In this document: in pieces, positions 1 to 64,000 of the stretch
Layout of the letters: the number at the start of each line of letters is the position of its first letter
Numbering within the stretch: position 1 is the first letter of the stretch
The notes under the pieces: model-generated
Database searches by the model: none
Told to the model about the DNA's origin: nothing
Seen by the model: the letters and a program-made list of their open reading frames with translations, nothing else
Translations under genes and position numbers: made by a program
NCBI GenBank assembly: GCA_001796515.1
Contig: MGMS01000010.1
Location: forward strand, 18,209 to 82,208
From: Chloroflexi bacterium RBG_13_51_36
GTDB taxonomy: Bacteria > Chloroflexota > Dehalococcoidia > GIF9 > AB-539-J10
Length of the DNA stretch: 64,000 nt
Direction: 5' to 3'

Positions 1-530
1 TCATCTAGCTCTCCGCTGGCCGTATCCTGTGAGGTCTGTTGAAGTTCAGCGGTTATTTTATCGGACAGATTCAATACTTCGCCGCGCCGGGTTGCCCAAA
101 TCTCTCTAATGTGTGGGATTAGCTCCATCATTCCTTGCAGGCCAAATCGGCTTTCCCTCGGGATATAAGTGGCGGCAAAGAACGGTTTCTTATCTGGCGT
201 TATGATAATAGTGAGAGGCCAACCCCCGCTGCCTGTCATGACCTGACAGACCCTCATGTAGACGTTGTCGATATCGGGACGCTCTTCACGGTCTACCTTT
301 ATAGATACGAAAGTCTCATTCATAAGCCTTGCCACTTCAGCATGCTCAAAAGACTCATGCGCCATCACATGACACCAATGGCATGTCGAATACCCTATAG
401 ATAAGAAGATGGGTTTATCCTCTCTTTTAGCTCTCTCGAATGCCTCTGGACCCCATGGGTACCAGTCCACCGGGTTATCCGCATGTTGACGTAAATACGG
501 AGAAGGTTCTTCTATCAGACGATTAGGCAT
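1..530 (-). CDS. Thioredoxin-domain protein (YyaL/DUF255-like), N-terminal part; the gene runs off the window start
   Basis: Reverse-strand ATG at 528-530 translates to [56 protein letters not shown]... with a CxxC thioredoxin motif. There is no in-frame stop before position 1, so it is open-ended; presumably that is why it is missing from the ORF track. Confidence 0.65.
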
Positions 531-541
531 AGACCCTGCCA

Positions 542-772
542 CTACTCAACAACCAAGCTATATTCTATACTATTGATGTAATCTTCTTCTTTCCCATCTT
601 CCACAGGGTGGCAGCATCCACACTCGCAGGGCTCACTTTCGGCGGCACACGCTTCACAACAGTAGTTAACGCCATCTTTTTCCCATGCTTCTCCCAAGAT
701 GGTGCTAGCACAAACGGGACATAGTTGCTCTCTCATTTCTACCCTCCCTTCTAAACTCTTATCGTTTATCAT
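542..772 (-). CDS. Small Cys-rich protein, putative metal binding
   Basis: The 76 aa ORF carries CPVC, CCEAC and CECGCC clusters. No recognisable family. Confidence 0.35.
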
Positions 773-851
773 CGTCTCAGGCTATTTACGTTTCACTCAA
801 TTTTAGAAACCGCCACCGTTGTCGTATGTGACTTTTGTAGCAGAAGTTTGA

Positions 852-1157
852 TTATTGTGACTTAACGGTAACCTTCAGACTGTCTATTCTGTGCACTCCC
901 TTTAGTGAAGAGACCAAGCCGGTTATTGTGTTGTTGATAATATTCCTGGGGAAGGGGGTAACGGGAAGTTCATTACCATTGACGACGAGCTTGACATCGC
1001 CCTGCTCTAGGTGTAGTTCAAGGTTGCGTATGTTTCCAGCTCCTTTCAAGGAAGAGACTGCACCGACTACAGTTCGAGTCAAAAACTCCTCAACGAAGGG
1101 ATTCAGTTCGACAGATACTTTGTTGACCACAAGCTCTGCCCCAAGCTTCTCGTCCAT
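852..1157 (-). CDS. Hypothetical protein with two internal ~45 aa repeats
   Basis: The 101 aa ORF shows FVEEFLTRTVVGAVSSLKGAGNIRNLELHL and then PRNIINNTITGLVSSLKGVHRIDSLKV. Family unknown. Confidence 0.4.
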   Translation of the reverse strand: MDEKLGAELVVNKVSVELNPFVEEFLTRTVVGAVSSLKGAGNIRNLELHLEQGDVKLVVNGNELPVTPFPRNIINNTITGLVSSLKGVHRIDSLKVTVKSQ

Positions 1158-1234
1158 TTTGCACCTCCTGGTCCATAACTGCGATGTCCAATTTCGCCTC
1201 GCTGTTCAACAGCAAATAAATACTTTGCGACATG

Positions 1235-3184
1235 TTACTTCTTCTTTGACTTCCGTTTCTTTAGCTTTCCGTCTTTAAATTCTTGATAGGCCTTGATTAT
1301 TTCCTCCACAGAACTCCTATCTTCCAGGGTTGTGATGTCTCCTATGTCAGTGTTATTGGCCACGGCCTTCAAGACACGCCGCATGACTTTGCCGCTTCGT
1401 GTCTTGGGTAGCTCTGTGACAAAATGAACTTCATCCGGAACTGCTATAGGCCCTACCATTCTTCGCATGTGAGCAGCAATGTCTTCTTTCAGGTCGGGAG
1501 AAGGATCAACCCCCTCTTTGAGCCTGACAAAGATGACGATGGCTTCGCCTTTCACAGGGTCTTCTTTGCCTACAACCGCTGCTTCAGCTATTTGATGATG
1601 TGAGACAGCAGCGTCCTCTAGCTCAGCAGTACCTATTCTGTGCCCGGCGACTTTGAGTACTTCATCAGCCCTTCCCAAGACCCAGAAATATCCATCCTTG
1701 TCTTTTGCGGCATAGTCACCGGTATAGTAAAGGTTGGGAAACCAAGACCAATAGGCTTCCTTATAACGTTTCGGGTCTCCATGTATGCCAATGAGCATCC
1801 CGGGCCACGGTCTCTTTATCACCAGGAAACCTCTCTGCTGCGGCGGCACTGGCTTGCCATTCTCGGCAACTACATCAACGTCCACACCTGGCAACGGTAA
1901 GGTTGCCGAGCCAGGCTTCAGAGGCGTACACTCAATTCCCGGACAAGGTGAAATCATGATACCGCCGGTCTCGGTTTGCCACCAGGTGTCAACGATGGGA
2001 CATCTTTCGCCACCGACATTGCGGTAAAACCACAGCCAGGCCGCGGGATTAATGGGCTCCCCCACGCTCCCCAGAAGCTCTAGACTGTTGAGGTCATGTT
2101 TGTTCAGTATCTCCTCTCCATATCTCATGAACATCCTGATGGCTGTAGGCGAAGTATAGAATATGGTCACCCCGTATTTCTCGATAATATCCCACCACCT
2201 GTCAATCGTAGGATAGTCGGGAGCCCCTTCATAGAGGACCGTGGCCGCGCCATGTGCTAACGGGGCATACACTATCTGGCTATGTCCGGTGACCCAGCCG
2301 ACGTCAGCGGTGCACCAGTAGACGGATTCCTCCCGCAGGTCAAAGACCCACTTATATGCGGAATAGTTGTGGACAAGATAGCCACCGGTACCATGGACAA
2401 TTCCCTTGGGCTTGCCCGTGGTGCCCGAGGTGTACAGTATATAGAGAGGGTGATTAGACTCTACTGGCTCTGGTTCCACAAACTGTGCTGCGTTCTCAAG
2501 CAAGTCGTGCAGCCAGTAATCCCTCGATGACTTCATCGTGACGGACACACCAGCTCTCTTAATCACAATAGCTCTCTCTACCGAGGCGCAGCTTGTTAAG
2601 GCCTCATCGACTATGCTCTTTAGCGGGATTACCTTCCCCCTCCGGAATCCTCCGTCAGCAGTTACCAGCAGCTTGGCTTGTGTATCGTTGATTCTATCAG
2701 CCAATGCTTGAGCACTGAAACCGGAGAAAATCACTGTATGAATAGCGCCAATCCTAGCACATGCCAGCATGAAAATAGGCAATTCAGGTATCATCGGTAG
2801 ATATAAGGCAACCTTGTCACCGGCATCTACGCCACAATTCTTGAGGACTGAGGCGAATCTGTTGACTTCGCGATACAAAGTGGAATAGCTTAAGACCCTG
2901 CTATCTCCCGGCTCTCCTTCCCAGTATATAGCTACTTTGCTTCTGCGCCATGTCTTAGCGTGGCGATCCACGCATATATATGATGCGTTTAATTTCCCCC
3001 CTACAAACCATTTTGCAAAGGGCGGCTCCCATTCCAGCACTTTATCCCAGGTCCTGAACCAATCTAGCTGGCGGGCCTGCTCAGCCCAGAACTCCTCCGG
3101 CTCCTCCAGGGACCTCCGGTACATATCGAGGAATTTCTTCACAGGAAGATATTTAGATTCAAATGGTAACGATAAGTCAGCCAT
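1235..3184 (-). CDS. acs: Acetyl-CoA synthetase (AMP-forming)
   Basis: 649 aa with YTSGTTGKPKG AMP-binding motif, VDTWWQTETGG and a C-terminal lysine-rich tail. Confidence 0.93.
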   Translation of the reverse strand: MADLSLPFESKYLPVKKFLDMYRRSLEEPEEFWAEQARQLDWFRTWDKVLEWEPPFAKWFVGGKLNASYICVDRHAKTWRRSKVAIYWEGEPGDSRVLSYSTLYREVNRFASVLKNCGVDAGDKVALYLPMIPELPIFMLACARIGAIHTVIFSGFSAQALADRINDTQAKLLVTADGGFRRGKVIPLKSIVDEALTSCASVERAIVIKRAGVSVTMKSSRDYWLHDLLENAAQFVEPEPVESNHPLYILYTSGTTGKPKGIVHGTGGYLVHNYSAYKWVFDLREESVYWCTADVGWVTGHSQIVYAPLAHGAATVLYEGAPDYPTIDRWWDIIEKYGVTIFYTSPTAIRMFMRYGEEILNKHDLNSLELLGSVGEPINPAAWLWFYRNVGGERCPIVDTWWQTETGGIMISPCPGIECTPLKPGSATLPLPGVDVDVVAENGKPVPPQQRGFLVIKRPWPGMLIGIHGDPKRYKEAYWSWFPNLYYTGDYAAKDKDGYFWVLGRADEVLKVAGHRIGTAELEDAAVSHHQIAEAAVVGKEDPVKGEAIVIFVRLKEGVDPSPDLKEDIAAHMRRMVGPIAVPDEVHFVTELPKTRSGKVMRRVLKAVANNTDIGDITTLEDRSSVEEIIKAYQEFKDGKLKKRKSKKK

Positions 3185-3302
3185 AACTCAGGTGCCTCCG
3201 ATTGTTCTTGCCGGGACTCTCTACTTGCATCCTGGAGTTTCTTATCAGACTATACCCTCTGATCTTATGAACTCAAAAATCATCTGCATTATCCGCTCTC
3301 AA

Positions 3303-4151
3303 TCATCGTTGTCGAACGATTTCAGACAAGCGTCTCAATAGAATGTCAGCATGATTCCGTTCTTCCAGGGCTAATTCGTGAAGGAGCGTTTTGGCACTTG
3401 GATCCCCCACCAATGCCGAGGTCCGCTTATAGAAATCGTACGACATATATTCCTTTTCCAACGCTATTTCCAATGCCTGCATCTCGTCAGAGAATTTCTC
3501 AGCCATTTTGGCTAGAGCAGGGCTTATCTCAATGCCACCTTCCATGTGTGCCACCTTAAGTTCTTGCTTGAGCTTCTCCAAGGGCGGAAGTGCCCCTTTC
3601 CCGAGCAGGGTAATTGCGCGCTCCCACAGCCTCCGCATATGTCCATTTTCGGCATCGGCTAGCATCTGGAATTTCTCCTTCGCTTGAGTTGACGCAGCTT
3701 TTTCCTTAGCTGCTACATAGAAATCCCAGGAGCCCTTCTCCAGTTTAATAGCCAGCATTAAGATGTCTTTAACATCAGCCGCTTCGGTTACCAACTCAGG
3801 CCTCGCTTCAGACAGTCCACCTATAGTCTCATAACGCCAGTTGACAATACCACCTTCCAGGTGGTGAACATCTTTGAAGCCCAGTCCACACAGGGCTATG
3901 GCTGCTGCCATGCTCCTGTGCCCTGAACGGCAATAGGTGATGATTTTCTTGCCTCGCTCCAACTCGTCCTGCCTGGCTTCTAACTCTCCTAGCGGGATAA
4001 GCATAGCCCCGGGGATATGGCCATCTGCGTACTCCTCAGGTTGTCTGACATCTAGAAGGAGAAATTCACCCTTCTTATCCTTATCTAATATTGCTTCGAC
4101 CTTGTCAGGTGCTAGCGTTGTTATTTCGTCTGCCGCGCAAGGTAACTTCAT
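3303..4151 (-). CDS. Rhodanese domain fused to a ferritin/rubrerythrin-like diiron domain
   Basis: N-terminal CRSGHRS rhodanese active-site loop. C-terminal half has two ExxH motifs (ENGHMRRL, EERNHADIL) of a four-helix-bundle diiron site. Confidence 0.7.
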   Translation of the reverse strand: MKLPCAADEITTLAPDKVEAILDKDKKGEFLLLDVRQPEEYADGHIPGAMLIPLGELEARQDELERGKKIITYCRSGHRSMAAAIALCGLGFKDVHHLEGGIVNWRYETIGGLSEARPELVTEAADVKDILMLAIKLEKGSWDFYVAAKEKAASTQAKEKFQMLADAENGHMRRLWERAITLLGKGALPPLEKLKQELKVAHMEGGIEISPALAKMAEKFSDEMQALEIALEKEYMSYDFYKRTSALVGDPSAKTLLHELALEERNHADILLRRLSEIVRQR

Positions 4152-4193
4152 CGCGATACTCTCCTTCCGTAGGCCTTGTTTGTCAAGTCGGCG

Positions 4194-4541
4194 CTAAACC
4201 TCCACCAGGATTCTGCCGTCTTCGACCTTCACAGTGTATACCGTAAGGGCCTTGGACGTCTTACCTGCGCCGGCGAGCTTCGACATGAGTCCTCCCTTTA
4301 ACCAGCGCACCACGCGTCCGTTAGTGACATCATATTGAGAGCCGTGCACCGGACAGGTGACCACAGTCCCTGCCAGTTTGCCCTGTGATAAATCGCCCTT
4401 CATATGGAGACAGCGATCGTCAGTGGCGTAGTATCTATCTCCAACCTTGGCGAGGAGGATCTCGCGTCCCTGCACAATCACTTTCTTCATTGCTCCGCTT
4501 TTCAGTTCATCCATTTTGGCTACCTCTGTAAACTCACCCAT
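4194..4541 (-). CDS. Rieske [2Fe-2S] domain protein
   Basis: CLH...(17)...CPVH Rieske motif in a 115 aa ORF. Confidence 0.8.
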   Translation of the reverse strand: MGEFTEVAKMDELKSGAMKKVIVQGREILLAKVGDRYYATDDRCLHMKGDLSQGKLAGTVVTCPVHGSQYDVTNGRVVRWLKGGLMSKLAGAGKTSKALTVYTVKVEDGRILVEV

Positions 4542-4594
4542 TTAACACCTCCTTTCATAAATCATGGCTATTGTGCGAATTATTGGCTAGCTGG

Positions 4595-5203
4595 CTATAC
4601 CACCTTCCGGAATTTCTCCCTAGGAGCGCCGCAAATAGGGCACACATCAGGGAGAACGCCGTCGGAGACATAGCCGCAGACCTGGCAGACATAGTACTCT
4701 GTCTCCTCCCCGGCCATCATATGCGCCAGCGCCTTCTTATAGAGCTGGGCATGCCCCTTTTCCACATCGCGGGAATAACTCAGAACCGTCGCCACGCTCG
4801 TATTGCTCTCTTCGTTTGCTTCTCTAATGAATTGAGGATAAGTGCTGGCGGCCAGGTTCTCCCTCTCAAATGCGCTTTCAAGGTTCTCCTGGGTGCCGGA
4901 CGCAGCGCCCAAAAGGCGCAAGTGGTTGAAGGCATGGACTGACTCAGCTTCGGCGATAGCCCGGAACAACTTCGCCACTTGAGGATAACTCTCTTGCTCA
5001 GCCTTCATGGCAAAAGCCAGGTTTCTCAGATGTGCCTGCGACTCGGCCACGAAACCAGTTTTGAGATTGTTCAGGGTCTTTATCCCTTTCACTCCTGAGA
5101 CCTCATGAGGGATGAGCTTCTGTGCCTCAGCACCGCAGATCGGACACTGCTGAGGTTTGTCGGTGCTAAGCTCTACGTGATGGCAATTAGTACACTTCCA
5201 CAT
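4595..5203 (-). CDS. rbr: Rubrerythrin with both N- and C-terminal rubredoxin-like Cx2C...Cx2C domains
   Basis: N-terminal CTNCHH...CPICG, central ferritin-like helices with E..H motifs, C-terminal CQVCGY...CPICG. Confidence 0.85.
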   Translation of the reverse strand: MWKCTNCHHVELSTDKPQQCPICGAEAQKLIPHEVSGVKGIKTLNNLKTGFVAESQAHLRNLAFAMKAEQESYPQVAKLFRAIAEAESVHAFNHLRLLGAASGTQENLESAFERENLAASTYPQFIREANEESNTSVATVLSYSRDVEKGHAQLYKKALAHMMAGEETEYYVCQVCGYVSDGVLPDVCPICGAPREKFRKVV

Positions 5204-5223
5204 ATTGTTTGCCCCGTACAGAC

Positions 5224-5376
5224 CTAGTTCTTGCCCTTGGTGAGATACTTGTCAGGGTCTTTGTCGAAGGCCTTCTTGCAGCCGACAGCACAGAAGTAGT
5301 ATTTCTTTCCTTTGTACTCGGAAGTGGCTGCTGCCTTAGTTTCCTGTACCTCCATCTTACAAACCGGGTCTATTGC
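5224..5376 (-). CDS. YHS/TRASH-domain small copper-binding protein
   Basis: MAIDPVCKMEV...YYFCAVGCKKAFDKDP. The likely start is the internal Met of the 75 aa ORF, because the ORF N-terminus overlaps the 3-prime end of copA. Confidence 0.55.
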   Translation of the reverse strand, partial: AIDPVCKMEVQETKAAATSEYKGKKYYFCAVGCKKAFDKDPDKYLTKGKN

Positions 5377-5395
5377 CATTGAGCACCTCCTTTCT

Positions 5396-7882
5396 TTAGT
5401 TGCCAAGCTCGGCTGGCTTGAACCTTCGTAAACGCAATGAATTGGACACAACGGTGATGGAACTGGCCGCCATGGCTGCTGCGGCCAACATGGGGTTCAA
5501 GAAACCATACTCACCTAGAATGAAATGAAGCCCTGAGGGCACACCAGTCTTCCCGAAGGCAAGATATAGCACCCCGGCCGCTACCGGAATGAGGGCCGTA
5601 TTGTAGGCGAAAGCCCAGAAGAGGTTCTGCTTGATAGTCCTCATGGTCCGCTTGCTCAGAGATATGGCTGTTGCCACTCCCATCAAGTCACCGCTAATCA
5701 GGGTAATATCGCCAGTCTCCATGGCGACATCGGTACCTGTACCGATAGCGATACCGATATCAGCCTGGGCCAACGCTGGAGCGTCGTTAATGCCATCGCC
5801 CACCATTGCCACCACCTTTCCCTGCTCCTGCAGTTTCTTGACTTCCTCGGCCTTATGCTCAGGCAGCACCTCGGCCAGGACCCGGTCAATACCTGCTTCT
5901 CGAGCAATAGCTTCAGCCGTGCGGCGGTTGTCCCCCGTGATCATAGCTGATTCGATGCCCATCTTGCGCAGCGTTTGGACCGCCTCTCGAGCGCCCGGTT
6001 TTAGAGTATCAGCGAGAGCAATGATTCCTGCTACCTGAGTATCTAGTCCCAGGAACATTACTGTCTTACCTTTTTCAAGAAACTCAGTGGCTTTTGACTG
6101 CAGTCCGTTTAAGGAAAAGCCTCGTTCCTCCATGAATTTAAGGTTGCCCAGAACAAGCCTCTTGCCCTCGACCAGAGCCTCCACGCCCCGCCCCGGGACG
6201 GCATTGAAATCGGAGGGCGGAGACACTTCTAGCTTCTTTTCCAGAGCGGCCTTAACCACAGCTTCACCGAGAGGGTGTTCCGAATTCTGCTCAGCGGAGG
6301 CAGCCAAGCGGAGAACTTCCTCTGGGGAAGAGGAAGGGGCGGCGACCACATCAGTAACGGCAGGCTCGCCACGGGTCAACGTGCCGGTCTTATCCAGGAG
6401 GACAGTATCTATCTGGTGAGCTCTCTCCAGCGCTTCACCATTCCTGATAAGAATGCCACGCTCGGCTCCCTTTCCTGTGCCAACTATGATCGCAGTGGGA
6501 GTAGCCAGCCCAAGGGCACAGGGGCAGGCGATAACAAGCACAGCAACGAAGTTCAGGAGGGCGAAGGTCAGGGCTGGAGATGGTCCCACGAAATACCAGA
6601 CTATGAAGGTTACTATGGCGATGCCAATCACGGTAGGCACAAAGTAACTGGCGATAACATCAGCAAAGCGCTGAATTGGGGCTTTGCTTCCCTGTGCCTC
6701 CTCCACCATTCTGACGATACGAGCCAGTGTTGTATCTTTGCCCACCTTGGTTGCCTCGAATTGGAAACTACCTGTCTTGTTAATGGTGGCACCGATGACC
6801 TCATCGCCCGCCTTTTTCTCAACAGGAATACTCTCTCCTGTAATCATGGACTCGTCAACGCTGGAATAACCTTCGCGCAGTACGCCATCCACGGGTATTC
6901 GTTCACCCGGACGTACGAGGATGATGTCGCCGACCCGAACATCTTCAACTGAAATCTCTCTTTGCTCGCCTTCACGGATAACCAGAGCGGTCTTCGGCTG
7001 TAAACCGATAAGTCTCTTTAATGCTTCCGAGGTCTGCCCTCTGGCTCTCGCTTCCAAAAAGCGGCCGAGAAGAATCAGGGCTATAATCATCGCCGAGGTA
7101 TCGAAGTACAAGTGGGGTTCCAGAATACCGGTGGTAAAAAGGCCGGGAAAGACGACAGCTACTGCGCTGTAGAAATAAGCCACCGATGTACCAACTGCAA
7201 TTAAGGTGTTCATGTCGGAGGTCTTGTGTTTCAATGCGCCCCAGGCCCCCCGGTAGAATCGCAAACCGGCCCAGAACTGTACTGGCGTGGCCAGAGCCCA
7301 TAGTAGATAGGGCCGGCCAGCAAAGGGAGGGCTGAAACCCAGAACCATTATTATTGCGGCAAACATGACAGCGATGATGAATCTGTTCCTGAGGGCTCGA
7401 ATCTCACGCTGGGAAGCAGTGGTCACATCCTCCAGAGCCTGGACCTCGGGACCAAGTTCGTAGCCGGCGTCTTTTACTGCCCGCCTCATGTCAGCTATCT
7501 GCGTTCCTTCCATGTACTCCACGGTAGCCTTCTCTGAGGCCAGATTCACCATAACTGAAATCACGCCCGGTACACTCGATAGGGCCTCCTCCACCCGGGC
7601 AACACATGAGGCGCAAGTCATTCCGCTCACGGGAAATATGGATTTCCCGGTGGCGACTCCATACCCCAACTGCGAGACGGTATCCTTAATCTTGGCAAGG
7701 TTGACCTTTGCGGGGTCATATTCTAGAGAAGCCTTCTGCGATGCGAAATTGACGTTGGCCTGCTCTACCCCAGGAGTGTGGGAAAGACCCTTTGCGATTG
7801 TACGTGCGCAAGTAGTGCAGGTCATTCCGGTTATGTGGATTGAAGCCTTGCCGGTCTTCTTAGAGTGAGCTTTGTCGGCCAT
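5396..7882 (-). CDS. copA: Cu+-exporting P1B-type ATPase
   Basis: Two N-terminal HMA domains ([16 protein letters not shown]), CPC motif in [16 protein letters not shown] phosphorylation site, GDGINDAP. Confidence 0.93.
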
Positions 7883-8061
7883 TATCTTTCACCGCCCGCG
7901 TCTCTCCTTCAGTAGGTCACCCGAAACATCAGCATGAGGTATAGCTCGTGGTCTCTTGAGCAGGTGAGAAGCTCTTTAGGGTCGGCCTCTTTAATTTCCT
8001 TGGCAGCGTGGTCATATGGAACCGCCCTACCCTTATTCAATTTTGATGTCGTCTCTAAGGG

Positions 8062-8511
8062 CTATAAATCTTCCAGCAAAGTGGTGAAGGTATCATGATG
8101 GTCTTCTTCTTCCTGCAGTATTTGCTTGAAAAGAAAGGCTGTCGTCACATCATCTTCCTTCAACGCTGCATCTATGATCTTCCTGTAAAGAGTTATGGCA
8201 TTTGCCTCATCTTTGATATCCTGTCTTATCATCTCTTTGAGAGTACTACCAACGAAAATGGGAGTAGGCTTGGTTGTTGGTATTCCGCCGAGGTAAAAGA
8301 GCCTCTCTGCAATAGCTTCAGCGTGTTTCATTTCGGCTATGCCTATCTTCTTCAGCTCGTCGTGAACGGCAAACCCTTTCACTCCACCCCACTGGACATG
8401 CTGCCACATATATTGAACAGCTACCTGTAATTCCCTGGCAATCGCATCATTTAACTTGCCTAAAAAGGCCTTTGACACTTTGGTGACGGAGTCATGTTTT
8501 TCTACCATTTT
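8062..8511 (-). CDS. bfr: Bacterioferritin-like protein
   Basis: YMWQHVQWGG...EMKHAEAIAERL matches ferritin-like/Bfr helices. Start moved to MVEKHD, which is preceded by GGAGGTG. Confidence 0.75.
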   Translation of the reverse strand, partial: KMVEKHDSVTKVSKAFLGKLNDAIARELQVAVQYMWQHVQWGGVKGFAVHDELKKIGIAEMKHAEAIAERLFYLGGIPTTKPTPIFVGSTLKEMIRQDIKDEANAITLYRKIIDAALKEDDVTTAFLFKQILQEEEDHHDTFTTLLEDL

Positions 8512-8645
8512 GCACCTCCAATTATTTTCTTTGTCGTATGACACCCGCAGTGTAGTAGATTCCGAGAGTAACAGTCAATATTAAACGACCATTTTCACAT
8601 CTTGTCCTCCTTTGCTTGGGAAATGGTTCGGGGCGGATGGAATTA

Positions 8646-8864
8646 CTACACCAGTGCAGTGCCCTTGTCCGTAATCTCATACTTGCCAGTCTTTTCGACG
8701 ACTAGGTCTGCCTGGCTAAGCTCACGGAGCCCGCTTCTCACCCTGAACAAGGGAAGTCCAGTTTCCTGGGCAACTTCTTCAGGGAACTTCGAGCCCGCCC
8801 GCAGGGCACGGAGCATCTTGGCACCTGACTCGGTAGGTTTTCCATCAGGGCTAACACATGCCAT
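8646..8864 (-). CDS. Small winged-helix DNA-binding protein
   Basis: 72 aa. LRELSQADLVVEKTGKYEITDKG resembles a wHTH recognition helix plus wing. Confidence 0.4.
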   Translation of the reverse strand: MACVSPDGKPTESGAKMLRALRAGSKFPEEVAQETGLPLFRVRSGLRELSQADLVVEKTGKYEITDKGTALV

Positions 8865-8887
8865 ATTGTCCTCCCATAGAGATATTC

Positions 8888-9538
8888 TTACAGTTTCTTC
8901 TTACACAGATACCAGTCTATGCATTCATACCCTTGCTTAAGCCTCTCTTCAGCCATTTCCTGTGTATTCGGAGGCGGCACCACCACCTTATCGCCGGGTC
9001 GCCAGTTGGCCGGAGTAGCGACACCGTGTTTGTCCGTGGTCTGTAACGCATCTATTAGCCTAAGTATCTCATCCATGTTCCTGCCTGTGCTCAGCGGGTA
9101 GTAGAGTATCGTCCTGATTTTCTGGTTGGGGTCGATTATGAAGACACATCGGACAGTCTCGGTCTTGCTCTGACCGGGATGAATCATACCAAAGGCGAGA
9201 GAGACTTCCTTGTTGAGGTCAGCGATAATGGGGAACGGTATTTTTACTCCTGTCTTTTCTTCCACATTGCGCGCCCAGGCAATATGCGAGGAGACACTAT
9301 CTACACTAAGTCCCAGAAGCTCCACCCCCCGTTTTTGTAGTTCGGGATAGATCTTGGCAAAAGCCATGAACTCGGTAGTGCACACCGGGGTGAAATCCGC
9401 CGGGTGTGAAAAGAGAATGAGCCAGCTTCCCTTGAAGTCTTCCAACTTGAGCATCCCGTGAGTGGTTACCGCCTCGAAAGCTGGTGCCATCTCGCCTATC
9501 CGGGGCATGTGGCCTATTTGTTCTTTTGTTTCTTCCAT
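8888..9538 (-). CDS. Peroxiredoxin (1-Cys/Prx6-like)
   Basis: FTPVCTTE peroxidatic Cys motif. Start set at MEETKEQ, which follows AAGGAGGTG; the longer ORF N-terminus is probably not translated. Confidence 0.85.
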
Positions 9539-9656
9539 GTTTAACACCTCCTTTAGTTGTTCTTTCTCAGTCCTGGAAATCCTATTTGAGACTTCGTTTT
9601 CCATCAACCTCCGTTTCTGCATCTCTAAGATACCCATATAGCCGTTAGTTTCTGGA

Positions 9657-10271
9657 CTACTTCAGAATCCTCTCCAGTCTCCTGTTCACCTCGTCCCAGT
9701 TGACGATATTCCAGAAAGCATCGACGAATTTCGCCCTTTCGTTTTTATAATCCAGATAATAAGCATGCTCCCAGACGTCGATAACCATTAAGATGGTGAA
9801 CATGGGATAGACATTTGTATTGTGTTTCTCTATCTGCATTATTATCGGTCTGTCGGTTTGCTTGCAGAAACTGAGTGCTGCCCATCCTGAGCCTTCCACG
9901 CTGGTAGCAGCAAGACTGAATTCCTTTCTGAATCTATCGAAACTACCAAACTCCTTGTCTATGGCTGTGCCCGGGGTTCCGGTTGGCTTTCCTCCGCCTT
10001 TGCCCGCTGGCGCTAGATTGGCCCAGAACAATGAGTGTAGCAGATGTCCTCCAATGTGAAAGGAAAGCTCCTTCAAGGTGGCTTTGACATCGAAGTCCGC
10101 ACCTTCTTTGCGGGCCTTGTCTAGCCGCTCGAGTATGGCATTAGCACCAGTGACGTACGCTTGATGATGCTTTTGATGGTGTAGGGTTAGCTGTTCTTTG
10201 GATATGTAGGGCTGTAACTCATCATATCCGTAGGGCAATTGCGGTAGCGCATAAAACTTTGCTTTTTCCAT
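9657..10271 (-). CDS. sod: Fe/Mn superoxide dismutase
   Basis: [23 protein letters not shown] and DVWEHAYY signatures. Confidence 0.9.
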
Positions 10272-10333
10272 AAGTCTTTTTCCTCCTTTCTAAAATGTCC
10301 CAAATTCTGTTTCCCTTAGCGGTCCGCCGAGAA

Positions 10334-10528
10334 TTACTTCGGTCTCTTTCTTGATTCCGTGGCACGCTGAGCCACCAACTTTGGGTCATAATGACCTGGT
10401 CCACCACACTCGGGAATATAACAGCTGACATTCATAAATGTGCATTTAACATGGCAACCGGGACACGTGTCCGGTGGCGTCTCAGCTTTGAAGACGTAGT
10501 TACATTCGTCGCACATCCAGTAATTCAT
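10334..10528 (-). CDS. Rubredoxin-like zinc-ribbon protein
   Basis: CDEC...CPGC pairs in a 64 aa ORF. Confidence 0.45.
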   Translation of the reverse strand: MNYWMCDECNYVFKAETPPDTCPGCHVKCTFMNVSCYIPECGGPGHYDPKLVAQRATESRKRPK

Positions 10529-10665
10529 TCTTTCCTCCTTTCTTGAGAATTCTACATCCGAAACCCTCGGCTCTAGGAATATCTTCGTGTCCTTTCTGAT
10601 TGCATCCCTTCAGGTGAAGCGGTCGAAAAGACGTCTCTCCCTAGCAGCTTTCTAGCCTATCCCGA

Positions 10666-11115
10666 TTAGATGCGAGACTCAAATCCTTTGGGTCTGATGA
10701 GCAAGATTGGCACAGAGGAAGAACTTACCAGCTTGTCCGCCACACTGCCAAAAACCCAACGACGTATGCCAGAGCGACCGTGCGTGGCAAGGGTTAGAAG
10801 GTCCACTTTTTCACGTTGAGCAAATTCGATGATGGTCTCGGCGGGTCTTCCTGTCAATACTTTCGTTTCGACAGGTAGCCCCTCTCTGTTGAGTTTAGCT
10901 TGTATTCTGGCAAGATAGTCCTCCGCTGCCTTCACGCCAGCCTTTCGGACTACCTCAAAGTCAACGGCTGGCGGTGTTCCGGCGGGAAGAGGCTCGACGA
11001 TCCTCAGAAGTATCACCTTCCCTTCGTTATGTCCGGCGGCTACCTCCTTTACATGGGGCAGGACAACCTCTGCCAGTTCTGACCCGTCGAGAGGGACCAA
11101 GACCTTCTTATACAT
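10666..11115 (-). CDS. Universal stress protein
   Basis: 149 aa with the UspA alpha/beta fold pattern, including GSVADKLV and the C-terminal ATHGRSG. Confidence 0.8.
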   Translation of the reverse strand: MYKKVLVPLDGSELAEVVLPHVKEVAAGHNEGKVILLRIVEPLPAGTPPAVDFEVVRKAGVKAAEDYLARIQAKLNREGLPVETKVLTGRPAETIIEFAQREKVDLLTLATHGRSGIRRWVFGSVADKLVSSSSVPILLIRPKGFESRI

Positions 11116-11363
11116 TTCACCCCCTTCAAATCTGTTGAATCAGTCTTGATTTAAGGACACACCTACTGCCCGCCCAAAATATAGCTGATGATGGCATTGT
11201 TGCTGCACTTTCACGATGTTCCTACCCACACATCCTAGACCACAACTAGTGGAGAAGTCATAAAACAGCGAGCAAAAAGATTACAAATTTATGACATTTC
11301 GGGGACAATCAAAGCGCCACCTCCATTGCCTTAGTAGCTTAACTCAGTTTGAGCAAAACGTTG

Positions 11364-12542
11364 TCAAGCGAAGCCGCGTTCTTTATGTTTTTCGGTGATG
11401 GTGTTAGCTAACTTGTCCAGAGCCTGGAAATCCTCTTCTCTGGGATATCCCTTGCTGAGCACGGGGGCCAGCACCTCCGCCTTAAGGTTGGGAATCATTC
11501 CTGCGAGCTGTTCCACAGCCTTGCTGCCCCAGCCATAGGAGCCAATGATGGAGACAAACTGGAGCTTGGGCCGCAAGGCGTTGGCCAGAAATGCCGCATA
11601 GGCAACGTTAGGATGTGGCCCGACCAGGACTGTAGGTGTACCGATGACCAGAGTGGCGGCGTCCACTAGGGCCATAGCCAGCTTTCCAATGTCAGTTGCC
11701 GCCAAATTGAATTGCTTTACCGTAACACCTCTGTCAGCCAGGGCTCCCACAAAATATTCCACCATTTTCTGGGTGCTGCCGTGCATCGAAATGTAGGGCA
11801 AGACCACAGTGTTTTTTGGTGAGCCGAATACCCAGCTTCGATAGGCCTCCAGGATAAACGAAGGTTTGTCATACATAGGGCCGTGGCTGGGGGCGATGAT
11901 GTCAATCTTGTAGCTGCTTAGCTTCTCCAGATGCTTCTCAATACTGGTGCGGAAAGGCATCATGATTTCGGCGAAGTATCTTTTGGCCGCTTCATAGACT
12001 TGTCCTTCATCAACTACATATAGGTCTGTAGTAGCCAGATGGGAGCCAAAAAGGTCGCAGGGGAAGAGTATCTTGTCTTCCCGCAAATACGTGAGCATTG
12101 TCTCAGGCCAGTGTACCCAGGGGGCGTGGATAAACTCCAGAGTCTTGTTCCCCAGAGACAGAGTCTCGCCATCGTTTACGGTGATAAACCTGTCCTCAGG
12201 GACAAGCAAGAGAGCCATGAGCAAATCCTGTCCTTTGGGTGTGGTCACCACCTTGGCTTTGGGATACTTCGCCAGAACACGGGGGATGCTGCCAGAGTGG
12301 TCTTGCTCGGCATGGTTGGCAATGACATAGTCGATGACAGGAACATCCTCAAGATTGGCCATGAGGACGTGAGTCATCGAGGGATTCGCAGTATCTATCA
12401 AAGCAACTTTCTCGCTGCCCTGCACCAGATAGGCGTTATAGCTTGTACCATCAGGAAGGGGTATCAAGGCGTCAAAGAGTCGCCTGTCCCAGTCAATAGC
12501 GCCTACCCAGTGAATATTTGTCTTTATTTCTCTCGCTTTCAT
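11364..12542 (-). CDS. fprA: Flavodiiron protein (FprA-type O2/NO reductase)
   Basis: N-terminal metallo-beta-lactamase-like diiron domain (HAEQDHSG) plus C-terminal flavodoxin domain. 392 aa. Confidence 0.9.
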   Translation of the reverse strand: MKAREIKTNIHWVGAIDWDRRLFDALIPLPDGTSYNAYLVQGSEKVALIDTANPSMTHVLMANLEDVPVIDYVIANHAEQDHSGSIPRVLAKYPKAKVVTTPKGQDLLMALLLVPEDRFITVNDGETLSLGNKTLEFIHAPWVHWPETMLTYLREDKILFPCDLFGSHLATTDLYVVDEGQVYEAAKRYFAEIMMPFRTSIEKHLEKLSSYKIDIIAPSHGPMYDKPSFILEAYRSWVFGSPKNTVVLPYISMHGSTQKMVEYFVGALADRGVTVKQFNLAATDIGKLAMALVDAATLVIGTPTVLVGPHPNVAYAAFLANALRPKLQFVSIIGSYGWGSKAVEQLAGMIPNLKAEVLAPVLSKGYPREEDFQALDKLANTITEKHKERGFA

Positions 12543-12551
12543 TCGCCCCCC

Positions 12552-12938
12552 TCATTTCAGAAGTCTTTTTTCTCCTTCAATCTTCTTTATTTCAGTGATG
12601 TCCTGGGTGGCTTCCAATGTACCTAAATACTTGCCAGCCTTGTTCCGCACGGCAAAATATCTTATGTATATCTTCTGCCCCTTCAGGTCTATCCAGAATT
12701 CGGCTGAATCTCTCCTGCCAGCCTTAAAATCGGCCAACATCTGGTTCACCTTATCCACGCTTTGCTTAGGATGGCAGTTCTGGACGGATTTCCCAATTAC
12801 AGAAGCAGGCCGTCTGAAAATCCTCGTTTCGTGTTTATTCCAGAATCTGACCAAATCATCTTCGTTGACGAAAGAAATTTCTATCGGCATGGTTTCCAAG
12901 ATTCCGGCTAATTGTTCTTGGCTTAGATTTTCTATCAT
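12552..12938 (-). CDS. PAS-like sensor domain protein
   Basis: 128 aa with PAS-like beta-sheet periodicity. Sits between fprA and its rubredoxin partner. Confidence 0.4.
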   Translation of the reverse strand: MIENLSQEQLAGILETMPIEISFVNEDDLVRFWNKHETRIFRRPASVIGKSVQNCHPKQSVDKVNQMLADFKAGRRDSAEFWIDLKGQKIYIRYFAVRNKAGKYLGTLEATQDITEIKKIEGEKRLLK

Positions 12939-12951
12939 GGCACTTCCTCAC

Positions 12952-13641
12952 CTATTCCTCTATTTTCTCAAACTGGTCCTTGCTTGCTCCACAGACCGGG
13001 CATACCCAATCATCGGGTAGTTTCTCGAAAGGCGTTCCCGGCTTTATGCCGCCATCGGGATCGCCGGACTCGGGGTCATAGATATACCCGCACACAGTGC
13101 ATTTGTATTTCGCCATTTTAGATACTATCTCCTTTCTTTCTTCAATGTAGCTGGGGGCTGTCTTGGGAGTGGTGCCTCTCTTGACCTGCTGGTAGTAAGC
13201 ATAAGTCATGGGTTCACCTTCTTTGAGAACATCCGCCCCCACGATCTCCCCGATAAAGATAGTGTGAGTTCCGACATCTACTTGATTAATCATCTTGGCT
13301 TCAAGATAGCCTATCGTATGGTCGAGCACTATGGGAACTTTAGTCTCACCAAGCCTGTAATTGATATCTTTGAACTTATCCGCTTCCCGACCTGATTTAA
13401 AGCCAAAATGTCCGATGAAGGAGAGTGGTGTATCTCGGGATAGTATGGAAGCGCTAAAGACTTTGCTTTCGCTGATAAATTCATGAGTCAGGTTTTGTTT
13501 ATTGATACTCACGGCGATGGTGGGCGGTTCGGAGGTAATTTGAAACACGGTATTGGCGATTTGTCCATTGAGTCTGTCTCCCTTTCTGGAACTTATCACA
13601 TACAAACCGTAGCTGCAACCACGTAGAGCCTTGAGATTCAT
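12952..13641 (-). CDS. hrb: High-molecular-weight rubredoxin (flavin-reductase-like domain fused to rubredoxin)
   Basis: C-terminal KCTVCGY...WVCPVCG rubredoxin and N-terminal flavin reductase-like domain. Next to fprA. Confidence 0.8.
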
Positions 13642-13667
13642 GATTATTAATCTCCTCTTGTGCTTAT

Positions 13668-14903
13668 CTACATCAGGTCCTTTTCACTGGTTTCAATTGC
13701 CCGTTGCAGTTCGGCACCGAGCAATGGCGGTAGTCCCGCTATATCCACTCTGAGAAACCCTCTGACTATTGTGGCCGTAGCTTCGCCTCGAGTCAGCCCT
13801 CGTGCCATCAGGTATTCCACTTCTTCCTCGGCTATCTTGCCCACCGCTGCTTCATGGGATAGGTCGATGCCCGCCAAAGTACCTTTGAGCTCGGGAATAG
13901 CATGGATTATACCGTCTCCCGTCAGGATTAGCCCACGACATTCCAGATGGCCTTTGACATCGGGGGCACTGCCTTCCACATAACCTCGGGCAACAATGCT
14001 CCCTCCGGTGGTTATTGCGCGCGATATGATTTCTGTCTTGGCTCCCTTGGCACTGAGGATGGCCCGGGAACCAACGTCCAGCGATGATCCCGGCGCTGCT
14101 ACCAGTATACTGTTGAATCTGACAATCGCGTTTTCGCCCACACATCTGGCTGTAGGATACATCTGTAGTGAACGGACTGGCTTCATGAGCACATAGTTGC
14201 TGAGAAACAAGCCATCCTCCTCGATAATGGCCGCGGAGCGAGGGCGAACAGCTACCTCGGGATTCCAGTTATGTATCATAGTGAAGGTGACCTTGGCCCC
14301 TTTCTTTATGTAAAACTCAGAGACGCCCAGATGCAGGCCGGCTTCTTCGTCAGAAGCGGTGGTGCATCCCGTAATTATGTGCAACTCTGAGTTCTCTTCA
14401 GCGATGATGATGTTGTGGACATTCTGAGCGAGCCGTGCTTTTGCCAGATAGAGACAGGCCTGGACCGGGTAAATGGTCTTATAGCCGGGTAGTGTCCTGA
14501 TGAAGTAGCCGTTGTACTGGTTCAGTTCTACGCTGGCGGTGTACTTGTCGGTATCCACGGCTACTGCCTTCCACCAGTAATCCGGCAGCCAATCATATTT
14601 CTCAAGAGCCTGGCTCACTGCCATCACTTCCACGCCCTCTTGCCTGGCCGAACTATGAACCGGAGCGTTATCCATCTGGATGAAGGTTCCCGTTCTCTGG
14701 CTCGGGTCATCCAGAATGACGCCTGCCTCCAGCATCCGCTTTTTGGCCTTGGCCGGAAGCTTCGAGGGATCAGGTTGGTAAGGCTGCTCGTCAGCGGAGC
14801 TGACATAGGTGCCCAGATCTATGTCCTCGCCAAATGCCGCTCGCTTGGCTGCTGCTGCCTTGGCTTTGTCTTTATGCGTCTTGGACGGTGCTATCTCAAC
14901 CAC
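13668..14903 (-). CDS. sufB: Fe-S cluster assembly protein SufB/SufD family
   Basis: 411 aa with SufBD beta-helix core. Overlaps sufC by 8 nt. Confidence 0.8.
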
Positions 14904-15666
14904 TTGAGGACCTCATTCTCAGAAAGCATCTAATACATTCCTGGTAACCTTTCTCTCTAATAGTAGCTAGAATCTCGCGAGAGTCTCCCTCGCATCCAAT
15001 CACGCCGTCGCACATGACATAACCCGTGCGGGCGTTAACATAGTCCAGAATATGACCGGTATGGGTAATGATGAGCCCCATGCATTTTCGCTCCGGTATA
15101 GGACAGTCTTTTTCCAGCAAGCTATTTAACAACTCGCCGATGAGGGAGATATTCACCAGGTCCACGCCTGATTCAGGTTCATCTATCAGTGTCAACGCAG
15201 GTCTCTGCGCCAGCAGTTGCATCAATTCGGAACGTTTTATCTCCCCTCCTGAGAATCCGTAGTTTATCTCCCTATCGAGAAAGTCGGCCAGGTGAGCCCT
15301 ATCTGCAAGTTGCTTTATGCGCTCTTCATCTTCCTGACCCCTGAGGCAGGCCGCTACCATGTCGCGCATTTTGACGCCCCGGACCACCGGCGGCCGCTGG
15401 AAGGACATGCCAATTCCCAGGCGGGCTCTCTCATCCAGGGGCAACATAGTCATATCTTGGCCTTTGAAGACGATTTTGCCTTTGGTCACCCGGTACTTGG
15501 GGAAACCCATTATCGTCATGAGCAAAGTGGTCTTCCCGCTGCCGTTGGGCCCGAAAAGGACATGGGTCTCGCCGGGCTTCATGACCAAATTTATGTCATG
15601 CAGAATCTCCCGCCCTTCTACCTCGACAGTCAACTGTTCAATGCTTAAGGCAACATCTCCCACCAT
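14896..15666 (-). CDS. sufC: Fe-S cluster assembly ATPase SufC
   Basis: GPNGSGKTT Walker A, FSGGEIKR signature, D-loop. Start set at MVGDV after AGAAGGATGG; the longer ORF overlaps the upstream gene. Confidence 0.85.
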   Translation of the reverse strand: MVGDVALSIEQLTVEVEGREILHDINLVMKPGETHVLFGPNGSGKTTLLMTIMGFPKYRVTKGKIVFKGQDMTMLPLDERARLGIGMSFQRPPVVRGVKMRDMVAACLRGQEDEERIKQLADRAHLADFLDREINYGFSGGEIKRSELMQLLAQRPALTLIDEPESGVDLVNISLIGELLNSLLEKDCPIPERKCMGLIITHTGHILDYVNARTGYVMCDGVIGCEGDSREILATIREKGYQECIRCFLRMRSSSG

Positions 15667-15688
15667 GTTGTGCCATCCTTCTGTTTGC

Positions 15689-16219
15689 CTAAGCTCCATC
15701 CAATGACCAGTGTTCTTTTTGAGTGAACCACCCCGCAGGGTTGCTGAGATATTCGTAGGAACCGAGAAGAGCGAGATGGTGTCCACGCTCCTCACCTGCC
15801 AGAGTCTCATAGAAACGCTTTTCTACTGGTAGCTTGGTTTCCTTGCTTCGAGCTTGATACAAATTGTAGGATCTGATCTCCATATCCATGGCTATCTTGA
15901 TAGCTTCGAGTTCAGACTCGGCCACTTTGGACCCAGTATCTAGCGCCTTAGTGGCTTCGGTAAAGATGGACTTAATCTTCTTCCCTTTCTCTAGCGGCGG
16001 TTCTACATCAGGCCACTTCCGCCCTCTCTTGAGCGCTCCATAAATCTCCACAAACTTCTTACGGTGGACGTCCTCTTCATTAGCCAGCTGCCGAAACAAG
16101 TCCTTAGCTAGTCTGGTACTGCTCTTCCGGCTTGCCTTCTGGTAGAAGTCTTTGCCATCCGCCTCCATCTGAACAGCAAGCTGAAGCACCTCCAGTGTCC
16201 TGGCCTGTTCCTTTTCCAT
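15689..16219 (-). CDS. Ferritin/rubrerythrin-like diiron protein
   Basis: Two E..H pairs (EEDVHRKKF, EERGHHLAL). 176 aa. Confidence 0.65.
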   Translation of the reverse strand: MEKEQARTLEVLQLAVQMEADGKDFYQKASRKSSTRLAKDLFRQLANEEDVHRKKFVEIYGALKRGRKWPDVEPPLEKGKKIKSIFTEATKALDTGSKVAESELEAIKIAMDMEIRSYNLYQARSKETKLPVEKRFYETLAGEERGHHLALLGSYEYLSNPAGWFTQKEHWSLDGA

Positions 16220-16222
16220 TTA

Positions 16223-16366
16223 CTAGCTCCTCTTGGGGATCTCCGAACTGATTAATTCCATGTCCTGGCCGCAGCAGACTAGAGTGCCACCGCCAACCTT
16301 GGTCACCGTCACCTCATTGCCACAGACATTGCAGCGGTATTTTTCACCAACTTTTTTAACAGTCAT
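16223..16366 (-). CDS. dsr: Desulforedoxin-like small FeS4 protein
   Basis: [38 protein letters not shown] shows the desulforedoxin CxxC...CC pattern. 47 aa, so below the ORF-track cutoff. Its stop codon abuts the start of the downstream diiron gene. Confidence 0.6.
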
Positions 16367-16660
16367 CTCTATTCTCCTCTACAATATCATTCATTCACTG
16401 AACCTTTGACGTTATGCCTGCTCTCCACCCATAAACATGCGAAGACTGACGAGACAATGACTAGCGGCCACTACTGAAGGATTTCCTGCGGACTACCTTT
16501 GTCTGTACTTTGTATATCATGGGCCCCACCCACATAACCTTCCACTGTGACGCAAGGTGAATTAAGTGAGAACTTTGTCCAATGATACAAGAGAAGCCGG
16601 TTATACGTCAAGCAATAGTAAGACGGATTGCTGCGAGGTACCACTTGACACTAGCTAAGC

Positions 16661-17893
16661 TCAATCCGACGTCCTGACTTCTCCTTCTGTCTCGCTGTCC
16701 TGGTTTGCCGATTTTCTGGCAAAGATGGTAATGCCTACAGCTGAGATTACAACAGTAGTAACGATAACCAGGATCGCTATCTCGGGATAGAGCCGGGCAT
16801 TGGGAATGCTGGAGGAGACAACTATTTCGGCTACCACGGCGGCGGATAGACCTCGTGGCAGCATAGTAGCTAGTATCCCGGTGCGAGCAAGCAAGCTCCG
16901 CTTACGTATAGAAATAGCGGGGACTACTATGAATCTTACTGCCAATAGCACCAGGGACAAGGCGATGCTCGGTACAATTACGTTGGGGTCATCGAAGGTT
17001 ATCATCAGTCCCAGGTAAGCAAAGAAAAATGTCTTCACTATGAAATATATTTGAGAATGGAACTTCATCATCGTATTGTGGATTTCGATAGTCCTCTTAG
17101 TGCGCATAAATCTGGCAAAATCCGTACCATTTCCTAGGATCAAGCCAAATACGATAGCGAAAATAGCTCCGCTGCCTTGCAGGCTCTCCACCGCGAGATA
17201 GAGCAGGAAAAGGACAGCCAGGGTCAATATGTCATCGTATAACTCGCCTTCTATGAAAGTGAGCACCCAGAGCCAGGCAAATCCGGCGGCACCGCCAATT
17301 CCTAATCCGATAAGGAAGCGAGTACCAATAGCTTTGGCAATCGCAGGGCCTATATTCCCGGTTGCCCCGACAGTCATGACTTCTAGGATAACCAGTGCAA
17401 TCACAATCACCAGGGCTCCGTTCATAGCGGATTCTATCTGTAATATCGATGAGACCTGAGGAATGACTTTGGCTCTCCCGATAAGAGGTATTACAATAGC
17501 GGGACTGGTGCCGCCCACAATGGCTCCCAGTAATAAGCTGTTCATCAGTTCCCAATCCAGAACGAAGTGAACAAAAGCCGTTGCCGCGGCCATGCTGGCG
17601 CCGATGCCCAGTAGAGCGAGTGCTATTGCCCTGGGTGCACTGGCTCGAGCCTGGGAAAACTCCAGGCCCAAACCACCGTTAAACAGAATCACGACCAGGG
17701 ATAGAGTGGCTATGATTGGCGAGGCCTGGGCTACCCAGGCCGGGTCCACAATGTGCAGGACAGGCCCTGCCACGTAACCTAGGCCGAGCAGCACCAGTAT
17801 GTCGGGGAAACTTATTTTCTTGAAAAGGTAGTCCCCTATGAATCCAATGACGAACAGAACTCCCAGAAACCCCAATATCTGTATAGCTGTCAT
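16661..17893 (-). CDS. Na+/H+ (cation:proton) antiporter, CPA1/NhaP-like
   Basis: 410 aa polytopic membrane protein with about 12 TM segments and CPA-type motifs. Confidence 0.75.
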   Translation of the reverse strand: MTAIQILGFLGVLFVIGFIGDYLFKKISFPDILVLLGLGYVAGPVLHIVDPAWVAQASPIIATLSLVVILFNGGLGLEFSQARASAPRAIALALLGIGASMAAATAFVHFVLDWELMNSLLLGAIVGGTSPAIVIPLIGRAKVIPQVSSILQIESAMNGALVIVIALVILEVMTVGATGNIGPAIAKAIGTRFLIGLGIGGAAGFAWLWVLTFIEGELYDDILTLAVLFLLYLAVESLQGSGAIFAIVFGLILGNGTDFARFMRTKRTIEIHNTMMKFHSQIYFIVKTFFFAYLGLMITFDDPNVIVPSIALSLVLLAVRFIVVPAISIRKRSLLARTGILATMLPRGLSAAVVAEIVVSSSIPNARLYPEIAILVIVTTVVISAVGITIFARKSANQDSETEGEVRTSD

Positions 17894-18112
17894 TCCTGGC
17901 CCGCCTTATCTCTCAATATTGAACCATACCACGCTCAACTCTTTCTGCAAATGGCGGATGTCACACTTCGCTATATCGGCTTCGCCTTTGAGAAAACTGC
18001 TCTGGGTATAACGTAATTGAGCCGCGAGTATAAGCAGTGCTGTACTGTGTTCTATCTATCGTCGACAAACAGGAGTATTTCCCCTTTGTCGCCGGATATC
18101 AAGGAGGATAAG

Positions 18113-19771
18113 CTACATCTTTTCCGGAGTGCTCATGCCCATGAGTCGAAGGGTCTTGGCTAGAGCAATCTGACTTGCCCTGACCAGCTTGAGGCGGGCC
18201 TTAGTTAGCGGCTCATCGTCGGAAACAACCCGGCATTGCTTGTAGAAGCTATGGAAGACGGTAGCTAGATCCTGGGCATAGTAAGGCAGGTGGTGGGGCT
18301 CGAGAGTGACTGCCACACGTTCCACTATCTCGGGTAGTAGTATCAAGCGGCGAATCAAGGTTAGCTCCGGCTCGGTGGCGAGTAGAGAAACGTCGCCCCG
18401 ACTGTAGTCTATGTCCCGCTGTTCTGCCAGGCGTAGTATGCTGGCAATCCGGGCGTGGGCGTATTGAACATAGTATACAGGATTTTCCGCTGATTGCCGC
18501 TTGGCCAGTTCTATATCGAAATCCATCTGGCTATCGGCAGAGCGGGACAGAAATATGAAGCGGCAGGCATCCGGACCTACCTCTTCTATCACCTCCTTTA
18601 AAGTGACAATATCGCCACTACGCTTGGATACCTTGACTACTTCCTCTCCGCGCCGCAGCGTAACTAGCTGGCAGATTATTACCTTGAGCTGCTCGGGGTC
18701 ACATCCTAGAGCCCTGAGCACCGCTTTCATTCTGGGAACGTGTCCCTGGTGGTCAGCTCCCCAGATATTGATCACCTGGTCGAATTTCCGCTCCAGAAAC
18801 TTGTTGTAATGGTAGGCGATATCAGAGGCAAAATAGGTTGGAGAACCATCGCTGCGCACCAATACATTGTCCTTGTCTTCGCCCAGGGCGCTTGATTCGA
18901 ACCAGGTGGCATTTGCTTTTTCGACGACATAGCCACCGCTCTGCAGCAGTTCCATGGCCTTATTGTATTGCCCACCCTGATGAAGGCTGCTTTCTGAGAA
19001 CCAGATGTCAAAAACAACGTTCAACAGCTCGAGGTCCTGTTTGATTCCCCTTAGCATCCTGGCAACCCCGACCTCGCCCAGTTGCGAAGCTCCATCGCTC
19101 TCGGGCAAGGACAAGAATCTGTCACCCTGCTCCTGGACTATCTCTTTGGCCAGGTCAATCATGTAGCCACCGTGGTAGCCATCGGAGGGCACCTCAGTCT
19201 CTCTCCCCAGACATTGCTGATAGCGGGCGTAGAGGGAACGGCCAAAGGTAGCTATCTGGTTGCCCATATCATTTATGTAGTATTCTTTTTCAACACCATA
19301 GCCCGATGCAGTCAGAACATTGGCCAGAGTGCTGCCTAAAACAGCACCGCGGCCGTGACCTACGTGAAGAGGTCCGGTAGGGTTGACGCTGACGAACTCC
19401 ACCTGGACACGTTTTCCCTTGCCCAGTTCAGTATCCCCGTATGATTCGCCCGCGGCGAGAATGGACTCCACCTCCGTGCTCAGCCAGTCCCCCCGCAAAG
19501 TGAAGTTGATGAAGCCTGGAGGGGCAACCCAAACCCTGTCGACTTTGGGTGGTGGTACTATGTGCTCAGAGACTTTTTCGGCAATAACCATGGGCGCCAT
19601 CCTCATGGCCCGCGCCATCCTCAAAGGGAGGCCTGAGGCAAAATCTCCGTGTTCGGGATTCTGAGGATGTTCTACAAGCACCTCGGGTAGGGCAGCTGCT
19701 GCCAGGACACCTTCTTGCTGTGCCTTCAATACAGCTTGCCGCAAACAACTGGCCAGTTCCTCCTTGAGCAT
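18113..19771 (-). CDS. argS: Arginyl-tRNA synthetase
   Basis: [12 protein letters not shown] motif, ArgRS N-terminal domain, C-terminal anticodon-binding domain. Start set at MLKEEL. Confidence 0.9.
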
Positions 19772-19844
19772 AACTGAATTTACCCCAATAGATTTGATGC
19801 TAAATTTAACGGGTTCCCGCCAAAACCGCAAGATTCGCCTGGAT

Positions 19845-21995
19845 CTAGCTCCATTCAGCTTCTTTGGACCATGCTCGGCTCAATTGCTGACGTAAAGGCT
19901 GATGTTCAGCTTTCTTTAAGTCGGGGTCATTCTGGAAAAGAGTCATTGCCTCTCGCCGCGCTAGCTCCAGGCCGCGCAAATCGGTCAGCTTGGCAAGTTT
20001 GAGGTCAGGCAGGCCGCTCTGGTGAGTGCCGAAGAATTCCCCGGGACCTCGCAGCTCGAGGTCTTTCTCCGCCAGCACGAAGCCGTTATGGACCTTCTCC
20101 ATCAGCCGCAGGCGCTCCCTGGCCTCCGGCGAAAGCTTCTCCTGGATAAGCAGGCAATAGCCTTGTTCCTTGTCTCGCCCGACACGCCCCCTGAATTGAT
20201 GGAGCTGAGATAAACCGAAGCGTTCCGCACCTTCGACCATCATGACCGATGCCCTGGGTACATCAATGCCCACTTCCACTACCGAGGTCGACACCAGAAT
20301 ATCAAGCTCCCCGCTTCGAAAATGGCGCATTATCTCCTCTTTGTCATTGCCCGGCATTTGACCGTGAAGCAGCCCCAATCTCAAATCCGGGAAGACCTCT
20401 CGCGATAGTCTCGCATACTCGGTTTTGGCGGCTTTCGCCTCCAGTACCTCGGATTCTTCAATTAAGGGGCAGATGATGAAAGCTTGCCGGCCGTTGCTGA
20501 CCTGGCGGTGAAGGAAGGTGTAGGCCTTTTCCCTGTCCTGAGGCTCCAGACATTTTGTTTTCACTACCTGCCGTCCCGGCGGCAACTCATCAATCACCGA
20601 AAGGTCCAGGTCTCCGTAGAGAGTCAGCGCCATCGTCCGCGGAATAGGCGTGGCTGTCATGACCAGGACATGAGGGTTAAATCCCTTTTGCCTCAGAGCA
20701 GAGCGCTGCAATACGCCAAAACGGTGTTGCTCGTCTATCACCGCCAGCCCCAGTTTCTTGAACTTCACCTCTCTTTGAATAAGGGCATGGGTGCCGATGA
20801 CAATGTCCACCTTGCCCTGCTTGATTCCGCCATGCAGGGCCTGTTTCTCGGCGCCGCTGAGGCTCCCGATGAGCAATGCGATGGTCAGCGGTTTGGGAAG
20901 AAATCCGGTGTAGAGCCTGATCGTTCTCTGGCCCGGCTCGGGACCAGCCTGTTGGGTGCCGATTTGAGACAGGTAGTTGCAGATATTGGTGTAGTGCTGC
21001 TCGGCCAGGACCTCGGTGGGCGCCATCAACGCCGCCTGATAGCCGTTGGCCGCCGCTAGCAAGAGGGCCAGGGTCGCAATAACGGTCTTGCCGCTGCCGA
21101 CTTCTCCTTGCAGCAGACGTGACATGGCCTTCGGCTTCTCGAGGTCGGCTAGAGTTTCCTGCAGAACTCGCTCCTGCGCCCGGGTCAAGGTAAAAGGCAG
21201 GCAACTTAGAAACCTGCTGATGACTTCTTGGTCTATACGAAAGGCATTGCCCGGTTGGCTTTCCTGCCAGTCTCGCTTCTTGGCCAGTACCCCCAACTGA
21301 AGAAGAAATAGCTCGTCGAAAGATAGCCTCCCTCTTGCCCTTTCCGCCATTGTCTGGTCGTCGGGGTAATGAATTTGACCGATGGCGGTGGGGAGGTCTA
21401 ATAACTGGCAGCGGGCCTTAATCTCGGAGGGCAGGAAATCGTCCAGTTGCCAGGCATAGCCGTCAACGGTCTCCTTGGTCCATTTCCTTACTTGCCGCGG
21501 ATATAAACCTTGAGTAAGCGGATAGACAGGGACCAGGCGCCCGGTGTGGATCAGTTCTTCGTCGCCCAGCAGTTCCCACTCCGGGGACTCGAATACTTTG
21601 TGTCCCTTGAATATGCCGACCGTGCCGCTGAGCACTATCCGCGCATTGGTACGGAAACGTTTTGCCAGGTACGGTTGATTAAACCAGACCGCCCTGATGT
21701 TTCCTGTCTTGTCGCCGACAATCGCCTCTGTGCCCAACCGACTACCCAGATTGGCCACCCTGGCCTGCCAGATCGTGCCCAGGATAGTCTGCTCTTCGCC
21801 CTCCGTGAGTTCTGAGACGGGTTTTGTCCGGCTGTAGTCTAGGTAGCGCCTGGGGAAGAAATAAAGCAAATCGCATATTGTTCGGACGTTGAGCCTGGCA
21901 AATTTCTTGTCTATGCCGGTTGAGATGCCCTTGATAACAGTTATGGGTGAGTCCAGCTCTTCTCTTCGCTTCCGGCGGGGTCCGGTCGCTGCCAT
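19845..21995 (-). CDS. recG: ATP-dependent DNA helicase RecG
   Basis: GEVGSGKT Walker A and DEQHRFGV. About 717 aa from Met at 21995. An in-frame 138-codon extension up to 22412 runs through a CT-rich repeat and is probably not translated. Confidence 0.88.
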
Positions 21996-22200
21996 TTGAG
22001 TCGTGACCCTTGACCCCTGTCCCCTGACAGTTAGCCCCGTCTTGTTCCTCTCCCTTGATGGGAGAGGGGGGGTAAGGGGGCCCTCTCTGGCCGCCTTCTG
22101 ATGGCTGACAGCTGACTCTTGATCCCTGACCCCTGATCCCTGACCCCTGGTTGTTTCAGTGGCTTTATCCAGCCAGCTAAAGATATCCGCCATCCATCTC
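21996..22200. repeat. CT-rich low-complexity tract (CCCTGACCCCTGATCCCTGAC-type) upstream of recG
   Basis: Imperfect tandem CTGACCCCTGA units. The same motif family recurs at 31605-31640, 35458-35530, 40370-40445 and 41165-41390. Confidence 0.7.
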
Positions 22201-22421
22201 TTGCGCTCGTCTAGGCTGTAAGACCCGTAACTGGACCCGGCCAGGTTGAGTCCGTCAAAGCCCTTCAGAAGCTGTCGGTCGCTGATGCTTTGCCTGATTT
22301 GCCCGGCCTGATTGTGAAGATACTTGTCCAGGCCGCCGATTACTGCCTTATCGTTGTAGCCCTTCCGGCGTTCCAGCTCAAGGACGTTTCGCAGCGAATC
22401 GATGCCTGTCACTTTTTATTG

Positions 22422-24050
22422 TCATTCCAGGGAAATTACATAATCGTAATGTGGCTGACCGCCGTAGATTACCTCGACCCCGGCGTGGTAGCGGTCGCGA
22501 ATTTCCCGCGCTAGTTCTTGAGCTTCGGTATCCTTGATTTCGGCGCCGTAATAAACGGTGACTATCTCCGCTTTTTCCGCTCCGGCTTTGCCGAGAGCTT
22601 CAAGGATAGTATCTTCTATTTTATCGGCCCTGGCCAGCAAATCATCATCGTTCAGAATGGCAATGAATTGCCCTTTCTTTACTTCCAGGCCATTGAGGCG
22701 GGTGTCACGCACTGCTCTGGTAACCTCGATGGCCTTTACTTTGTCTATTGCTTTCTCCATAACCCTGGCGTTCTGTTCTAGATTCAGGTCATAACCGAAA
22801 GCCAGAAATGCCGCTATGCCTTGAGGGATGTTCCTGCTGGGAATCACCTTCACTTTTTTGGAAGTCAGGGACCGGACCTGAGAAGCAGCCGACACTATGT
22901 TCTTGTTATTGGGCAGCAGGATGATGTTGTTCGAGGGAGCGGACTCCACAGCTTGCAAGAGCTCACGGACACTGGGATTCATCGTTTGCCCGCCCGGGAC
23001 GATGATGATATCACCTAAGCTATTAAGCAGGTCGAAAAACCCGGCTCCGGTGGCCACTGTTACCATGGCGATATCCACTTGAGGCATCCTTTCCCTCTGC
23101 ATCTTGATGAATTCAGCGTACTGGTCATCCATGTTGTTGATAGTTATCTCATGCAGTTTGCCAAGCTTTGTGGCATATTCCAGGATTTCACCGGGCTTGA
23201 AGCTATGGATATGAATTCTGACCAGAGTGTCATCGCCGGTAACTATTAAAGACTGCCCCTTCTTTGTGAGGTCTTTTTCGATCTTGTCCAGACCAAGACT
23301 CTGCCCCTCCAGGACAAAATTCGTGCAATAACCGTGAGGCGCCTCCAGATGGGTCAGCCTCTGGGCTGTCCTGGGAACCGATTCTCTCTCGGCGACAACC
23401 AGGCGGGGCCTCCGATACTGTATCTTCTGTGACTCTCCCTTGAGGAGTTGCAGGGCGCCGTCCAGTAACACGTACAGGCCCTGCCCGCCGGCATCCACCA
23501 CTCCGGCATCCCTTAACGCTGGCAGTAAGCTGGGCGTCCGTGCCACCGACTCCTCAGCCGATTTTACCGCCGCTTCCAATACCGAGACCAGGGCAGCATC
23601 ATTTCTACCCGCTTCTTGAGCCGCTTTGGATGCGTCTTTAAGTACCGTCAGGATGGTGCCCTCGACAGGATTGGCAATCCCTTTGTAAGCAGTTTGCGAT
23701 GCTCTGGCCAGGGCCCGGGCGAAATCCCCGCCGTCGAAACTGGCCTTGCCCTCCAGCCCTTTAGCGAAGCCTCTAAAGAATTGAGATAGGATAACCCCGG
23801 AATTGCCCCGCGCACCCATCAAGGCGCCGTGAGCCAGTGATTTGGCTACCGAACAGGCCTGGTTATCCGAATTGGACTTCACCTCTCCCAGGGCGAACTG
23901 CATGGTGAGCACCATATTGGTGCCCGTATCACCGTCAGGAACGGGAAAAACGTTTATGGCATTGATATCGGGGGCACTCTTCTGCAGCCAGGCGGTCCCT
24001 GCAGCAAACATTTCCTTCAGGGTTTTACCGTCGGCTAAATCACTTTTCAT
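22422..24050 (-). CDS. yloV: DAK2/DhaL-domain protein YloV
   Basis: 542 aa with N-terminal DhaL-like domain and C-terminal DegV-like region. Conserved rpmB-yloV-recG neighbourhood. Confidence 0.8.
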   Translation of the reverse strand: MKSDLADGKTLKEMFAAGTAWLQKSAPDINAINVFPVPDGDTGTNMVLTMQFALGEVKSNSDNQACSVAKSLAHGALMGARGNSGVILSQFFRGFAKGLEGKASFDGGDFARALARASQTAYKGIANPVEGTILTVLKDASKAAQEAGRNDAALVSVLEAAVKSAEESVARTPSLLPALRDAGVVDAGGQGLYVLLDGALQLLKGESQKIQYRRPRLVVAERESVPRTAQRLTHLEAPHGYCTNFVLEGQSLGLDKIEKDLTKKGQSLIVTGDDTLVRIHIHSFKPGEILEYATKLGKLHEITINNMDDQYAEFIKMQRERMPQVDIAMVTVATGAGFFDLLNSLGDIIIVPGGQTMNPSVRELLQAVESAPSNNIILLPNNKNIVSAASQVRSLTSKKVKVIPSRNIPQGIAAFLAFGYDLNLEQNARVMEKAIDKVKAIEVTRAVRDTRLNGLEVKKGQFIAILNDDDLLARADKIEDTILEALGKAGAEKAEIVTVYYGAEIKDTEAQELAREIRDRYHAGVEVIYGGQPHYDYVISLE

Positions 24051-24117
24051 TCCACCCCTTCACCCGGGCTAAGAATTGTGATATCATTACGCAAATTCAA
24101 CAGAAAGAGAAGTCTCT

Positions 24118-24300
24118 ATGAAGTGCGAAATTTGCGGCAAAAGGGTTGGTTTTGGGTGCAGTGTAAGCCATTCCAAACAGCATACCCACCGGCACTGGTT
24201 CCCTAATATTCAACGTGCTACGATTATGGTAGAGGGAAGGAAGAGAAAAGTCAACATCTGCACCAGGTGCCTCCGCACCCAGTACAAAGCCGCCCGCTAA
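24118..24300 (+). CDS. rpmB: 50S ribosomal protein L28
   Basis: 60 aa. MKCEICGKRVGFG...HSKQHTHRHWFPNIQ is the L28 signature. Confidence 0.85.
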   Translation: MKCEICGKRVGFGCSVSHSKQHTHRHWFPNIQRATIMVEGRKRKVNICTRCLRTQYKAAR

Positions 24301-24380
24301 AAAATGGGGTCAACTCTATTTTTCTTCACAACCGTGGGGCGTGCAGAGAAGCCGGGGAAAAACAGAGTTGACCCCATTTT
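24301..24380. terminator. Long perfect inverted repeat, probable bidirectional terminator between rpmB and the convergent GNAT gene
   Basis: AAAATGGGGTCAACTCT (24301-24317) pairs perfectly with AGAGTTGACCCCATTTT (24364-24380). Confidence 0.55.
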
Positions 24381-24830
24381 CTACAGGTCCACTTCAAAAA
24401 GTATCTCTGTTTTGTTGAACCCGCACCTCTTGTAGAACCTTCTGGCTTTAACGTTTGTCTTTTCCGTGCTCACTTCAACTTCACAACATCCTAGTTGCCT
24501 GCATTTCTCTATAGTGGCCAGGACCAGCTGCTTGCCGATGCCCTTCCCCTGATATTCCTTTGTCACAACAAGCTCATCAATCAAAGCCGACGGACTCTGG
24601 TGCAGAATCGTCTGTCTAGTCATGAAATGGATGAATCCCACCGGGGTCCCCTTTATCGCCGCCACCAGGAAATGTGATTTACTATCCTTCAGGTGGTGCT
24701 CGCAGGTTTCAAGCGCGATTCCGATGTCGATACATTCAGTATCGTCCATGGCATCTACGAGTTCGGTCACCAACTTCCGAATCGCCGACAAATCCGATTT
24801 TCTGGCCTTTCTAATGACAATATCTTTCAT
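24381..24830 (-). CDS. GNAT family N-acetyltransferase
   Basis: QGKGIGKQLV acetyl-CoA binding motif. 149 aa. Confidence 0.8.
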   Translation of the reverse strand: MKDIVIRKARKSDLSAIRKLVTELVDAMDDTECIDIGIALETCEHHLKDSKSHFLVAAIKGTPVGFIHFMTRQTILHQSPSALIDELVVTKEYQGKGIGKQLVLATIEKCRQLGCCEVEVSTEKTNVKARRFYKRCGFNKTEILFEVDL

Positions 24831-24921
24831 CTCAAATACTAAGCGACACAGACGGCTCTTTCTAGAAATTTTGCATTTTGGCTTGTAATTTTGATTTTTG
24901 ACCTTTGAACTTTGATATTGT

Positions 24922-25587
24922 TTATGATTTCTGTGAGGTTGCTTCCCTCAGCTTCCTCATTGCCCCGCTTATCCCTTCCTGGGCCCTGAATACGCTGTTT
25001 CCCGCCACCAGGACAGTGGCGCCCGCTTCAACCACGTCAGGGGCGTTGTCCGCATTGATCCCCCCGTCGACTTCGAGCTCGGCGCCCAGTCCTCGATCAT
25101 CCAGTGTCTTGCGTACGCTCTCTATCCTGGGCAATGTCTCAGGGATAAAGGATTGCCCGCCGAAGCCCGGATTGACGCTCATAACAAGGACCAGGTCCAC
25201 CTGACGGAGAAACTCCTCCACCGCGCAGATGGGAGTGGCCGGATTTAAGGATACTCCCGCCCTGGCCCCCGATTCCTTTATCAAGCGTATCGTGGCCTGC
25301 ACATGGGGAGAGGCTTCCACGTGCACGGTGATAATATCGGCGCCGGCGTCGACAAATTGAGATACGTACCGCTCCGGGTGCTCTATCATGAGATGAACGT
25401 CCAGAGGCAGGCCGGTCACGGCACGAATCGAAGCCACCACGGAAGCACCGATGGTGATATTTGGCACAAAGTGCCCGTCCATGACATCCACGTGGATATA
25501 GTCGGCCCCGGCCCCGGCCACCTCGTCAATCTGCTCACCCAGGCGGGCAAAATCAGCCGAAAGAATCGAGGGCGCCAGCTTAATCAT
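24922..25587 (-). CDS. rpe: Ribulose-phosphate 3-epimerase
   Basis: HVDVMDGHFVPN, the MIEHPE region and a C-terminal DGGI motif. Confidence 0.9.
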   Translation of the reverse strand: MIKLAPSILSADFARLGEQIDEVAGAGADYIHVDVMDGHFVPNITIGASVVASIRAVTGLPLDVHLMIEHPERYVSQFVDAGADIITVHVEASPHVQATIRLIKESGARAGVSLNPATPICAVEEFLRQVDLVLVMSVNPGFGGQSFIPETLPRIESVRKTLDDRGLGAELEVDGGINADNAPDVVEAGATVLVAGNSVFRAQEGISGAMRKLREATSQKS

Positions 25588-26951
25588 TTCTTAGTCAGCC
25601 TCCTGGCTCTCCTCAGCGCCTTCGCCACCTGCTGCGGAGAAGTGCCCCCGGCCACGTTCCGGGCGACTACCGATGATGCTAGAGTTATGTCATAGACATC
25701 GCCGGCGAAGAGCGGGGAAAACTCGCGGTATTCCTTCCGTCCAAGTTCCCGGAAGCTCTTGCCCTTGCTCATGGCATATTCGCTCAGCCTGGCCACCACT
25801 CCGTGGGCTCTCCGGAACGGCAGGCCTTTCTTGACCAGATAGTCAGCCAGGTCCGTGGCCAGGACATAATCTGTCTTCATCGCCTGGGCAATACGCCCGG
25901 CGTTTATCTTGATTGTCTTTATCATTCCGGCCGATACTGCCAGGCTGGCCTGCAGCGTATCCACTGTGTCGAAAAGCCCTTCCTTGTCCTCCTGCATGTC
26001 CCGGTTATAGGCTAAAGGCAGCGACTTCATAATGGTCAACATGCCCATCAGGTGGCCGTACACCCGCCCGGTCTTCCCCCTGGCCAGCTCGGCCACGTCG
26101 GGGTTCTTTTTCTGGGGCATGATGCTGCTGCCCGTGGTAAAGGCTTCGCCAATCTTTATGAAGCCGAACTCGTTCGATGACCACAGGACAAGCTCTTCGG
26201 CCAGGCGGGAAAGGTGCATTATCGTGATGGCCGCCGCCGCTTCGTACTCTATGATGAAGTCCCTGTCGGAAACGGCATCCAGGCTGTTGGTGCTTACCTT
26301 GCTGAAGCCCAGCTCCTGCGCTACGAACTCCCGGTCTATGTGATAAGGGACTCCGCCTAAGGCGCCGCTGCCCAGCGGCATGACGTCGGTGCGGCCCAGA
26401 CAGTCGTGAAATCTCTCTTTGTCCCGTTGGAACATCTCGAAATAAGCCAGCAGATGATGTGCCAGCAGGACCGGTTGGGCTTGCTGAAGGTGGGTATAGC
26501 CGGGCATGATGACGTCCTTGTTCGCGCCGGCCAGCTCCACCAGCACGGCCTGCAGGGCTCTTATCTTATCAACGGTCTTCAGGATTTCCTCTTTGACGAA
26601 CAGCCGCAGGTCCAGGGCCATCTGGTCGTTTCTGGAGCGGGCGGTATGAAGCTTGCCTGCTGTCTCGCCTATCTTTTCAAACAACCGCGCTTCGATATTC
26701 ATGTGTATGTCCTCAAGCTCGGTCCTGAATTGAAACCTCCCCCGCTCGATTTCCTTTCGAATAGAGTCGAGCCCCTTGATTATCACCGCCGCCTCGCCCC
26801 CGGCTATTATCTCCTGCTTGGCCAGCATTCTGGCGTGGGCGATGCTTCCCTCGATGTCCTGGCGATATAGCCGGCGGTCGAAGGGAATAGAAGCCCCGTA
26901 ATCCCGTGCTTGTTTATCAGTCATGCTGAGTTTTATAGGCGAGCTTTTCAT
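25584..26951 (-). CDS. argH: Argininosuccinate lyase
   Basis: GSSIMPQKKNPD fumarate-lyase signature. 455 aa. Confidence 0.92.
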   Translation of the reverse strand: MKSSPIKLSMTDKQARDYGASIPFDRRLYRQDIEGSIAHARMLAKQEIIAGGEAAVIIKGLDSIRKEIERGRFQFRTELEDIHMNIEARLFEKIGETAGKLHTARSRNDQMALDLRLFVKEEILKTVDKIRALQAVLVELAGANKDVIMPGYTHLQQAQPVLLAHHLLAYFEMFQRDKERFHDCLGRTDVMPLGSGALGGVPYHIDREFVAQELGFSKVSTNSLDAVSDRDFIIEYEAAAAITIMHLSRLAEELVLWSSNEFGFIKIGEAFTTGSSIMPQKKNPDVAELARGKTGRVYGHLMGMLTIMKSLPLAYNRDMQEDKEGLFDTVDTLQASLAVSAGMIKTIKINAGRIAQAMKTDYVLATDLADYLVKKGLPFRRAHGVVARLSEYAMSKGKSFRELGRKEYREFSPLFAGDVYDITLASSVVARNVAGGTSPQQVAKALRRARRLTKK

Positions 26952-26955
26952 AGAC

Positions 26956-28197
26956 CTAGGTACCTCCTCCAGTCTTCATGGGGCGGACCAACAAAATGGC
27001 CACGACAGCTATAGCATAACATACCGTAGACACTAATGCTGCGGTATTATAGGAACCGGTTGTTTCGCGGAGAGTGGCCCAGATCAAAGGCCCCCAGCCC
27101 CCGATCAAGCCGTAGCCAAAGGTGATAATTCCGAACAGCGAGCCCACACGCGCCCTGCCGAAAAGATCGCCCAGCAATGGAGCATACAGGGGGACCTGCA
27201 GGCCTGTGCCCAGGCCCACGCCGATGGAGAGCGCCATCAGGCCCGGCTGGGTATGTACTCCCAGCCATCCGTAAAGCATAGCTGCCGTGGCGATGATGAG
27301 ACCTACCGGCATCACGCGTCCCTTTCCATATTTGTCGCCCAGCCAGCCGCCTGCTACGGAACCGACCATCCACGCCAGCGCGAATACCGTGGCAAAAATC
27401 CCGGCGGCTGCCTCCGGGCAGCCCAGTTCCGTGCCCCACGTTACTGAGTGGGCCGCCAGTCCGTTAAGGCCGATGTTATATACAGAGTAGGCGGTCAGCA
27501 GCATGAGGAACTGCGGCGTTTTCAGAGCACGCTTTATATTCCAGGATATCTCTATGGATGCCGTCCCGTCGGCAGCCGATGGAGATGCCCGGCCGTCAGG
27601 ACGCAGTCCTACAGACTCCGGAGTGTCGCGAATGACGAACAGCGCGCACAGTATGATGACGGCGCCGAAACAGATTCCCAGGACAAGTGAAGTGTAACGC
27701 CACCCCTGGGAATCGGCCAGCCCCGTCATTACCGGCATGAATATGGAGTTGCCCAGGGCCCAGGCGCTGCCGGTGATGCCGGCCACTGCTCCCGCCCGCT
27801 TTATGAACCACTTGCGTGTTGTCGCCATGACTGGGACATAGTGGGTCAGACCGACTGCCGCCGACAGGAGCACGCCGTAATAAAGATACAGTTGCCAGGG
27901 CGCTTGCACGGCCGAGAACAGTACCCAGCCCAGGATGGTAATGGCGCCGCCGATTAAGAAAGTCTTCCGGCTTCCGATTCTGTCGACCAGTACGCCCGCG
28001 AGCAGGACAAACAGAGCGTACAGCCATATGGCGATACTCTGGGCCAGGCTTATTGTCTCCCTTGTCCAGCCCAGGTCGTCCATGATGAAGGGCAGGAAGG
28101 CAGCCAGGTTGTATCTGCCCAGAGACGCAACGATATCTATGGCAAACAGCCCCACGACTATCCACCATCCATAGAATATGGGCTGCTTCCTGGTCAA
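26956..28197 (-). CDS. MFS transporter
   Basis: 413 aa, 12 predicted TM segments, DRIGSRK loop motif. Confidence 0.8.
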   Translation of the reverse strand: MTRKQPIFYGWWIVVGLFAIDIVASLGRYNLAAFLPFIMDDLGWTRETISLAQSIAIWLYALFVLLAGVLVDRIGSRKTFLIGGAITILGWVLFSAVQAPWQLYLYYGVLLSAAVGLTHYVPVMATTRKWFIKRAGAVAGITGSAWALGNSIFMPVMTGLADSQGWRYTSLVLGICFGAVIILCALFVIRDTPESVGLRPDGRASPSAADGTASIEISWNIKRALKTPQFLMLLTAYSVYNIGLNGLAAHSVTWGTELGCPEAAAGIFATVFALAWMVGSVAGGWLGDKYGKGRVMPVGLIIATAAMLYGWLGVHTQPGLMALSIGVGLGTGLQVPLYAPLLGDLFGRARVGSLFGIITFGYGLIGGWGPLIWATLRETTGSYNTAALVSTVCYAIAVVAILLVRPMKTGGGT

Positions 28198-28351
28198 AGC
28201 GTCACACCTTTCATGCTTCTGAAGTTCCGGCTGTACAGCCGGTCACAGGAAACGAATGGTGGGTACTCTTGGACCTGTTTGTCGGTGTTTTTCACAGAGC
28301 GACTACACAAATGACTAATCCGTATCTATCTCATCTGCTTGGTCAATACTG

Positions 28352-28573
28352 TCATAACAGCTTGGTGAATTCGCTTACCGACAATCCCGCCTGACGAATA
28401 ATAGCTCTTAGTGTTCCTCTATCCAATTCCTTATGAAGAGGGACAACCAATTGACAAAACGGCTCATCCCGCCTGACCGTCACGTGACTACCCTCATGCC
28501 TTTTGGGATAGAATCCTGCCTTTGCCAGAGCTTTGATACACTTTTCGCCTGATAGGACAGGAAGCTTGCTCAT
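28352..28573 (-). CDS. hicA: HicA-family toxin (mRNA interferase)
   Basis: KALAKAGFYPKRHEGSHVTV, YcfA/HicA fold. Overlaps hicB by 4 nt. Confidence 0.8.
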   Translation of the reverse strand: MSKLPVLSGEKCIKALAKAGFYPKRHEGSHVTVRRDEPFCQLVVPLHKELDRGTLRAIIRQAGLSVSEFTKLL

Positions 28574-28776
28574 ACCACTACCACTGATACGGCAAACTTC
28601 TCTTTGGGCACAGGAATGCTATCCTCCTCGAGGGCGTGGATATAACAGCTTATCGCTTCCTTGATGTTCTTTATTGCTTCCCTTTTTGTCTTTCCCTGGC
28701 TGACGCAGCCGGGCAAGCTAGGGCACTCCACTACCCAGTAGCCATCCTCACCGGGATATAAAATAACCTCTCGCAT
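28570..28776 (-). CDS. hicB: HicB-family antitoxin
   Basis: YWVVECPSLPGCVSQGKTKREAIKNIKEAI motif of the HicB/UPF0150 family. Confidence 0.8.
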   Translation of the reverse strand: MREVILYPGEDGYWVVECPSLPGCVSQGKTKREAIKNIKEAISCYIHALEEDSIPVPKEKFAVSVVVV

Positions 28777-28869
28777 TTCCCCTCCTCTCTAATTCTCTTG
28801 GCACGTCGGTTCTCGCTTTCAGCAATTATACCTTGTTTTGCTGCTATTTTTAACAGGAACAATAACCCT

Positions 28870-29390
28870 GTGTAATTGCGAGCCCTTTCTCTATTCCACT
28901 GTCATTGCGAGGAGCCCCGAGGAATCGGGGCGACGCGGCAATCTCATTTGCCGAATCCCAAACACGATTGTAGTGCGACCTTTCAAGGTCGTGCAATGCC
29001 GCCTTGGCACGAGGCCAAAGCCTCGCACTACATTTTTCGCTTTGATTTGTCATTTTGATATTGTTTAGGATTTGGTGCTTGGGATTTCCCTTCAGAGATC
29101 GCTTCGGCACTGTCGTGCCTGGCAAAGACACACCCCATGTCATTGCGAGGAGCCCCGATGAATCGGGGCGACGTGGCAATCTCATTTGCCAGATTCCAAA
29201 CACGATTGTAGTGCGACCTTTCAAGGTCGTGGAATGGCGCCTCGGTACGAGGCTAAAGCCTCGCACTACATTTTTCGCTTTGATTTGTCATTTTGATATT
29301 GTTTAGGATTTGGTGCTTGGGATTTCCCTTCAGGGATCGCTTCGTCGCCCGCGGCTCCTCGCAACGACACACTCCACGTTACGAAGGCGT
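28870..29390. repeat. Two tandem ~238-bp units (28901-29138 and 29139-29376), each headed by a TGTCATTGCGAG module and containing three hairpins
   Basis: The units are near-identical. Hairpins: GCCCCGAGGAATCGGGGC, GCGACCTTTCAAGGTCG(T)GC and CGAGGCCAAAGCCTCG. A degenerate head copy lies at 28870-28884 and an inverted partial copy at 29343-29375. Confidence 0.8.
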
Positions 29391-29430
29391 TGACCAAGGG
29401 CAACGGATTCCATTCCGCAGCGGTTAGATG

Positions 29431-29436
29431 TATAAT
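29431..29436 (+). promoter_or_regulatory. Putative -10 hexamer TATAAT for the first membrane-protein paralog
   Basis: TATAAT lies 58 bp upstream of the ATG at 29495. A near-identical upstream block is repeated before the paralog. Confidence 0.4.
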
Positions 29437-29494
29437 GGAATGAAGAGGGTATAAGAACAAACTGACAATGACTAACCCTCAAAGGAGTGAGTAG

Positions 29495-29857
29495 ATGCGT
29501 GTTTTGAAGGTCATTTATGTTCTGGCTATAGCGGCTTCGATTATTGCGCTTGTCATCGCGGGCGTCGATGCCTTCTATCCTGAGTCTTCACCATGGCAGA
29601 ATTCAGAGGTACATGCCAGGAACGTATTTTTCGTTGCCTTGCCTCTGGGCTTGGTGCTTGCTGTCGCGGGCGCCTTCCTCCAGAGAAAGTCGGGTATCTT
29701 CGGGGCCGGCTTGATTCTGGGGGGCGTGGGGACGATGGTATATGCAATTGTGCCTTATGGGCTGGACAGCACACTGAGATTTGCCGGCATCGCTGTCATC
29801 CTGCTTGTGCTGATCTTCGTGGGCAACAGGGTCTTCCTTTCCCTAAAAAGAACCTAA
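29495..29857 (+). CDS. Small membrane protein, paralog 1
   Basis: 120 aa with 3-4 TM segments. N- and C-terminal regions are shared with the gene at 30009. Confidence 0.6.
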   Translation: MRVLKVIYVLAIAASIIALVIAGVDAFYPESSPWQNSEVHARNVFFVALPLGLVLAVAGAFLQRKSGIFGAGLILGGVGTMVYAIVPYGLDSTLRFAGIAVILLVLIFVGNRVFLSLKRT

Positions 29858-29945
29858 CGTGTTTCTCTAAACACTGATACTTTGTCTTGCCGGCGTTTTT
29901 GACAGGAGCGCCTGCTCGCAGATTCCATTCCGTGGTAGTTAGATA

Positions 29946-29951
29946 TATAAT
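29946..29951 (+). promoter_or_regulatory. Putative -10 hexamer TATAAT for the second membrane-protein paralog
   Basis: Same spacing (58 bp) to the GTG start at 30009. The flanking sequence CCATTCCG...TAGATATATAATGGAAT is duplicated. Confidence 0.4.
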
Positions 29952-30008
29952 GGAATCGAGGGGGAGATAGAAAAACGGACGTTGACTAACCCTCGAAGGA
30001 GCGAATAG

Positions 30009-30467
30009 GTGCGTATTCTTAGAGTCATCTACGTTCTGGCTATAGCGGTTGCGCTCACCGTGCTCGTCATCGTGGGCGTACAGACTTTCTATCCCGCCCC
30101 CCAGTACCCGGACTGTTATGAGCTGCTGGGGCCCGCGCCGGATTACGAGAGCCCTGAGTATCAAGAGTGGGATCAAGAATGCACCAGCCTTGGGGACGAA
30201 TACCGGCAGGAAGCAGCGGTGCATGACAGGAACACATTCTTCATTGTCCTGCCTCTGGGGGTGGTGTTTGCCGTCGTGGGCACGGTCATACTGAGAAGGC
30301 TGGGCATCTTTGGGGTCGGTTTGATTCTGGGCGGCCTGGGAACGATGATATTCGCGGTAGTACCTTATGATCTGGACAACATACCGAGGTTCATCGGCGT
30401 TGCTGTCATCCTGGCTGTGCTTATCTTCGTAGGATATAAGGTCTTCATCTCGTTGAGAAAAAGCTAG
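30009..30467 (+). CDS. Small membrane protein, paralog 2 (with a 30 aa insert)
   Basis: 152 aa. MRILRVIYVLAIA... and the C-terminus match paralog 1. Confidence 0.6.
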   Translation: MRILRVIYVLAIAVALTVLVIVGVQTFYPAPQYPDCYELLGPAPDYESPEYQEWDQECTSLGDEYRQEAAVHDRNTFFIVLPLGVVFAVVGTVILRRLGIFGVGLILGGLGTMIFAVVPYDLDNIPRFIGVAVILAVLIFVGYKVFISLRKS

Positions 30468-30506
30468 CGTGTCTTTCCATAATAATAGAACAGGGGGAAT
30501 ATAAAC

Positions 30507-31403
30507 ATGCCAGTTATCCGTACTCCGGACAAACGTTTTTCCAAATTGCCCGGTTTCCCTTTTGCCCCGCACTATATCGAGCTCAACGGACTGCGCATAC
30601 ATTACGTGGATGAAGGCAAAGGACAGGCCATACTTTGTTTGCACGGCGAGCCCTCATGGTCGTTCCTGTATCGTAAGATGATTGCCGTTATGTCCAAAAA
30701 GCACCGCGTTGTAGCTATGGACTTTCTCGGTTTTGGCCGGTCCGATAAGTTTACCGAGCGGGAAGCATATTCCTTCAGGATGCACCTGGGCACGTTGACG
30801 GGCTTCATAAAGGCCATGGACCTCAAGCAGATAACCGTTGTGGTCCAGGATTGGGGTGGGTTGATTGGCCTGGCTGCGGTCGCCCATATACCGGACCGTT
30901 TTGCCCGGCTGGTTATCATGAATACCGGCCTGCCCACGGGCAAGGGCAAGCCCGGCGAAGCTTTCCTGGCCTGGCGAAAGTATGCCGAGACCCATCCCGA
31001 CATGCAGATCGGGCAGTCCATACTGGGCGGCATGGCCCACCCCGAGAAGATTACTAAAGAAGTCGTGGCTGCCTATGAGGCGCCCTTTCCCGACGTTAAA
31101 CACAAGACCGGGGCTGCCGTGTGGCCGCTCCTCGTTCCCATCAGACCCGACGACCCCGCTGCCGCCGAAATGCGGCATGCCCGGGAGGTCCTGTCCAAGT
31201 GGGACAGGCCGGCCCTGGTCATGTTCTCAGATAAAGACCCTATTACGGGCGGCGGTGACAAGTTCTTCCGCTCTCTTATACCTACAGCCAAAGACCAGCC
31301 GGACATTACCATCAAGGACGCCGGACACTTCCTCCAGGAAGAGAAGGGCCGGGAAATATCGAAACATATACTGGCTTTCATGAAAAGAACGCCTGTCTCC
31401 TAG
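30507..31403 (+). CDS. Haloalkane dehalogenase family alpha/beta hydrolase
   Basis: FPFAPHYIELNGLRIHYVDEG and VQDWGGLIGL resemble the N-terminal and nucleophile-elbow regions of DhaA/DhlA-type dehalogenases. 298 aa. Confidence 0.8.
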   Translation: MPVIRTPDKRFSKLPGFPFAPHYIELNGLRIHYVDEGKGQAILCLHGEPSWSFLYRKMIAVMSKKHRVVAMDFLGFGRSDKFTEREAYSFRMHLGTLTGFIKAMDLKQITVVVQDWGGLIGLAAVAHIPDRFARLVIMNTGLPTGKGKPGEAFLAWRKYAETHPDMQIGQSILGGMAHPEKITKEVVAAYEAPFPDVKHKTGAAVWPLLVPIRPDDPAAAEMRHAREVLSKWDRPALVMFSDKDPITGGGDKFFRSLIPTAKDQPDITIKDAGHFLQEEKGREISKHILAFMKRTPVS

Positions 31404-31791
31404 CACTTCGGCCATCATATCCTGCTCTGCCGGCATTCATGACAGGAGCACGAGCCTCCCGCATCATTGCGAGCCATTTCCCTACCTCAGTGACATTGCG
31501 AGCCCTTTCTCCCCCTCTTAAGATAAGAGGGGTCAGGGGAGTTATGAAGGAAGCCCCTGTCCCCTTGTCATTGCGAGCGGAGCGCGGCAATCTCGTTAGC
31601 TAAATTCTGACTCCTGAACTCTGACCACCGCCTGCTATCTGCTGCCGCTTTTGTCATTTGGATTTTGAGCTTGATTTGGCATTTGGGCTTTGTCATTTGC
31701 CATTACGGGTTCCCCTCTTAAGATCAGAGGGGCAAGGGGAGTTATGAAGACGAGACGGTACGCTGGCCACTGTCAATGGGCTTGACAAGCG

Positions 31792-31821
31792 CCTGGGGAA
31801 GGAGTATCTTCATTGTAGATA
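31792..31821 (+). promoter_or_regulatory. Putative promoter of mazEF (-35 TTGACA; weak -10 region), duplicated at 32848-32877
   Basis: CTTGACAAGCGCC...GTAGATACT lies about 45 bp upstream of the GGAGG RBS and the ATG. Confidence 0.3.
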
Positions 31822-31840
31822 CTGTGAATGGAGGTTCGAT

Positions 31841-32083
31841 ATGAGGACGCGTGTTCAGAAATGGGGTAACAGCCTCGCTTTGCGCATTCCGAAATCTTTC
31901 GCTGACGAAGTGGGGCTCCGGAAAGAAACATCCGTCGAACTATCGCTGGCAGACGGGAAAATCGTGGTCGCGCGGCTGACTAAGCCGGAGCTGACCCTCG
32001 AACAGCTTCTATCAAAGGTCACCAAAGACAACTTGCATCACGAGGTTGATACCGGTTCCGCCGTGGGGAACGAGACGTGGTAG
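31841..32083 (+). CDS. mazE: MazE/PemI-like antitoxin (AbrB/SpoVT fold), copy 1
   Basis: MRTRVQKWGNSLALRIPKSFADEVGL swapped-hairpin motif. 4-nt overlap with mazF. Confidence 0.85.
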   Translation: MRTRVQKWGNSLALRIPKSFADEVGLRKETSVELSLADGKIVVARLTKPELTLEQLLSKVTKDNLHHEVDTGSAVGNETW

Positions 32084-32424
32084 ACCGCCGTGCCTACGTG
32101 CCTCGTTGCGGAGATGTGGTGTGGATTAGCTTAAATCCGCAAGCAGGTCACGAACAGGCCGGGCGCCGGCCGGCCGTAGTGCTGTCGCCGCAAAGCTATA
32201 ACAGCAAGGTAGGACTGGCCATCCTTTGCCCGATAACCGGCCAGCCCAAAGGCTACCCTTTCGAGGTTCTTCTTCCCGCGGGCTTGCCGGTGGCAGGAGC
32301 GATATTATCTGACCAGGTTAAAAGTCTGGATTGGCGAGCCCGACGTGCCGAATTGATATGCGCTTTGCCGGCCGGGACGATATCGGAGGCGCTCCAGAAG
32401 CTGGGAACGTTGTTGTCGGAATAA
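32077..32424 (+). CDS. mazF: MazF/PemK-family endoribonuclease toxin, copy 1
   Basis: PRCGDVVWISLNPQAGHEQAGRRPAVVLS fits the PemK/MazF family. Confidence 0.85.
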   Translation: MVDRRAYVPRCGDVVWISLNPQAGHEQAGRRPAVVLSPQSYNSKVGLAILCPITGQPKGYPFEVLLPAGLPVAGAILSDQVKSLDWRARRAELICALPAGTISEALQKLGTLLSE

Positions 32425-32896
32425 GAGAACGTGCCTTGCCTGTCGGTATTTCCAACAGGAGCACGAGCCTCCCGGGTCATTGCGAGCCATTCCCTACCTC
32501 AGTGACATTGCGAGGCCTTTCTCCCCCTCTTAAGATAAGAGGGGTCAGGGGAGTTATGAAGGAAGCCCCTTCCCTTTGTCATTGCGAGCACTTTCTCTCC
32601 CCACTGTCATTGCGAGGAGCCCCGATTAATCGGGGCGACGCGGCAATCTCGTTAGCTAAATTCTGACTCCTGAACTCTGACCACCGCCTGCTATCTGCTG
32701 CCGCTTTTGTCATTTGGATTTTGAGCTTGATTTGGCATTTGGGCTTTGTCATTTGCCATTACGGGTTCCCCTCTTAAGATCAGAGGGGCAAGGGGAGTTA
32801 TGAAGACGAGACGGTACGCTGGCCACTGTCAATGGGCTTGACAAGCGCCTGGGGAAGGAGTATCTTCATTGTAGATACTGTGAATGGAGGTTCGAT

Positions 32897-33139
32897 ATGA
32901 GGACGCGTGTTCAGAAATGGGGTAACAGCCTCGCTTTGCGCATTCCGAAATCTTTCGCTGACGAAGTGGGGCTCCGGAAAGAAACATCCGTCGAACTATC
33001 GCTGGCAGACGGGAAAATCGTGGTCGCGCGGCTGACTAAGCCGGAGCTGACCCTCGAACAGCTTCTATCAAAGGTCACCAAAGACAACTTGCATCACGAG
33101 GTTGATACCGGTTCCGCCGTGGGGAACGAGACGTGGTAG
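32897..33139 (+). CDS. mazE: MazE-like antitoxin, copy 2 (identical)
   Basis: Translation identical to 31841-32083. Confidence 0.85.
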   Translation: MRTRVQKWGNSLALRIPKSFADEVGLRKETSVELSLADGKIVVARLTKPELTLEQLLSKVTKDNLHHEVDTGSAVGNETW

Positions 33140-33480
33140 ACCGCCGTGCCTACGTGCCTCGTTGCGGAGATGTGGTGTGGATTAGCTTAAATCCGCAAGC
33201 AGGTCACGAACAGGCCGGGCGCCGGCCGGCCGTAGTGCTGTCGCCGCAAAGCTATAACAGCAAGGTAGGACTGGCCATCCTTTGCCCGATAACCGGCCAG
33301 CCCAAAGGCTACCCTTTCGAGGTTCTTCTTCCCGCGGGCTTGCCGGTGGCAGGAGCGATATTATCTGACCAGGTTAAAAGTCTGGATTGGCGAGCCCGAC
33401 GTGCCGAATTGATATGCGCTTTGCCGGCCGGGACGATATCGGAGGCGCTCCAGAAGCTGGGAACGTTGTTGTCGGAATAA
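33133..33480 (+). CDS. mazF: MazF-family toxin, copy 2 (identical)
   Basis: Translation identical to 32077-32424. Confidence 0.85.
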   Translation: MVDRRAYVPRCGDVVWISLNPQAGHEQAGRRPAVVLSPQSYNSKVGLAILCPITGQPKGYPFEVLLPAGLPVAGAILSDQVKSLDWRARRAELICALPAGTISEALQKLGTLLSE

Positions 33481-34007
33481 GAGAACGTGCCTTGCCTGTC
33501 GGTATTTCCAACAGGAGCACGAGCCTCCCGGGTCATTGCGAGCCATTCCCTACCTCAGTGACATTGCGAGGCCTTTCTCCCCCTCTTAAGATAAGAGGGG
33601 TCAGGGGAGTTATGAAGGAAGCCCCTTCCCTTTGTCATTGCGAGCACTTTCTCTCCCCACTGTCATTGCGAGGAGCCCCGATTAATCGGGGCGACGCGGC
33701 AATCTCGTTAGCTAAATTCTGACTCCTGAACTCTGACCACCGCCTGCTATCTGCTGCCGCTTTTGTCATTTGGATTTTGAGCTTGATTTGGCATTTGGGC
33801 TTTGTCATTTGCCATTACGGCTTCCCCTCTTAAGGCATGTCCTGAGCGAAGTCGAAGGATCAGAGGGGTCAGGGGAGTTATGAAGGAAGCCCCAATCTGT
33901 CGAGGCGAGGGGCCTCAGACACTGCGGAGCCGGTTCCGAGCCCAGGTAAGAACACTGCGTCCGCCCGGACTTCCCGGCTGGATGCCCGGGCTTGAGCTGC
34001 GCCCGTC

Positions 34008-35210
34008 TTACTGGACCATGAATCCTTTGGCATGTCTTCGGGCGGCCGGGTCCCTGGCCTTTAGCATCAACAGGCCCACTACAAAACAGAGGAGCGCCGG
34101 TGCCAGGAAGGGCATGAACGTTACCGCCAAATGCCCTGTATAGTCGGCTATATAAGTCACAGTTATGGGACCGAGCACCAGTCCGATATCTCCCATGACA
34201 CGGTAGATTCCCATGGATGTGCCCAGCTTGCCTTTAGGCGCCACATCGGCAGGCCAGGCAGCGATGGAGCCTTGTAGGCCGGTGGCCAGACCGTAGAAAG
34301 CCATGATGCCCGTAAGGCCGGCCAGGCTTCCCTGCGACGGAATCAGCAGCACGGCAATACCGCTCAGGAACAGGCAGGCCATTATAGGTTTCTTTCTCCC
34401 CACCTTATCCGAGAGCCAGCCGGAGGGGAAACTGCATACAGAGGTAACGATGGCCGCCACCGTCAGCACTATTCCGATCCTCTCCTCGGACAGGCCCAGG
34501 TTGAGGGAGGCATACAGTGGAACAAGCGTTGAACGTACGCCGGACCTCAGGAAAAACAGCGCCAGGACCGAGCAGTTCACCAGCATAAATGGGCCGTTCG
34601 ATATGACGCTGATGATGTCTTGTATGCGCATTTTCGGCCCTGTTGCCTGTGCCGAGTCCGCCGGCTCCTTCAAGCGCAATGTGGCGATTAGGCCGATAAA
34701 GGCGAATATAGCGTATGCAAAAAAGGGTGCGTTCAGGCCGAAATGAGCAGCGGTATAGCCGCCGATAGTGGGCCCGAAAGCAGTGCCCGCGAATATAAGC
34801 CCCGTATACAGCGACATATACCGGCCCCGGGACTCGCCGGCGGTCACCTGCGCCACCCAGGTTGTTGCCGAGGTTATGTAGAGGGCGGAACCTAATCCTT
34901 CCACAACACGTGCGAAAATCAGCCAGGCGTAATCTTCGGCTGTGCCGGCTGCGATTGACGACACGATTATCAACACCAACCCGAGTATCATGTTTCTTTT
35001 CCTGCCGAAACGGTCTGCCAGGAAGCCCGCCGGTATGTCCATCACCAAACGCGCCAGGGCAAACGCCGATACCGCCCATCCTACAAGCGCTACGGGAATC
35101 GAGAATGAAAGTGCATACTGGGGAAGGACAGGTGAAATGATGCTGATACCCAGTATAACGAAGCCGGAAACCAGTGAGAGGTTCAGGATTTCAAAGAGCC
35201 GCTGCTTCAT
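34008..35210 (-). CDS. MFS transporter
   Basis: 400 aa, 12 TM segments, GRKRN loop motif. Confidence 0.8.
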   Translation of the reverse strand: MKQRLFEILNLSLVSGFVILGISIISPVLPQYALSFSIPVALVGWAVSAFALARLVMDIPAGFLADRFGRKRNMILGLVLIIVSSIAAGTAEDYAWLIFARVVEGLGSALYITSATTWVAQVTAGESRGRYMSLYTGLIFAGTAFGPTIGGYTAAHFGLNAPFFAYAIFAFIGLIATLRLKEPADSAQATGPKMRIQDIISVISNGPFMLVNCSVLALFFLRSGVRSTLVPLYASLNLGLSEERIGIVLTVAAIVTSVCSFPSGWLSDKVGRKKPIMACLFLSGIAVLLIPSQGSLAGLTGIMAFYGLATGLQGSIAAWPADVAPKGKLGTSMGIYRVMGDIGLVLGPITVTYIADYTGHLAVTFMPFLAPALLCFVVGLLMLKARDPAARRHAKGFMVQ

Positions 35211-35387
35211 TTACAGAAAACCCATTATGTGCATGCCTCATACAGTTGTCAACAATCATTCTGCAGGGTGTGCCATATGAGCCCAGAAAGAGAAAGGCGG
35301 GGAAATATCTCAGCATATACTGGCCTTCATAAAGAAGAACGCCTGTTGTCCGGTACTCCAGCTATTCTGCTTGTTTTGCTGGTATTC

Positions 35388-35530
35388 TTAACAGGAGCAC
35401 TAACCTCTCGTGTCATTGCGAGTCCCGGCTTGTCGGGGCGTGGCAATCTCATTAGCGCTGACTACTGACTCCTGACCCCTGACTGCTAGTCCCTAATCCC
35501 TAATCCCTAGTCCCTGACCCCTGCTCTTGC
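35388..35530. repeat. TTAACAGGAGCA...TGTCATTGCGAG-hairpin-GGCAATCTC module followed by a CT-rich CTGACCCCTGA tract
   Basis: Same module architecture as at 28853-28945 and 32455-32650. Confidence 0.6.
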
Positions 35531-35677
35531 CCGGAGCACCTGCTTGAAGCCCGAGGACATCGCACCTGCCTAGAGCCGAATCCTTGAAGAGCTACATAAA
35601 GGTTTAGTTCTTGTTGGTCACTACTGGTGGGTGTATAATCGAAGTACCACAAGAGTTGATTTCGGAGCAGCGATATT

Positions 35678-36865
35678 ATGCGAGTGCGGATAACCAATCA
35701 ACCAGCAGCAGAGCGAGATGAATGGCTCGGCTATAATCTCCGCTCTCTGCTTGAATCTAACAGAGAAAATGGGTTCGTTGTCTTTCGGTTTATGGTTGCC
35801 TTTGTTAGAACGAGTGGCTTGGTCCGAATAGCTGGTGCAATGGATTCATTTAGAGGAAATGGCGGACGGGTTGAGGCTGTGTTAGGTCTCGACAGCAGGG
35901 GTACTTCAAAGCAAGCTTTGCGCATGCTTCACGGATTAGCTCATGAAGTCTATGTATATCATGACACATCTCCAAACAGAACATTCCATCCTAAGTTATA
36001 CCTACTAGCAAATCCGGGAAACAATGCCATAGTGCTTATAGGATCCTCAAATCTGACTGCCGGTGGATTGTTCACTAATTACGAGATTACGGCGCAAATG
36101 GACCTTGATCTGGCTAATCCGGATGATTCTTATCTTTACAGGAGTATTGATCAGATATTCACTTTCTATAAAGACGCTTCCACAGGGTGTTCCTTGCGGT
36201 TATCTGAAGAGCTTATGAATCGATTGGAGAACGAAGAGCCAAGCCTTCTATTAGATGAAGAAACAGCTCTTGATGAGTCAGAGCTGACGGATGCAGGGGT
36301 TGTTGCTGAGGGACCTGGCCGTTACACAGCAGGGGGCTTGTTCAGTACACGTCGCTTTGCGCCGGCGCCCCAGCCAGATTTGCGTGCACCAAGGCACGGC
36401 AGAAGAGTTGCTGGGAGGCCAAGAGTCATCCGGAGAGGATTTTGGAAAGTACTGTCAAACTTCGATGTCAATCCTGGTAGTGCTCCGGGGCAGATAATAG
36501 TACCGATACGATTCGCACACTACTTCCCGCCAGTTACAATGACACACGGGCCAGACGCGGGCGGAAGAGGCAGGCAATGGGAGTGCTCTCTAAGTGTTTT
36601 GCTTAGTGGTCCGAGCGGAAATATTGTCGCTGATGATGCGAGGTTCATTATCTACGAGCCACATACGGGACACCCTCGCCCAAATACTGAATCCAGATTT
36701 ACTTTTCATAACAGTGCTATATTCAGCCTATTGTCCACCGGAGACATGCTGATTTTTCAGCGCCAGACGTCTCAGCATTGGTTCCGAGTTACCCTCGCTA
36801 GTCCGGGCAGTCGTCAGTATCAATTTCATAGGGGACGGACCAACCTGAGATTCGGTGAAATATAA
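35678..36865 (+). CDS. BfiI-like type IIS restriction endonuclease: PLD-family nuclease domain plus C-terminal B3-like DNA-binding domain
   Basis: The nuclease motif FHPKLY...(17)...GSSNLT places Glu 11 residues after the Asn, as in the BfiI active site. The C-terminal FWKVLSNFDVNPGSAPGQIIVPIRFAHYFP matches the B3 pseudobarrel motif K.L..SDV....L.IP..FA..YFP. The gene is low in GC. Confidence 0.6.
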   Translation: MRVRITNQPAAERDEWLGYNLRSLLESNRENGFVVFRFMVAFVRTSGLVRIAGAMDSFRGNGGRVEAVLGLDSRGTSKQALRMLHGLAHEVYVYHDTSPNRTFHPKLYLLANPGNNAIVLIGSSNLTAGGLFTNYEITAQMDLDLANPDDSYLYRSIDQIFTFYKDASTGCSLRLSEELMNRLENEEPSLLLDEETALDESELTDAGVVAEGPGRYTAGGLFSTRRFAPAPQPDLRAPRHGRRVAGRPRVIRRGFWKVLSNFDVNPGSAPGQIIVPIRFAHYFPPVTMTHGPDAGGRGRQWECSLSVLLSGPSGNIVADDARFIIYEPHTGHPRPNTESRFTFHNSAIFSLLSTGDMLIFQRQTSQHWFRVTLASPGSRQYQFHRGRTNLRFGEI

Positions 36866-36924
36866 CAACCAGCCTGCATTAGTACGAATTCTCTTCAGGA
36901 ATACGGATACGGGGCCAAGTCGAC

Positions 36925-38127
36925 CTAATTGGAGTACACCAAGACATAAGAGTGTTTAGGCACCGTCTTGTATCCTTTTATAAACGATGCTGTATACTTT
37001 CGTTGATCATATTGGTAACTGTCAAGTCTAGCAAATCCCGTTTTCCTGCATAATTCATCATAGACCGCCTTCATGGGAACCAATTCACCTTTGTATACCG
37101 AATCACCGATTACGATAGCCAGTATGCTCGAGGGCTTCAGAATTCGCTTAATGCTTTGTAGGCAAGAATTCATTAGATTTCGATAACTGTTCGGGTCTTC
37201 CGATTTATCGCAATGACGGTTACGTGAACCTATCTCGGCGCTTTGTACGATCTTGTGGTCGTAGCCTAGACAGAACATCCTTAGCTTGTGATAAAGATAG
37301 TAATCATAAGAATTCATATATGGCGGTGATGTAACGATGATATCGGCCACCGAATTCGGTACGCAGGCCAGAGAAGTCGCATCACACCGCATAATAGTTG
37401 CTGAGGAGCTAGCCAGTCGGCTGAATTCCAGAGAACGCGGAATCATATCGGTCAGCTTCTGGGCATATGCTCTCAACGCAAAGCCTGGTGGATGATTCTT
37501 ATCAACAGCCACCCAGCGTGTATCACTTTCCTGGCGGGATACCTTTACTATCACGGCCGAAAAGGCTGTGAGCGCAAGAGTACGCGATTGTGGCGATACT
37601 AACTGTTCAATGGCTTTTCTGACATATCCCAGTTCAAGGAGAACTTCGTTATCAAACCAATGGTCTCTGTTCTTGAAATTTGGAATAGAATCTGCCAAGT
37701 TTGAGTGCACGACATCTGAAATATTTAGCAGCCCCTCATTAACATCTAACAGCAGCTGGTTTAGCTCGTCAACGTGAGAACTTTCAAGTTTTGTGGTTTT
37801 CGCTTCACTTACCAGACAGGCAATAGGGTTCAGATCAGTACCAATTGACGGTCTCCCTTGAAGGCAAGCTTCGACAAGAGTTGTACCGCTACCACAGAAC
37901 GGGTCGACTACTAGTTGCCCAGGCATTGTGTATTTTTCAATTAGTGCCCGAGGGATGTGTGGTATAAACTTTGCAGGGTACGGGTGAAAATTGTGCGTGA
38001 GGTAATTCTTATCCCGCACCTTATCTAGGTCTATCCCCAGACCTCTTAGCCCTGGTTCTAAGAAGTCGTCAGTCTTCAACTGAAAATCGAGTTGCCTTGC
38101 TGTACTAAGTTGCGTTTGCCCTCTCAT
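36925..38127 (-). CDS. DNA methyltransferase (N4-cytosine or N6-adenine), SPPY type
   Basis: FHPYPAKF, then VVDPFCGSGTT (motif I), then IVTSPPYMNSYDY (motif IV). 400 aa. Confidence 0.85.
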   Translation of the reverse strand: MRGQTQLSTARQLDFQLKTDDFLEPGLRGLGIDLDKVRDKNYLTHNFHPYPAKFIPHIPRALIEKYTMPGQLVVDPFCGSGTTLVEACLQGRPSIGTDLNPIACLVSEAKTTKLESSHVDELNQLLLDVNEGLLNISDVVHSNLADSIPNFKNRDHWFDNEVLLELGYVRKAIEQLVSPQSRTLALTAFSAVIVKVSRQESDTRWVAVDKNHPPGFALRAYAQKLTDMIPRSLEFSRLASSSATIMRCDATSLACVPNSVADIIVTSPPYMNSYDYYLYHKLRMFCLGYDHKIVQSAEIGSRNRHCDKSEDPNSYRNLMNSCLQSIKRILKPSSILAIVIGDSVYKGELVPMKAVYDELCRKTGFARLDSYQYDQRKYTASFIKGYKTVPKHSYVLVYSN

Positions 38128-39070
38128 CTTTCTTGAAGGTCAGCAGATATGAGTGTCCTATATTCAAATAGAAATTTCGCGAAGGGTAACCCAGGCATAC
38201 TAGGGGGCGAAACCGAGTTTGATCATAAATCCTTATATCCCACAATACAAAACCTGCTGATTCTGCACATTCAATGATGTCACCATGGAAGTTGACATAC
38301 ACAATTCCTTCCTTCAGGTTCCGAAAATCCTTTACTACCCAAACTGCATATGAAGAGTCACGTAGAACACGGTAAGACGAAGCGAAAACTTCTTTGATGG
38401 AGCACAGACAGTTTTCATAGCTCATGTTGCTTAAATCTTCGCCTTTTGAAGAATAGGGCTGAGGATTTGCTACCGGATTGATGCTGGAGTGTTCTCTCCA
38501 TTTATACGCGAAGCTTCCCGAGATATTCTTCAGCAAGTTAGAATACGGAGGACTGGTTAGAATAAAGTCAACACTGCATGGAGCAACATGCAATTCCATA
38601 TTTCTCGCATCATCAATGATAACACGCACTTGATCTGAAGTGCATCCAGACGCTATTAGGTCTTTCTGAGCTATATTTGCGAATTCATCGTTTAATTCAA
38701 TACCAATTCCCCTCCTACCTAGCTGATAAGCCGCATCCAGAGTTGTACCTACGCCGACAAAAGGATCGAGTACTAGCTCTCCCTTCTTAGTGAATATTGA
38801 TATTTGTTGTAGCGCGAGCGATTCGGGAAAACAAGCTCCGTGTCGTCTCTGCTTGTCGGATCTATTATCTGGATAACTTTCGACACTCTTACTTGCTTTC
38901 GCCCATTCTGCCCCAGTTAGTTCGTTCAGTTCCCTGGGCCTTTTATCCTGTCCCTTGCCGAAGCATGCTTGGCACAGCGTTCGGGCTAGACGCTGAGTGC
39001 CTATTGGTGCTTCGGTGAGTCTACCACACGATTGGCACACGAATTTTGTCCTCCACCTAGTAACCATCAA
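38105..39070 (-). CDS. Second DNA methyltransferase, SPPY type, with N-terminal Cys4 zinc ribbon
   Basis: CQSCG...CQAC, then LVLDPFVGVGTT, then ILTSPPYSNLL. 321 aa. Confidence 0.85.
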   Translation of the reverse strand: MMVTRWRTKFVCQSCGRLTEAPIGTQRLARTLCQACFGKGQDKRPRELNELTGAEWAKASKSVESYPDNRSDKQRRHGACFPESLALQQISIFTKKGELVLDPFVGVGTTLDAAYQLGRRGIGIELNDEFANIAQKDLIASGCTSDQVRVIIDDARNMELHVAPCSVDFILTSPPYSNLLKNISGSFAYKWREHSSINPVANPQPYSSKGEDLSNMSYENCLCSIKEVFASSYRVLRDSSYAVWVVKDFRNLKEGIVYVNFHGDIIECAESAGFVLWDIRIYDQTRFRPLVCLGYPSRNFYLNIGHSYLLTFKKDERANAT

Positions 39071-39136
39071 ATCCCTCAGATCCTAGTATCTATTTGCATT
39101 CCAGCTTTAACCACCGAACATGTTAATTTGCCTTGG

Positions 39137-39340
39137 TCATAACAATAGCAGTTGCTCTCGCTCCAATATATCTTTTAAGACACCATTCAGTTTTTCCATT
39201 GCCAGTGGTGATGGTCGAGTCTTCCCCAGTTCCCATCTTTGGACGGTGTTAAGACAAACACCTAAGGATCTAGCCAACTGCTCCTGTGTCCACCCTTTGC
39301 GGTCCCGGCAGTGCTTGATCTTGGCTGCTAATTGATCCAC
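39137..39340 (-). CDS. XRE-family HTH regulator, possible controller (C) protein of the R-M system
   Basis: RKGWTQEQLARSLGVCLNTVQRWELGK helix-turn-helix. 67 aa, immediately upstream of the methyltransferase pair. Confidence 0.7.
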   Translation of the reverse strand: MDQLAAKIKHCRDRKGWTQEQLARSLGVCLNTVQRWELGKTRPSPLAMEKLNGVLKDILEREQLLLL

Positions 39341-39653
39341 GTTGATTATTCTATAGCATATGTTGCAGAAGATGTCAAGAGATTACCTTCTTAGGAGTGA
39401 AACCCTAGGGATGCTGTATCGATTAGGCCTGCTACGAATCAGGCGCTTTGTCTCCAGCATAGCGCTCTGACCGACCCCAGCATCACCTCTCGACGGAAGC
39501 TCAGTTCTTGCAACGGTTCATAGTGACAAAATACACACATCCCTGGGTCCAGTGCAATCTCGTAACACTGGAAACAGAATTCAGAACAATACTCAATTGG
39601 ACTACCAGTACTATTCTCCTATTGTCACGAATTTCAACACTGCATAGAATGAT

Positions 39654-40205
39654 TTGTTATCTCGAAATCGGGAGTTTAGGTTGAGCGTACTTGCAAGAGT
39701 TGTCAAGGCGGCTTGGGCAGAACTGAACAAGCCCAAAACATATGTCACAGGCGATGAATTCGAGCACTACGTCCGTGGATACTTGTTCACCAAGGAAGGA
39801 TATGACCTAGTGCATCAAACCCATGATTATGAAACCAACAGAGATGACTTCGTTGAAACCTCGAAGGAGCCGGACTTCAGATTCAGGTCAAGAAGAAGTG
39901 GCCGAGAATTTCTAGTCGAGGCGAAATACAGATCACGGCTTTATCAGGAGGCTGTCGAATGGTGCAAACCATATCAGCTAAATAGATACATGGCGATCGA
40001 TAAGGATATGCCGGTGCTTGTTGCCATCGGCTCAGGCGGACGTCCAAATTCGCCTGAGCATGTCTACATAGTGCCGGTAAGGCATATTAAGTACAGAAGG
40101 CTGTTTCCATCTTCCCTAAGGCATTACGAAGTGCCGACCAACCGATGTGTGAACGCAGACAGGATTTTATTGTCACTGCAAGGCTTGGGTGGGGAATCCC
40201 GCTGA
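39654..40205 (+). CDS. PD-(D/E)xK / NERD-like nuclease-fold protein
   Basis: DFRFRSRRSGREFLVEAKYRS fits the D...E-x-K motif pattern. 183 aa. The stop codon directly abuts repeat copy 1. Confidence 0.45.
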   Translation: MLSRNREFRLSVLARVVKAAWAELNKPKTYVTGDEFEHYVRGYLFTKEGYDLVHQTHDYETNRDDFVETSKEPDFRFRSRRSGREFLVEAKYRSRLYQEAVEWCKPYQLNRYMAIDKDMPVLVAIGSGGRPNSPEHVYIVPVRHIKYRRLFPSSLRHYEVPTNRCVNADRILLSLQGLGGESR

Positions 40206-40266
40206 ATTCCAGGGACGCCATACCAATCAGGCCTGCCACAAATCCGGTATTATGTCCCCAAAATAC
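40204..40266 (+). repeat. 63-bp TIR element, copy 1
   Basis: GAATTCCAGGGACGCCATACCAATCAGGCCTGCCACAAATCCGGTATTATGTCCCCAAAATAC. Confidence 0.85.
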
Positions 40267-40278
40267 TACTCGAAGTAA

Positions 40279-40370
40279 TGCTTCATTCACTCATTTTGGG
40301 GTGACTCTTCAGGTTTGCGATTATTTGAACAACAAATAGTCCGAGCATGATGAGCCCCCTCTCTAGTCCC
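40279..40370 (-). pseudogene. 3-prime remnant of a paralog of the membrane-protein gene at 42221-42661
   Basis: The reverse strand translates to ...LIMLGLFVVQIIANLKSHPKMSE*, nearly identical to the C-terminus of the 146 aa protein (LIMLGLFIVQIIANLKSHPKMSG). There is no upstream ORF body. Confidence 0.55.
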
Positions 40371-40445
40371 TGGTCTCCAGTCTCTAGTCCCTAGTCTCCA
40401 GTCTCTAGTCTCTAGTCTCTAGTCCCCAGCCCCTAGCCTCCGTTG
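40370..40445. repeat. CT-rich CTCTAGTCC/CTAGTCTC tract
   Basis: CTCTAGTCCCTGGTCTCCAGTCTCTAGTCCCTAGTCTCC... Confidence 0.7.
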
Positions 40446-40471
40446 ACAGTGTTCGTCGGCGTGGACTACAA

Positions 40472-40753
40472 TTGGTGCAGAGGACAGTCATGTTGACAGA
40501 ATACATCGAGGCGGCCATGAGGAAAGCTACGTATGAAAAGCTTGAAGATGGCACTTACTGTGGGAAGATTCCTGAGTGCCCTGGAACAATCGCCTTCAGC
40601 GAAACCCTTTATGAATGCCAAATCGAGCTGAGATCGGTTCTTGAAGGCTGGCTGCTGGTCAAGATAAGGCACGGTGATCACTTGCCCGTCATAGACGGAC
40701 TCGACCTGAACAAGGGCATACCAGCGCTTGAGGGAACCGTCGCCCATGGCTAA
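40472..40753 (+). CDS. hicB: HicB-family antitoxin
   Basis: YCGKIPECPGTIAFSETLYECQIELRSVLEGWL fits HicB. Its stop overlaps the hicA ATG (ATGGCTAA). Confidence 0.75.
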   Translation: MVQRTVMLTEYIEAAMRKATYEKLEDGTYCGKIPECPGTIAFSETLYECQIELRSVLEGWLLVKIRHGDHLPVIDGLDLNKGIPALEGTVAHG

Positions 40754-40979
40754 ATGGGCGCCGTGCAAACGCAGGGTTTTCATAAGGAAATTAGCCGGAT
40801 TGGGTTTTAGCCCACCTGAACCAGGTGGGCGTCATTTTTGTATGCGTTACGGGACACATACGCTGGCCATCCCCAGCAATGCGGAATATTCTGTGCCCCA
40901 ACTCAAGGCACTTCTAAAGGAAGTGGAGCACATGATCGTAAGGAAGATTTCCTTGCAGGAATGGCAGTCGCTTGATTGA
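40746..40979 (+). CDS. hicA: HicA-family toxin
   Basis: KRRVFIRKLAGLGF...GGRHFCMRYGTHTLAIPSN matches the HicA/YcfA pattern. Confidence 0.7.
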   Translation: MAKWAPCKRRVFIRKLAGLGFSPPEPGGRHFCMRYGTHTLAIPSNAEYSVPQLKALLKEVEHMIVRKISLQEWQSLD

Positions 40980-42220
40980 GAGATTCTGAGTTTTGGGGAA
41001 CCCCGCCCGCCGCAGGTTGCTCAGAGTGACATCCCTTTTTGTCTTTCTGAATGGATTGGAGCGGAGCCCCCGTGTCATTCTCAACAAAACGAAGCGGAGT
41101 GAAGAATTTCGATTCTTCGCTGTTCTCCCTCATAGGGTGAGAGGGAGTTAGAGGGAGTTACGAACTCTTCTACCGTCTACTGGCTCCGGACTACTCTCCA
41201 ATGTCTAATCTCCCTGTCTCCAGTCTCTTCAACGTATCTCCACTGTATCTCTACTAATCTCTAACTGTCTCCAATCTCCAGTGTCTCTAGCGTATCTCCG
41301 CTGTATCTCCACTAATCTCCCTGAATCTCTAGCAGTCTCTATTGTATCTCTAGCCCCTAGTCCCTGACCCCTGGCCCCTAACTGCGCCATTTCCCCCTTG
41401 TTCGAATAAGGAATTCATGCTAATCTCTCCTTGGAACTCGTGTGCTACCCTGACAAATCAAACCCCGCGGGCGCGGTTTCTCAGAACCTGACTGTAAACC
41501 CAACACGGGTTAGGAGGAAGCGCGGTGGCCAGAAAGGCAACCGGAATGCCCGTAAACATGGCTTCTATTCCGGTACCCTTAGCCCTGCCGAAACATCCCA
41601 ACTGTGGAACATTACCAATCTGGAAGGCGTTGACCCTGAAATAGCGCTCATTCGAACCCCTGTGTCATTCTGAATGAAGCGAAACGGAATGAAAAATCTC
41701 TGCAGATTCTTGGTTGTTCTCCCTCTTAGAGCCTGCCCTGAGCTTGCCGAAGGGGTAAGAGGGAGTCAGACCTGCCTGCCGAACAAGTCCTTTGGCAGGC
41801 GGGGAGAGTTACGAACTCTTCCACCGACTCCCGCCTCCCCGTGGTCTTCATTTGTCATGCGGATTTTGGCATCTGGACTTGGTTTGTCATTTGGGCCTCC
41901 CTGCGTCACTCCGCCAACCCCCACCGCTCGCAAATATGAAGGGCAAACCGACGAAACGAATCGTGTGTATTTTAAGGGTTAAATGTGCCCGAGGTAATCG
42001 CCCTACGTATGAAAAACATCTGTTGAACTCCAGAAAAAATAGCCATTTTTACAGAACGAATCATCCCGGCTTTCCTCATGCTCTTCCCCCCTCTGACAAG
42101 GAGGGAAGGGTGTCATTTGGGCTTTGGCACTTGAGCTTTATCTGCCATTTGTGTTGTCTTCTAGCTTCAACTTAAACGTAAACTGTGCTGCGGCGTATTA
42201 TGGTTGGAGGGGTGCCTCCT
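40980..42220. repeat. 1.2 kb gene-poor, repeat-dense region
   Basis: Paired modules at 41040-41200 and 41655-41840 (TGTCATTCTsAA...GAAGCG...TTCTCCCTC..AGAGGGAG..GTTACGAACTCTTC). A ~230-bp CT-rich tract at 41165-41390 has an internal ~65-bp tandem duplication. A second copy of the 40279-40370 repeat starts at 42226. Confidence 0.6.
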
Positions 42221-42661
42221 TCACCCGCTCATTTTGGGGTGACTCTTCAGGTTTGCGATTATTTGAACTATAAATAGCCCGAGCATGATGAGCCCCCACA
42301 CCAAAGAAGTCTTCCACGGCATCACCACAAATCCATAGTTCATCGCGTAATAGAGACCCAGGTAGGGTACTATCCACTTCCAGTTTTTCCTCCAGTTCTC
42401 TCGAAAATTGATTTTCAGTACATAGTCAAATAGCCATTCTACAAGTAGAAAGGCCAGGAAGATCCCGAGAAAGATGCTGTATCGTACCGTTTCATTCTCC
42501 CGTTGCACCAGGAAAATTCCACAGGCTGCGGGAATGGCCAGCAGTAAATAAATCCAACCGAATCGATTAACAAGGTCCAGTCTCTTCTTTCGGACAAGAA
42601 AGAGCAAAATCAGAAAGACGCTGTTCACTAATCCGAGGACAAAAAAATACACTTCTAACAT
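42221..42661 (-). CDS. Small integral membrane protein
   Basis: 146 aa with 4 TM segments. The last ~23 codons are encoded by the repeat that is also present at 40279-40370. Confidence 0.6.
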   Translation of the reverse strand: MLEVYFFVLGLVNSVFLILLFLVRKKRLDLVNRFGWIYLLLAIPAACGIFLVQRENETVRYSIFLGIFLAFLLVEWLFDYVLKINFRENWRKNWKWIVPYLGLYYAMNYGFVVMPWKTSLVWGLIMLGLFIVQIIANLKSHPKMSG

Positions 42662-42708
42662 CTCGACTCACCTCTTGAAGTGAAGAAATAATACAGCACC
42701 AGGTATTA

Positions 42709-42772
42709 GAATTCCACGGACACCGTACCAGTCAGGCCCACTACAAATCAGGTACTCGGTCCTCGGAATGCC
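42709..42772 (+). repeat. 63-bp TIR element, copy 2
   Basis: GAATTCCACGGACACCGTACCAGTCAGGCCCACTACAAATCAGGTACTCGGTCCTCGGAATGCC. Confidence 0.8.
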
Positions 42773-42975
42773 AGTAGCGGAATTGAAAGCACTTCGTTAG
42801 GGGCTTGGTGTGGAGTGAAGGCGGAGGGCTAGCGAAGGGACCGCGAATGCGCAGTAATTGATTCCTTTGACGTAGATATTTAGGTTCTACAGCGTGGTAA
42901 TCCGGCCGGTATCATTCTTGCTTGTTGCCACGAATTGCCTCCCAAACTCCGCCACGACCGCCTCATTTGTGAATC

Positions 42976-43209
42976 CTAGAGCTTTTCCAGGATTTTGTGA
43001 TACTCATCGACGCTGATACCCATATCGCGCAGTATCTTGCGCAGCAAAGGCCGCACAATAACCTGCGCACCGTGATCCGGGATAACAATTATGCGGCCTT
43101 CAGGGTTTTTGAAACTATTATGACTCCCCTGGCGACGCTTCCACTCGAAACCACAACTTTCCGCTACTTTTCTTAATTCTCTGTAGGTAACCAGGCGGAG
43201 TCTGGTCAA
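42976..43209 (-). CDS. hicA: HicA-family toxin
   Basis: KVAESCGFEWKRRQGSHNSFKNPEGRIIVIPDHG matches HicA. Confidence 0.75.
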   Translation of the reverse strand: MTRLRLVTYRELRKVAESCGFEWKRRQGSHNSFKNPEGRIIVIPDHGAQVIVRPLLRKILRDMGISVDEYHKILEKL

Positions 43210-43460
43210 GCCAATACCTCAACGCGCCAGGTACCGACGAAATCGGGGAGTGGTTCTTCAGGCGAGGCTGTCTTGAGGTACACAGATATGGCTTCACGAA
43301 CATTAGATTCGAGGGAGGGCAAATCCGGCGCCTGTGTATAGCAGCCAGGAAGCTCAACGACTTCGCCAACCAGCCATTTGCTTTCGGGGTCTCTTTCCAC
43401 TACTACGGTATATGAATTTTTCACCTTGTTAAACGCTGGTTTAGCAGGTTTTCTCCTCAT
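43206..43460 (-). CDS. hicB: HicB-family antitoxin
   Basis: YTVVVERDPESKWLVGEVVELPGCYTQAPDLPSLESNVREAISVYL matches HicB. Start at the internal Met of the 255 aa ORF; the rest of that ORF covers repeats. Confidence 0.7.
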   Translation of the reverse strand: MRRKPAKPAFNKVKNSYTVVVERDPESKWLVGEVVELPGCYTQAPDLPSLESNVREAISVYLKTASPEEPLPDFVGTWRVEVLA

Positions 43461-43479
43461 TAAACAAAATGCCTGTTGT

Positions 43480-43640
43480 TTAATAATAGCACTGGAAGGA
43501 ATAGGTGGCAATCTCTTAGCCCCGCCGAGATTGCTTCGTCGCCTTTGGCTCCTCGCAAAGACATCGGGGAGATTGCGTAGCTTGTTCCGAAGCGCCAGCG
43601 AGGAATCTCGTTCCTCGCAATGACAAAGAAAGGTGTCACT
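43480..43640. repeat. Reverse-orientation copies of the TGTCATTGCGAG family (CCTCGCAATGACA)
   Basis: GGCTCCTCGCAAAGACA and TTCCTCGCAATGACAAAG. Lies between hicB and rpoD. Confidence 0.5.
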
Positions 43641-43812
43641 AATCGAGTGAGCGAGTGAGCAATCTTCCCAAACTGCGGACGTTGTGCTATAATGAGAGTC
43701 ACTGTGAGGCGGTCTGGCAAGGCAAGGACTGAGTTTCCCCCCAACAAAATGGCGCAACCACAAATTCCGGGCAACAACTTCAGGAGGTCTTCCTCGAAAA
43801 ACAGAAAGAACA

Positions 43813-45285
43813 ATGACTAAAGGAAGAAGCATCAATGTGGATGGTGATGGGATGCTGGCTGAAGGCTTACTCAGCGATGAAGCCGAAGTTGAAGATGTCA
43901 GTCCCATAGACGAGGAAGTCGAAGAGAAAGAAGAAGGCGAAGAGTTATCCGCCGACGAAACTGAAGAGAGCAAGCCCCCGGCAGCACCAGCGGACTACGA
44001 CGTAATCGACGACTCAGCTCGCATGTATCTTCAGGAACTCGGCAGGGTGCCGCTGCTTACATCTCACGAAGAGAAGGCACTGTCCCGGAAGATAGAGCTG
44101 GGTAGATACGTAGAAAGGTTCAAGGATAACCACTTCAGGAAATACCAGAAATCCCCTTCACCCGTTGACATAGTCATTCACGTAGTTTCTCAATTATCCA
44201 GGGGATATCCCATTGCCCGGATCATTGAACAGCGTATTGGTATCGAGCACTCCAGCAATGTGGTAGAGACGATCAGGAATCCTGAATTTCGCGCTGCCAT
44301 CGATGTTGTCATAGATCCATCGCTAATAGCTGCAATCGCTGAGGAAATAGGTGAAGAGATCACTGTGGCCGAAGGAGCCATAGTAAATCTTTCTATAAAC
44401 AGTCAACTTTTGCCCGAGCAATTGCTGGAGCTACTGGCCATAGCTAAACCTTCACGGCAGAAACTAAAGGCCCTCGTGACTAACAAGAGGTTCCTGTCTC
44501 AACTCGATTCTCATAGCGGTGAGTTTAAGGCTTACTTCGAGAAGGTGGGGACCGAGGCAGAAGTATCAGAAAGGCACCTCACTGAAGCAAACCTGCGCCT
44601 GGTGGTCAGCATAGCCAAGAAGCATATTGCGCGTGGCATGCCCTTCCTTGATCTTATCCAGGAGGGGAATATTGGCCTCATGCGAGCTATAGAGAAGTTT
44701 CAGTATAGAAGAGGCTACAAGTTCAGTACCTATGCCACCTGGTGGATCAGGCAGGGTATCACTCGGTCTATAGCTGACCAATCCCGTACCATCCGCGTTC
44801 CGGTACACATGGTAGAGGCAATTAACAAGATATTACGCACAATGCGGCAGTTAGTTCAAGAACTTGGACGCCAACCGAGTTACGAGGAAATCGGCGGCCG
44901 TCTGGATATACCGCCGGAAAGAGTGGAAGAAGTCATGGCTGTGTTCTTCCGTCAGCCAATGTCGCTGGACCTGCCCATTGGCGAAGATGGTGATAGCTGT
45001 CTGGGTGACCTTGTCGAGGATCACGGCAGTTTGGCACCAACTGACGCCACTTCACAGCAGCTACTCAAAGAGCAAATAGATAAGGTGCTCGACGAACTTA
45101 CCGAACGGGAAAAAAGGGTGCTCCAGCTCAGGTTCGGCCTTGGAGACGGACATGCTCGAACACTGGAAGAGGTGGGCAAGGAATTCAGTGTAACTCGAGA
45201 AAGAATACGGCAGATTGAAGGCAAGGCTATACGCAAGCTACGTCATCCTTCTCGCAGTCGAAAGCTCAAGGGCTATCTGGAGTGA
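43813..45285 (+). CDS. rpoD: RNA polymerase sigma-70 factor (RpoD-like, with acidic N-terminal region 1.1)
   Basis: Region 1.2 [12 protein letters not shown], region 2 [11 protein letters not shown]...[17 protein letters not shown], region 4 [20 protein letters not shown]. Confidence 0.88.
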
Positions 45286-45365
45286 TTTGCCTGAATGGCA
45301 GATCAGGCATAGTACCCATCTTCTCAGACAACGTGCCTTTTTTCCATATTAGGAGAGTACGCGGC

Positions 45366-45428
45366 GAATTTCGGGGACACCATACCGGTCAGGTCTGTTA
45401 CAAATCAGGTACTATTTCCCCAGAATGC
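45366..45428 (+). repeat. 63-bp TIR element, copy 3
   Basis: GAATTTCGGGGACACCATACCGGTCAGGTCTGTTACAAATCAGGTACTATTTCCCCAGAATGC. Confidence 0.8.
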
Positions 45429-45573
45429 AGGCCCACTGTCAGGGGCTTCAAATCCTAATTACCACCAAATTGATAACAGGAGCCACCGATGATAATATGC
45501 CATCATGGTCGCTGCAAGAGCAGGACTCTTGAGAGTCGAGCTGCACAACTATTAGCATAAGGAAACAATAGAA

Positions 45574-46692
45574 GTGATTCCGCTATTTGAACAGTACCCG
45601 CTGCTTCGGGAGAAGCTCGCCTATGTACCGCTGGGCGAATTCCCTACCCCGGTGCAAAAGCTGGAAAGATTAGGAGCCGAGCTGGGCATCAGCCAGGTCT
45701 ATATAAAACGCGACGACCTGAGCGGCAAACTGTACGGCGGTAACAAGCCTCGAAAGTTGGAGTTCATTCTGGGCGACGTTCTGCGCTCTAGGGCGAAGGA
45801 GGTCATGACCTTTGGCGGTGCCGGTTCGAACCATGCTCTGGCCACTGCCATGTATGCGCGAGAGGTTGGCCTGAAGAGCATCTCGATGTTGATGCCACAG
45901 CCGAATGCACGGTATGTCCGCCGCAATCTACTCATGAGCCACTACTGCGGCGCGGAATTACACCCGTGTGGGTCCGGGTTAGAATCGGTAAGAAATATGC
46001 CGCTGGTTTACGCTGCGGCCATCTATCAGCTTCTGCGGCACAGGCTGAGAAAAGGCCGCCTTCCCTACTTTATTCCTCCCGGCGGTTCATCCCTCCTTGG
46101 CGTTGTCGGTTTTGTTAACGCAGCACTCGAATTGGGAAGACAAATCGCGGGTGGAGAAATGCCGGAGCCGGAGTATATCTACGTCGCCTGCGGTACGATG
46201 GGCACAGCGGCCGGACTGACTCTCGGACTCAGGGCGGCCAGGCTCACCAGCCGGGTAGTCCCGGTACGGATATGCGGCGAAAGATTTGTGAATACCGGAG
46301 CAATGATTAAGCTCATCAACAAGGTGAACTTCTTACTTTGTTCCCTGGATGCTTCTTTCGCTAAGTTCGAGTTCTCTGAAACAGACGTCGATATCAGACT
46401 CGATTATGCCGGCCAGCGATACGCGCTGTTTACGGATGAGGGGATGGAGGCAGTGTCCCTGATGGGAAAGTGCGAAGGAATCAAACTGGATGGCACCTAT
46501 ACAGGCAAGACCATGGCAGCGCTTAAACACGATGCAAAGAACGGGAGCTTGCGGGGTAAAGCAGTCCTGTTCTGGAACACTCTGAACTCAAGGGATTTCT
46601 CAGACGCTATATCCGGCCTTGATTATCACGACCTCCCCCGCCCCTTTCACCGTTATTTTGGGGAAGAAGTGCAGCCCCTCGACCGTGAGTAG
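45574..46692 (+). CDS. PLP-dependent ACC deaminase / D-cysteine desulfhydrase family protein
   Basis: YIKRDDLSGKLYGGNKPRKLEFILGD is the family signature. 372 aa. Confidence 0.75.
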   Translation: MIPLFEQYPLLREKLAYVPLGEFPTPVQKLERLGAELGISQVYIKRDDLSGKLYGGNKPRKLEFILGDVLRSRAKEVMTFGGAGSNHALATAMYAREVGLKSISMLMPQPNARYVRRNLLMSHYCGAELHPCGSGLESVRNMPLVYAAAIYQLLRHRLRKGRLPYFIPPGGSSLLGVVGFVNAALELGRQIAGGEMPEPEYIYVACGTMGTAAGLTLGLRAARLTSRVVPVRICGERFVNTGAMIKLINKVNFLLCSLDASFAKFEFSETDVDIRLDYAGQRYALFTDEGMEAVSLMGKCEGIKLDGTYTGKTMAALKHDAKNGSLRGKAVLFWNTLNSRDFSDAISGLDYHDLPRPFHRYFGEEVQPLDRE

Positions 46693-46703
46693 TGACTCCG
46701 CAT

Positions 46704-46752
46704 AATTCCGGCGATACCATGCCAGTCAGGCCACAGTGCTCCGGGTGTCAGG
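46704..46752 (+). repeat. 63-bp TIR element, copy 4 (divergent/partial)
   Basis: AATTCCGGCGATACCATGCCAGTCAGGCCACAGTGCTCCGGGTGTCAGG. Confidence 0.6.
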
Positions 46753-47634
46753 TCGATTAGTGCCTGGCGCATCACTCCTCAGAAAATTGAGCACTTCCCG
46801 GTTGAATACCTTTCTCATCTCGAAGGAAAAATAATGAGAACCACCCTCAACTTTGACCAGCTTAGCGTCGGGTATCTTGCCGGCTATCACCCCGGAAGAA
46901 ACGGGCTTGATGATTCTATCTCCAGTTCCCACGATAACCAGGGTGGGAGTCGTGATTGATGACAGTCTCTCCAGCGTATCGTGTGTCCGGCAAGCTTCAC
47001 TCTGCCCCGCAATCCCTAGCCTGCCTGAAGCTCCCGTGAACCTGGTCTGGACTCTGGCGAGGAGACCAAAGATGAACCTGTAAAATGGCTTGTTGAAAGC
47101 CAGGCCGACCATAGCGCCGACCTTCTTCTCAGGGGTCAGTTGCAGAAATTTCGCCTGCTCCAGCGTATCTCCGCTTGTTTCATCCTGCCGGGCATAGGTA
47201 GAGGCCAGTACCAGCTTCATGACTCTCAAGGGATAGTTTATAGCCAGCTCCTGGGCAATCATGCCACCCATGGAAAGCCCCATAATATAGGCTTTCTCAA
47301 TCCCTAAAAGGTCCATGAGCTTTGCTGTATGATCGGCCATCATCCTGGTGGAGTAGGGGCCCGGCGGCTTGTCCGACTTGCCGACCCCCCGATTATCAAA
47401 GGTGATTACCCGGTAATACCTCTTGAAGAAAGGTATCTGGGGCATCCAGCCGCTCCTGCCGGCGGTAAACCCCATTATCATCACCAGCGGTTCGCCCTGT
47501 CCTTCTACCTGATAGCTGATATTAATACCGTTAAGCCTGGCTAGCGGCATGATGCAAGCTCCTTTCTTTCTTGTTTTGCTGCAAGTATATAACAACCGAT
47601 TTGTCGGATGAAGGCCCGGGTGGCAAACACTCAC
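46726..47634 (-). CDS. Alpha/beta hydrolase
   Basis: GLSMGGMIAQE nucleophile elbow. 302 aa. Confidence 0.8.
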   Translation of the reverse strand: MSVCHPGLHPTNRLLYTCSKTRKKGACIMPLARLNGINISYQVEGQGEPLVMIMGFTAGRSGWMPQIPFFKRYYRVITFDNRGVGKSDKPPGPYSTRMMADHTAKLMDLLGIEKAYIMGLSMGGMIAQELAINYPLRVMKLVLASTYARQDETSGDTLEQAKFLQLTPEKKVGAMVGLAFNKPFYRFIFGLLARVQTRFTGASGRLGIAGQSEACRTHDTLERLSSITTPTLVIVGTGDRIIKPVSSGVIAGKIPDAKLVKVEGGSHYFSFEMRKVFNREVLNFLRSDAPGTNRPDTRSTVA

Positions 47635-47688
47635 TTTGTTACATAGACTGACTGAAGTCCTTAACTTAGCATAATATCATCTACCTGC

Positions 47689-47751
47689 GAATTTCAGGAG
47701 GACGATGCTAATCAGACCTGCTACAAATCAGGTGTTATGCCCCCGGAATAC
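47689..47751 (+). repeat. 63-bp TIR element, copy 5
   Basis: GAATTTCAGGAGGACGATGCTAATCAGACCTGCTACAAATCAGGTGTTATGCCCCCGGAATAC. Confidence 0.8.
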
Positions 47752-47785
47752 TAAGTAAGGATGCCTGGCCGGCAAAAAATTGGAC

Positions 47786-47922
47786 GTCCCGAGTAACCTC
47801 ACTTCCTTCACCTGCTTCGTCCAGCCTGATTTCTAGCTTACCTTGTACCGGCTGACGCCTGCACCTTTCAGCTTCCACCAGGCCCGACTCTTATGCCGGG
47901 TCCCCGCTCAGCTACTCGGGAC
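47786..47922. mobile_element. 137-bp MITE-like element with terminal inverted repeats GTCCCGAGTAAC / GCTACTCGGGAC, copy A
   Basis: GTCCCGAGTAACCTCACTTCC...CAGCTTCCACCAGGCCCGACTCTTATGCCGGGTCCCCGCTCAGCTACTCGGGAC. A near-identical copy lies at 50756-50892. Confidence 0.6.
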
Positions 47923-48005
47923 GGTGCTCATACTAAGATGTATATAGCTGGTTGTCAATTCCTCATAAGTACCAAGACATTAGTACCTGGTCTTCGGGGT
48001 TGGCT

Positions 48006-48048
48006 AATTCCGGGGGCGTCATGCCAATCGGGCTTGTTGCAAATGGTT
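48006..48048 (+). repeat. 63-bp TIR element, copy 6 (partial)
   Basis: AATTCCGGGGGCGTCATGCCAATCGGGCTTGTTGCAAATGGTTG. Confidence 0.6.
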
Positions 48049-48098
48049 GAAGATTCTTTAATTCAGGTGTACACTGGACAACTGAGTATAGAGCGGAG

Positions 48099-48563
48099 GT
48101 GTCTCTAATGAAAGCTTTAGTAGTATATGACTCAGTTTATGGAAACACGGAGAAAATAGCCAAGGCTATCGGTGACGCTATTGCGCCGTCCGGTGAGGTC
48201 AAGGTATTGCGGGCGGGCGAGGCAAGTCCCTCGGAACTGGTATCTATTGACCTTCTCATTGTGGGTTCTCCGACCCATGCAGGCCGGCCAGTACAGGCAG
48301 TCCAGGAATTTCTTAAGAAAGTCCCCGAACTTTCCTTGAAAGGTGTCAAGGTAGCTGCGTTCGATACCAGAATCTCGAAGAAGATCGTGGGAGTGTTCGG
48401 ATATGCTGCCGGACGTATCGTTGACAATCTCAAGAAAAAGGGTGGCAGTCTCGTAGCGTCTCCCGAGGGTTTCTTTGTTACGGGGGGCGAGGGGCCACTG
48501 AAGGGCGGGGAACTGGAGCGGGCTGCAGCCTGGGTTAAAGGGATTCTCGGGGCCAAGAAGTAA
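48099..48563 (+). CDS. Flavodoxin-like protein
   Basis: MKALVVYDSVYGNTEKIAKAIGDAI is a flavodoxin N-terminus. 154 aa. Confidence 0.8.
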   Translation: MSLMKALVVYDSVYGNTEKIAKAIGDAIAPSGEVKVLRAGEASPSELVSIDLLIVGSPTHAGRPVQAVQEFLKKVPELSLKGVKVAAFDTRISKKIVGVFGYAAGRIVDNLKKKGGSLVASPEGFFVTGGEGPLKGGELERAAAWVKGILGAKK

Positions 48564-48610
48564 TTCCGCAAAGTCATTCCCTTTTCCGGCCGCACGACTA
48601 TTCGCTTATT

Positions 48611-49711
48611 ATGGAACCGTTGAACAAGACTAAGAAGGTACCTTTGGTTTTTGTGCCCGGCCTCTTTGGTTCATGTTTGTTCAAGAAAGGGACCGGTGAA
48701 CCGCTCTGGCCTACCGTGGGGTGGGGCGATAAAGGACATTTTAAACCCACATCCTTGAGACCCCTGACATCTATTACCGATAAGGAGACTTCTCAGAATG
48801 AGCCTCTGTTTCCTCTGGTGTATAGCGAAATGCTGCGTTACTTTGAGAATATGGGGTACATCGTCGGGCAGAATTTCTGGATATTCCCCTATGACTGGAC
48901 TCAAAGCAACCGGGAGTCGGGGCGAAGGCTGGCGCAGTTCATTCGGAATATACTTTCAGCCTATCCACAGTGGCAGCAAGTTGATATAGTCAGTCATTCC
49001 ATGGGCGGACTGGTAACCCGTGTGGCAGCCAAGTTAGATTCTGCACCAATTCGCCGGACTGTCTATATTGCATCACCGCATTTCGGCTCACCTAAAGCCT
49101 TTTTTGTTCTCCACCGAAAAATTAGATTTTCTGTATTCAGGGGCTTCTTCAGGAATTTGATAGGTGATCTGGCCTGGAGGTGGTATCTACATGGCCTGGC
49201 ACATACCGGGAGCCTCAACCTGGAAAAAGAAATCAAGGGTATGGCCTGCCAGCTGGATTCCGTATTTGAGCTATTGCCGGATAGATTTTATTTCGAGCAG
49301 AACCATATGGTAGTTATCAGAAGGCCGCTTGCAAGTGCTTTGCCTATAAGTGGCCTGGAGTCGACGTATTATAGCGGCCAGAGTAAATTTCCGTCTTCCG
49401 AATGCCAGGATAGAGTCAAGCGGGCCATGGCATTCAAGGAAGAGCTGGGAGCGACGCTTCCCGGGCAGGAAAACCTGGTGATTTATTCGGATTGCGAAAA
49501 GACCGATGACCAGATAGTTTTTCCGGGACAGGTCTGGTGGCGCTTCGGACGGTATAGAGATAGCGGACAAGGGGGAGATTCGATAGTGCCCGTCAGCAGT
49601 GCGGCTCTGAATAATCCAGCTGCCGCGAGGATGGTACAGGGGACGCATTTTGGTATCCCGAATAGCCAGGAGACCGCCCTGCTGGTAAAAGAGTTTTTGG
49701 ATAAACCATGA
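48611..49711 (+). CDS. Lipase/esterase-like alpha/beta hydrolase (PGAP1/LCAT-like)
   Basis: VSHSMGGLVTR nucleophile elbow. 366 aa. Confidence 0.6.
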   Translation: MEPLNKTKKVPLVFVPGLFGSCLFKKGTGEPLWPTVGWGDKGHFKPTSLRPLTSITDKETSQNEPLFPLVYSEMLRYFENMGYIVGQNFWIFPYDWTQSNRESGRRLAQFIRNILSAYPQWQQVDIVSHSMGGLVTRVAAKLDSAPIRRTVYIASPHFGSPKAFFVLHRKIRFSVFRGFFRNLIGDLAWRWYLHGLAHTGSLNLEKEIKGMACQLDSVFELLPDRFYFEQNHMVVIRRPLASALPISGLESTYYSGQSKFPSSECQDRVKRAMAFKEELGATLPGQENLVIYSDCEKTDDQIVFPGQVWWRFGRYRDSGQGGDSIVPVSSAALNNPAAARMVQGTHFGIPNSQETALLVKEFLDKP

Positions 49712-49751
49712 TTATCGCCTATCTCTGCTCCCAAAGGTAACTCAAGTCCCG

Positions 49752-49814
49752 GAATTCCAGGGACAACATATCAATCGGCCCGCTGTAAATCAGGCATTAC
49801 GCCCCCCGAATACC
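49752..49814 (+). repeat. 63-bp TIR element, copy 7
   Basis: GAATTCCAGGGACAACATATCAATCGGCCCGCTGTAAATCAGGCATTACGCCCCCCGAATACC. Confidence 0.8.
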
Positions 49815-49991
49815 TGGCACATGATTTAATGGCAAGGTCATCGAGGTACGGGGTATCCGGTGGATGTGACTATCAAGGCCAATGTTGTTCTCGTAGTTTA
49901 GAAGCGATATAATCGGTCACACCAGCGAGGAAGAACCAACACCCCTTGTTGCTGCGGAACAGTGTGTCTCTATCATTGAGAGGAGAGGCGA

Positions 49992-50456
49992 ATGTCGGAT
50001 CTGAAGACTGAATTCCTGTGCACGGTAGCCGCTAATGTTGACTGGCGGCAGGTCATAGATATAGGAGTGACGCCGCACGGCATACGGCAGGTAGTATATA
50101 TAAAGGGCGGTAAATTCGAAGGCCCGCAAATCAAAGGAGTTGTGCTGCCCGGAGGGGGCGACTGGTTTGTTCGCCGGGCCGACCAGATGGTGGAACTGGA
50201 CGTTCGCTGTGTCTTACGCACTGATGACAATCACCTGATATATTGCTGTCTCAAAGGCATTAACGAGATGCCTGCCGAGGTTGCCATCAAGGCAATCACC
50301 GGTCAACCTATCGATTCATCGCAATACTACTTCCGGGTTACAACGGTAATTGAGACCGGATCCAAGAAGTATGGCTGGCTGAACCGTATTGTCGCGGTCG
50401 GAGTGGGCAACCTCACGCTGGCGGGTGTCGAGTACAAGATCTACACGCTCCTATGA
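49992..50456 (+). CDS. Hypothetical protein (DUF3237-like beta-barrel)
   Basis: 154 aa. VDWRQVIDIGVTPHGIRQVVYIKGGKFEGPQIKGVVLPGGGDW; no catalytic motif recognised. Confidence 0.35.
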   Translation: MSDLKTEFLCTVAANVDWRQVIDIGVTPHGIRQVVYIKGGKFEGPQIKGVVLPGGGDWFVRRADQMVELDVRCVLRTDDNHLIYCCLKGINEMPAEVAIKAITGQPIDSSQYYFRVTTVIETGSKKYGWLNRIVAVGVGNLTLAGVEYKIYTLL

Positions 50457-50552
50457 ATATGAGGCATGCATGTGCCACGGGGTTTAACTGCTAGGGCCTG
50501 TGGAGTCTCGTATTCATCTGCCAGATTGTGATTGCCCTTTCTGACTTCTAGG

Positions 50553-50616
50553 GAATTGCAGGGGCACAATACCAATCAGGCCTGCTGCAAATCAAGTGTT
50601 GTGTCCGCATAATAGC
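50553..50616 (+). repeat. 63-bp TIR element, copy 8
   Basis: GAATTGCAGGGGCACAATACCAATCAGGCCTGCTGCAAATCAAGTGTTGTGTCCGCATAATAGC. Confidence 0.8.
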
Positions 50617-50755
50617 GCGACACCAAAGACGGGGGTGCTGGACTCTGGCTGAGCATCGAACTTGCATAGCGTGGTGTCCACACGGGCGTCGGGGCTATTT
50701 AATAATGGGTGACTATAGACTGCGGCCGGGATGCTCAGGCGGCGAAGAATAAAAT

Positions 50756-50892
50756 GCCCCGAGTAACCTCACTTCCTCACCTGCCACTGTCGGACCTCGT
50801 CTTCAGCCTACCTTGCACTGACCACAGCCAGCGCGTTTCAGCTTCCACCAAGCCCAACTCTTGTGCCGGGTCCCTGCTCGGCTACTCGGGAC
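50756..50892. mobile_element. 137-bp MITE-like element, copy B
   Basis: GCCCCGAGTAACCTCACTTCC...GGGTCCCTGCTCGGCTACTCGGGAC. The 65 aa ORF 50709-50906 in the track lies entirely inside it. Confidence 0.6.
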
Positions 50893-51220
50893 ATGTTCTA
50901 TATTAGCACAGGCCTGAGACATTTGTCAAGTCCTCTGCGCGACGTTTGGAGCGCGCGGCTTATGGATGACAAGACTGATTAAGGCGCTATAGGGAAGCGG
51001 CGGAAAGGCACAGCTCCTCCTTGGCTTGATCGGTCTTTTGATGGGTCGGCGGGCAGGCTCGTCGTGGCAAAGTAATGTGTAGCGGCCAGTACGAGGATCA
51101 TGTTTTCCGGTTAGGAGGTATCCCAAAACTACTCAATCAGTACTTTGTAACATTTTCGCCCCTTTTTCGTTTTAGTTGATGAAGGTAACGGCAGATTAAC
51201 AAAAGAAAGGAGCTGTTTCT

Positions 51221-51559
51221 ATGAAGAGAAGATTTAAAATACTGGGTTTGTCCATGGTGGTCGCGGCTATTCTGGCACTGGCTATTGCCAGTACTGTCAG
51301 TGCCGCTGGCAATGACCCCGCCATCGGTGCCCAGACTCAGAACCAGGGAGAGGAGTGTCTCTGCGGACAATGTCCTTGCGACGACTGTGACCCCGTCAAT
51401 CACTCATATAACTACGACTACTCATACTCGTCTCCTGGCCCGCACGGACAACAGAACGGAGAATGTGGCTGCGGTGACTGTGAGCCCGTCAATCACGCAT
51501 ATAGCCACGACTATTCATATTCGTCGCCTGGCCCGCATGGATTCCAGAACGGCAAATAG
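51221..51559 (+). CDS. Secreted Cys/His/Tyr-rich peptide with two tandem ~30 aa repeats
   Basis: Signal peptide MKRRFKILGLSMVVAAILALAIASTVSA. Then CLCGQCPCDDCDPVNHSYNYDYSYSSPGPHGQQNG and ECGCGDCEPVNHAYSHDYSYSSPGPHGFQNG. RBS AAAGGAG lies upstream. Confidence 0.6.
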   Translation: MKRRFKILGLSMVVAAILALAIASTVSAAGNDPAIGAQTQNQGEECLCGQCPCDDCDPVNHSYNYDYSYSSPGPHGQQNGECGCGDCEPVNHAYSHDYSYSSPGPHGFQNGK

Positions 51560-51875
51560 AGTTCCAGATACCTGGTTATAACTGTGGGATAGGGACTCGT
51601 ACAATAGCCGTTACCGCATGAAGTAGGGGCCCCGAGTATTAACCGGACCCAATGGTAGGGGGAGTCATGTGGCTCCCCCTATTATCTATTGGCGAGCGTA
51701 ACTATATCCGGTGCCTGACCTGCGGTAGAACGGCCTCCATTCGCAGAAGGACCAGGGGCGAAGTCCAGGTGATTCGTGCCTGTTCAAATCGGACTTTATA
51801 GCATTCAATTAAGCCAACCCGCCCTGGCTTTTTGGCGGTTTGCGCAGTCACGTCCTTGACAAGGTGGAAGATGGA

Positions 51876-51909
51876 GCCTGGCGCAAATCAGGTGTTATGG
51901 TGCCGGGGA
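51876..51909 (+). repeat. 63-bp TIR element, copy 9 (3-prime half only)
   Basis: GCCTGGCGCAAATCAGGTGTTATGGTGCCGGGGA. Confidence 0.5.
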
Positions 51910-52023
51910 TGCCCCGCTTCTGCCTGCGGAAGCGCTGAGAGCGGGTTGAGAGTAAGCCGGAGTTGCTTCGCCCACCATCGGGTGCTACCATTTCCATTAA
52001 CGACGCTGTTTCGGGAACTCTGT

Positions 52024-52710
52024 ATGGCAAAGCAGCCTTATCTTGAGAAAATAGAAGAGCGCGGTGATTTACAGGTCTGGCTAGTCGATGGTAGCTATAT
52101 CCGCAGCCACAAGGATGAAGAATTCACTAACTTCGGCCAGCACTACCGGTATCCCTACATTCCCGCAAACGAGCTCTGGATTGACCGCGAAGCCGAGCAT
52201 GATGAACGGCAGTTCTTCATTGACCACCTGCTGGTCGAGCACCGGCTGATGGCGAAGGGCGTGCCTTATGATGAAGCGCTGGTGAAGGCCGACCAGGCGG
52301 AACGCAGGGAACGCCGCCGCGCCGGAGATGCCGGTCGCTTGACCCGTCGCGGGCAAACACTGCCCGATGGGAAAAACGTCCACGAGCGATTATGGCAAAA
52401 ACTGAGGAACGGCCTCAGTATCTGGATTGTTAATGGCCGGCTGGTGCGTAGTACGTTCGATATCGACTTCACAGAAGGCGGGCACGACTACATTTATGAA
52501 TTCGTGCCCGAGAACGAAGTGTGGATTGATGACGCTATCGTAGAGCCGGAGCGCGGATACGTGCTATTGCATGAGCTCCACGAGCGCAACCGCATGGCCA
52601 AAGGCGGGCCCTATGGCAAGGCCCACGCCGAATCGAGCCGACTGGAGTACCACTGCCGCCGCCACCCCGATGAACTGCATGAAGCCCTGACGGGGGAGGG
52701 CTGGGGTTGA
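52024..52710 (+). CDS. Hypothetical protein with two tandem ~75 aa repeats, the second carrying HELHE (HExxH)
   Basis: Repeat 1: VWLVDGSYIRS...YPYIPANELWIDREAEHDE...LLVEHRLMAKGVPY. Repeat 2: IWIVNGRLVRS...YEFVPENEVWIDDAIVEPE...LLHELHERNRMAKGGPY. Start set at MAKQPY, downstream of repeat copy 9. Confidence 0.5.
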   Translation: MAKQPYLEKIEERGDLQVWLVDGSYIRSHKDEEFTNFGQHYRYPYIPANELWIDREAEHDERQFFIDHLLVEHRLMAKGVPYDEALVKADQAERRERRRAGDAGRLTRRGQTLPDGKNVHERLWQKLRNGLSIWIVNGRLVRSTFDIDFTEGGHDYIYEFVPENEVWIDDAIVEPERGYVLLHELHERNRMAKGGPYGKAHAESSRLEYHCRRHPDELHEALTGEGWG

Positions 52711-52888
52711 TACTCCGGGGCGCATGGTGAGACGGACGGCTGGCTTGTGTCAAACACAGGGCCAAGGGCCGGGCCTCCTAAGAATGAGCTATTATGTTCC
52801 CGGAGGCAGGATGTCGTATAATACGTACATCTAAATCCCGCGTTGGAACCTGTGCGCGTGCGAATCACCGGAAGGGAAGGTTACGTTT

Positions 52889-53530
52889 ATGAAAATAGTA
52901 ATCATCGGAGCAAGCGGGCAGATTGGAGCATTCATTCGGGACGAGGCACTGGCGCGAGGGCACCAGGTGACTGCCATCGTGCGTCATCCTGAGAAGATAA
53001 CTGTGCAGGACCCTGGTTTGCGTGTCGTGAAAGCGGACATTCTCAAGGATGAGGTCAATGAACTGGTGAAAGGTCATGATGCGGTCATAAGTGCCTACAA
53101 TCCCGGCTGGAGCAATCCCGACATGTACAACGAGCAAATCGAGGGTTACAAAAGGATTATCAGCGGTGTCAAGAAGTCGGGAATCAAAAAACTACTGGTC
53201 GTCGGTGGGGCGGGAAGTCTGGAGGTCGCTCCTGGCGTACAGGTCCTGGACACGGCGAGCTTCCCGGAGCAGGTGAAGAAAGGAGTGCTGGCGACCAGAG
53301 AGGTACTTTACATGCTCAGGAAAGAAAAGGAACTTGAGTGGACATTCTTGAGCCCGCCAAGCTCAATCAAGCCGGGAGAACGGACGGGGCATTACCGGGT
53401 CGGGAAAGACCAGCTCCTTAAGGACGAGAAGGGCGAAAGCAAAATCTCCACGCCGGACTACGCTGTTGCCATGCTCGATGAACTGGAGAACCCGAAGCAC
53501 GTTCGCGAACGCTTCACTGTCGCCTACTGA
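52889..53530 (+). CDS. NAD(P)H-binding NmrA/atypical-SDR-like protein
   Basis: MKIVIIGASGQIGAFI Rossmann motif. 213 aa. Confidence 0.8.
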   Translation: MKIVIIGASGQIGAFIRDEALARGHQVTAIVRHPEKITVQDPGLRVVKADILKDEVNELVKGHDAVISAYNPGWSNPDMYNEQIEGYKRIISGVKKSGIKKLLVVGGAGSLEVAPGVQVLDTASFPEQVKKGVLATREVLYMLRKEKELEWTFLSPPSSIKPGERTGHYRVGKDQLLKDEKGESKISTPDYAVAMLDELENPKHVRERFTVAY

Positions 53531-53591
53531 ACTCCAGAGGCACTATACCAATCAGACGTGCCACAAGTCCTGCATTATGTCCCAAAATACC
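53529..53591 (+). repeat. 63-bp TIR element, copy 10
   Basis: GAACTCCAGAGGCACTATACCAATCAGACGTGCCACAAGTCCTGCATTATGTCCCAAAATACC. It begins inside the TGA stop of the upstream gene. Confidence 0.8.
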
Positions 53592-53605
53592 CGTTTAGAT
53601 GGCGT

Positions 53606-54337
53606 TTAATATCTCAGGCTTGCCAACAGTTTGAATTCCTGCTGTGAGCGATTTTCAGTTTTCTCTTTAAAGGGGAAAGTGGCATCATATTGCGCAAATT
53701 CATTCTCATGGACCGCGAAACCAGCGCTCTCAATAAATCTTCCCGGCATATTGTTTAACACACCCTTTTTCAGCTCCAGTACCTGCAATGCTACCGCAAA
53801 TTTGGCGTCGGAGGTTCTGATATCGTATTTTTCAGCGCATCTAAATCCAAGGCGGCTATAATATCTTGGGTCTCCGTAAATACAGATGGCGGAATACCCC
53901 ATATTCTTCGCAAGGTTAATCGTATGATTAATCAGTGTGCTGCCAATGCCTTGTTTTTGAAATGCCGGTAGAACGCTTACGGGGCCAAAACCTATTACCT
54001 CTTTTTCCTCACCCCGCTGCATTTTGATAATACCGCGACTATAGACAATCTGTCCGACGATCAAGCCTTCTTTCTCCGCAACAAAGTCAAGTTCCGGAAT
54101 GAAATCGCTACTTTTTCTCAGATTGTGAATAATAATATGTTCGTTGCATCCAGGGACATAAAGATTCCAAAAAGCTTCACGTATCAGTTGCTCAACAGCC
54201 CTGTAATCTTTTCCCCCTTCGTTTCTTATGGTTAGATTGATACTGGACATCATTGATAGTATAACCCGCTGCAAAGCTGCAGTACAGGAAAAGTAATATC
54301 TATGCCCCACACCAGCATTGGGCACAATACCAATCAA
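53606..54337 (-). CDS. GNAT family N-acetyltransferase
   Basis: QKQGIGSTLINHTINLAK acetyl-CoA binding region. 243 aa. Confidence 0.8.
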   Translation of the reverse strand: MIGIVPNAGVGHRYYFSCTAALQRVILSMMSSINLTIRNEGGKDYRAVEQLIREAFWNLYVPGCNEHIIIHNLRKSSDFIPELDFVAEKEGLIVGQIVYSRGIIKMQRGEEKEVIGFGPVSVLPAFQKQGIGSTLINHTINLAKNMGYSAICIYGDPRYYSRLGFRCAEKYDIRTSDAKFAVALQVLELKKGVLNNMPGRFIESAGFAVHENEFAQYDATFPFKEKTENRSQQEFKLLASLRY

Positions 54338-54374
54338 GCTGACTGCAAATCAGGTATTGTCTCCACGGGATAGG
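54312..54374 (+). repeat. 63-bp TIR element, copy 11
   Basis: CCAGCATTGGGCACAATACCAATCAAGCTGACTGCAAATCAGGTATTGTCTCCACGGGATAGG. Confidence 0.75.
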
Positions 54375-54377
54375 ATA

Positions 54378-55355
54378 CTATTCCCCGTGGGACTCGAGGA
54401 AGGCGAGCACCACGATATTGAACAAGAGCGGCTGCTCTTCCATCAGCATATGACCTGTTTCGGGTATGGCGCGAAATTCAGCCGACGGGATTTCATTTCG
54501 CCATCGGTCTATCTGTGTCCGCGTAACCCAGGTATCATTTTCGCCCCAGAGAATTAGCGTGGGAAACTCAAGGTTCTCCAGAGCGAAGGTGATGACATTC
54601 TTGGACATGTCCCTGGTCATAGCGAGCAGCGATTGTGACCACTGGCCGGTAACCAGCCTGTTGTAATAACCATCCACAACGTCTGCCGTCACAATATCCT
54701 GATAGGAAGCACTCCTCAGAAGCCGGCCGACGCGCTCCTTTGTTACATAGCGGGTTAGAAATAGTTCGCCAATTCTCTGGAATGGCCCGAAATTCAGCAG
54801 GGCAGAGATATGAATGAGCTCCCCATCCAGACTAACGGCGCCGTCCACACTTATCAGTCCCAGGACTTTCTCGGGGTATAGATGGGCGAAATGCAGCATA
54901 ACGCTGGTGCCCATGCTGTGTCCCACCAAATAGGCCTGGTCGATACCCAGCCTGTCCAGCACCTCCGCCAGGAGCCTGGCCTGCGCCGGGTGCGAATAGT
55001 CCGATGCAAAATCCTTATAGGAAAGACCGAACCCTTTCATATCCAGGCTAACAACCCGGTAGCCTTCGCCAGCAAAGAAGGGGGCATTATGGCGCCAGGA
55101 GAAGGTCGAGCCTCCGAATCCGTGGATGAATACTATGGTTGCCTGCAATGATTCTGGATTCTGCTCCTCGACGTAGATGCTCATCCCGTCAATATTAAGA
55201 AACCGGCCGTGCTCACTGACCAGCTCATCCGGCGACACTTCAGCCTGAGTCTGCCCGAGGGGTATCAGGTAGGGAAGAACGCAAACAAGAAGGAAAGCCT
55301 GTACTATCCAATATACTATCACTAATGCGCGAAATCTGCGCCAGTACTTTCCCAT
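54378..55355 (-). CDS. Alpha/beta hydrolase with N-terminal membrane anchor
   Basis: GHSMGTSV nucleophile elbow, with the C-terminal HMLMEEQP His. 325 aa. Confidence 0.8.
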   Translation of the reverse strand: MGKYWRRFRALVIVYWIVQAFLLVCVLPYLIPLGQTQAEVSPDELVSEHGRFLNIDGMSIYVEEQNPESLQATIVFIHGFGGSTFSWRHNAPFFAGEGYRVVSLDMKGFGLSYKDFASDYSHPAQARLLAEVLDRLGIDQAYLVGHSMGTSVMLHFAHLYPEKVLGLISVDGAVSLDGELIHISALLNFGPFQRIGELFLTRYVTKERVGRLLRSASYQDIVTADVVDGYYNRLVTGQWSQSLLAMTRDMSKNVITFALENLEFPTLILWGENDTWVTRTQIDRWRNEIPSAEFRAIPETGHMLMEEQPLLFNIVVLAFLESHGE

Positions 55356-55591
55356 GACTACATTATACTACGTATGAAAACGATACCGTCCGGTAATCTC
55401 AGCCGCCCGTTAGGGAATAATGCACAATTGTCCGATTTGTGAAAGCACTCCCGACGAATAACGTGGGGATGAGCGGACAACCGGGAGAACGAATTGTCTC
55501 CGTGCGCCAGTATAGTGTATGATTCCCTCAGCAGTCTCTTCTGAAGCGCCGATTGCCGCTCGAATTCGTCCTATCTAAGGGGGAAGCGTTA

Positions 55592-57637
55592 ATGTGTAAG
55601 AGGAACAGCCTGTTCGTGGCCAACAAAGGGTTGTTGCTTGCTCTGACAACCATCCTGATTGTGGCCTTATTCCTGGGCATTGCGGGAAATCCGAAAAGCT
55701 ATGCGGCTGAAACCGAAGAACTGTATTTCTCTATACTCCACACCAATGACATGCATTCCGAACTCATACCTCATTCGCCGGCAGTAGATTACCGCCCGGG
55801 AGAAGAAAATGCTGCTATAGGAGGATTCGCCCGGCTGGCTACCGCCGTGGACGAAATCCGGGAGAACAAAATGAAGGAAGGTGAACCGGTGCTTCTTCTT
55901 GATGCCGGTGACTTCCTGGGAGGTGCTCCTTTCGCCTGGCTGGCCCTCAATGGTTCTGCAGCAGAACTTACCGTCATGCAGGAGATGAGATACGACGCTG
56001 TAGCCATCGGCAATCATGAGTACGATTATGGCGCTGATGTTCTGGCGCAGTATCTTATGCAGGCAGGATACCCCGAAGCCCACGAGAAAACACTGGTGCT
56101 GGCCTCCAATACAGAGGCGCCATCGGACCATCCGCTGGCTACCCAGGGTCTGTACAGGGAGACCGGAATGTTTGAGCTGGGAAATGGCCTGAAAGTGGGA
56201 GTCTTCAGCCTTATAGGTAAAGACGCCATCCTGGCAATGGGCGATAGCGGGGACATGCAGTTCCTGGACCAGCACGAGACGGCTCTCCAAATGGTAGATG
56301 AGCTGGACGAACATGGCGCCGACGTCATCGTGGCCCTAAGTCACTGCGGTGTGGACGAGGACAAGGAACTGGCGCAAGAGGTCCCGGGGATCGATGTCAT
56401 TGTGGGCGGCCACTCTCATACCGCACTGTTTGAGCCGGTCTTACAGGGCACCACAGTCATTGTCCAGGCTGGTTCCCTGGGAACGTACCTGGGGCAACTG
56501 GAACTGGCGTACGACTCCAACACCGGCGAAGTGCGGGTACGCAACGAAGAGAATGGCAGCCCCTTCCTTGTTCCCATTGATGGCAGCTTTGCCGGCGACC
56601 CGGAAATCGATGCCCTGGTCCAGGAATATGTTCTCCGCTTGGACGCCTACATCGAACAAATGACCGACGGCAAATTCGACGATATCATGGCCACAATAGC
56701 CAGGTCTGACTCTGTCCTGTCCAGCCTTCCGTTCTTTAGTGAGACTGCGCTGGGCAACTTCGTTACGGATGCCATGCGCTTTGTTGGCCAGGAATCTACC
56801 GGCGAGAGAGTTGACATAGCAGGCCAGGCTAACGGCAACATACGCAGTAGTGTCTTTCCCGGCACCACGGAACACTCTGCGGGAAACATTTCTTTCTACG
56901 AAATCGTCGAAGCTACAGGTGTGGGACGGGGACTCGACGGCCGCCCGGGCTGCCCAATTGCGTCTGTTTATCTCACCGGCGAGGAAGTGCGTCGTGTACT
57001 GGAAATAACCGTATTGTTGCAGAAGTTTATGGGAGATTCTTATTTCCTGCATTTCTCGGGCTTGCGGTACAGCTACAACCCCGCCAATGCTGTGCTCCTG
57101 ACTGTGCCTTTCGTGAACCTGCCTATCCCCACGACCCGTGCGGTTACCGGTGCCGAGCTTTACACAGGGGATGGGATTCAGCCTGCAAGCAACGAAGAGT
57201 ACGTCGCCCTGAAGCGTGGAGACGAAGAGTTGTACCACCTGGTCACCGACGCCTACCTCCTGCTCTTCCTCCCTCTAGTGACAGATATCCTGCCTCAGCT
57301 GGAAATAGTCCCTAAGAACGCCGATGGAGAGCCGGTGCCGCGGGACAGAATGGACGAACTGATAATACGTCATTCCGACGGAAGAGAGCTCAAGGTGTGG
57401 GAAGCAGTGCTGATGTACGCGGCGGCCCAGCTACATGGAGGGGACGGGATACCGCAGATACCCGATTATTACGCAGCTGTTGCCGGCCGCATCACCAAAG
57501 TCTGGACATTCCCTCTGATAGGGTGGCTTCTCTTGATACTGGCGGCTATTGTGGCTGGCATAATATACCTGGCCTTGCGCAGGAGAAGGCGCAGGATTTT
57601 CAGGGACACCATGCCAATCAGGTCTGCCACAAACTAG
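55592..57637 (+). CDS. 5-prime-nucleotidase / UshA-like metallophosphoesterase, with signal peptide and C-terminal TM anchor
   Basis: SILHTNDMHSE, GNHEYDYG, GGHSH metallophosphatase motifs. The C-terminal TM plus RRRRRR, the last 13 codons and the stop all lie inside repeat copy 12. Confidence 0.85.
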   Translation: MCKRNSLFVANKGLLLALTTILIVALFLGIAGNPKSYAAETEELYFSILHTNDMHSELIPHSPAVDYRPGEENAAIGGFARLATAVDEIRENKMKEGEPVLLLDAGDFLGGAPFAWLALNGSAAELTVMQEMRYDAVAIGNHEYDYGADVLAQYLMQAGYPEAHEKTLVLASNTEAPSDHPLATQGLYRETGMFELGNGLKVGVFSLIGKDAILAMGDSGDMQFLDQHETALQMVDELDEHGADVIVALSHCGVDEDKELAQEVPGIDVIVGGHSHTALFEPVLQGTTVIVQAGSLGTYLGQLELAYDSNTGEVRVRNEENGSPFLVPIDGSFAGDPEIDALVQEYVLRLDAYIEQMTDGKFDDIMATIARSDSVLSSLPFFSETALGNFVTDAMRFVGQESTGERVDIAGQANGNIRSSVFPGTTEHSAGNISFYEIVEATGVGRGLDGRPGCPIASVYLTGEEVRRVLEITVLLQKFMGDSYFLHFSGLRYSYNPANAVLLTVPFVNLPIPTTRAVTGAELYTGDGIQPASNEEYVALKRGDEELYHLVTDAYLLLFLPLVTDILPQLEIVPKNADGEPVPRDRMDELIIRHSDGRELKVWEAVLMYAAAQLHGGDGIPQIPDYYAAVAGRITKVWTFPLIGWLLLILAAIVAGIIYLALRRRRRRIFRDTMPIRSATN

Positions 57638-57657
57638 GGATTATCTTCCGTAATACC
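57595..57657 (+). repeat. 63-bp TIR element, copy 12
   Basis: GATTTTCAGGGACACCATGCCAATCAGGTCTGCCACAAACTAGGGATTATCTTCCGTAATACC. Confidence 0.8.
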
Positions 57658-57750
57658 TCAGCAAGTCCAGGTCATCCGTGTCGGAGAGTTGACAGCACCA
57701 GGTCGCCCATCTAAAGTGTAAGCTGGCGAGTTGAGGTACGCGCACCAAAG

Positions 57751-58782
57751 GTGCGCTCGGTGTCCATGGAACCAGGATATGTTGCGCTATACCAGTCCGG
57801 CGAATTGGGCCGTCGTGCACAGGCGCTTGAGGCTCGATTGGCCTCCTGCGATATCTGCCCCCGGGAGTGTCGGGTCAATAGACTGGAGGACGAGGTGGGT
57901 TATTGCCATTCCGGGCGGCTCCCCATAGTGTCAGCATTCTGCGCTCACCATGGTGAGGAACCCGCCATTTCGGGGACCGGCGGGTCAGGGACGGTCTTTT
58001 TCGGCAACTGCAATATGAGATGCGTCTATTGTCAGAACCACCAGATAAGCCAGAACTGGAAGGAACAGAAGTCGAAGGAAATGGACTGCCGCACTCTGGC
58101 GGAGAAGATGCTCTATCTTCAGGATGAATTGGGCTGCCATAATATCAATTTCGTTTCGCCATCCCATTTTGTGCCTCAGCTCGTTCGGGCAGTTTTGGAG
58201 GCGGTGCCCAGGGGGTTGAAAGTGCCGCTTGTCTATAACAGCAGTGGCTATGATTCTGTCGCCTCTCTGAAAGCGCTGGACGGCGTCATAAGTATCTACC
58301 TGCCCGATTTGAGATATGCCTCGGACAGGTGGGCCAAAAAGTTCTCGCATGCCCCGGACTATGTAGCACGGGCCCGCCAGGCCATTAAGGAGATGTATCG
58401 ACAGGTTGGAGACCTGGCGGTAGATGAATCCGGCGTGGCACAGAAAGGACTGATAGTGCGCCACCTTATTCTCCCCAACGGTCTGGCCGGCAGCGAGGAA
58501 TCACTAATCTGGCTGGCCCGGGAGCTTTCCCCCACGGTGACGGTCAGCATAATGTCTCAGTACATGCCGATGCACCGGGCGCCGCGAATACCATTGATTT
58601 CGAGGAAGATCACCATTGAAGAGCATGAGGCAGTCCTCCGGTTGCTTACTGACCTGGGAATAGAGAACGGTTGGGTGCAGGAAATGGAGGCAGCGGAAGA
58701 GTATCTCCCTGATTTCGAACGACAAGGTCACCCTTTTTGTCCTAAGAATTCACAGGATAACATGCAAGTAGGCTTACAGTGA
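57751..58782 (+). CDS. PflX-family radical SAM protein (putative glycyl-radical activating enzyme-like)
   Basis: GELGRRAQALEARLASCDICPRECRVNR...FFGNCNMRCVYCQNHQIS: Cx3Cx2C cluster plus the N-terminal CxxCPRxC typical of PflX-like proteins. Confidence 0.75.
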   Translation: MRSVSMEPGYVALYQSGELGRRAQALEARLASCDICPRECRVNRLEDEVGYCHSGRLPIVSAFCAHHGEEPAISGTGGSGTVFFGNCNMRCVYCQNHQISQNWKEQKSKEMDCRTLAEKMLYLQDELGCHNINFVSPSHFVPQLVRAVLEAVPRGLKVPLVYNSSGYDSVASLKALDGVISIYLPDLRYASDRWAKKFSHAPDYVARARQAIKEMYRQVGDLAVDESGVAQKGLIVRHLILPNGLAGSEESLIWLARELSPTVTVSIMSQYMPMHRAPRIPLISRKITIEEHEAVLRLLTDLGIENGWVQEMEAAEEYLPDFERQGHPFCPKNSQDNMQVGLQ

Positions 58783-59029
58783 ATCAGGAATGACGTGCCC
58801 GGAACAGTGATGCCGTGAGGCATTTCTCCACCGCTTTCGTATGCTTTTCGCAAACCAGTACAAGGAAGAATCCTTCAACACATCCGAATTTGCGTTTACC
58901 AGGTGGAATGGCGTGGGCAGGCGGCACAACACCCGGAATCGTTCAATGGAACGACAACCGGGCGCAAGAGTTGGTGCATGGGAACAGGAACCAGGGGAAA
59001 ACCTGCGGAGACGTTAGGTCCCATCGCTA

Positions 59030-64000: not shown

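Follow-up and report, generated by a model that had tools for sequence, protein, structure and literature searches.

Does 'Chloroflexi bacterium RBG_13_51_36', a Dehalococcoidia member from the groundwater of the Rifle aquifer, carry one toxin-antitoxin cassette twice in tandem, or was the second copy created in assembly? The question is raised by a 64,000-nucleotide stretch of this metagenome-assembled genome (MAG), here called the window, in which a mazEF module is written twice on a chromosomal scaffold of 173.7 kb with unique flanks. The window contains no Ns. For the RBG 13-ft sediment sample (BioProject PRJNA288027), run SRR1605725 has a Logan contig, L164, with 100% identity. The source assembly was made with IDBA-UD (maximum k of 100) from 150-bp reads with inserts of about 500 bp, and because it is a short-read MAG, the choice between duplication and artefact cannot be closed from the sequence alone. 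A preliminary description of this DNA, which posed a recent duplication and an assembly artefact as alternatives, thus framed the problem correctly.

The repeat is exact. Every base from 31583 to 32764 is identical to the base 1056 positions downstream, without exception in a run of 1182 positions, and the perfect repeat occupies 31583-33820 (2238 bp, 2.12 copies of a 1056-bp period). A perfect match of 1182 nt cannot arise by chance, and the base-perfect tandem repeat reported earlier is in the sequence; its ends, placed then at 31596 and 33836, were off by 13 and 16 nt. It is the only long exact repeat in the window. Tandem Repeats Finder, whose longest period is 500, is blind to it, and a separate repeat search reports it. 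The layout is R-U-R-U-R, where R is a segment of 126 bp with exactly three occurrences (starting at 31583, 32639 and 33695) and U is 930 bp long. On the forward strand, the first direct repeat (R1, 31583..31708), delimited like the other two by exact-match and run analysis, consists of the closing arm CGCGGCAATCTCGTTAGC and a 107-nt tail. U1 (31709..32638), the unique part of the first unit, contains a hairpin module (31712-31749), the promoter, mazE, mazF and a 3' module array (32440-32638). The middle repeat, R2 (32639..32764), leads into U2 (32765..33694), which is the same as U1 and carries the promoter at 32838-32866, mazE at 32897-33139 (OGN97638), mazF at 33133-33480 (OGN97639) and the module array at 33496-33694; R3 (33695..33820) follows. 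The sole sequence specific to the duplication is 32638-32765 (the end of U, R and the start of U), and no ORF runs across it. The phase in which unit boundaries are drawn is arbitrary, and only the ends of perfect identity hold information.

Both ends lie in pre-existing repeats. On the right, the third, partial copy is perfect for 126 bp and continues with one mismatch (32765 G versus 33821 C), 13 matching bases and a 24-nt insertion. This right flank (33821..33893, forward strand) repeats in diverged form the hairpin module that opens U, with G>C at 33821 and the insertion, GCATGTCCTGAGCGAAGTCGAAGG (33835-33858), in the hairpin loop. On the left, a module array (31427..31582, forward strand; repeat search and alignment) comprises a T-module, three GTCATTGCGAG-type modules and a CCCCTCTTAAGATAAGAGGGG hairpin; it corresponds to the array at the unit end, from which it has diverged, and lacks a 44-bp module. 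The flanking arrays are homologous yet mosaic, with patches of 84-99% identity and indels of 44 nt and 24 nt, which makes the 126-bp block a natural patch of high identity.

The genes in each unit constitute, firmly as far as sequence can tell, a canonical and self-contained type II mazEF cassette, with a promoter, a palindromic candidate operator, mazE and an overlapping mazF. In the first copy (forward strand) promoter and operator fall in 31782..31834. The promoter, TTGACA-17-TATCTT (-35 at 31782-31787, -10 at 31805-31810; 10 of 12 matches in a promoter scan), is overlapped at its -10 by the palindrome AGTATCT-N7-AGATACT (31803-31823), a putative operator, and the ribosome-binding site GGAGG lies at 31830-31834. 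Promoter, palindrome and ribosome-binding site are invariant in seven homologous cassettes, that of the window and those of six relatives, which are otherwise 80-90% identical; the earlier claim of a complete module with its own promoter is borne out. The first mazE (31841..32083, OGN97636) encodes an AbrB/SpoVT-type antitoxin of 80 aa (PF04014, E=2.6e-10), with matches to the solved structures PDB 7d2n_E (8e-20) and 1ub4_C (5e-13). GenBank names this protein 'MatE', which is wrong. The first mazF (32077..32424, OGN97637) encodes a predicted endoribonuclease toxin of 115 aa, which matches PF02452 over profile positions 2-108 of 109 (E=6.1e-25) and solved MazF proteins by phmmer (7d28_A, 2.8e-38; 1ub4_A, 2e-26). 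The GTG start of mazF (32077) overlaps the mazE stop (32081-32083) by 7 nt. MazE and MazF are each identical between the units, as had been stated. A plasmid or phage origin of the cassette was rejected, since plasmids give only distant (66-80%) similarity to the mazF coding sequence and phages give nothing.

The repeat lies between two convergent genes. To its left is a gene for a haloalkane-dehalogenase-like alpha/beta hydrolase (30507..31403, forward strand; OGN97635; Pfam Abhydrolase_1, E=2.4e-22), with orthologues at 77-90% identity in Dehalococcoidia MAGs, and to its right one for an MFS transporter (34008..35210, reverse strand; OGN97640; Pfam MFS_1, E=5.7e-61). Beyond the latter, the repeat search found a remnant of the hydrolase 3' end (35283..35456, forward strand), 84% identical to 31334-31384 and continuing with a T-module, a GTCATTGCGAG module and the closing arm. 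The remnant represents an older direct repeat that brackets both mazEF copies and the MFS gene, and it is conserved in contigs L004, L009 and L025. Further local duplications in the window, older and diverged, lie at 28866-29370 and 29406-30477; elsewhere, L011 has three hydrolase 3' ends, L094 a partial second mazF (95% identical) and L120 a second, diverged mazE 1.1 kb downstream of mazF. Both the locus and the family are thus duplication-prone. In L009, L025 and L005 the hydrolase gene lies directly next to the MFS gene, with no mazEF between them in this syntenic comparison, while a single mazEF follows the hydrolase gene in L007 (a 345-kb contig) and one copy is found in each of the five closest metagenome contigs (L084-L088). 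Since related Dehalococcoidia have none or one mazEF at the site, a duplication, if there is one, is recent and confined to this lineage. No conspecific genome turned up in the genome scan (best match 90% amino-acid identity), and no relative closer than 93% in the JGI metagenome scan.

The modules that make up the arrays are short, GC-rich, palindromic, intergenic, over-represented, clustered and present in both orientations, that is, REP/BIME-like. GTCATTGCGAG occurs 21 times against 1.15 expected, always clustered between genes; inverted pairs of modules are present in L004, L015, L019 and L022, and the module array folds into several hairpins (z=-2.4). Rfam gave no match for the modules at gathering thresholds or at E<=1 and tRNA/tmRNA scans gave nothing, so the modules are in no curated RNA family. 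A literature search on the motif strings returned no description of the element, only unrelated primer matches. Among enterobacteria, F'128 formed via recombination between imperfect REP sequences (Kofoid et al., 2003, cited in PMC1428787). When lac is amplified in E. coli, REPs are not preferred as junctions.

We lean towards a mazEF duplication that is real, recent and due to unequal exchange within R. The ancestor would have had one mazEF cassette between two imperfect REP/BIME-like arrays that shared the identical 126-bp R. Sister chromosomes may then have undergone a single unequal homologous exchange in R, by a RecA-type reaction, replication slippage or template switching, which produced the left flank, R-U-R-U-R and the right flank, with the crossover somewhere inside R. 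The layout would be the exact outcome of one such exchange between 126-bp repeats flanking a single cassette. The perfect run measures 1056+126 nt, with divergence immediately outside on both sides, and a run of period plus 126 nt with diverged surroundings is the signature of a single exchange in a 126-bp repeat: identity begins where the left array diverges and stops where the right one does. Tandem duplications between direct repeats are routine. The proposal that repeat modules mediated the recombination holds insofar as R begins within the closing arm (GGCAATCTC) that belongs to a module of the GTCATTGCGAG type and stops 3 nt short of the CCCCTCTTAAG hairpin, but the substrate would have been the 126-bp R and not the short GTCATTGCGAG and CCCCTCTTAAG motifs. 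A Pfam scan that covered the large ORFs in the 64 kb and the small ones around the locus found no integrase, transposase or other recombinase, which fits host recombination. Both copies retain promoter, antitoxin and toxin, and the dosage of toxin and antitoxin would be doubled in balance. The duplication is probably recent, neutral and, as the same recombination can undo it, unstable. We infer both the mechanism and the physical existence of two copies. Perfect identity, which had been taken to imply either a very recent origin or an artefact, says less than was assumed: because the 500-bp inserts do not reach across the 1056-bp unit, the assembler writes one consensus for both copies, and even a real duplication therefore need not be base-perfect or very young.

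Somewhat less than an even chance attaches to an artefact of copy number, in which the genome holds a single cassette (R-U-R) and the R-U loop was walked twice by the assembler or the scaffolder. The source data leave the multiplicity of this loop unfixed because R (126 bp) exceeds the maximum k of 100 and the unit exceeds the insert. A wrong repeat number in a scaffold and identical sequence artificially joined to itself, in up to three or more repeats, are both documented metagenome assembly errors, described by the laboratory behind the source assembly (Chen et al., 2020, PMC7111523). That every mazEF-carrying relative has one intact copy points the same way. De Bruijn assemblers, however, would normally collapse such repeats and not expand them, a scaffolder would presumably have no reason to place U twice absent read pairs from U to U, and real duplications can be demonstrated in the history of the locus. 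A length of 126 as a k-mer artefact (k-1 for k = 127) is dismissed, since k did not exceed 100 in the source assembly and R ends at points of natural divergence; for the latter reason the repeat ends are equally consistent with a biological origin.

An independent MEGAHIT assembly bears on both readings. Its contigs L001 (31462-32764) and L165 (33702-35530) are compatible with one or two copies, and two copies are never written out. They join through R as a one-copy path, and L001 passes from the left flank through the start of R unbroken; a complete k=141 graph of two copies would fork at that point. On the other hand, the last base of R (32764) is also exactly the last of L001, which suggests that reads disagree (G versus C) in the context of the U end. 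A stop at this base is expected if reads from the U end and R continue with 'G' (into U) as well as with 'C' (into the right flank), whereas a simple coverage dead end at R would be a coincidence of roughly one in ten, as we estimate by reasoning on k=141 graphs. The contig ends thus give a weak hint of a U-R-U junction. The junction-specific sequence is in no contig of any collection searched, and exact-protein look-ups for MazF, MazE, the hydrolase and the MFS transporter returned nothing but short contigs with an end inside R or at its edge. Should the second copy be an artefact, the cassette, the repeat arrays and the hot spot described below all stand.

It is unlikely that the doubled mazEF is a snapshot of an undescribed shuffling of cassettes in Dehalococcoidia, in which small toxin-antitoxin and defence cassettes (mazEF, hicAB, AbiE-like and NYN), with a portable 35-60-nt 3' T-module and REP-like arrays, insert at the 3' ends of chromosomal genes and leave duplicated ends of 80-300 nt with no linked integrase; they would be integrated, excised and amplified through Campbell-type homologous exchange at the portable homologies or by a recombinase acting in trans. 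Less credible still is that the T-module (about 35-60 nt, after each cassette gene) is an att- or attC-like site served by a recombinase elsewhere in the genome, as in an integron, a CALIN (an attC cluster lacking an integrase) or a cis-mobilizable element, with mazEF inserted twice. CALINs are by definition without an integrase. The T-module does lie 3' of the stop codon of the hydrolase gene, mazF and other cassette genes in several lineages, the similarity among its copies stops sharply past ACAGGAGCA(C), L007, L086 and L087 have toxin-antitoxin and defence cassettes in arrays with T-modules between them, and duplicated 3' ends of target genes bracket inserts. The duplicated unit, however, is not bounded by T-modules; its identity extends through 126 bp of unrelated tail and ends at ordinary divergence, as for homologous exchange, and the duplicated gene ends are 80-300 nt long, a spread not seen with a fixed att site. 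Nor were complementary R''/R' (RYYYAAC/GTTRRRY) pairs found at cassette borders or anywhere in 30000-35700, the two incidental pairs being at 29852-29944 and 35755-35887. With neither such border pairs nor an IntI or other integrase among the ORFs scanned in the window, an integron or attC identity was rejected.

The biology of the cassette and of its duplication is ordinary, and the duplication itself is of little import: a balanced doubling of mazEF without an obvious phenotype, maybe confined to the assembly. If the junction is true, it would provide a case from nature, in an uncultivated lineage, of an addiction module amplified through repeats. The surrounding locus, in which the hydrolase and MFS genes are separated by a hypervariable gap rich in repeats and toxin-antitoxin cassettes lie between duplicated 3' ends of target genes, is more interesting. 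It documents a hot spot across several Dehalococcoidia lineages, where toxin-antitoxin and defence cassettes come and go beside undescribed mosaic repeats, with no linked recombinase. The practical value is a flag on a public MAG, in which OGN97636-OGN97639 are annotated as two gene pairs at a copy number that the data do not support.

Compared with known systems, the proteins are unexceptional. Like chromosomal MazE-MazF pairs (E. coli MazEF, PDB 1ub4; PDB 7d28/7d2n), the cassette combines a PemK/MazF-fold toxin of 115 aa with an AbrB/SpoVT-type antitoxin of 80 aa encoded upstream, in overlapping genes with a palindrome over the -10 of their own promoter; it appears to differ only in its Dehalococcoidia host and its two identical tandem copies, nothing functional being distinguishable. 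As an assembly product, the repeat resembles the errors described by Chen et al. (2020, PMC7111523) in that an identical stretch, hundreds of bp long or longer, appears two to three times in a scaffold from an IDBA-UD assembly of that laboratory, detectable only by a repeat finder or read depth; unlike these, it is inside a 173.7-kb chromosomal scaffold and its ends are the natural divergence of pre-existing flanking repeats. The arrangement also recalls the toxin-antitoxin cassettes of integrons and CALINs. Integrons and CALINs hold small cassettes with their own promoters in arrays, with a conserved short element after each, and these can be duplicated. Here small own-promoter cassettes are likewise arrayed with unrelated ones, each followed by a conserved short element, but no IntI and no attC-like R''/R' core pairs were found, some cassettes are on the opposite strand, and the end points of the duplication fit homologous exchange. 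REP/BIME-mediated duplication in enterobacteria offers another parallel: the direct repeats at the join point lie inside mosaic arrays of small GC-rich palindromic intergenic modules, and the product is head-to-tail and reversible by the same recombination. The module sequences (GTCATTGCGAG..GGCAATCTC, the CCCCTCTTAAG hairpin and the T-module) are unrelated to enterobacterial REPs, and whereas the enterobacterial exchange uses imperfect repeats of about 35 bp, here it would have passed through a perfect block of 126 bp.

The window contains a perfect tandem repeat at 31583-33820 (2238 bp, 2.12 units of 1056 bp) with the architecture R-U-R-U-R, in which R is a 126-bp block and U a 930-bp part unique within the unit. 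Self-comparison at an offset of 1056 (s[i]==s[i+1056]) gives a single unbroken run of 1182 positions (i=31583..32764), and R occurs exactly three times in the window (31583, 32639, and 33695). This run bears out the perfect 1056-bp tandem duplication reported in the preliminary description, whose coordinates were 13-16 nt off. Identity breaks on the left at 31582 versus 32638, and on the right at 32765 (G) versus 33821 (C), beyond which 13 further bases match before a 24-nt insertion in a hairpin loop. The insertion (33835-33858, GCATGTCCTGAGCGAAGTCGAAGG) falls precisely within the CCCCTCTTAAG/CAGAGGGG hairpin loop and is a small repeat module nested within another. The window has no Ns and, besides the 1056-bp repeat, no long exact repeat; Tandem Repeats Finder is blind to this period.

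Each unit encodes a MazE of 80 aa (PF04014, E=2.6e-10) and a MazF of 115 aa (PF02452, E=6e-25), with a 7-nt overlap between the mazE stop codon and the mazF GTG. By sequence, both have clear relatives among solved MazE/MazF pairs (for MazF, 7d28_A at 2.8e-38 and 1ub4_A at 2e-26; for MazE, 7d2n_E at 8e-20 and 1ub4_C at 5e-13). A promoter scan places TTGACA-17-TATCTT upstream of mazE (31782-31810), with the palindrome AGTATCT-N7-AGATACT (31803-31823) overlapping its -10 and a GGAGG ribosome-binding site farther 3'. All three elements are invariant between this cassette and six aligned homologues, which elsewhere are 80-90% identical; this argues for a conserved promoter in the unit and for the palindrome as its likely operator, and upholds the earlier claim that the module carries its own promoter. 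The cassette core common to relatives spans 31781-32464. Exact-protein matching places the locus on a 173,697-bp contig of the MAG "Chloroflexi bacterium RBG_13_51_36." GenBank annotates both mazEF copies (proteins at the locus are OGN97635 to OGN97640) and names MazE (31841-32083 and 32897-33139; OGN97636 and OGN97638) "multidrug transporter MatE," a misannotation that probably arose from similarity of names.

Arrays of small modules surround the cassette core. The T-module (..CTGCCGGTATTTTTAACAGGAGCAC; ATACCCTGCTTTGCCGGTATTTTTAACAGGAGCA..) lies 15-40 nt 3' of the stop codons of cassette genes, and is found behind hydrolase, mazF, and other cassette genes in several lineages; the likeness between copies stops sharply past ACAGGAGCA(C). 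Its copies in the window are confined to 28.8-35.4 kb (28838, 29888, 31427, 32440, 33496, and 35376), and related contigs have it at 11964 and 13551 (L004), 10910, 11700, and 14187 (L007), 172 (L084), 8721 and 9500 (L086), and 946 and 3051 (L087). Candidate roles are a 3' RNA element and a recombination boundary. Modules of the GTCATTGCGAG type end in a closing arm, GGCAATCTC; a further type is the CCCCTCTTAAGAT(A/C)AGAGGGG hairpin. The window has 21 occurrences of GTCATTGCGAG where 1.15 are expected, all in clusters between genes; in other genomes it is mostly found as inverted pairs. The predicted fold of the module array consists of several hairpins (z=-2.4). The modules match no family in Rfam, and a literature search found no description of them; they behave like REP/BIME-type mosaic elements. 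R begins in a closing arm, continues through a 107-nt tail, and ends 3 nt short of the hairpin module. The left array (31427-31582) and the one that ends U (32440-32638) are diverged copies, 84-99% identical in patches and differing by a 44-bp indel. A separate 238-bp tandem repeat at 28866-29370 (two copies, ~96% identical, with a 79-nt exact stretch) is composed of a GTCATTGCGAG..GGCAATCTC module, a hairpin, and an AT-rich tail resembling that of R.

The starting state for R-U-R-U-R would have been a single cassette between two imperfect direct repeats sharing a perfect 126-bp block. A single unequal exchange within this block, placed no more finely than within R, would leave perfect identity over one period plus 126 nt and diverged sequence right outside. 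To judge from the anatomy, the exchange model matches what is observed exactly, and it holds equally for an event in the cell or for an assembler walking the loop twice. The preliminary description, which had offered a recent duplication or an assembly artefact, was essentially right to offer both; the proposed mediator, small repeat modules at the unit boundaries, is refined to the 126-bp perfect repeat inside REP-like arrays.

The source assembly was made from 150-bp reads with a 500-bp target insert, using IDBA-UD (mink 40, maxk 100, step 20). With R (126 bp) longer than k and the unit (1056 bp) longer than the insert, the graph has an R-U loop of a multiplicity not fixed by the data. Because small differences between copies would merge into one consensus, perfect identity is a weak sign of recent origin. 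An independent MEGAHIT assembly (k141) of an essentially identical population (ERZ4902897) has three contigs at the locus: L003 (29255-31431), L001 (31462-32764, 100% identical), and L165 (33702-35530). L001 begins in the unique left flank and continues through R-U-R; L165 starts at the eighth base of R, the start expected of a k=119 right-flank unitig, which implies low coverage and an R left unbridged at k=141 at that point. L001 crosses the start of R unbranched, where a complete two-copy graph would fork, and together with L165 it tiles a one-copy path. L001 stops, however, on the very last base of R, as expected if reads that leave the end of U plus R split between G (U) and C (right flank), which is the tandem junction; as a plain coverage dead end, this would be, by our own estimate, roughly a one-in-ten coincidence. 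On balance, our reasoning on graph behavior weakly favors the junction (likelihood ratio ~2-4). Overall we lean slightly toward a real duplication, with at least two copies, possibly in only part of the population, and give a miscount of copy number by the assembler a chance somewhat below even.

Tandem duplications with 1-kb homology are readily lost through RecA-dependent exchange, and array instability depends on RecA. Type II toxin-antitoxin complexes autoregulate, and each copy here is complete, so that toxin and antitoxin rise together; such balanced doubling is expected to be without phenotype. For both reasons the duplication, if it is real, would in our view be neutral and transient: a side effect of the many repeats at the locus, not an adaptation.

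Orthologues of the haloalkane-dehalogenase-like hydrolase on the left (30507..31403, +) have 77-90% identity in Dehalococcoidia MAGs. In L009, L025, and L005 it adjoins the MFS gene (34008..35210, -) without mazEF; the gap between them holds a 331-aa ORF of no assigned function in L004, and in L011 an unrelated 132-aa ORF with two extra hydrolase 3' ends. A single mazEF (88.6% nt identity) lies between ~80-nt imperfect direct repeats in the 345-kb contig L007, and the five closest JGI contigs (L084-L088, MazF identity 86-93%) have one copy each. Among more distant relatives (75-81%), L094 has a partial second mazF, 95% identical, and L120 a second, diverged mazE 1.1 kb 3' of its mazF. The mazF of L002, from another Rifle sample (ANAN16-1_SAMN03842429 scaffold_245741, 551-694), is 99.8% identical to that of the window; downstream it departs at 32497, inside a GTCATTGCGAG module, and thus places the same cassette in a second context. 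Known plasmids and phages include no close relative of the cassette, and a Pfam scan of the large ORFs in the 64-kb window and of small ORFs near the locus found no integrase or transposase; the rest of the window is housekeeping chromosome (argS, recG, rpoD, suf, acs, and others). Any duplication would, on these comparisons, be lineage-specific and recent, at a locus whose history of local duplications is long.

Three hicAB-type modules lie at 28352-28776 (-), 40472-40979 (+), and 42976-43460 (-), with matches to HicA (PF07927, 1.4e-18 and 2e-14), HicB-like, and UPF0150 (2.4e-28) domains; GTCATTGCGAG clusters adjoin the first (28872-29368) and the third (43552-43624). With mazEF in the same 15 kb, they make this a toxin-antitoxin-rich variable stretch in a housekeeping chromosome. 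Directly beside the mazEF/MFS locus is a restriction-modification-like block (35678-39340) with a PLD-like protein (35678-36865), two N6/N4 DNA methyltransferases (36925-39070, -), and an HTH protein (39137-39340); block and hicAB-type modules are interleaved with housekeeping genes. An older local duplication comprises two paralogous genes for small membrane proteins of 120 and 152 aa (29495-29857 and 30009-30467) together with their promoter regions (74-77% nt identity, offsets 514-610 bp). The nine differences between the window and L003 all fall within 30386-30425, a clustering that points to a gene-conversion patch or to strain variation.

A recurrent pattern is an insert flanked on both sides by copies of the target gene's 3' end. 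That of the hydrolase (31334-31450) is found again at 35283-35400, on the far side of the MFS gene, and so brackets both mazEF copies and that gene; remnants of it are kept in L004 (13452-13566), L009 (..12496), and L025 (2099-2196), and L011 (11540-11783 and 13501-13646) has three such ends. A 79-nt direct repeat (40281-40359 and 42219-42297; 92% identical, spacing 1938) reflects the same pattern: the last 25 codons (42221-42298) of a YwiC-like gene (42221-42661, -) recur as a remnant at 40283-40360 (-), and between the two copies lies a 1.86-kb insert with a hicBA-like pair, GTCATTCTGAA modules, and 21-nt tandem arrays. L094 has an unrelated gene flanked on both sides by 300 nt of the mazF 3' end. 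T-modules lie between mazEF and two adjacent small ORFs in L087 (1288-2936), which by eye look AbiE-like (AbiEi/AbiEii), and between mazEF and another small ORF in L086 (8909-9460), which by eye looks NYN-like (NYN/LabA-type). The content of the hydrolase-MFS gap (nothing, the 331-aa ORF, the 132-aa ORF, or mazEF) differs in nearly every genome, and the gap is thus a hot spot of insertion and duplication. One source of the bracketing could be excised cassette circles that integrate in Campbell fashion through portable homologies; another could be a recombinase encoded elsewhere. We regard such cassette shuffling as improbable. An integron-like reading is ruled against by the lack of an integrase in the Pfam scan of the 64 kb and of attC-like core pairs at 30000-35700. 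Cassette shuffling is the sole part of the finding that could be new; the object itself is a canonical mazEF cassette with a repeat-mediated tandem duplication or an assembler miscount, both of known kinds.

Follow-up and report, generated by a model that had tools for sequence, protein, structure and literature searches.

The question raised by this locus is whether a cluster of low-GC genes in an uncultivated Chloroflexota metagenome-assembled genome encodes a stand-alone restriction enzyme of the phospholipase D (PLD) class, and which of the neighbouring genes belong to it. To our knowledge, only BfiI and BmrI, which share one specificity, have been well studied among stand-alone PLD restriction enzymes. 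BfiI and BmrI are type IIS enzymes recognising ACTGGG (5/4), and BfiI also has two m4C methyltransferases. Enzymes of this type are valued for cutting without Mg2+ and for a nuclease domain that lends itself to re-targeting. In the present study, we analysed a stretch of 64 kb (hereafter the window), in which an initial annotation had proposed a repeat-bracketed island at 35678-40205 containing a BfiI-like endonuclease (R), two methyltransferases (M1 and M2), a candidate HTH controller (C) and a PD-(D/E)xK protein (ORF183). In the public record, R is listed only as 'hypothetical protein'. Herein, we propose that positions 35539-39379 likely constitute a four-gene, horizontally mobile type IIS restriction-modification (R-M) module of the BfiI kind.

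Results

Extent, composition and mobility of the module

The five open reading frames of the initial annotation (395, 400, 321, 67 and 183 aa) were recovered at their coordinates (Table 1), and R was confirmed to be convergent with the two adjacent amino-methyltransferase genes, with no terminator detectable between R and M1. The extent of the island had to be redrawn, as the co-inherited unit was a single 3842-bp blastn block with 86.6% identity to the loci L001, L002 and L003. On the left, this block starts 139 bp before the start codon of R; on the right, it stops at the -35 hexamer of the C promoter.

Table 1. Coordinates in the window of the module, its parts and its right-hand neighbours
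Feature	Position	Strand	Basis
R-M module (R, M1, M2, C and both promoter regions)	35539..39379	.	single blastn block
Promoter-like site of R (TTGTTG, 17 nt, TATAAT)	35611..35639	+	read from sequence; putative function
Shine-Dalgarno of R (GGAG)	35663-35666	+	read from sequence
R, BfiI-like PLD/B3 restriction endonuclease, 395 aa	35678..36865	+	Pfam, PDB sequence/profile search, AlphaFold2 and Foldseek
R, PLD domain, residues 1-185	35678-36232
R, acidic low-confidence linker, residues about 186-250	36233-36427
R, B3-like pseudobarrel, residues 251-395	36428-36862		predicted structure
M1, amino-methyltransferase, 400 aa	36925..38127	-	PF01555, PADLOC
M2, amino-methyltransferase, 321 aa	38105..39070	-	PF01555
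C, Xre-type HTH protein, 67 aa, GTG start, first gene of the C-M2-M1 operon	39137..39340	-	HTH_3, E 3e-11
Candidate promoter/operator region of the C-M2-M1 operon	39348..39378	-	sequence and alignment of regions upstream of C
C promoter region, TTGACA	39378-39373	-
C promoter region, ACATATGC	39363-39356	-
C promoter region, TATAGAAT	39355-39348	-
Degenerate copy of the dispersed 65-nt element, directly adjoining the module on its right	39401..39459	+	nhmmer, E 1.2e-6
ORF183, PD-(D/E)xK (RecU/Hjc-like) protein, 183 aa	39654..40205	+	family alignment, AlphaFold2 and Foldseek

The low GC content noted previously was borne out by comparison with equal-length segments of the whole 64 kb: the 4.5-kb stretch had a GC content of 0.463 versus 0.518 for the window, the lowest of that length, and 0.7% of the segments were as low. 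The left flank (0.55-0.59) contrasted clearly with the stretch, the right flank (about 0.50) only weakly. The GC3 values of R, M1 and M2 (0.41-0.45) were likewise below that of the adjacent MFS gene (0.66). In L001, the 86.6%-identical block lies in other flanks, with a CHAT protease in place of the MFS gene; in L016 and L017, no module lay within 10 kb of the MFS orthologue. Elsewhere, homologous modules adjoin an integrase and a Prim-Pol (L004) or IS elements and a Kiwa system (L006). Composition, absence beside the MFS orthologue and the change of flanks support horizontal acquisition of the module, as suggested initially; however, the repeats lend this claim no support.

Repeats do exist at the supposed brackets (35388-35530 and 40204-40445), but these are not matched island ends. 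The GTCATTGCGAG element occurs in 10 copies between 28.9 and 35.4 kb, heptamer arrays are also present at 22112 and 41326, and a 65-nt element occurs in 11-12 copies between 39.4 and 60.7 kb. Judged from these copies, the repeats at both sides are dispersed, genome-wide intergenic families. All that the two brackets have in common is a heptamer array of 69% identity, and their repeat modules belong to different dispersed families. Moreover, the comparative boundaries at 35539 and 39379 do not fall at the right bracket. The degenerate 65-nt copy abutting the module has a counterpart in L001 (11741-11803), visible in the alignment.

The PD-(D/E)xK nuclease superfamily is characterised by an E...PD...(D/E)xK motif borne on an alpha-beta-beta-beta-alpha-beta core. 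Membership of ORF183 in this superfamily is indicated by motif and predicted fold, as originally annotated, but the protein is an unrelated multicopy neighbour lying outside the module. E35, D74, E89 and K91 (P73-D74 and E89-x-K91) are invariant in the family alignment, and an AlphaFold2 model (pLDDT 80.6) matched RecU, Hjc and the SPARDA nuclease weakly in Foldseek (E about 1e-3, TM 0.4-0.6). The true start is probably located about 11-17 codons downstream, because the homologues are 166 aa long. Unlike RecU and Hjc, the family is small (44 proteins), lineage-restricted and multicopy, the genome itself encoding a paralogue 71% identical to ORF183; no Pfam model matches the family, no counterpart was found by tblastn in L001-L008, and the homologues sit in unrelated contexts without R-M genes.

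R combines a PLD nuclease domain with a predicted B3-like domain

The catalytic core proposed for the 395-aa protein was found in full: H104-P-K106, G122-S-S-N125 and E136, the last lying 11 residues past N125, as in BfiI (N125/E136). In an alignment of 45 family members, H104, K106, G122, S123, N125, G129, G130, N134 and E136 are invariant. The PF13091 match scored 28.6 bits (cut-off 27). BfiI (2c1l) was the top PDB match by sequence (E 9e-4), residues 21-143 of R aligning to BfiI 23-143 with no gaps through N125 and E136 (BfiI 122-143), and was matched by the family profile at E 2e-10. The AlphaFold2 model of R had a mean pLDDT of 88, with residues 251-395 mostly above 90; the pTM of 0.58 reflects the undefined orientation of the domains with respect to each other. 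A Foldseek search with this model again placed BfiI 2c1l first (E 4.4e-15), in an alignment spanning both domains, and also matched the C-terminal half to plant VAL1 B3 domains (E 2e-4 and 1e-3; target-normalised TM 0.72 and 0.68). Thus, R models as a PLD nuclease joined to a B3-like domain rather than as a non-nuclease PLD protein devoid of a B3 fold.

By motif and by model, the N-terminal part of R is assigned to the PLD (HKD) nuclease fold, for which Foldseek also retrieved SauUSI, NucT, Nuc and Zucchini, and the C-terminal half is predicted to form a B3-like pseudobarrel. The FWK residues of the initial annotation lie at 255, and the predicted fold agrees with the B3-like element proposed there, but a 'B3 motif' could not be detected by sequence. 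The B3 assignment draws on one AlphaFold2 model and its Foldseek matches, because the C-terminal domain had no B3 match in Pfam and its profile no sequence match in the PDB at E <= 10. Between the domains lies an acidic linker, in which residues 186-215 carry 10 Asp/Glu per 30 residues and have low pLDDT; it also contains F222, nearly invariant in the family alignment. Upstream of R, the promoter-like site was missed by a consensus promoter scan because its -35 element matches at only three of six positions.

Linkage of the nuclease to two methyltransferases

R and two PF01555 methyltransferases are adjacent in L001-3 (R identity 81%), L004/5 (37%), L006 (35%), L007 (37%) and L013 (30%). These loci span Chloroflexota, Acidobacteriota (Pyrinomonadaceae) and Verrucomicrobiota, in convergent and collinear orders, and the nuclease occurred together with two SPPY methyltransferases in every examined locus of full-length relatives; of four lineages tested, three also had the HTH gene at the locus. 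In a profile search with R against representatives of clusters formed at 50% identity, 1366 matched at E <= 1e-30, and for at least 150 the match ran along practically the whole profile.

The description of two SPPY methyltransferases beside R was therefore upheld, both by the motifs and by the conserved partners in other phyla. In M1, motif I (DPFCGSGT at 75) precedes motif IV (SPPY at 267) with a long insert between (alpha-like order); the protein matched PF01555 (E 3e-22) and, over its full length, PADLOC MTase_II (E 5e-56), and its counterparts adjoining R homologues show 85%, 47%, 47% and 40% identity. M2 carries motif I (DPFVGVGT) at 102 and SPPY at 173 (PF01555, E 5.5e-28), and its partners in other loci are 93%, 69%, 64% and 56% identical. 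The N-terminus of M2 is a CxxC-x17-CxxC zinc ribbon, weakly matching the zinc-finger models PF23477 and TIGR04272 and kept in L004. M2 overlaps the start of M1 by 23 nt, and the true start of M2 itself is likely the ATG at 39067, preceded by GAGGGA. The SPP(Y/F) motif is a hallmark of N4-cytosine methyltransferases but not proof, as the m4C enzyme M.CbeI has DPPY (PMC3425538). The motif accordingly suggests an m4C product for M1 and M2. Two methyltransferases, one per strand, are the usual companions of type IIS enzymes (PMC4081073).

Probable stand-alone action of R

R.NgoAVII and R.CglI share with R the two-domain architecture and, if R dimerises as presumed, a single active site per dimer, and NgoAVII-R (4rct) was a significant structural match of the R model (E 1.8e-6). 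R could hence be a PLD/B3 subunit that is inactive alone and cuts only with the help of a DEAD-family ATPase (N/H protein) hydrolysing ATP. We consider this highly unlikely. No helicase or ATPase gene adjoins R in six loci, namely the window and the five other lineages examined, and because of this the system looks stand-alone like BfiI. In addition, NgoAVII and CglI are three-gene systems with one methyltransferase (PMC4267653), whereas the module has two. The third catalytic residue also differs, being Asp124 with E137 in NgoAVII, whereas BfiI has H105/K107/N125/E136 (PMC4267654) and R has Asn125 at the BfiI spacing. BfiI outscored NgoAVII by far in sequence, profile and fold. The published structures alone do not settle why BfiI acts by itself while NgoAVII depends on an ATPase (PMC4267654); because stand-alone activity is left unexplained by structure, a distant or unlinked partner of R might exist as far as gene context goes.

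The regulator and its promoter

An HTH controller candidate had been noted, and the small HTH gene indeed lies inside the module and is conserved in three lineages (97% identity in L001-3, 61% in L004/5 and 52% in L007), but it precedes M2-M1 and never R. C is immediately upstream of and co-oriented with M2-M1 in every arrangement, including the collinear order R-C-M2-M1, with R either convergent or upstream of C. C does not fit the canonical C-R controller in this respect, and we classify it as a C-like regulator of the methyltransferase operon because it is always directly upstream of M2-M1 and not of R. If C is a controller, its target would be that operon.

The -10 element of the C promoter ends 8-10 nt ahead of the GTG, and the mRNA is for this reason probably leaderless. 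Alignment of the regions upstream of C revealed conserved GACATATG-type palindromes over the promoter: ACATATGT-TACG-ACATATGT in L001, the 18-bp palindrome CATATGATATATCATATG in L004, and ATATGTCAA/TTGACATAT in L007. The window retains just one intact box, the promoter-proximal ACATATGC, and its first operator repeat is degenerate; furthermore, the start codon of C is GTG, compared with ATG in L001. Regulation in the window copy may thus be weakened. No operator matching that of C was visible upstream of R.

These features raise the possibility of a decayed or silenced copy, in which the genes are intact but expression or regulation is abnormal, for example with a modification-only phenotype; a GTG-initiated, probably leaderless message for C and an operator repeat degenerate relative to L001 would fit. 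Such decay is also very improbable, since all four open reading frames are full length with every catalytic motif intact, and the promoter-like region of R is the same in L001 despite the divergence of the surrounding block.

Likewise very improbable is that R is no restriction enzyme but a part or remnant of another defence system containing a PLD protein (DISARM DrmC, PbeA or a SauUSI-like type IV enzyme), or a Nuc-like non-specific nuclease, beside orphan methyltransferases: the best profile match in the PDB was the PLD domain of SauUSI (E 1.2e-13), and PADLOC gave weak PLD-domain matches to PbeA, DrmC, ZacB and mREase_IV (E 1e-5 to 1e-2), yet all those matches span only about residues 20-180, the partner genes (DrmA/B, helicase domains) are absent, both the conserved, predicted DNA-binding domain at the C-terminus and the pair of methyltransferases strictly linked to R across phyla fit classical R-M, and a methylation-dependent nuclease beside two active methyltransferases would presumably be self-toxic.

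Discussion

A type IIS R-M module of the BfiI kind is the reading we adopt, and a mechanism can be proposed for it by analogy. BfiI forms a homodimer that has a single active site and engages two asymmetric sites, and its cleavage, independent of Mg2+ and at a fixed offset, proceeds by way of a covalent intermediate (PMC4081073). On this model we infer that two R subunits would dimerise via their PLD domains, forming one composite active site from H104, K106, N125 and E136 of each chain, and that an asymmetric recognition sequence would be bound by each B3-like domain, one copy apiece. Both strands would then be cut in turn, a fixed short distance from the site and without Mg2+, via a covalent phospho-histidine intermediate, while the acidic linker would probably mask the nuclease surface until specific DNA is bound. 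M1 and M2, which are translationally coupled, probably each methylate one strand of the asymmetric site, so that host DNA would be protected. C probably binds the GACATATG-type palindromes overlapping its own promoter and would thereby autoregulate methyltransferase expression, and R would be read from its own conserved promoter-like site, convergent with M1.

The cassette is a hitherto uncharacterised relative of the known BfiI design and not a new sort of system. R and BfiI share the PLD nuclease N-terminus (H-x-K...N...(11)...E), the C-terminal B3-like pseudobarrel, predicted for R, and an acidic interdomain linker, which is inhibitory in BfiI (PMC4267654). Both are stand-alone genes without an ATPase partner and with separate methyltransferases, as judged for R from gene context. 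However, the two proteins, from an uncultivated Chloroflexota genome and from Bacillus, respectively, are only about 16% identical, with sequence similarity confined to the PLD domain; the linker is longer in R (about 65 versus about 25 residues) and bears F222; and in the present module an HTH gene heads the methyltransferase operon. The recognition sequence and cleavage offset of R most likely differ from those of BfiI. Similarly, C resembles the C proteins of type II R-M systems in being a small Xre-type HTH protein, in the palindromes that cover its promoter and in a transcript that probably lacks a leader, but differs from these in its position ahead of the methyltransferases and in an operator half-site, GACATATG, peculiar to the C family described here.

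Conclusions

The chances are about even that R is the first protein to be examined from a large, wholly uncharacterised clade of PLD/B3 type IIS enzymes that act alone, combining a recognition sequence and a cleavage offset other than ACTGGG 5/4, a long acidic autoinhibitory linker, a zinc-ribbon methyltransferase and an unusual form of control, in which a leaderless C-like repressor is placed at the front of the methyltransferase operon and not of the nuclease gene. The cassette does not overturn current understanding. The spread of its four genes as one R-M module, among Chloroflexota genomes as well as between phyla, is a clear-cut case, and attention is drawn to a regulator that is coupled to the methyltransferases and not to the nuclease. 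Together with its large metagenomic clade, the cassette would, by analogy of activity, readily supply metal-independent type IIS enzymes of new specificity, along with new B3-like domains for reading DNA, the latter being relevant to the modelling of plant B3 transcription factors.

The nuclease and its predicted structure

The cassette studied here is very probably a BfiI-like type IIS restriction-modification (R-M) system. The initial annotation correctly recognised it as such: BfiI is the best match of the nuclease R by sequence and predicted fold, and the linkage to methyltransferases is conserved. The product of R is 100% identical to 'hypothetical protein A2Z77_04570' of the metagenome-assembled genome Chloroflexi bacterium RBG_13_51_36. 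Pfam reported a PLD-like domain (PF13091) barely over the cut-off and an NgoFVII PLD match below threshold, and recognised nothing in R beyond PLD-type domains. The top sequence match in the PDB was BfiI (2c1l, E 9e-4), which improved to E 2e-10 when a profile of 45 family members was used. The PLD core first noticed in the sequence, HxK...GSxN followed by Glu at the BfiI spacing, is present, and R aligns with BfiI without gaps across GSxN...E, N125 and E136 falling on N125 and E136 of BfiI. Across the family alignment, H104, K106, G122, S123, N125, G129, G130, N134 and E136 are invariant. The published active sites are H105/K107/N125/E136 for BfiI and H104/K106/D124/E137 for NgoAVII (PMC4267654); since N125 and E136 are among the invariant residues, the active site of R is of the BfiI (Asn, +11) type. 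By analogy with BfiI, the cleavage mechanism of R would be the same.

The AlphaFold2 model of R, built from the family alignment, has a mean pLDDT of 88 and comprises two well-defined domains with a low-confidence joint (pLDDT <50 at residues 199-217 and 240-249); the pTM of 0.58 reflects the lack of a defined orientation between the domains. In a Foldseek search of the PDB, BfiI ranked first with both domains aligned (E 4.4e-15), and further matches were the SauUSI PLD domain, R.NgoAVII (E 1.8e-6) and the Nuc, NucT and Zucchini nucleases. The C-terminal half, in which a B3-like domain had been suspected, matched the B3 domains of Arabidopsis VAL1 (E 2e-4 and 1e-3; target-normalised TM 0.72 and 0.68). 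The Pfam B3 model gave no match to R and a profile of the C-terminal domain of the family had no PDB match at E <= 10, so that the B3 assignment is a purely structural one, made on the predicted fold. The alternative raised at the outset, a non-nuclease PLD protein lacking a B3 fold, is disfavoured because Foldseek returned BfiI over both domains together with B3 domains. DISARM, Pbe and type IV identities suggested by PADLOC were rejected, as the matches cover the PLD domain only and the partner genes are absent.

Residues 186-215 of R form an acidic stretch (10 Asp/Glu in 30 residues) similar to the acidic linker of BfiI, which has been proposed as an auto-inhibitory DNA mimic (PMC4267654). 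R shares 16% identity with BfiI-C, and base contacts are therefore not transferable from BfiI-C to R; ACTGGG and CCCAGT occur 7 and 21 times in the 64 kb, which is uninformative on the recognition sequence of R.

Positions of the features discussed (window coordinates unless a locus is named)
Feature	Position	Details
R, PLD/B3 nuclease	35678-36865 (+)	395 aa; H104-P-K106; G122-S-S-N125; E136, 11 residues past N125; FWK at 255
M1, methyltransferase	36925-38127 (-)	400 aa; DPFxGxGT AdoMet motif ahead of SPPY at 267
M2, methyltransferase	38105-39070 (-)	321 aa; DPFxGxGT AdoMet motif ahead of SPPY at 173
M2 zinc ribbon	38975-39067; L004 7563-7700	residues 1-40, CxxC-x17-CxxC
C, Xre-type HTH protein	39137-39340 (-)	67 aa
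ORF183	39654-40205 (+)	183 aa
Block shared with L001-L003	35539-39379	3842 bp
Putative operator, L001		ACATATGT-TACG-ACATATGT
Putative operator, L004		perfect 18-bp palindrome CATATGATATATCATATG
Putative operator, L007		ATATGTCAA ... TTGACATAT
Putative operator, window		promoter-proximal copy ACATATGC alone intact
GTCATTGCGAG element	28900-29379; dispersed copies 31567, 32476-32606, 33532-33662, 35412	dispersed family; 10 copies on + strand, 28.9-35.4 kb; one on - strand at 43614
Heptamer tandem arrays	22112-22149, 35458-35523, 40360-40441, 41326-41381	intergenic
~65-nt element (GAATTCCAGGGACACCATACCAATTAGGCCTACTACAAATCAGGTATTATGTCCCCAGAATACC)	39401-39459, 40203-40267, 42709-42772, 45366-45428, 47689-47752, 49752-49815, 50553-50614, 53528-53589, 54320-54371, 57596-57657, 60660-60712 (+)	intergenic
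~65-nt element in L001	11741, 12210, 13012, 13252, 14488, 14726	
Tandem duplication	31442-33834	units 31442-32778, 32455-33834
MazF ORFs	32077-32424, 33133-33480	
HicB-family antitoxin gene	40472-40753 (+)	
83-aa ORF	40728-40979 (+)	

Methyltransferases and conserved gene linkage

The neighbourhoods of R homologues at 81%, 37%, 35%, 37% and 30% identity were inspected, from other Chloroflexota, Pyrinomonadaceae (Acidobacteriota), an unassigned metagenome contig, Verrucomicrobiota and another metagenome. An M2-like and an M1-like PF01555 methyltransferase adjoin the R gene in each of them, in convergent order as in the window or collinear as R-C-M2-M1. The two SPPY methyltransferases noted beside the nuclease are at the places first assigned to them, and the pair is conserved. 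M2 is the most conserved partner by tblastn (93%, 69%, 64% and 56% identity), compared with M1 (85%, 47%, 47% and 40%) and R (81%, 37%, 37% and 35%). The related NgoAVII/CglI-like enzymes, with which R shares the PLD fold, require a DEAD-family ATPase and have a single methyltransferase (PMC4267654, PMC4267653). A helicase or ATPase gene beside R is absent from all loci inspected, which argues that R acts on its own, as BfiI does, and against a system of the NgoAVII/CglI kind. In the BfiI system, two m4C methyltransferases accompany the nuclease. Type IIS enzymes usually come with a pair of methyltransferases, each serving one strand (PMC4081073), and N4-cytosine methyltransferases are marked by the SPP(Y/F) motif (PMC3425538); judged from their motifs, M1 and M2 fit two putative m4C methyltransferases of an asymmetric type IIS site.

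The N-terminal zinc ribbon of M2, with weak matches to PF23477 and TIGR04272, is conserved in L004 and missing from the M2 homologue of L006, and may be an additional DNA-binding or autoregulatory module. No intrinsic terminator was found in the gap that separates R from the convergent M1 gene.

The regulator and its promoter

The HTH protein C is a conserved member of the module (tblastn identity 97% in L001-L003, where the gene had been truncated by the gene caller, 61% in L004 and L005, and 52% in L007) and is always encoded directly upstream of M2. Because a promoter-like site, TTGACA-17-TATAGA(AT), ends 8-10 nt ahead of the GTG codon with no Shine-Dalgarno sequence present, the C mRNA would be leaderless or nearly so. 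Palindromes of the GACATATG type lie over this promoter and are common to the upstream regions of the four aligned systems, and no C-box or GACATATG-type sequence was seen upstream of R. For these reasons we read C as a putative C-like autoregulator that would bind at the C-M2-M1 operon. The window copy starts with GTG, compared with ATG in L001 (window 39338-39340, 39363-39378; L001 11643-11783), and its upstream region has lost the promoter-distal ACATATGT repeat, suggesting that its regulation may be weakened or retuned. The controller candidate of the initial annotation is retained as a conserved gene; however, controller proteins of R-M systems canonically precede the nuclease gene, whereas C precedes M2-M1 and is probably wired to the methyltransferase operon, a mildly unusual arrangement.

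Extent and acquisition of the module

The window shares one continuous block (86.6% identity) with L001-L003, where the flanks differ, with a CHAT protease in place of the MFS gene. The left end of the block lies 139 bp upstream of R and the right end exactly at the -35 hexamer upstream of C; the promoter-like TTGTTG-17-TATAAT and the GGAG ribosome-binding site ahead of R are identical in the window and L001. The travelling unit is the four-gene module of R, M1, M2 and C. The island had been drawn at 35678-40205, and all five of its ORFs are exactly as placed, but ORF183 is outside the shared block.

ORF183 is a real PD-(D/E)xK candidate, as initially proposed. E35, P73-D74, E89 and K91 are invariant in 27 homologues, and the model (pLDDT 80.6) matches RecU/PrfA, archaeal Hjc and the SPARDA nuclease domain, each at E about 1e-3. 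Its family comprises 44 proteins, typically of 166 aa; one of them, a paralogue 71% identical to ORF183, is encoded at another site of the window genome. It is a neighbour and not a component of the R-M system, since it lies beyond the shared block, has no counterpart in the other R-M loci by tblastn, and belongs to a family whose members occur in contexts without R-M genes.

The horizontal acquisition of the module, first suggested by its low GC content and the bracketing repeats, is well supported, because its composition deviates, the flanks in L001 differ, the module is absent near the MFS orthologue of related genomes, and homologous modules have mobile-type neighbours. The 4.5-kb stretch has a GC content of 0.463, compared with 0.518 for the window, and no other stretch of equal length in the 64 kb is lower; GC3 is 0.41-0.45 in R, M1 and M2 and 0.66 in the adjacent MFS transporter gene. 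No counterpart of R, M1, M2 or C lies 10 kb or less from the MFS orthologue (77-81% identity) in two related genomes, which include a complete 1.76-Mb chromosome. Elsewhere, a homologous module adjoins an integrase and Prim-Pol in L004, and another adjoins IS elements and a Kiwa system in L006.

Surrounding region and repeats

The region around the module is a variable patch, although neither integrase nor transposase was found among the scanned ORFs of 45-64 kb and 18-28 kb. Upstream lies a tandem duplication of ~1.06 kb (96% identical) with a PemK/MazF toxin gene (PF02452, E 6e-25) preceded by a small ORF. In the related MAG L015 the abhydrolase and MFS genes are direct neighbours with no MazF segment between them, which marks the 2.5-kb toxin-antitoxin segment as an insertion in the window genome. 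Just downstream of ORF183, a HicB-family antitoxin gene (UPF0150-like, PF21748, E 2e-28) and an overlapping 83-aa ORF, which looks HicA-like by position and eye and has no Pfam match, are probably a toxin-antitoxin pair.

Repeats do exist at 35388-35530 and 40204-40445, where they had been taken to bracket the island, but they belong to dispersed families and are not matched ends. The bracketed appearance arises because heptamer arrays occur at both 35458 and 40360. These arrays are of the CTGACCC, CTAATCC and TCTCTAG types in 4-9 copies, and recall the cyanobacterial STRR heptamer repeats. The GTCATTGCGAG family includes a 238-bp tandem pair at 28900-29344.

The ~65-nt element has 11-12 copies in the window, all on the + strand between 39.4 and 60.7 kb, with none in 1-39 kb. 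In the window and in L001 alike, a copy sits directly against the right end of the R-M block, and another window copy starts within the ORF183 stop codon; the C-terminal extensions of some ORF183 homologues appear to run into the element. Copies in L001 separate small same-strand ORFs directly past the module, which raised the possibility of an integron attC-like cassette boundary. This reading was rejected: copies also follow housekeeping and metabolic genes (e.g. a sigma-70 gene and hydrolases), the hairpin is weak, with little energetic and no covariation support, Rfam gives no match, and no integrase was found among the ORFs scanned at 45-64 kb and 18-28 kb. The element may be REP/MITE-like or a protein-binding site.

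The nuclease family

In an HMM search of the full database, the family profile matched 1366 cluster representatives (clusters at 50% identity) at E <= 1e-30; R thus belongs to a large clade, which is, as far as we can tell, uncharacterised. Among the best 150 of the 1366, nearly all align over practically the whole profile and a few are truncated. 'Over 40 putative' PLD enzymes in REBASE had already been noted in a 2014 review (PMC4081073). No full-length relative occurs in the curated plasmid and phage collections, where five plasmids matched in the PLD domain only and phages not at all. A more distant relative has a different C-terminal domain and is paired with a single Eco57I-type methyltransferase (L014 3276-6236); there and in proteins P0079 and P0082-P0088, the same PLD nuclease domain is joined to other DNA-binding modules. 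One PLD relative is a fusion of ~283 aa with DpnI_C, the Dam-replacing winged-helix domain, and is likely methyl-directed. The PLD nuclease family swaps its specificity domains, in keeping with the modularity of R-M systems.
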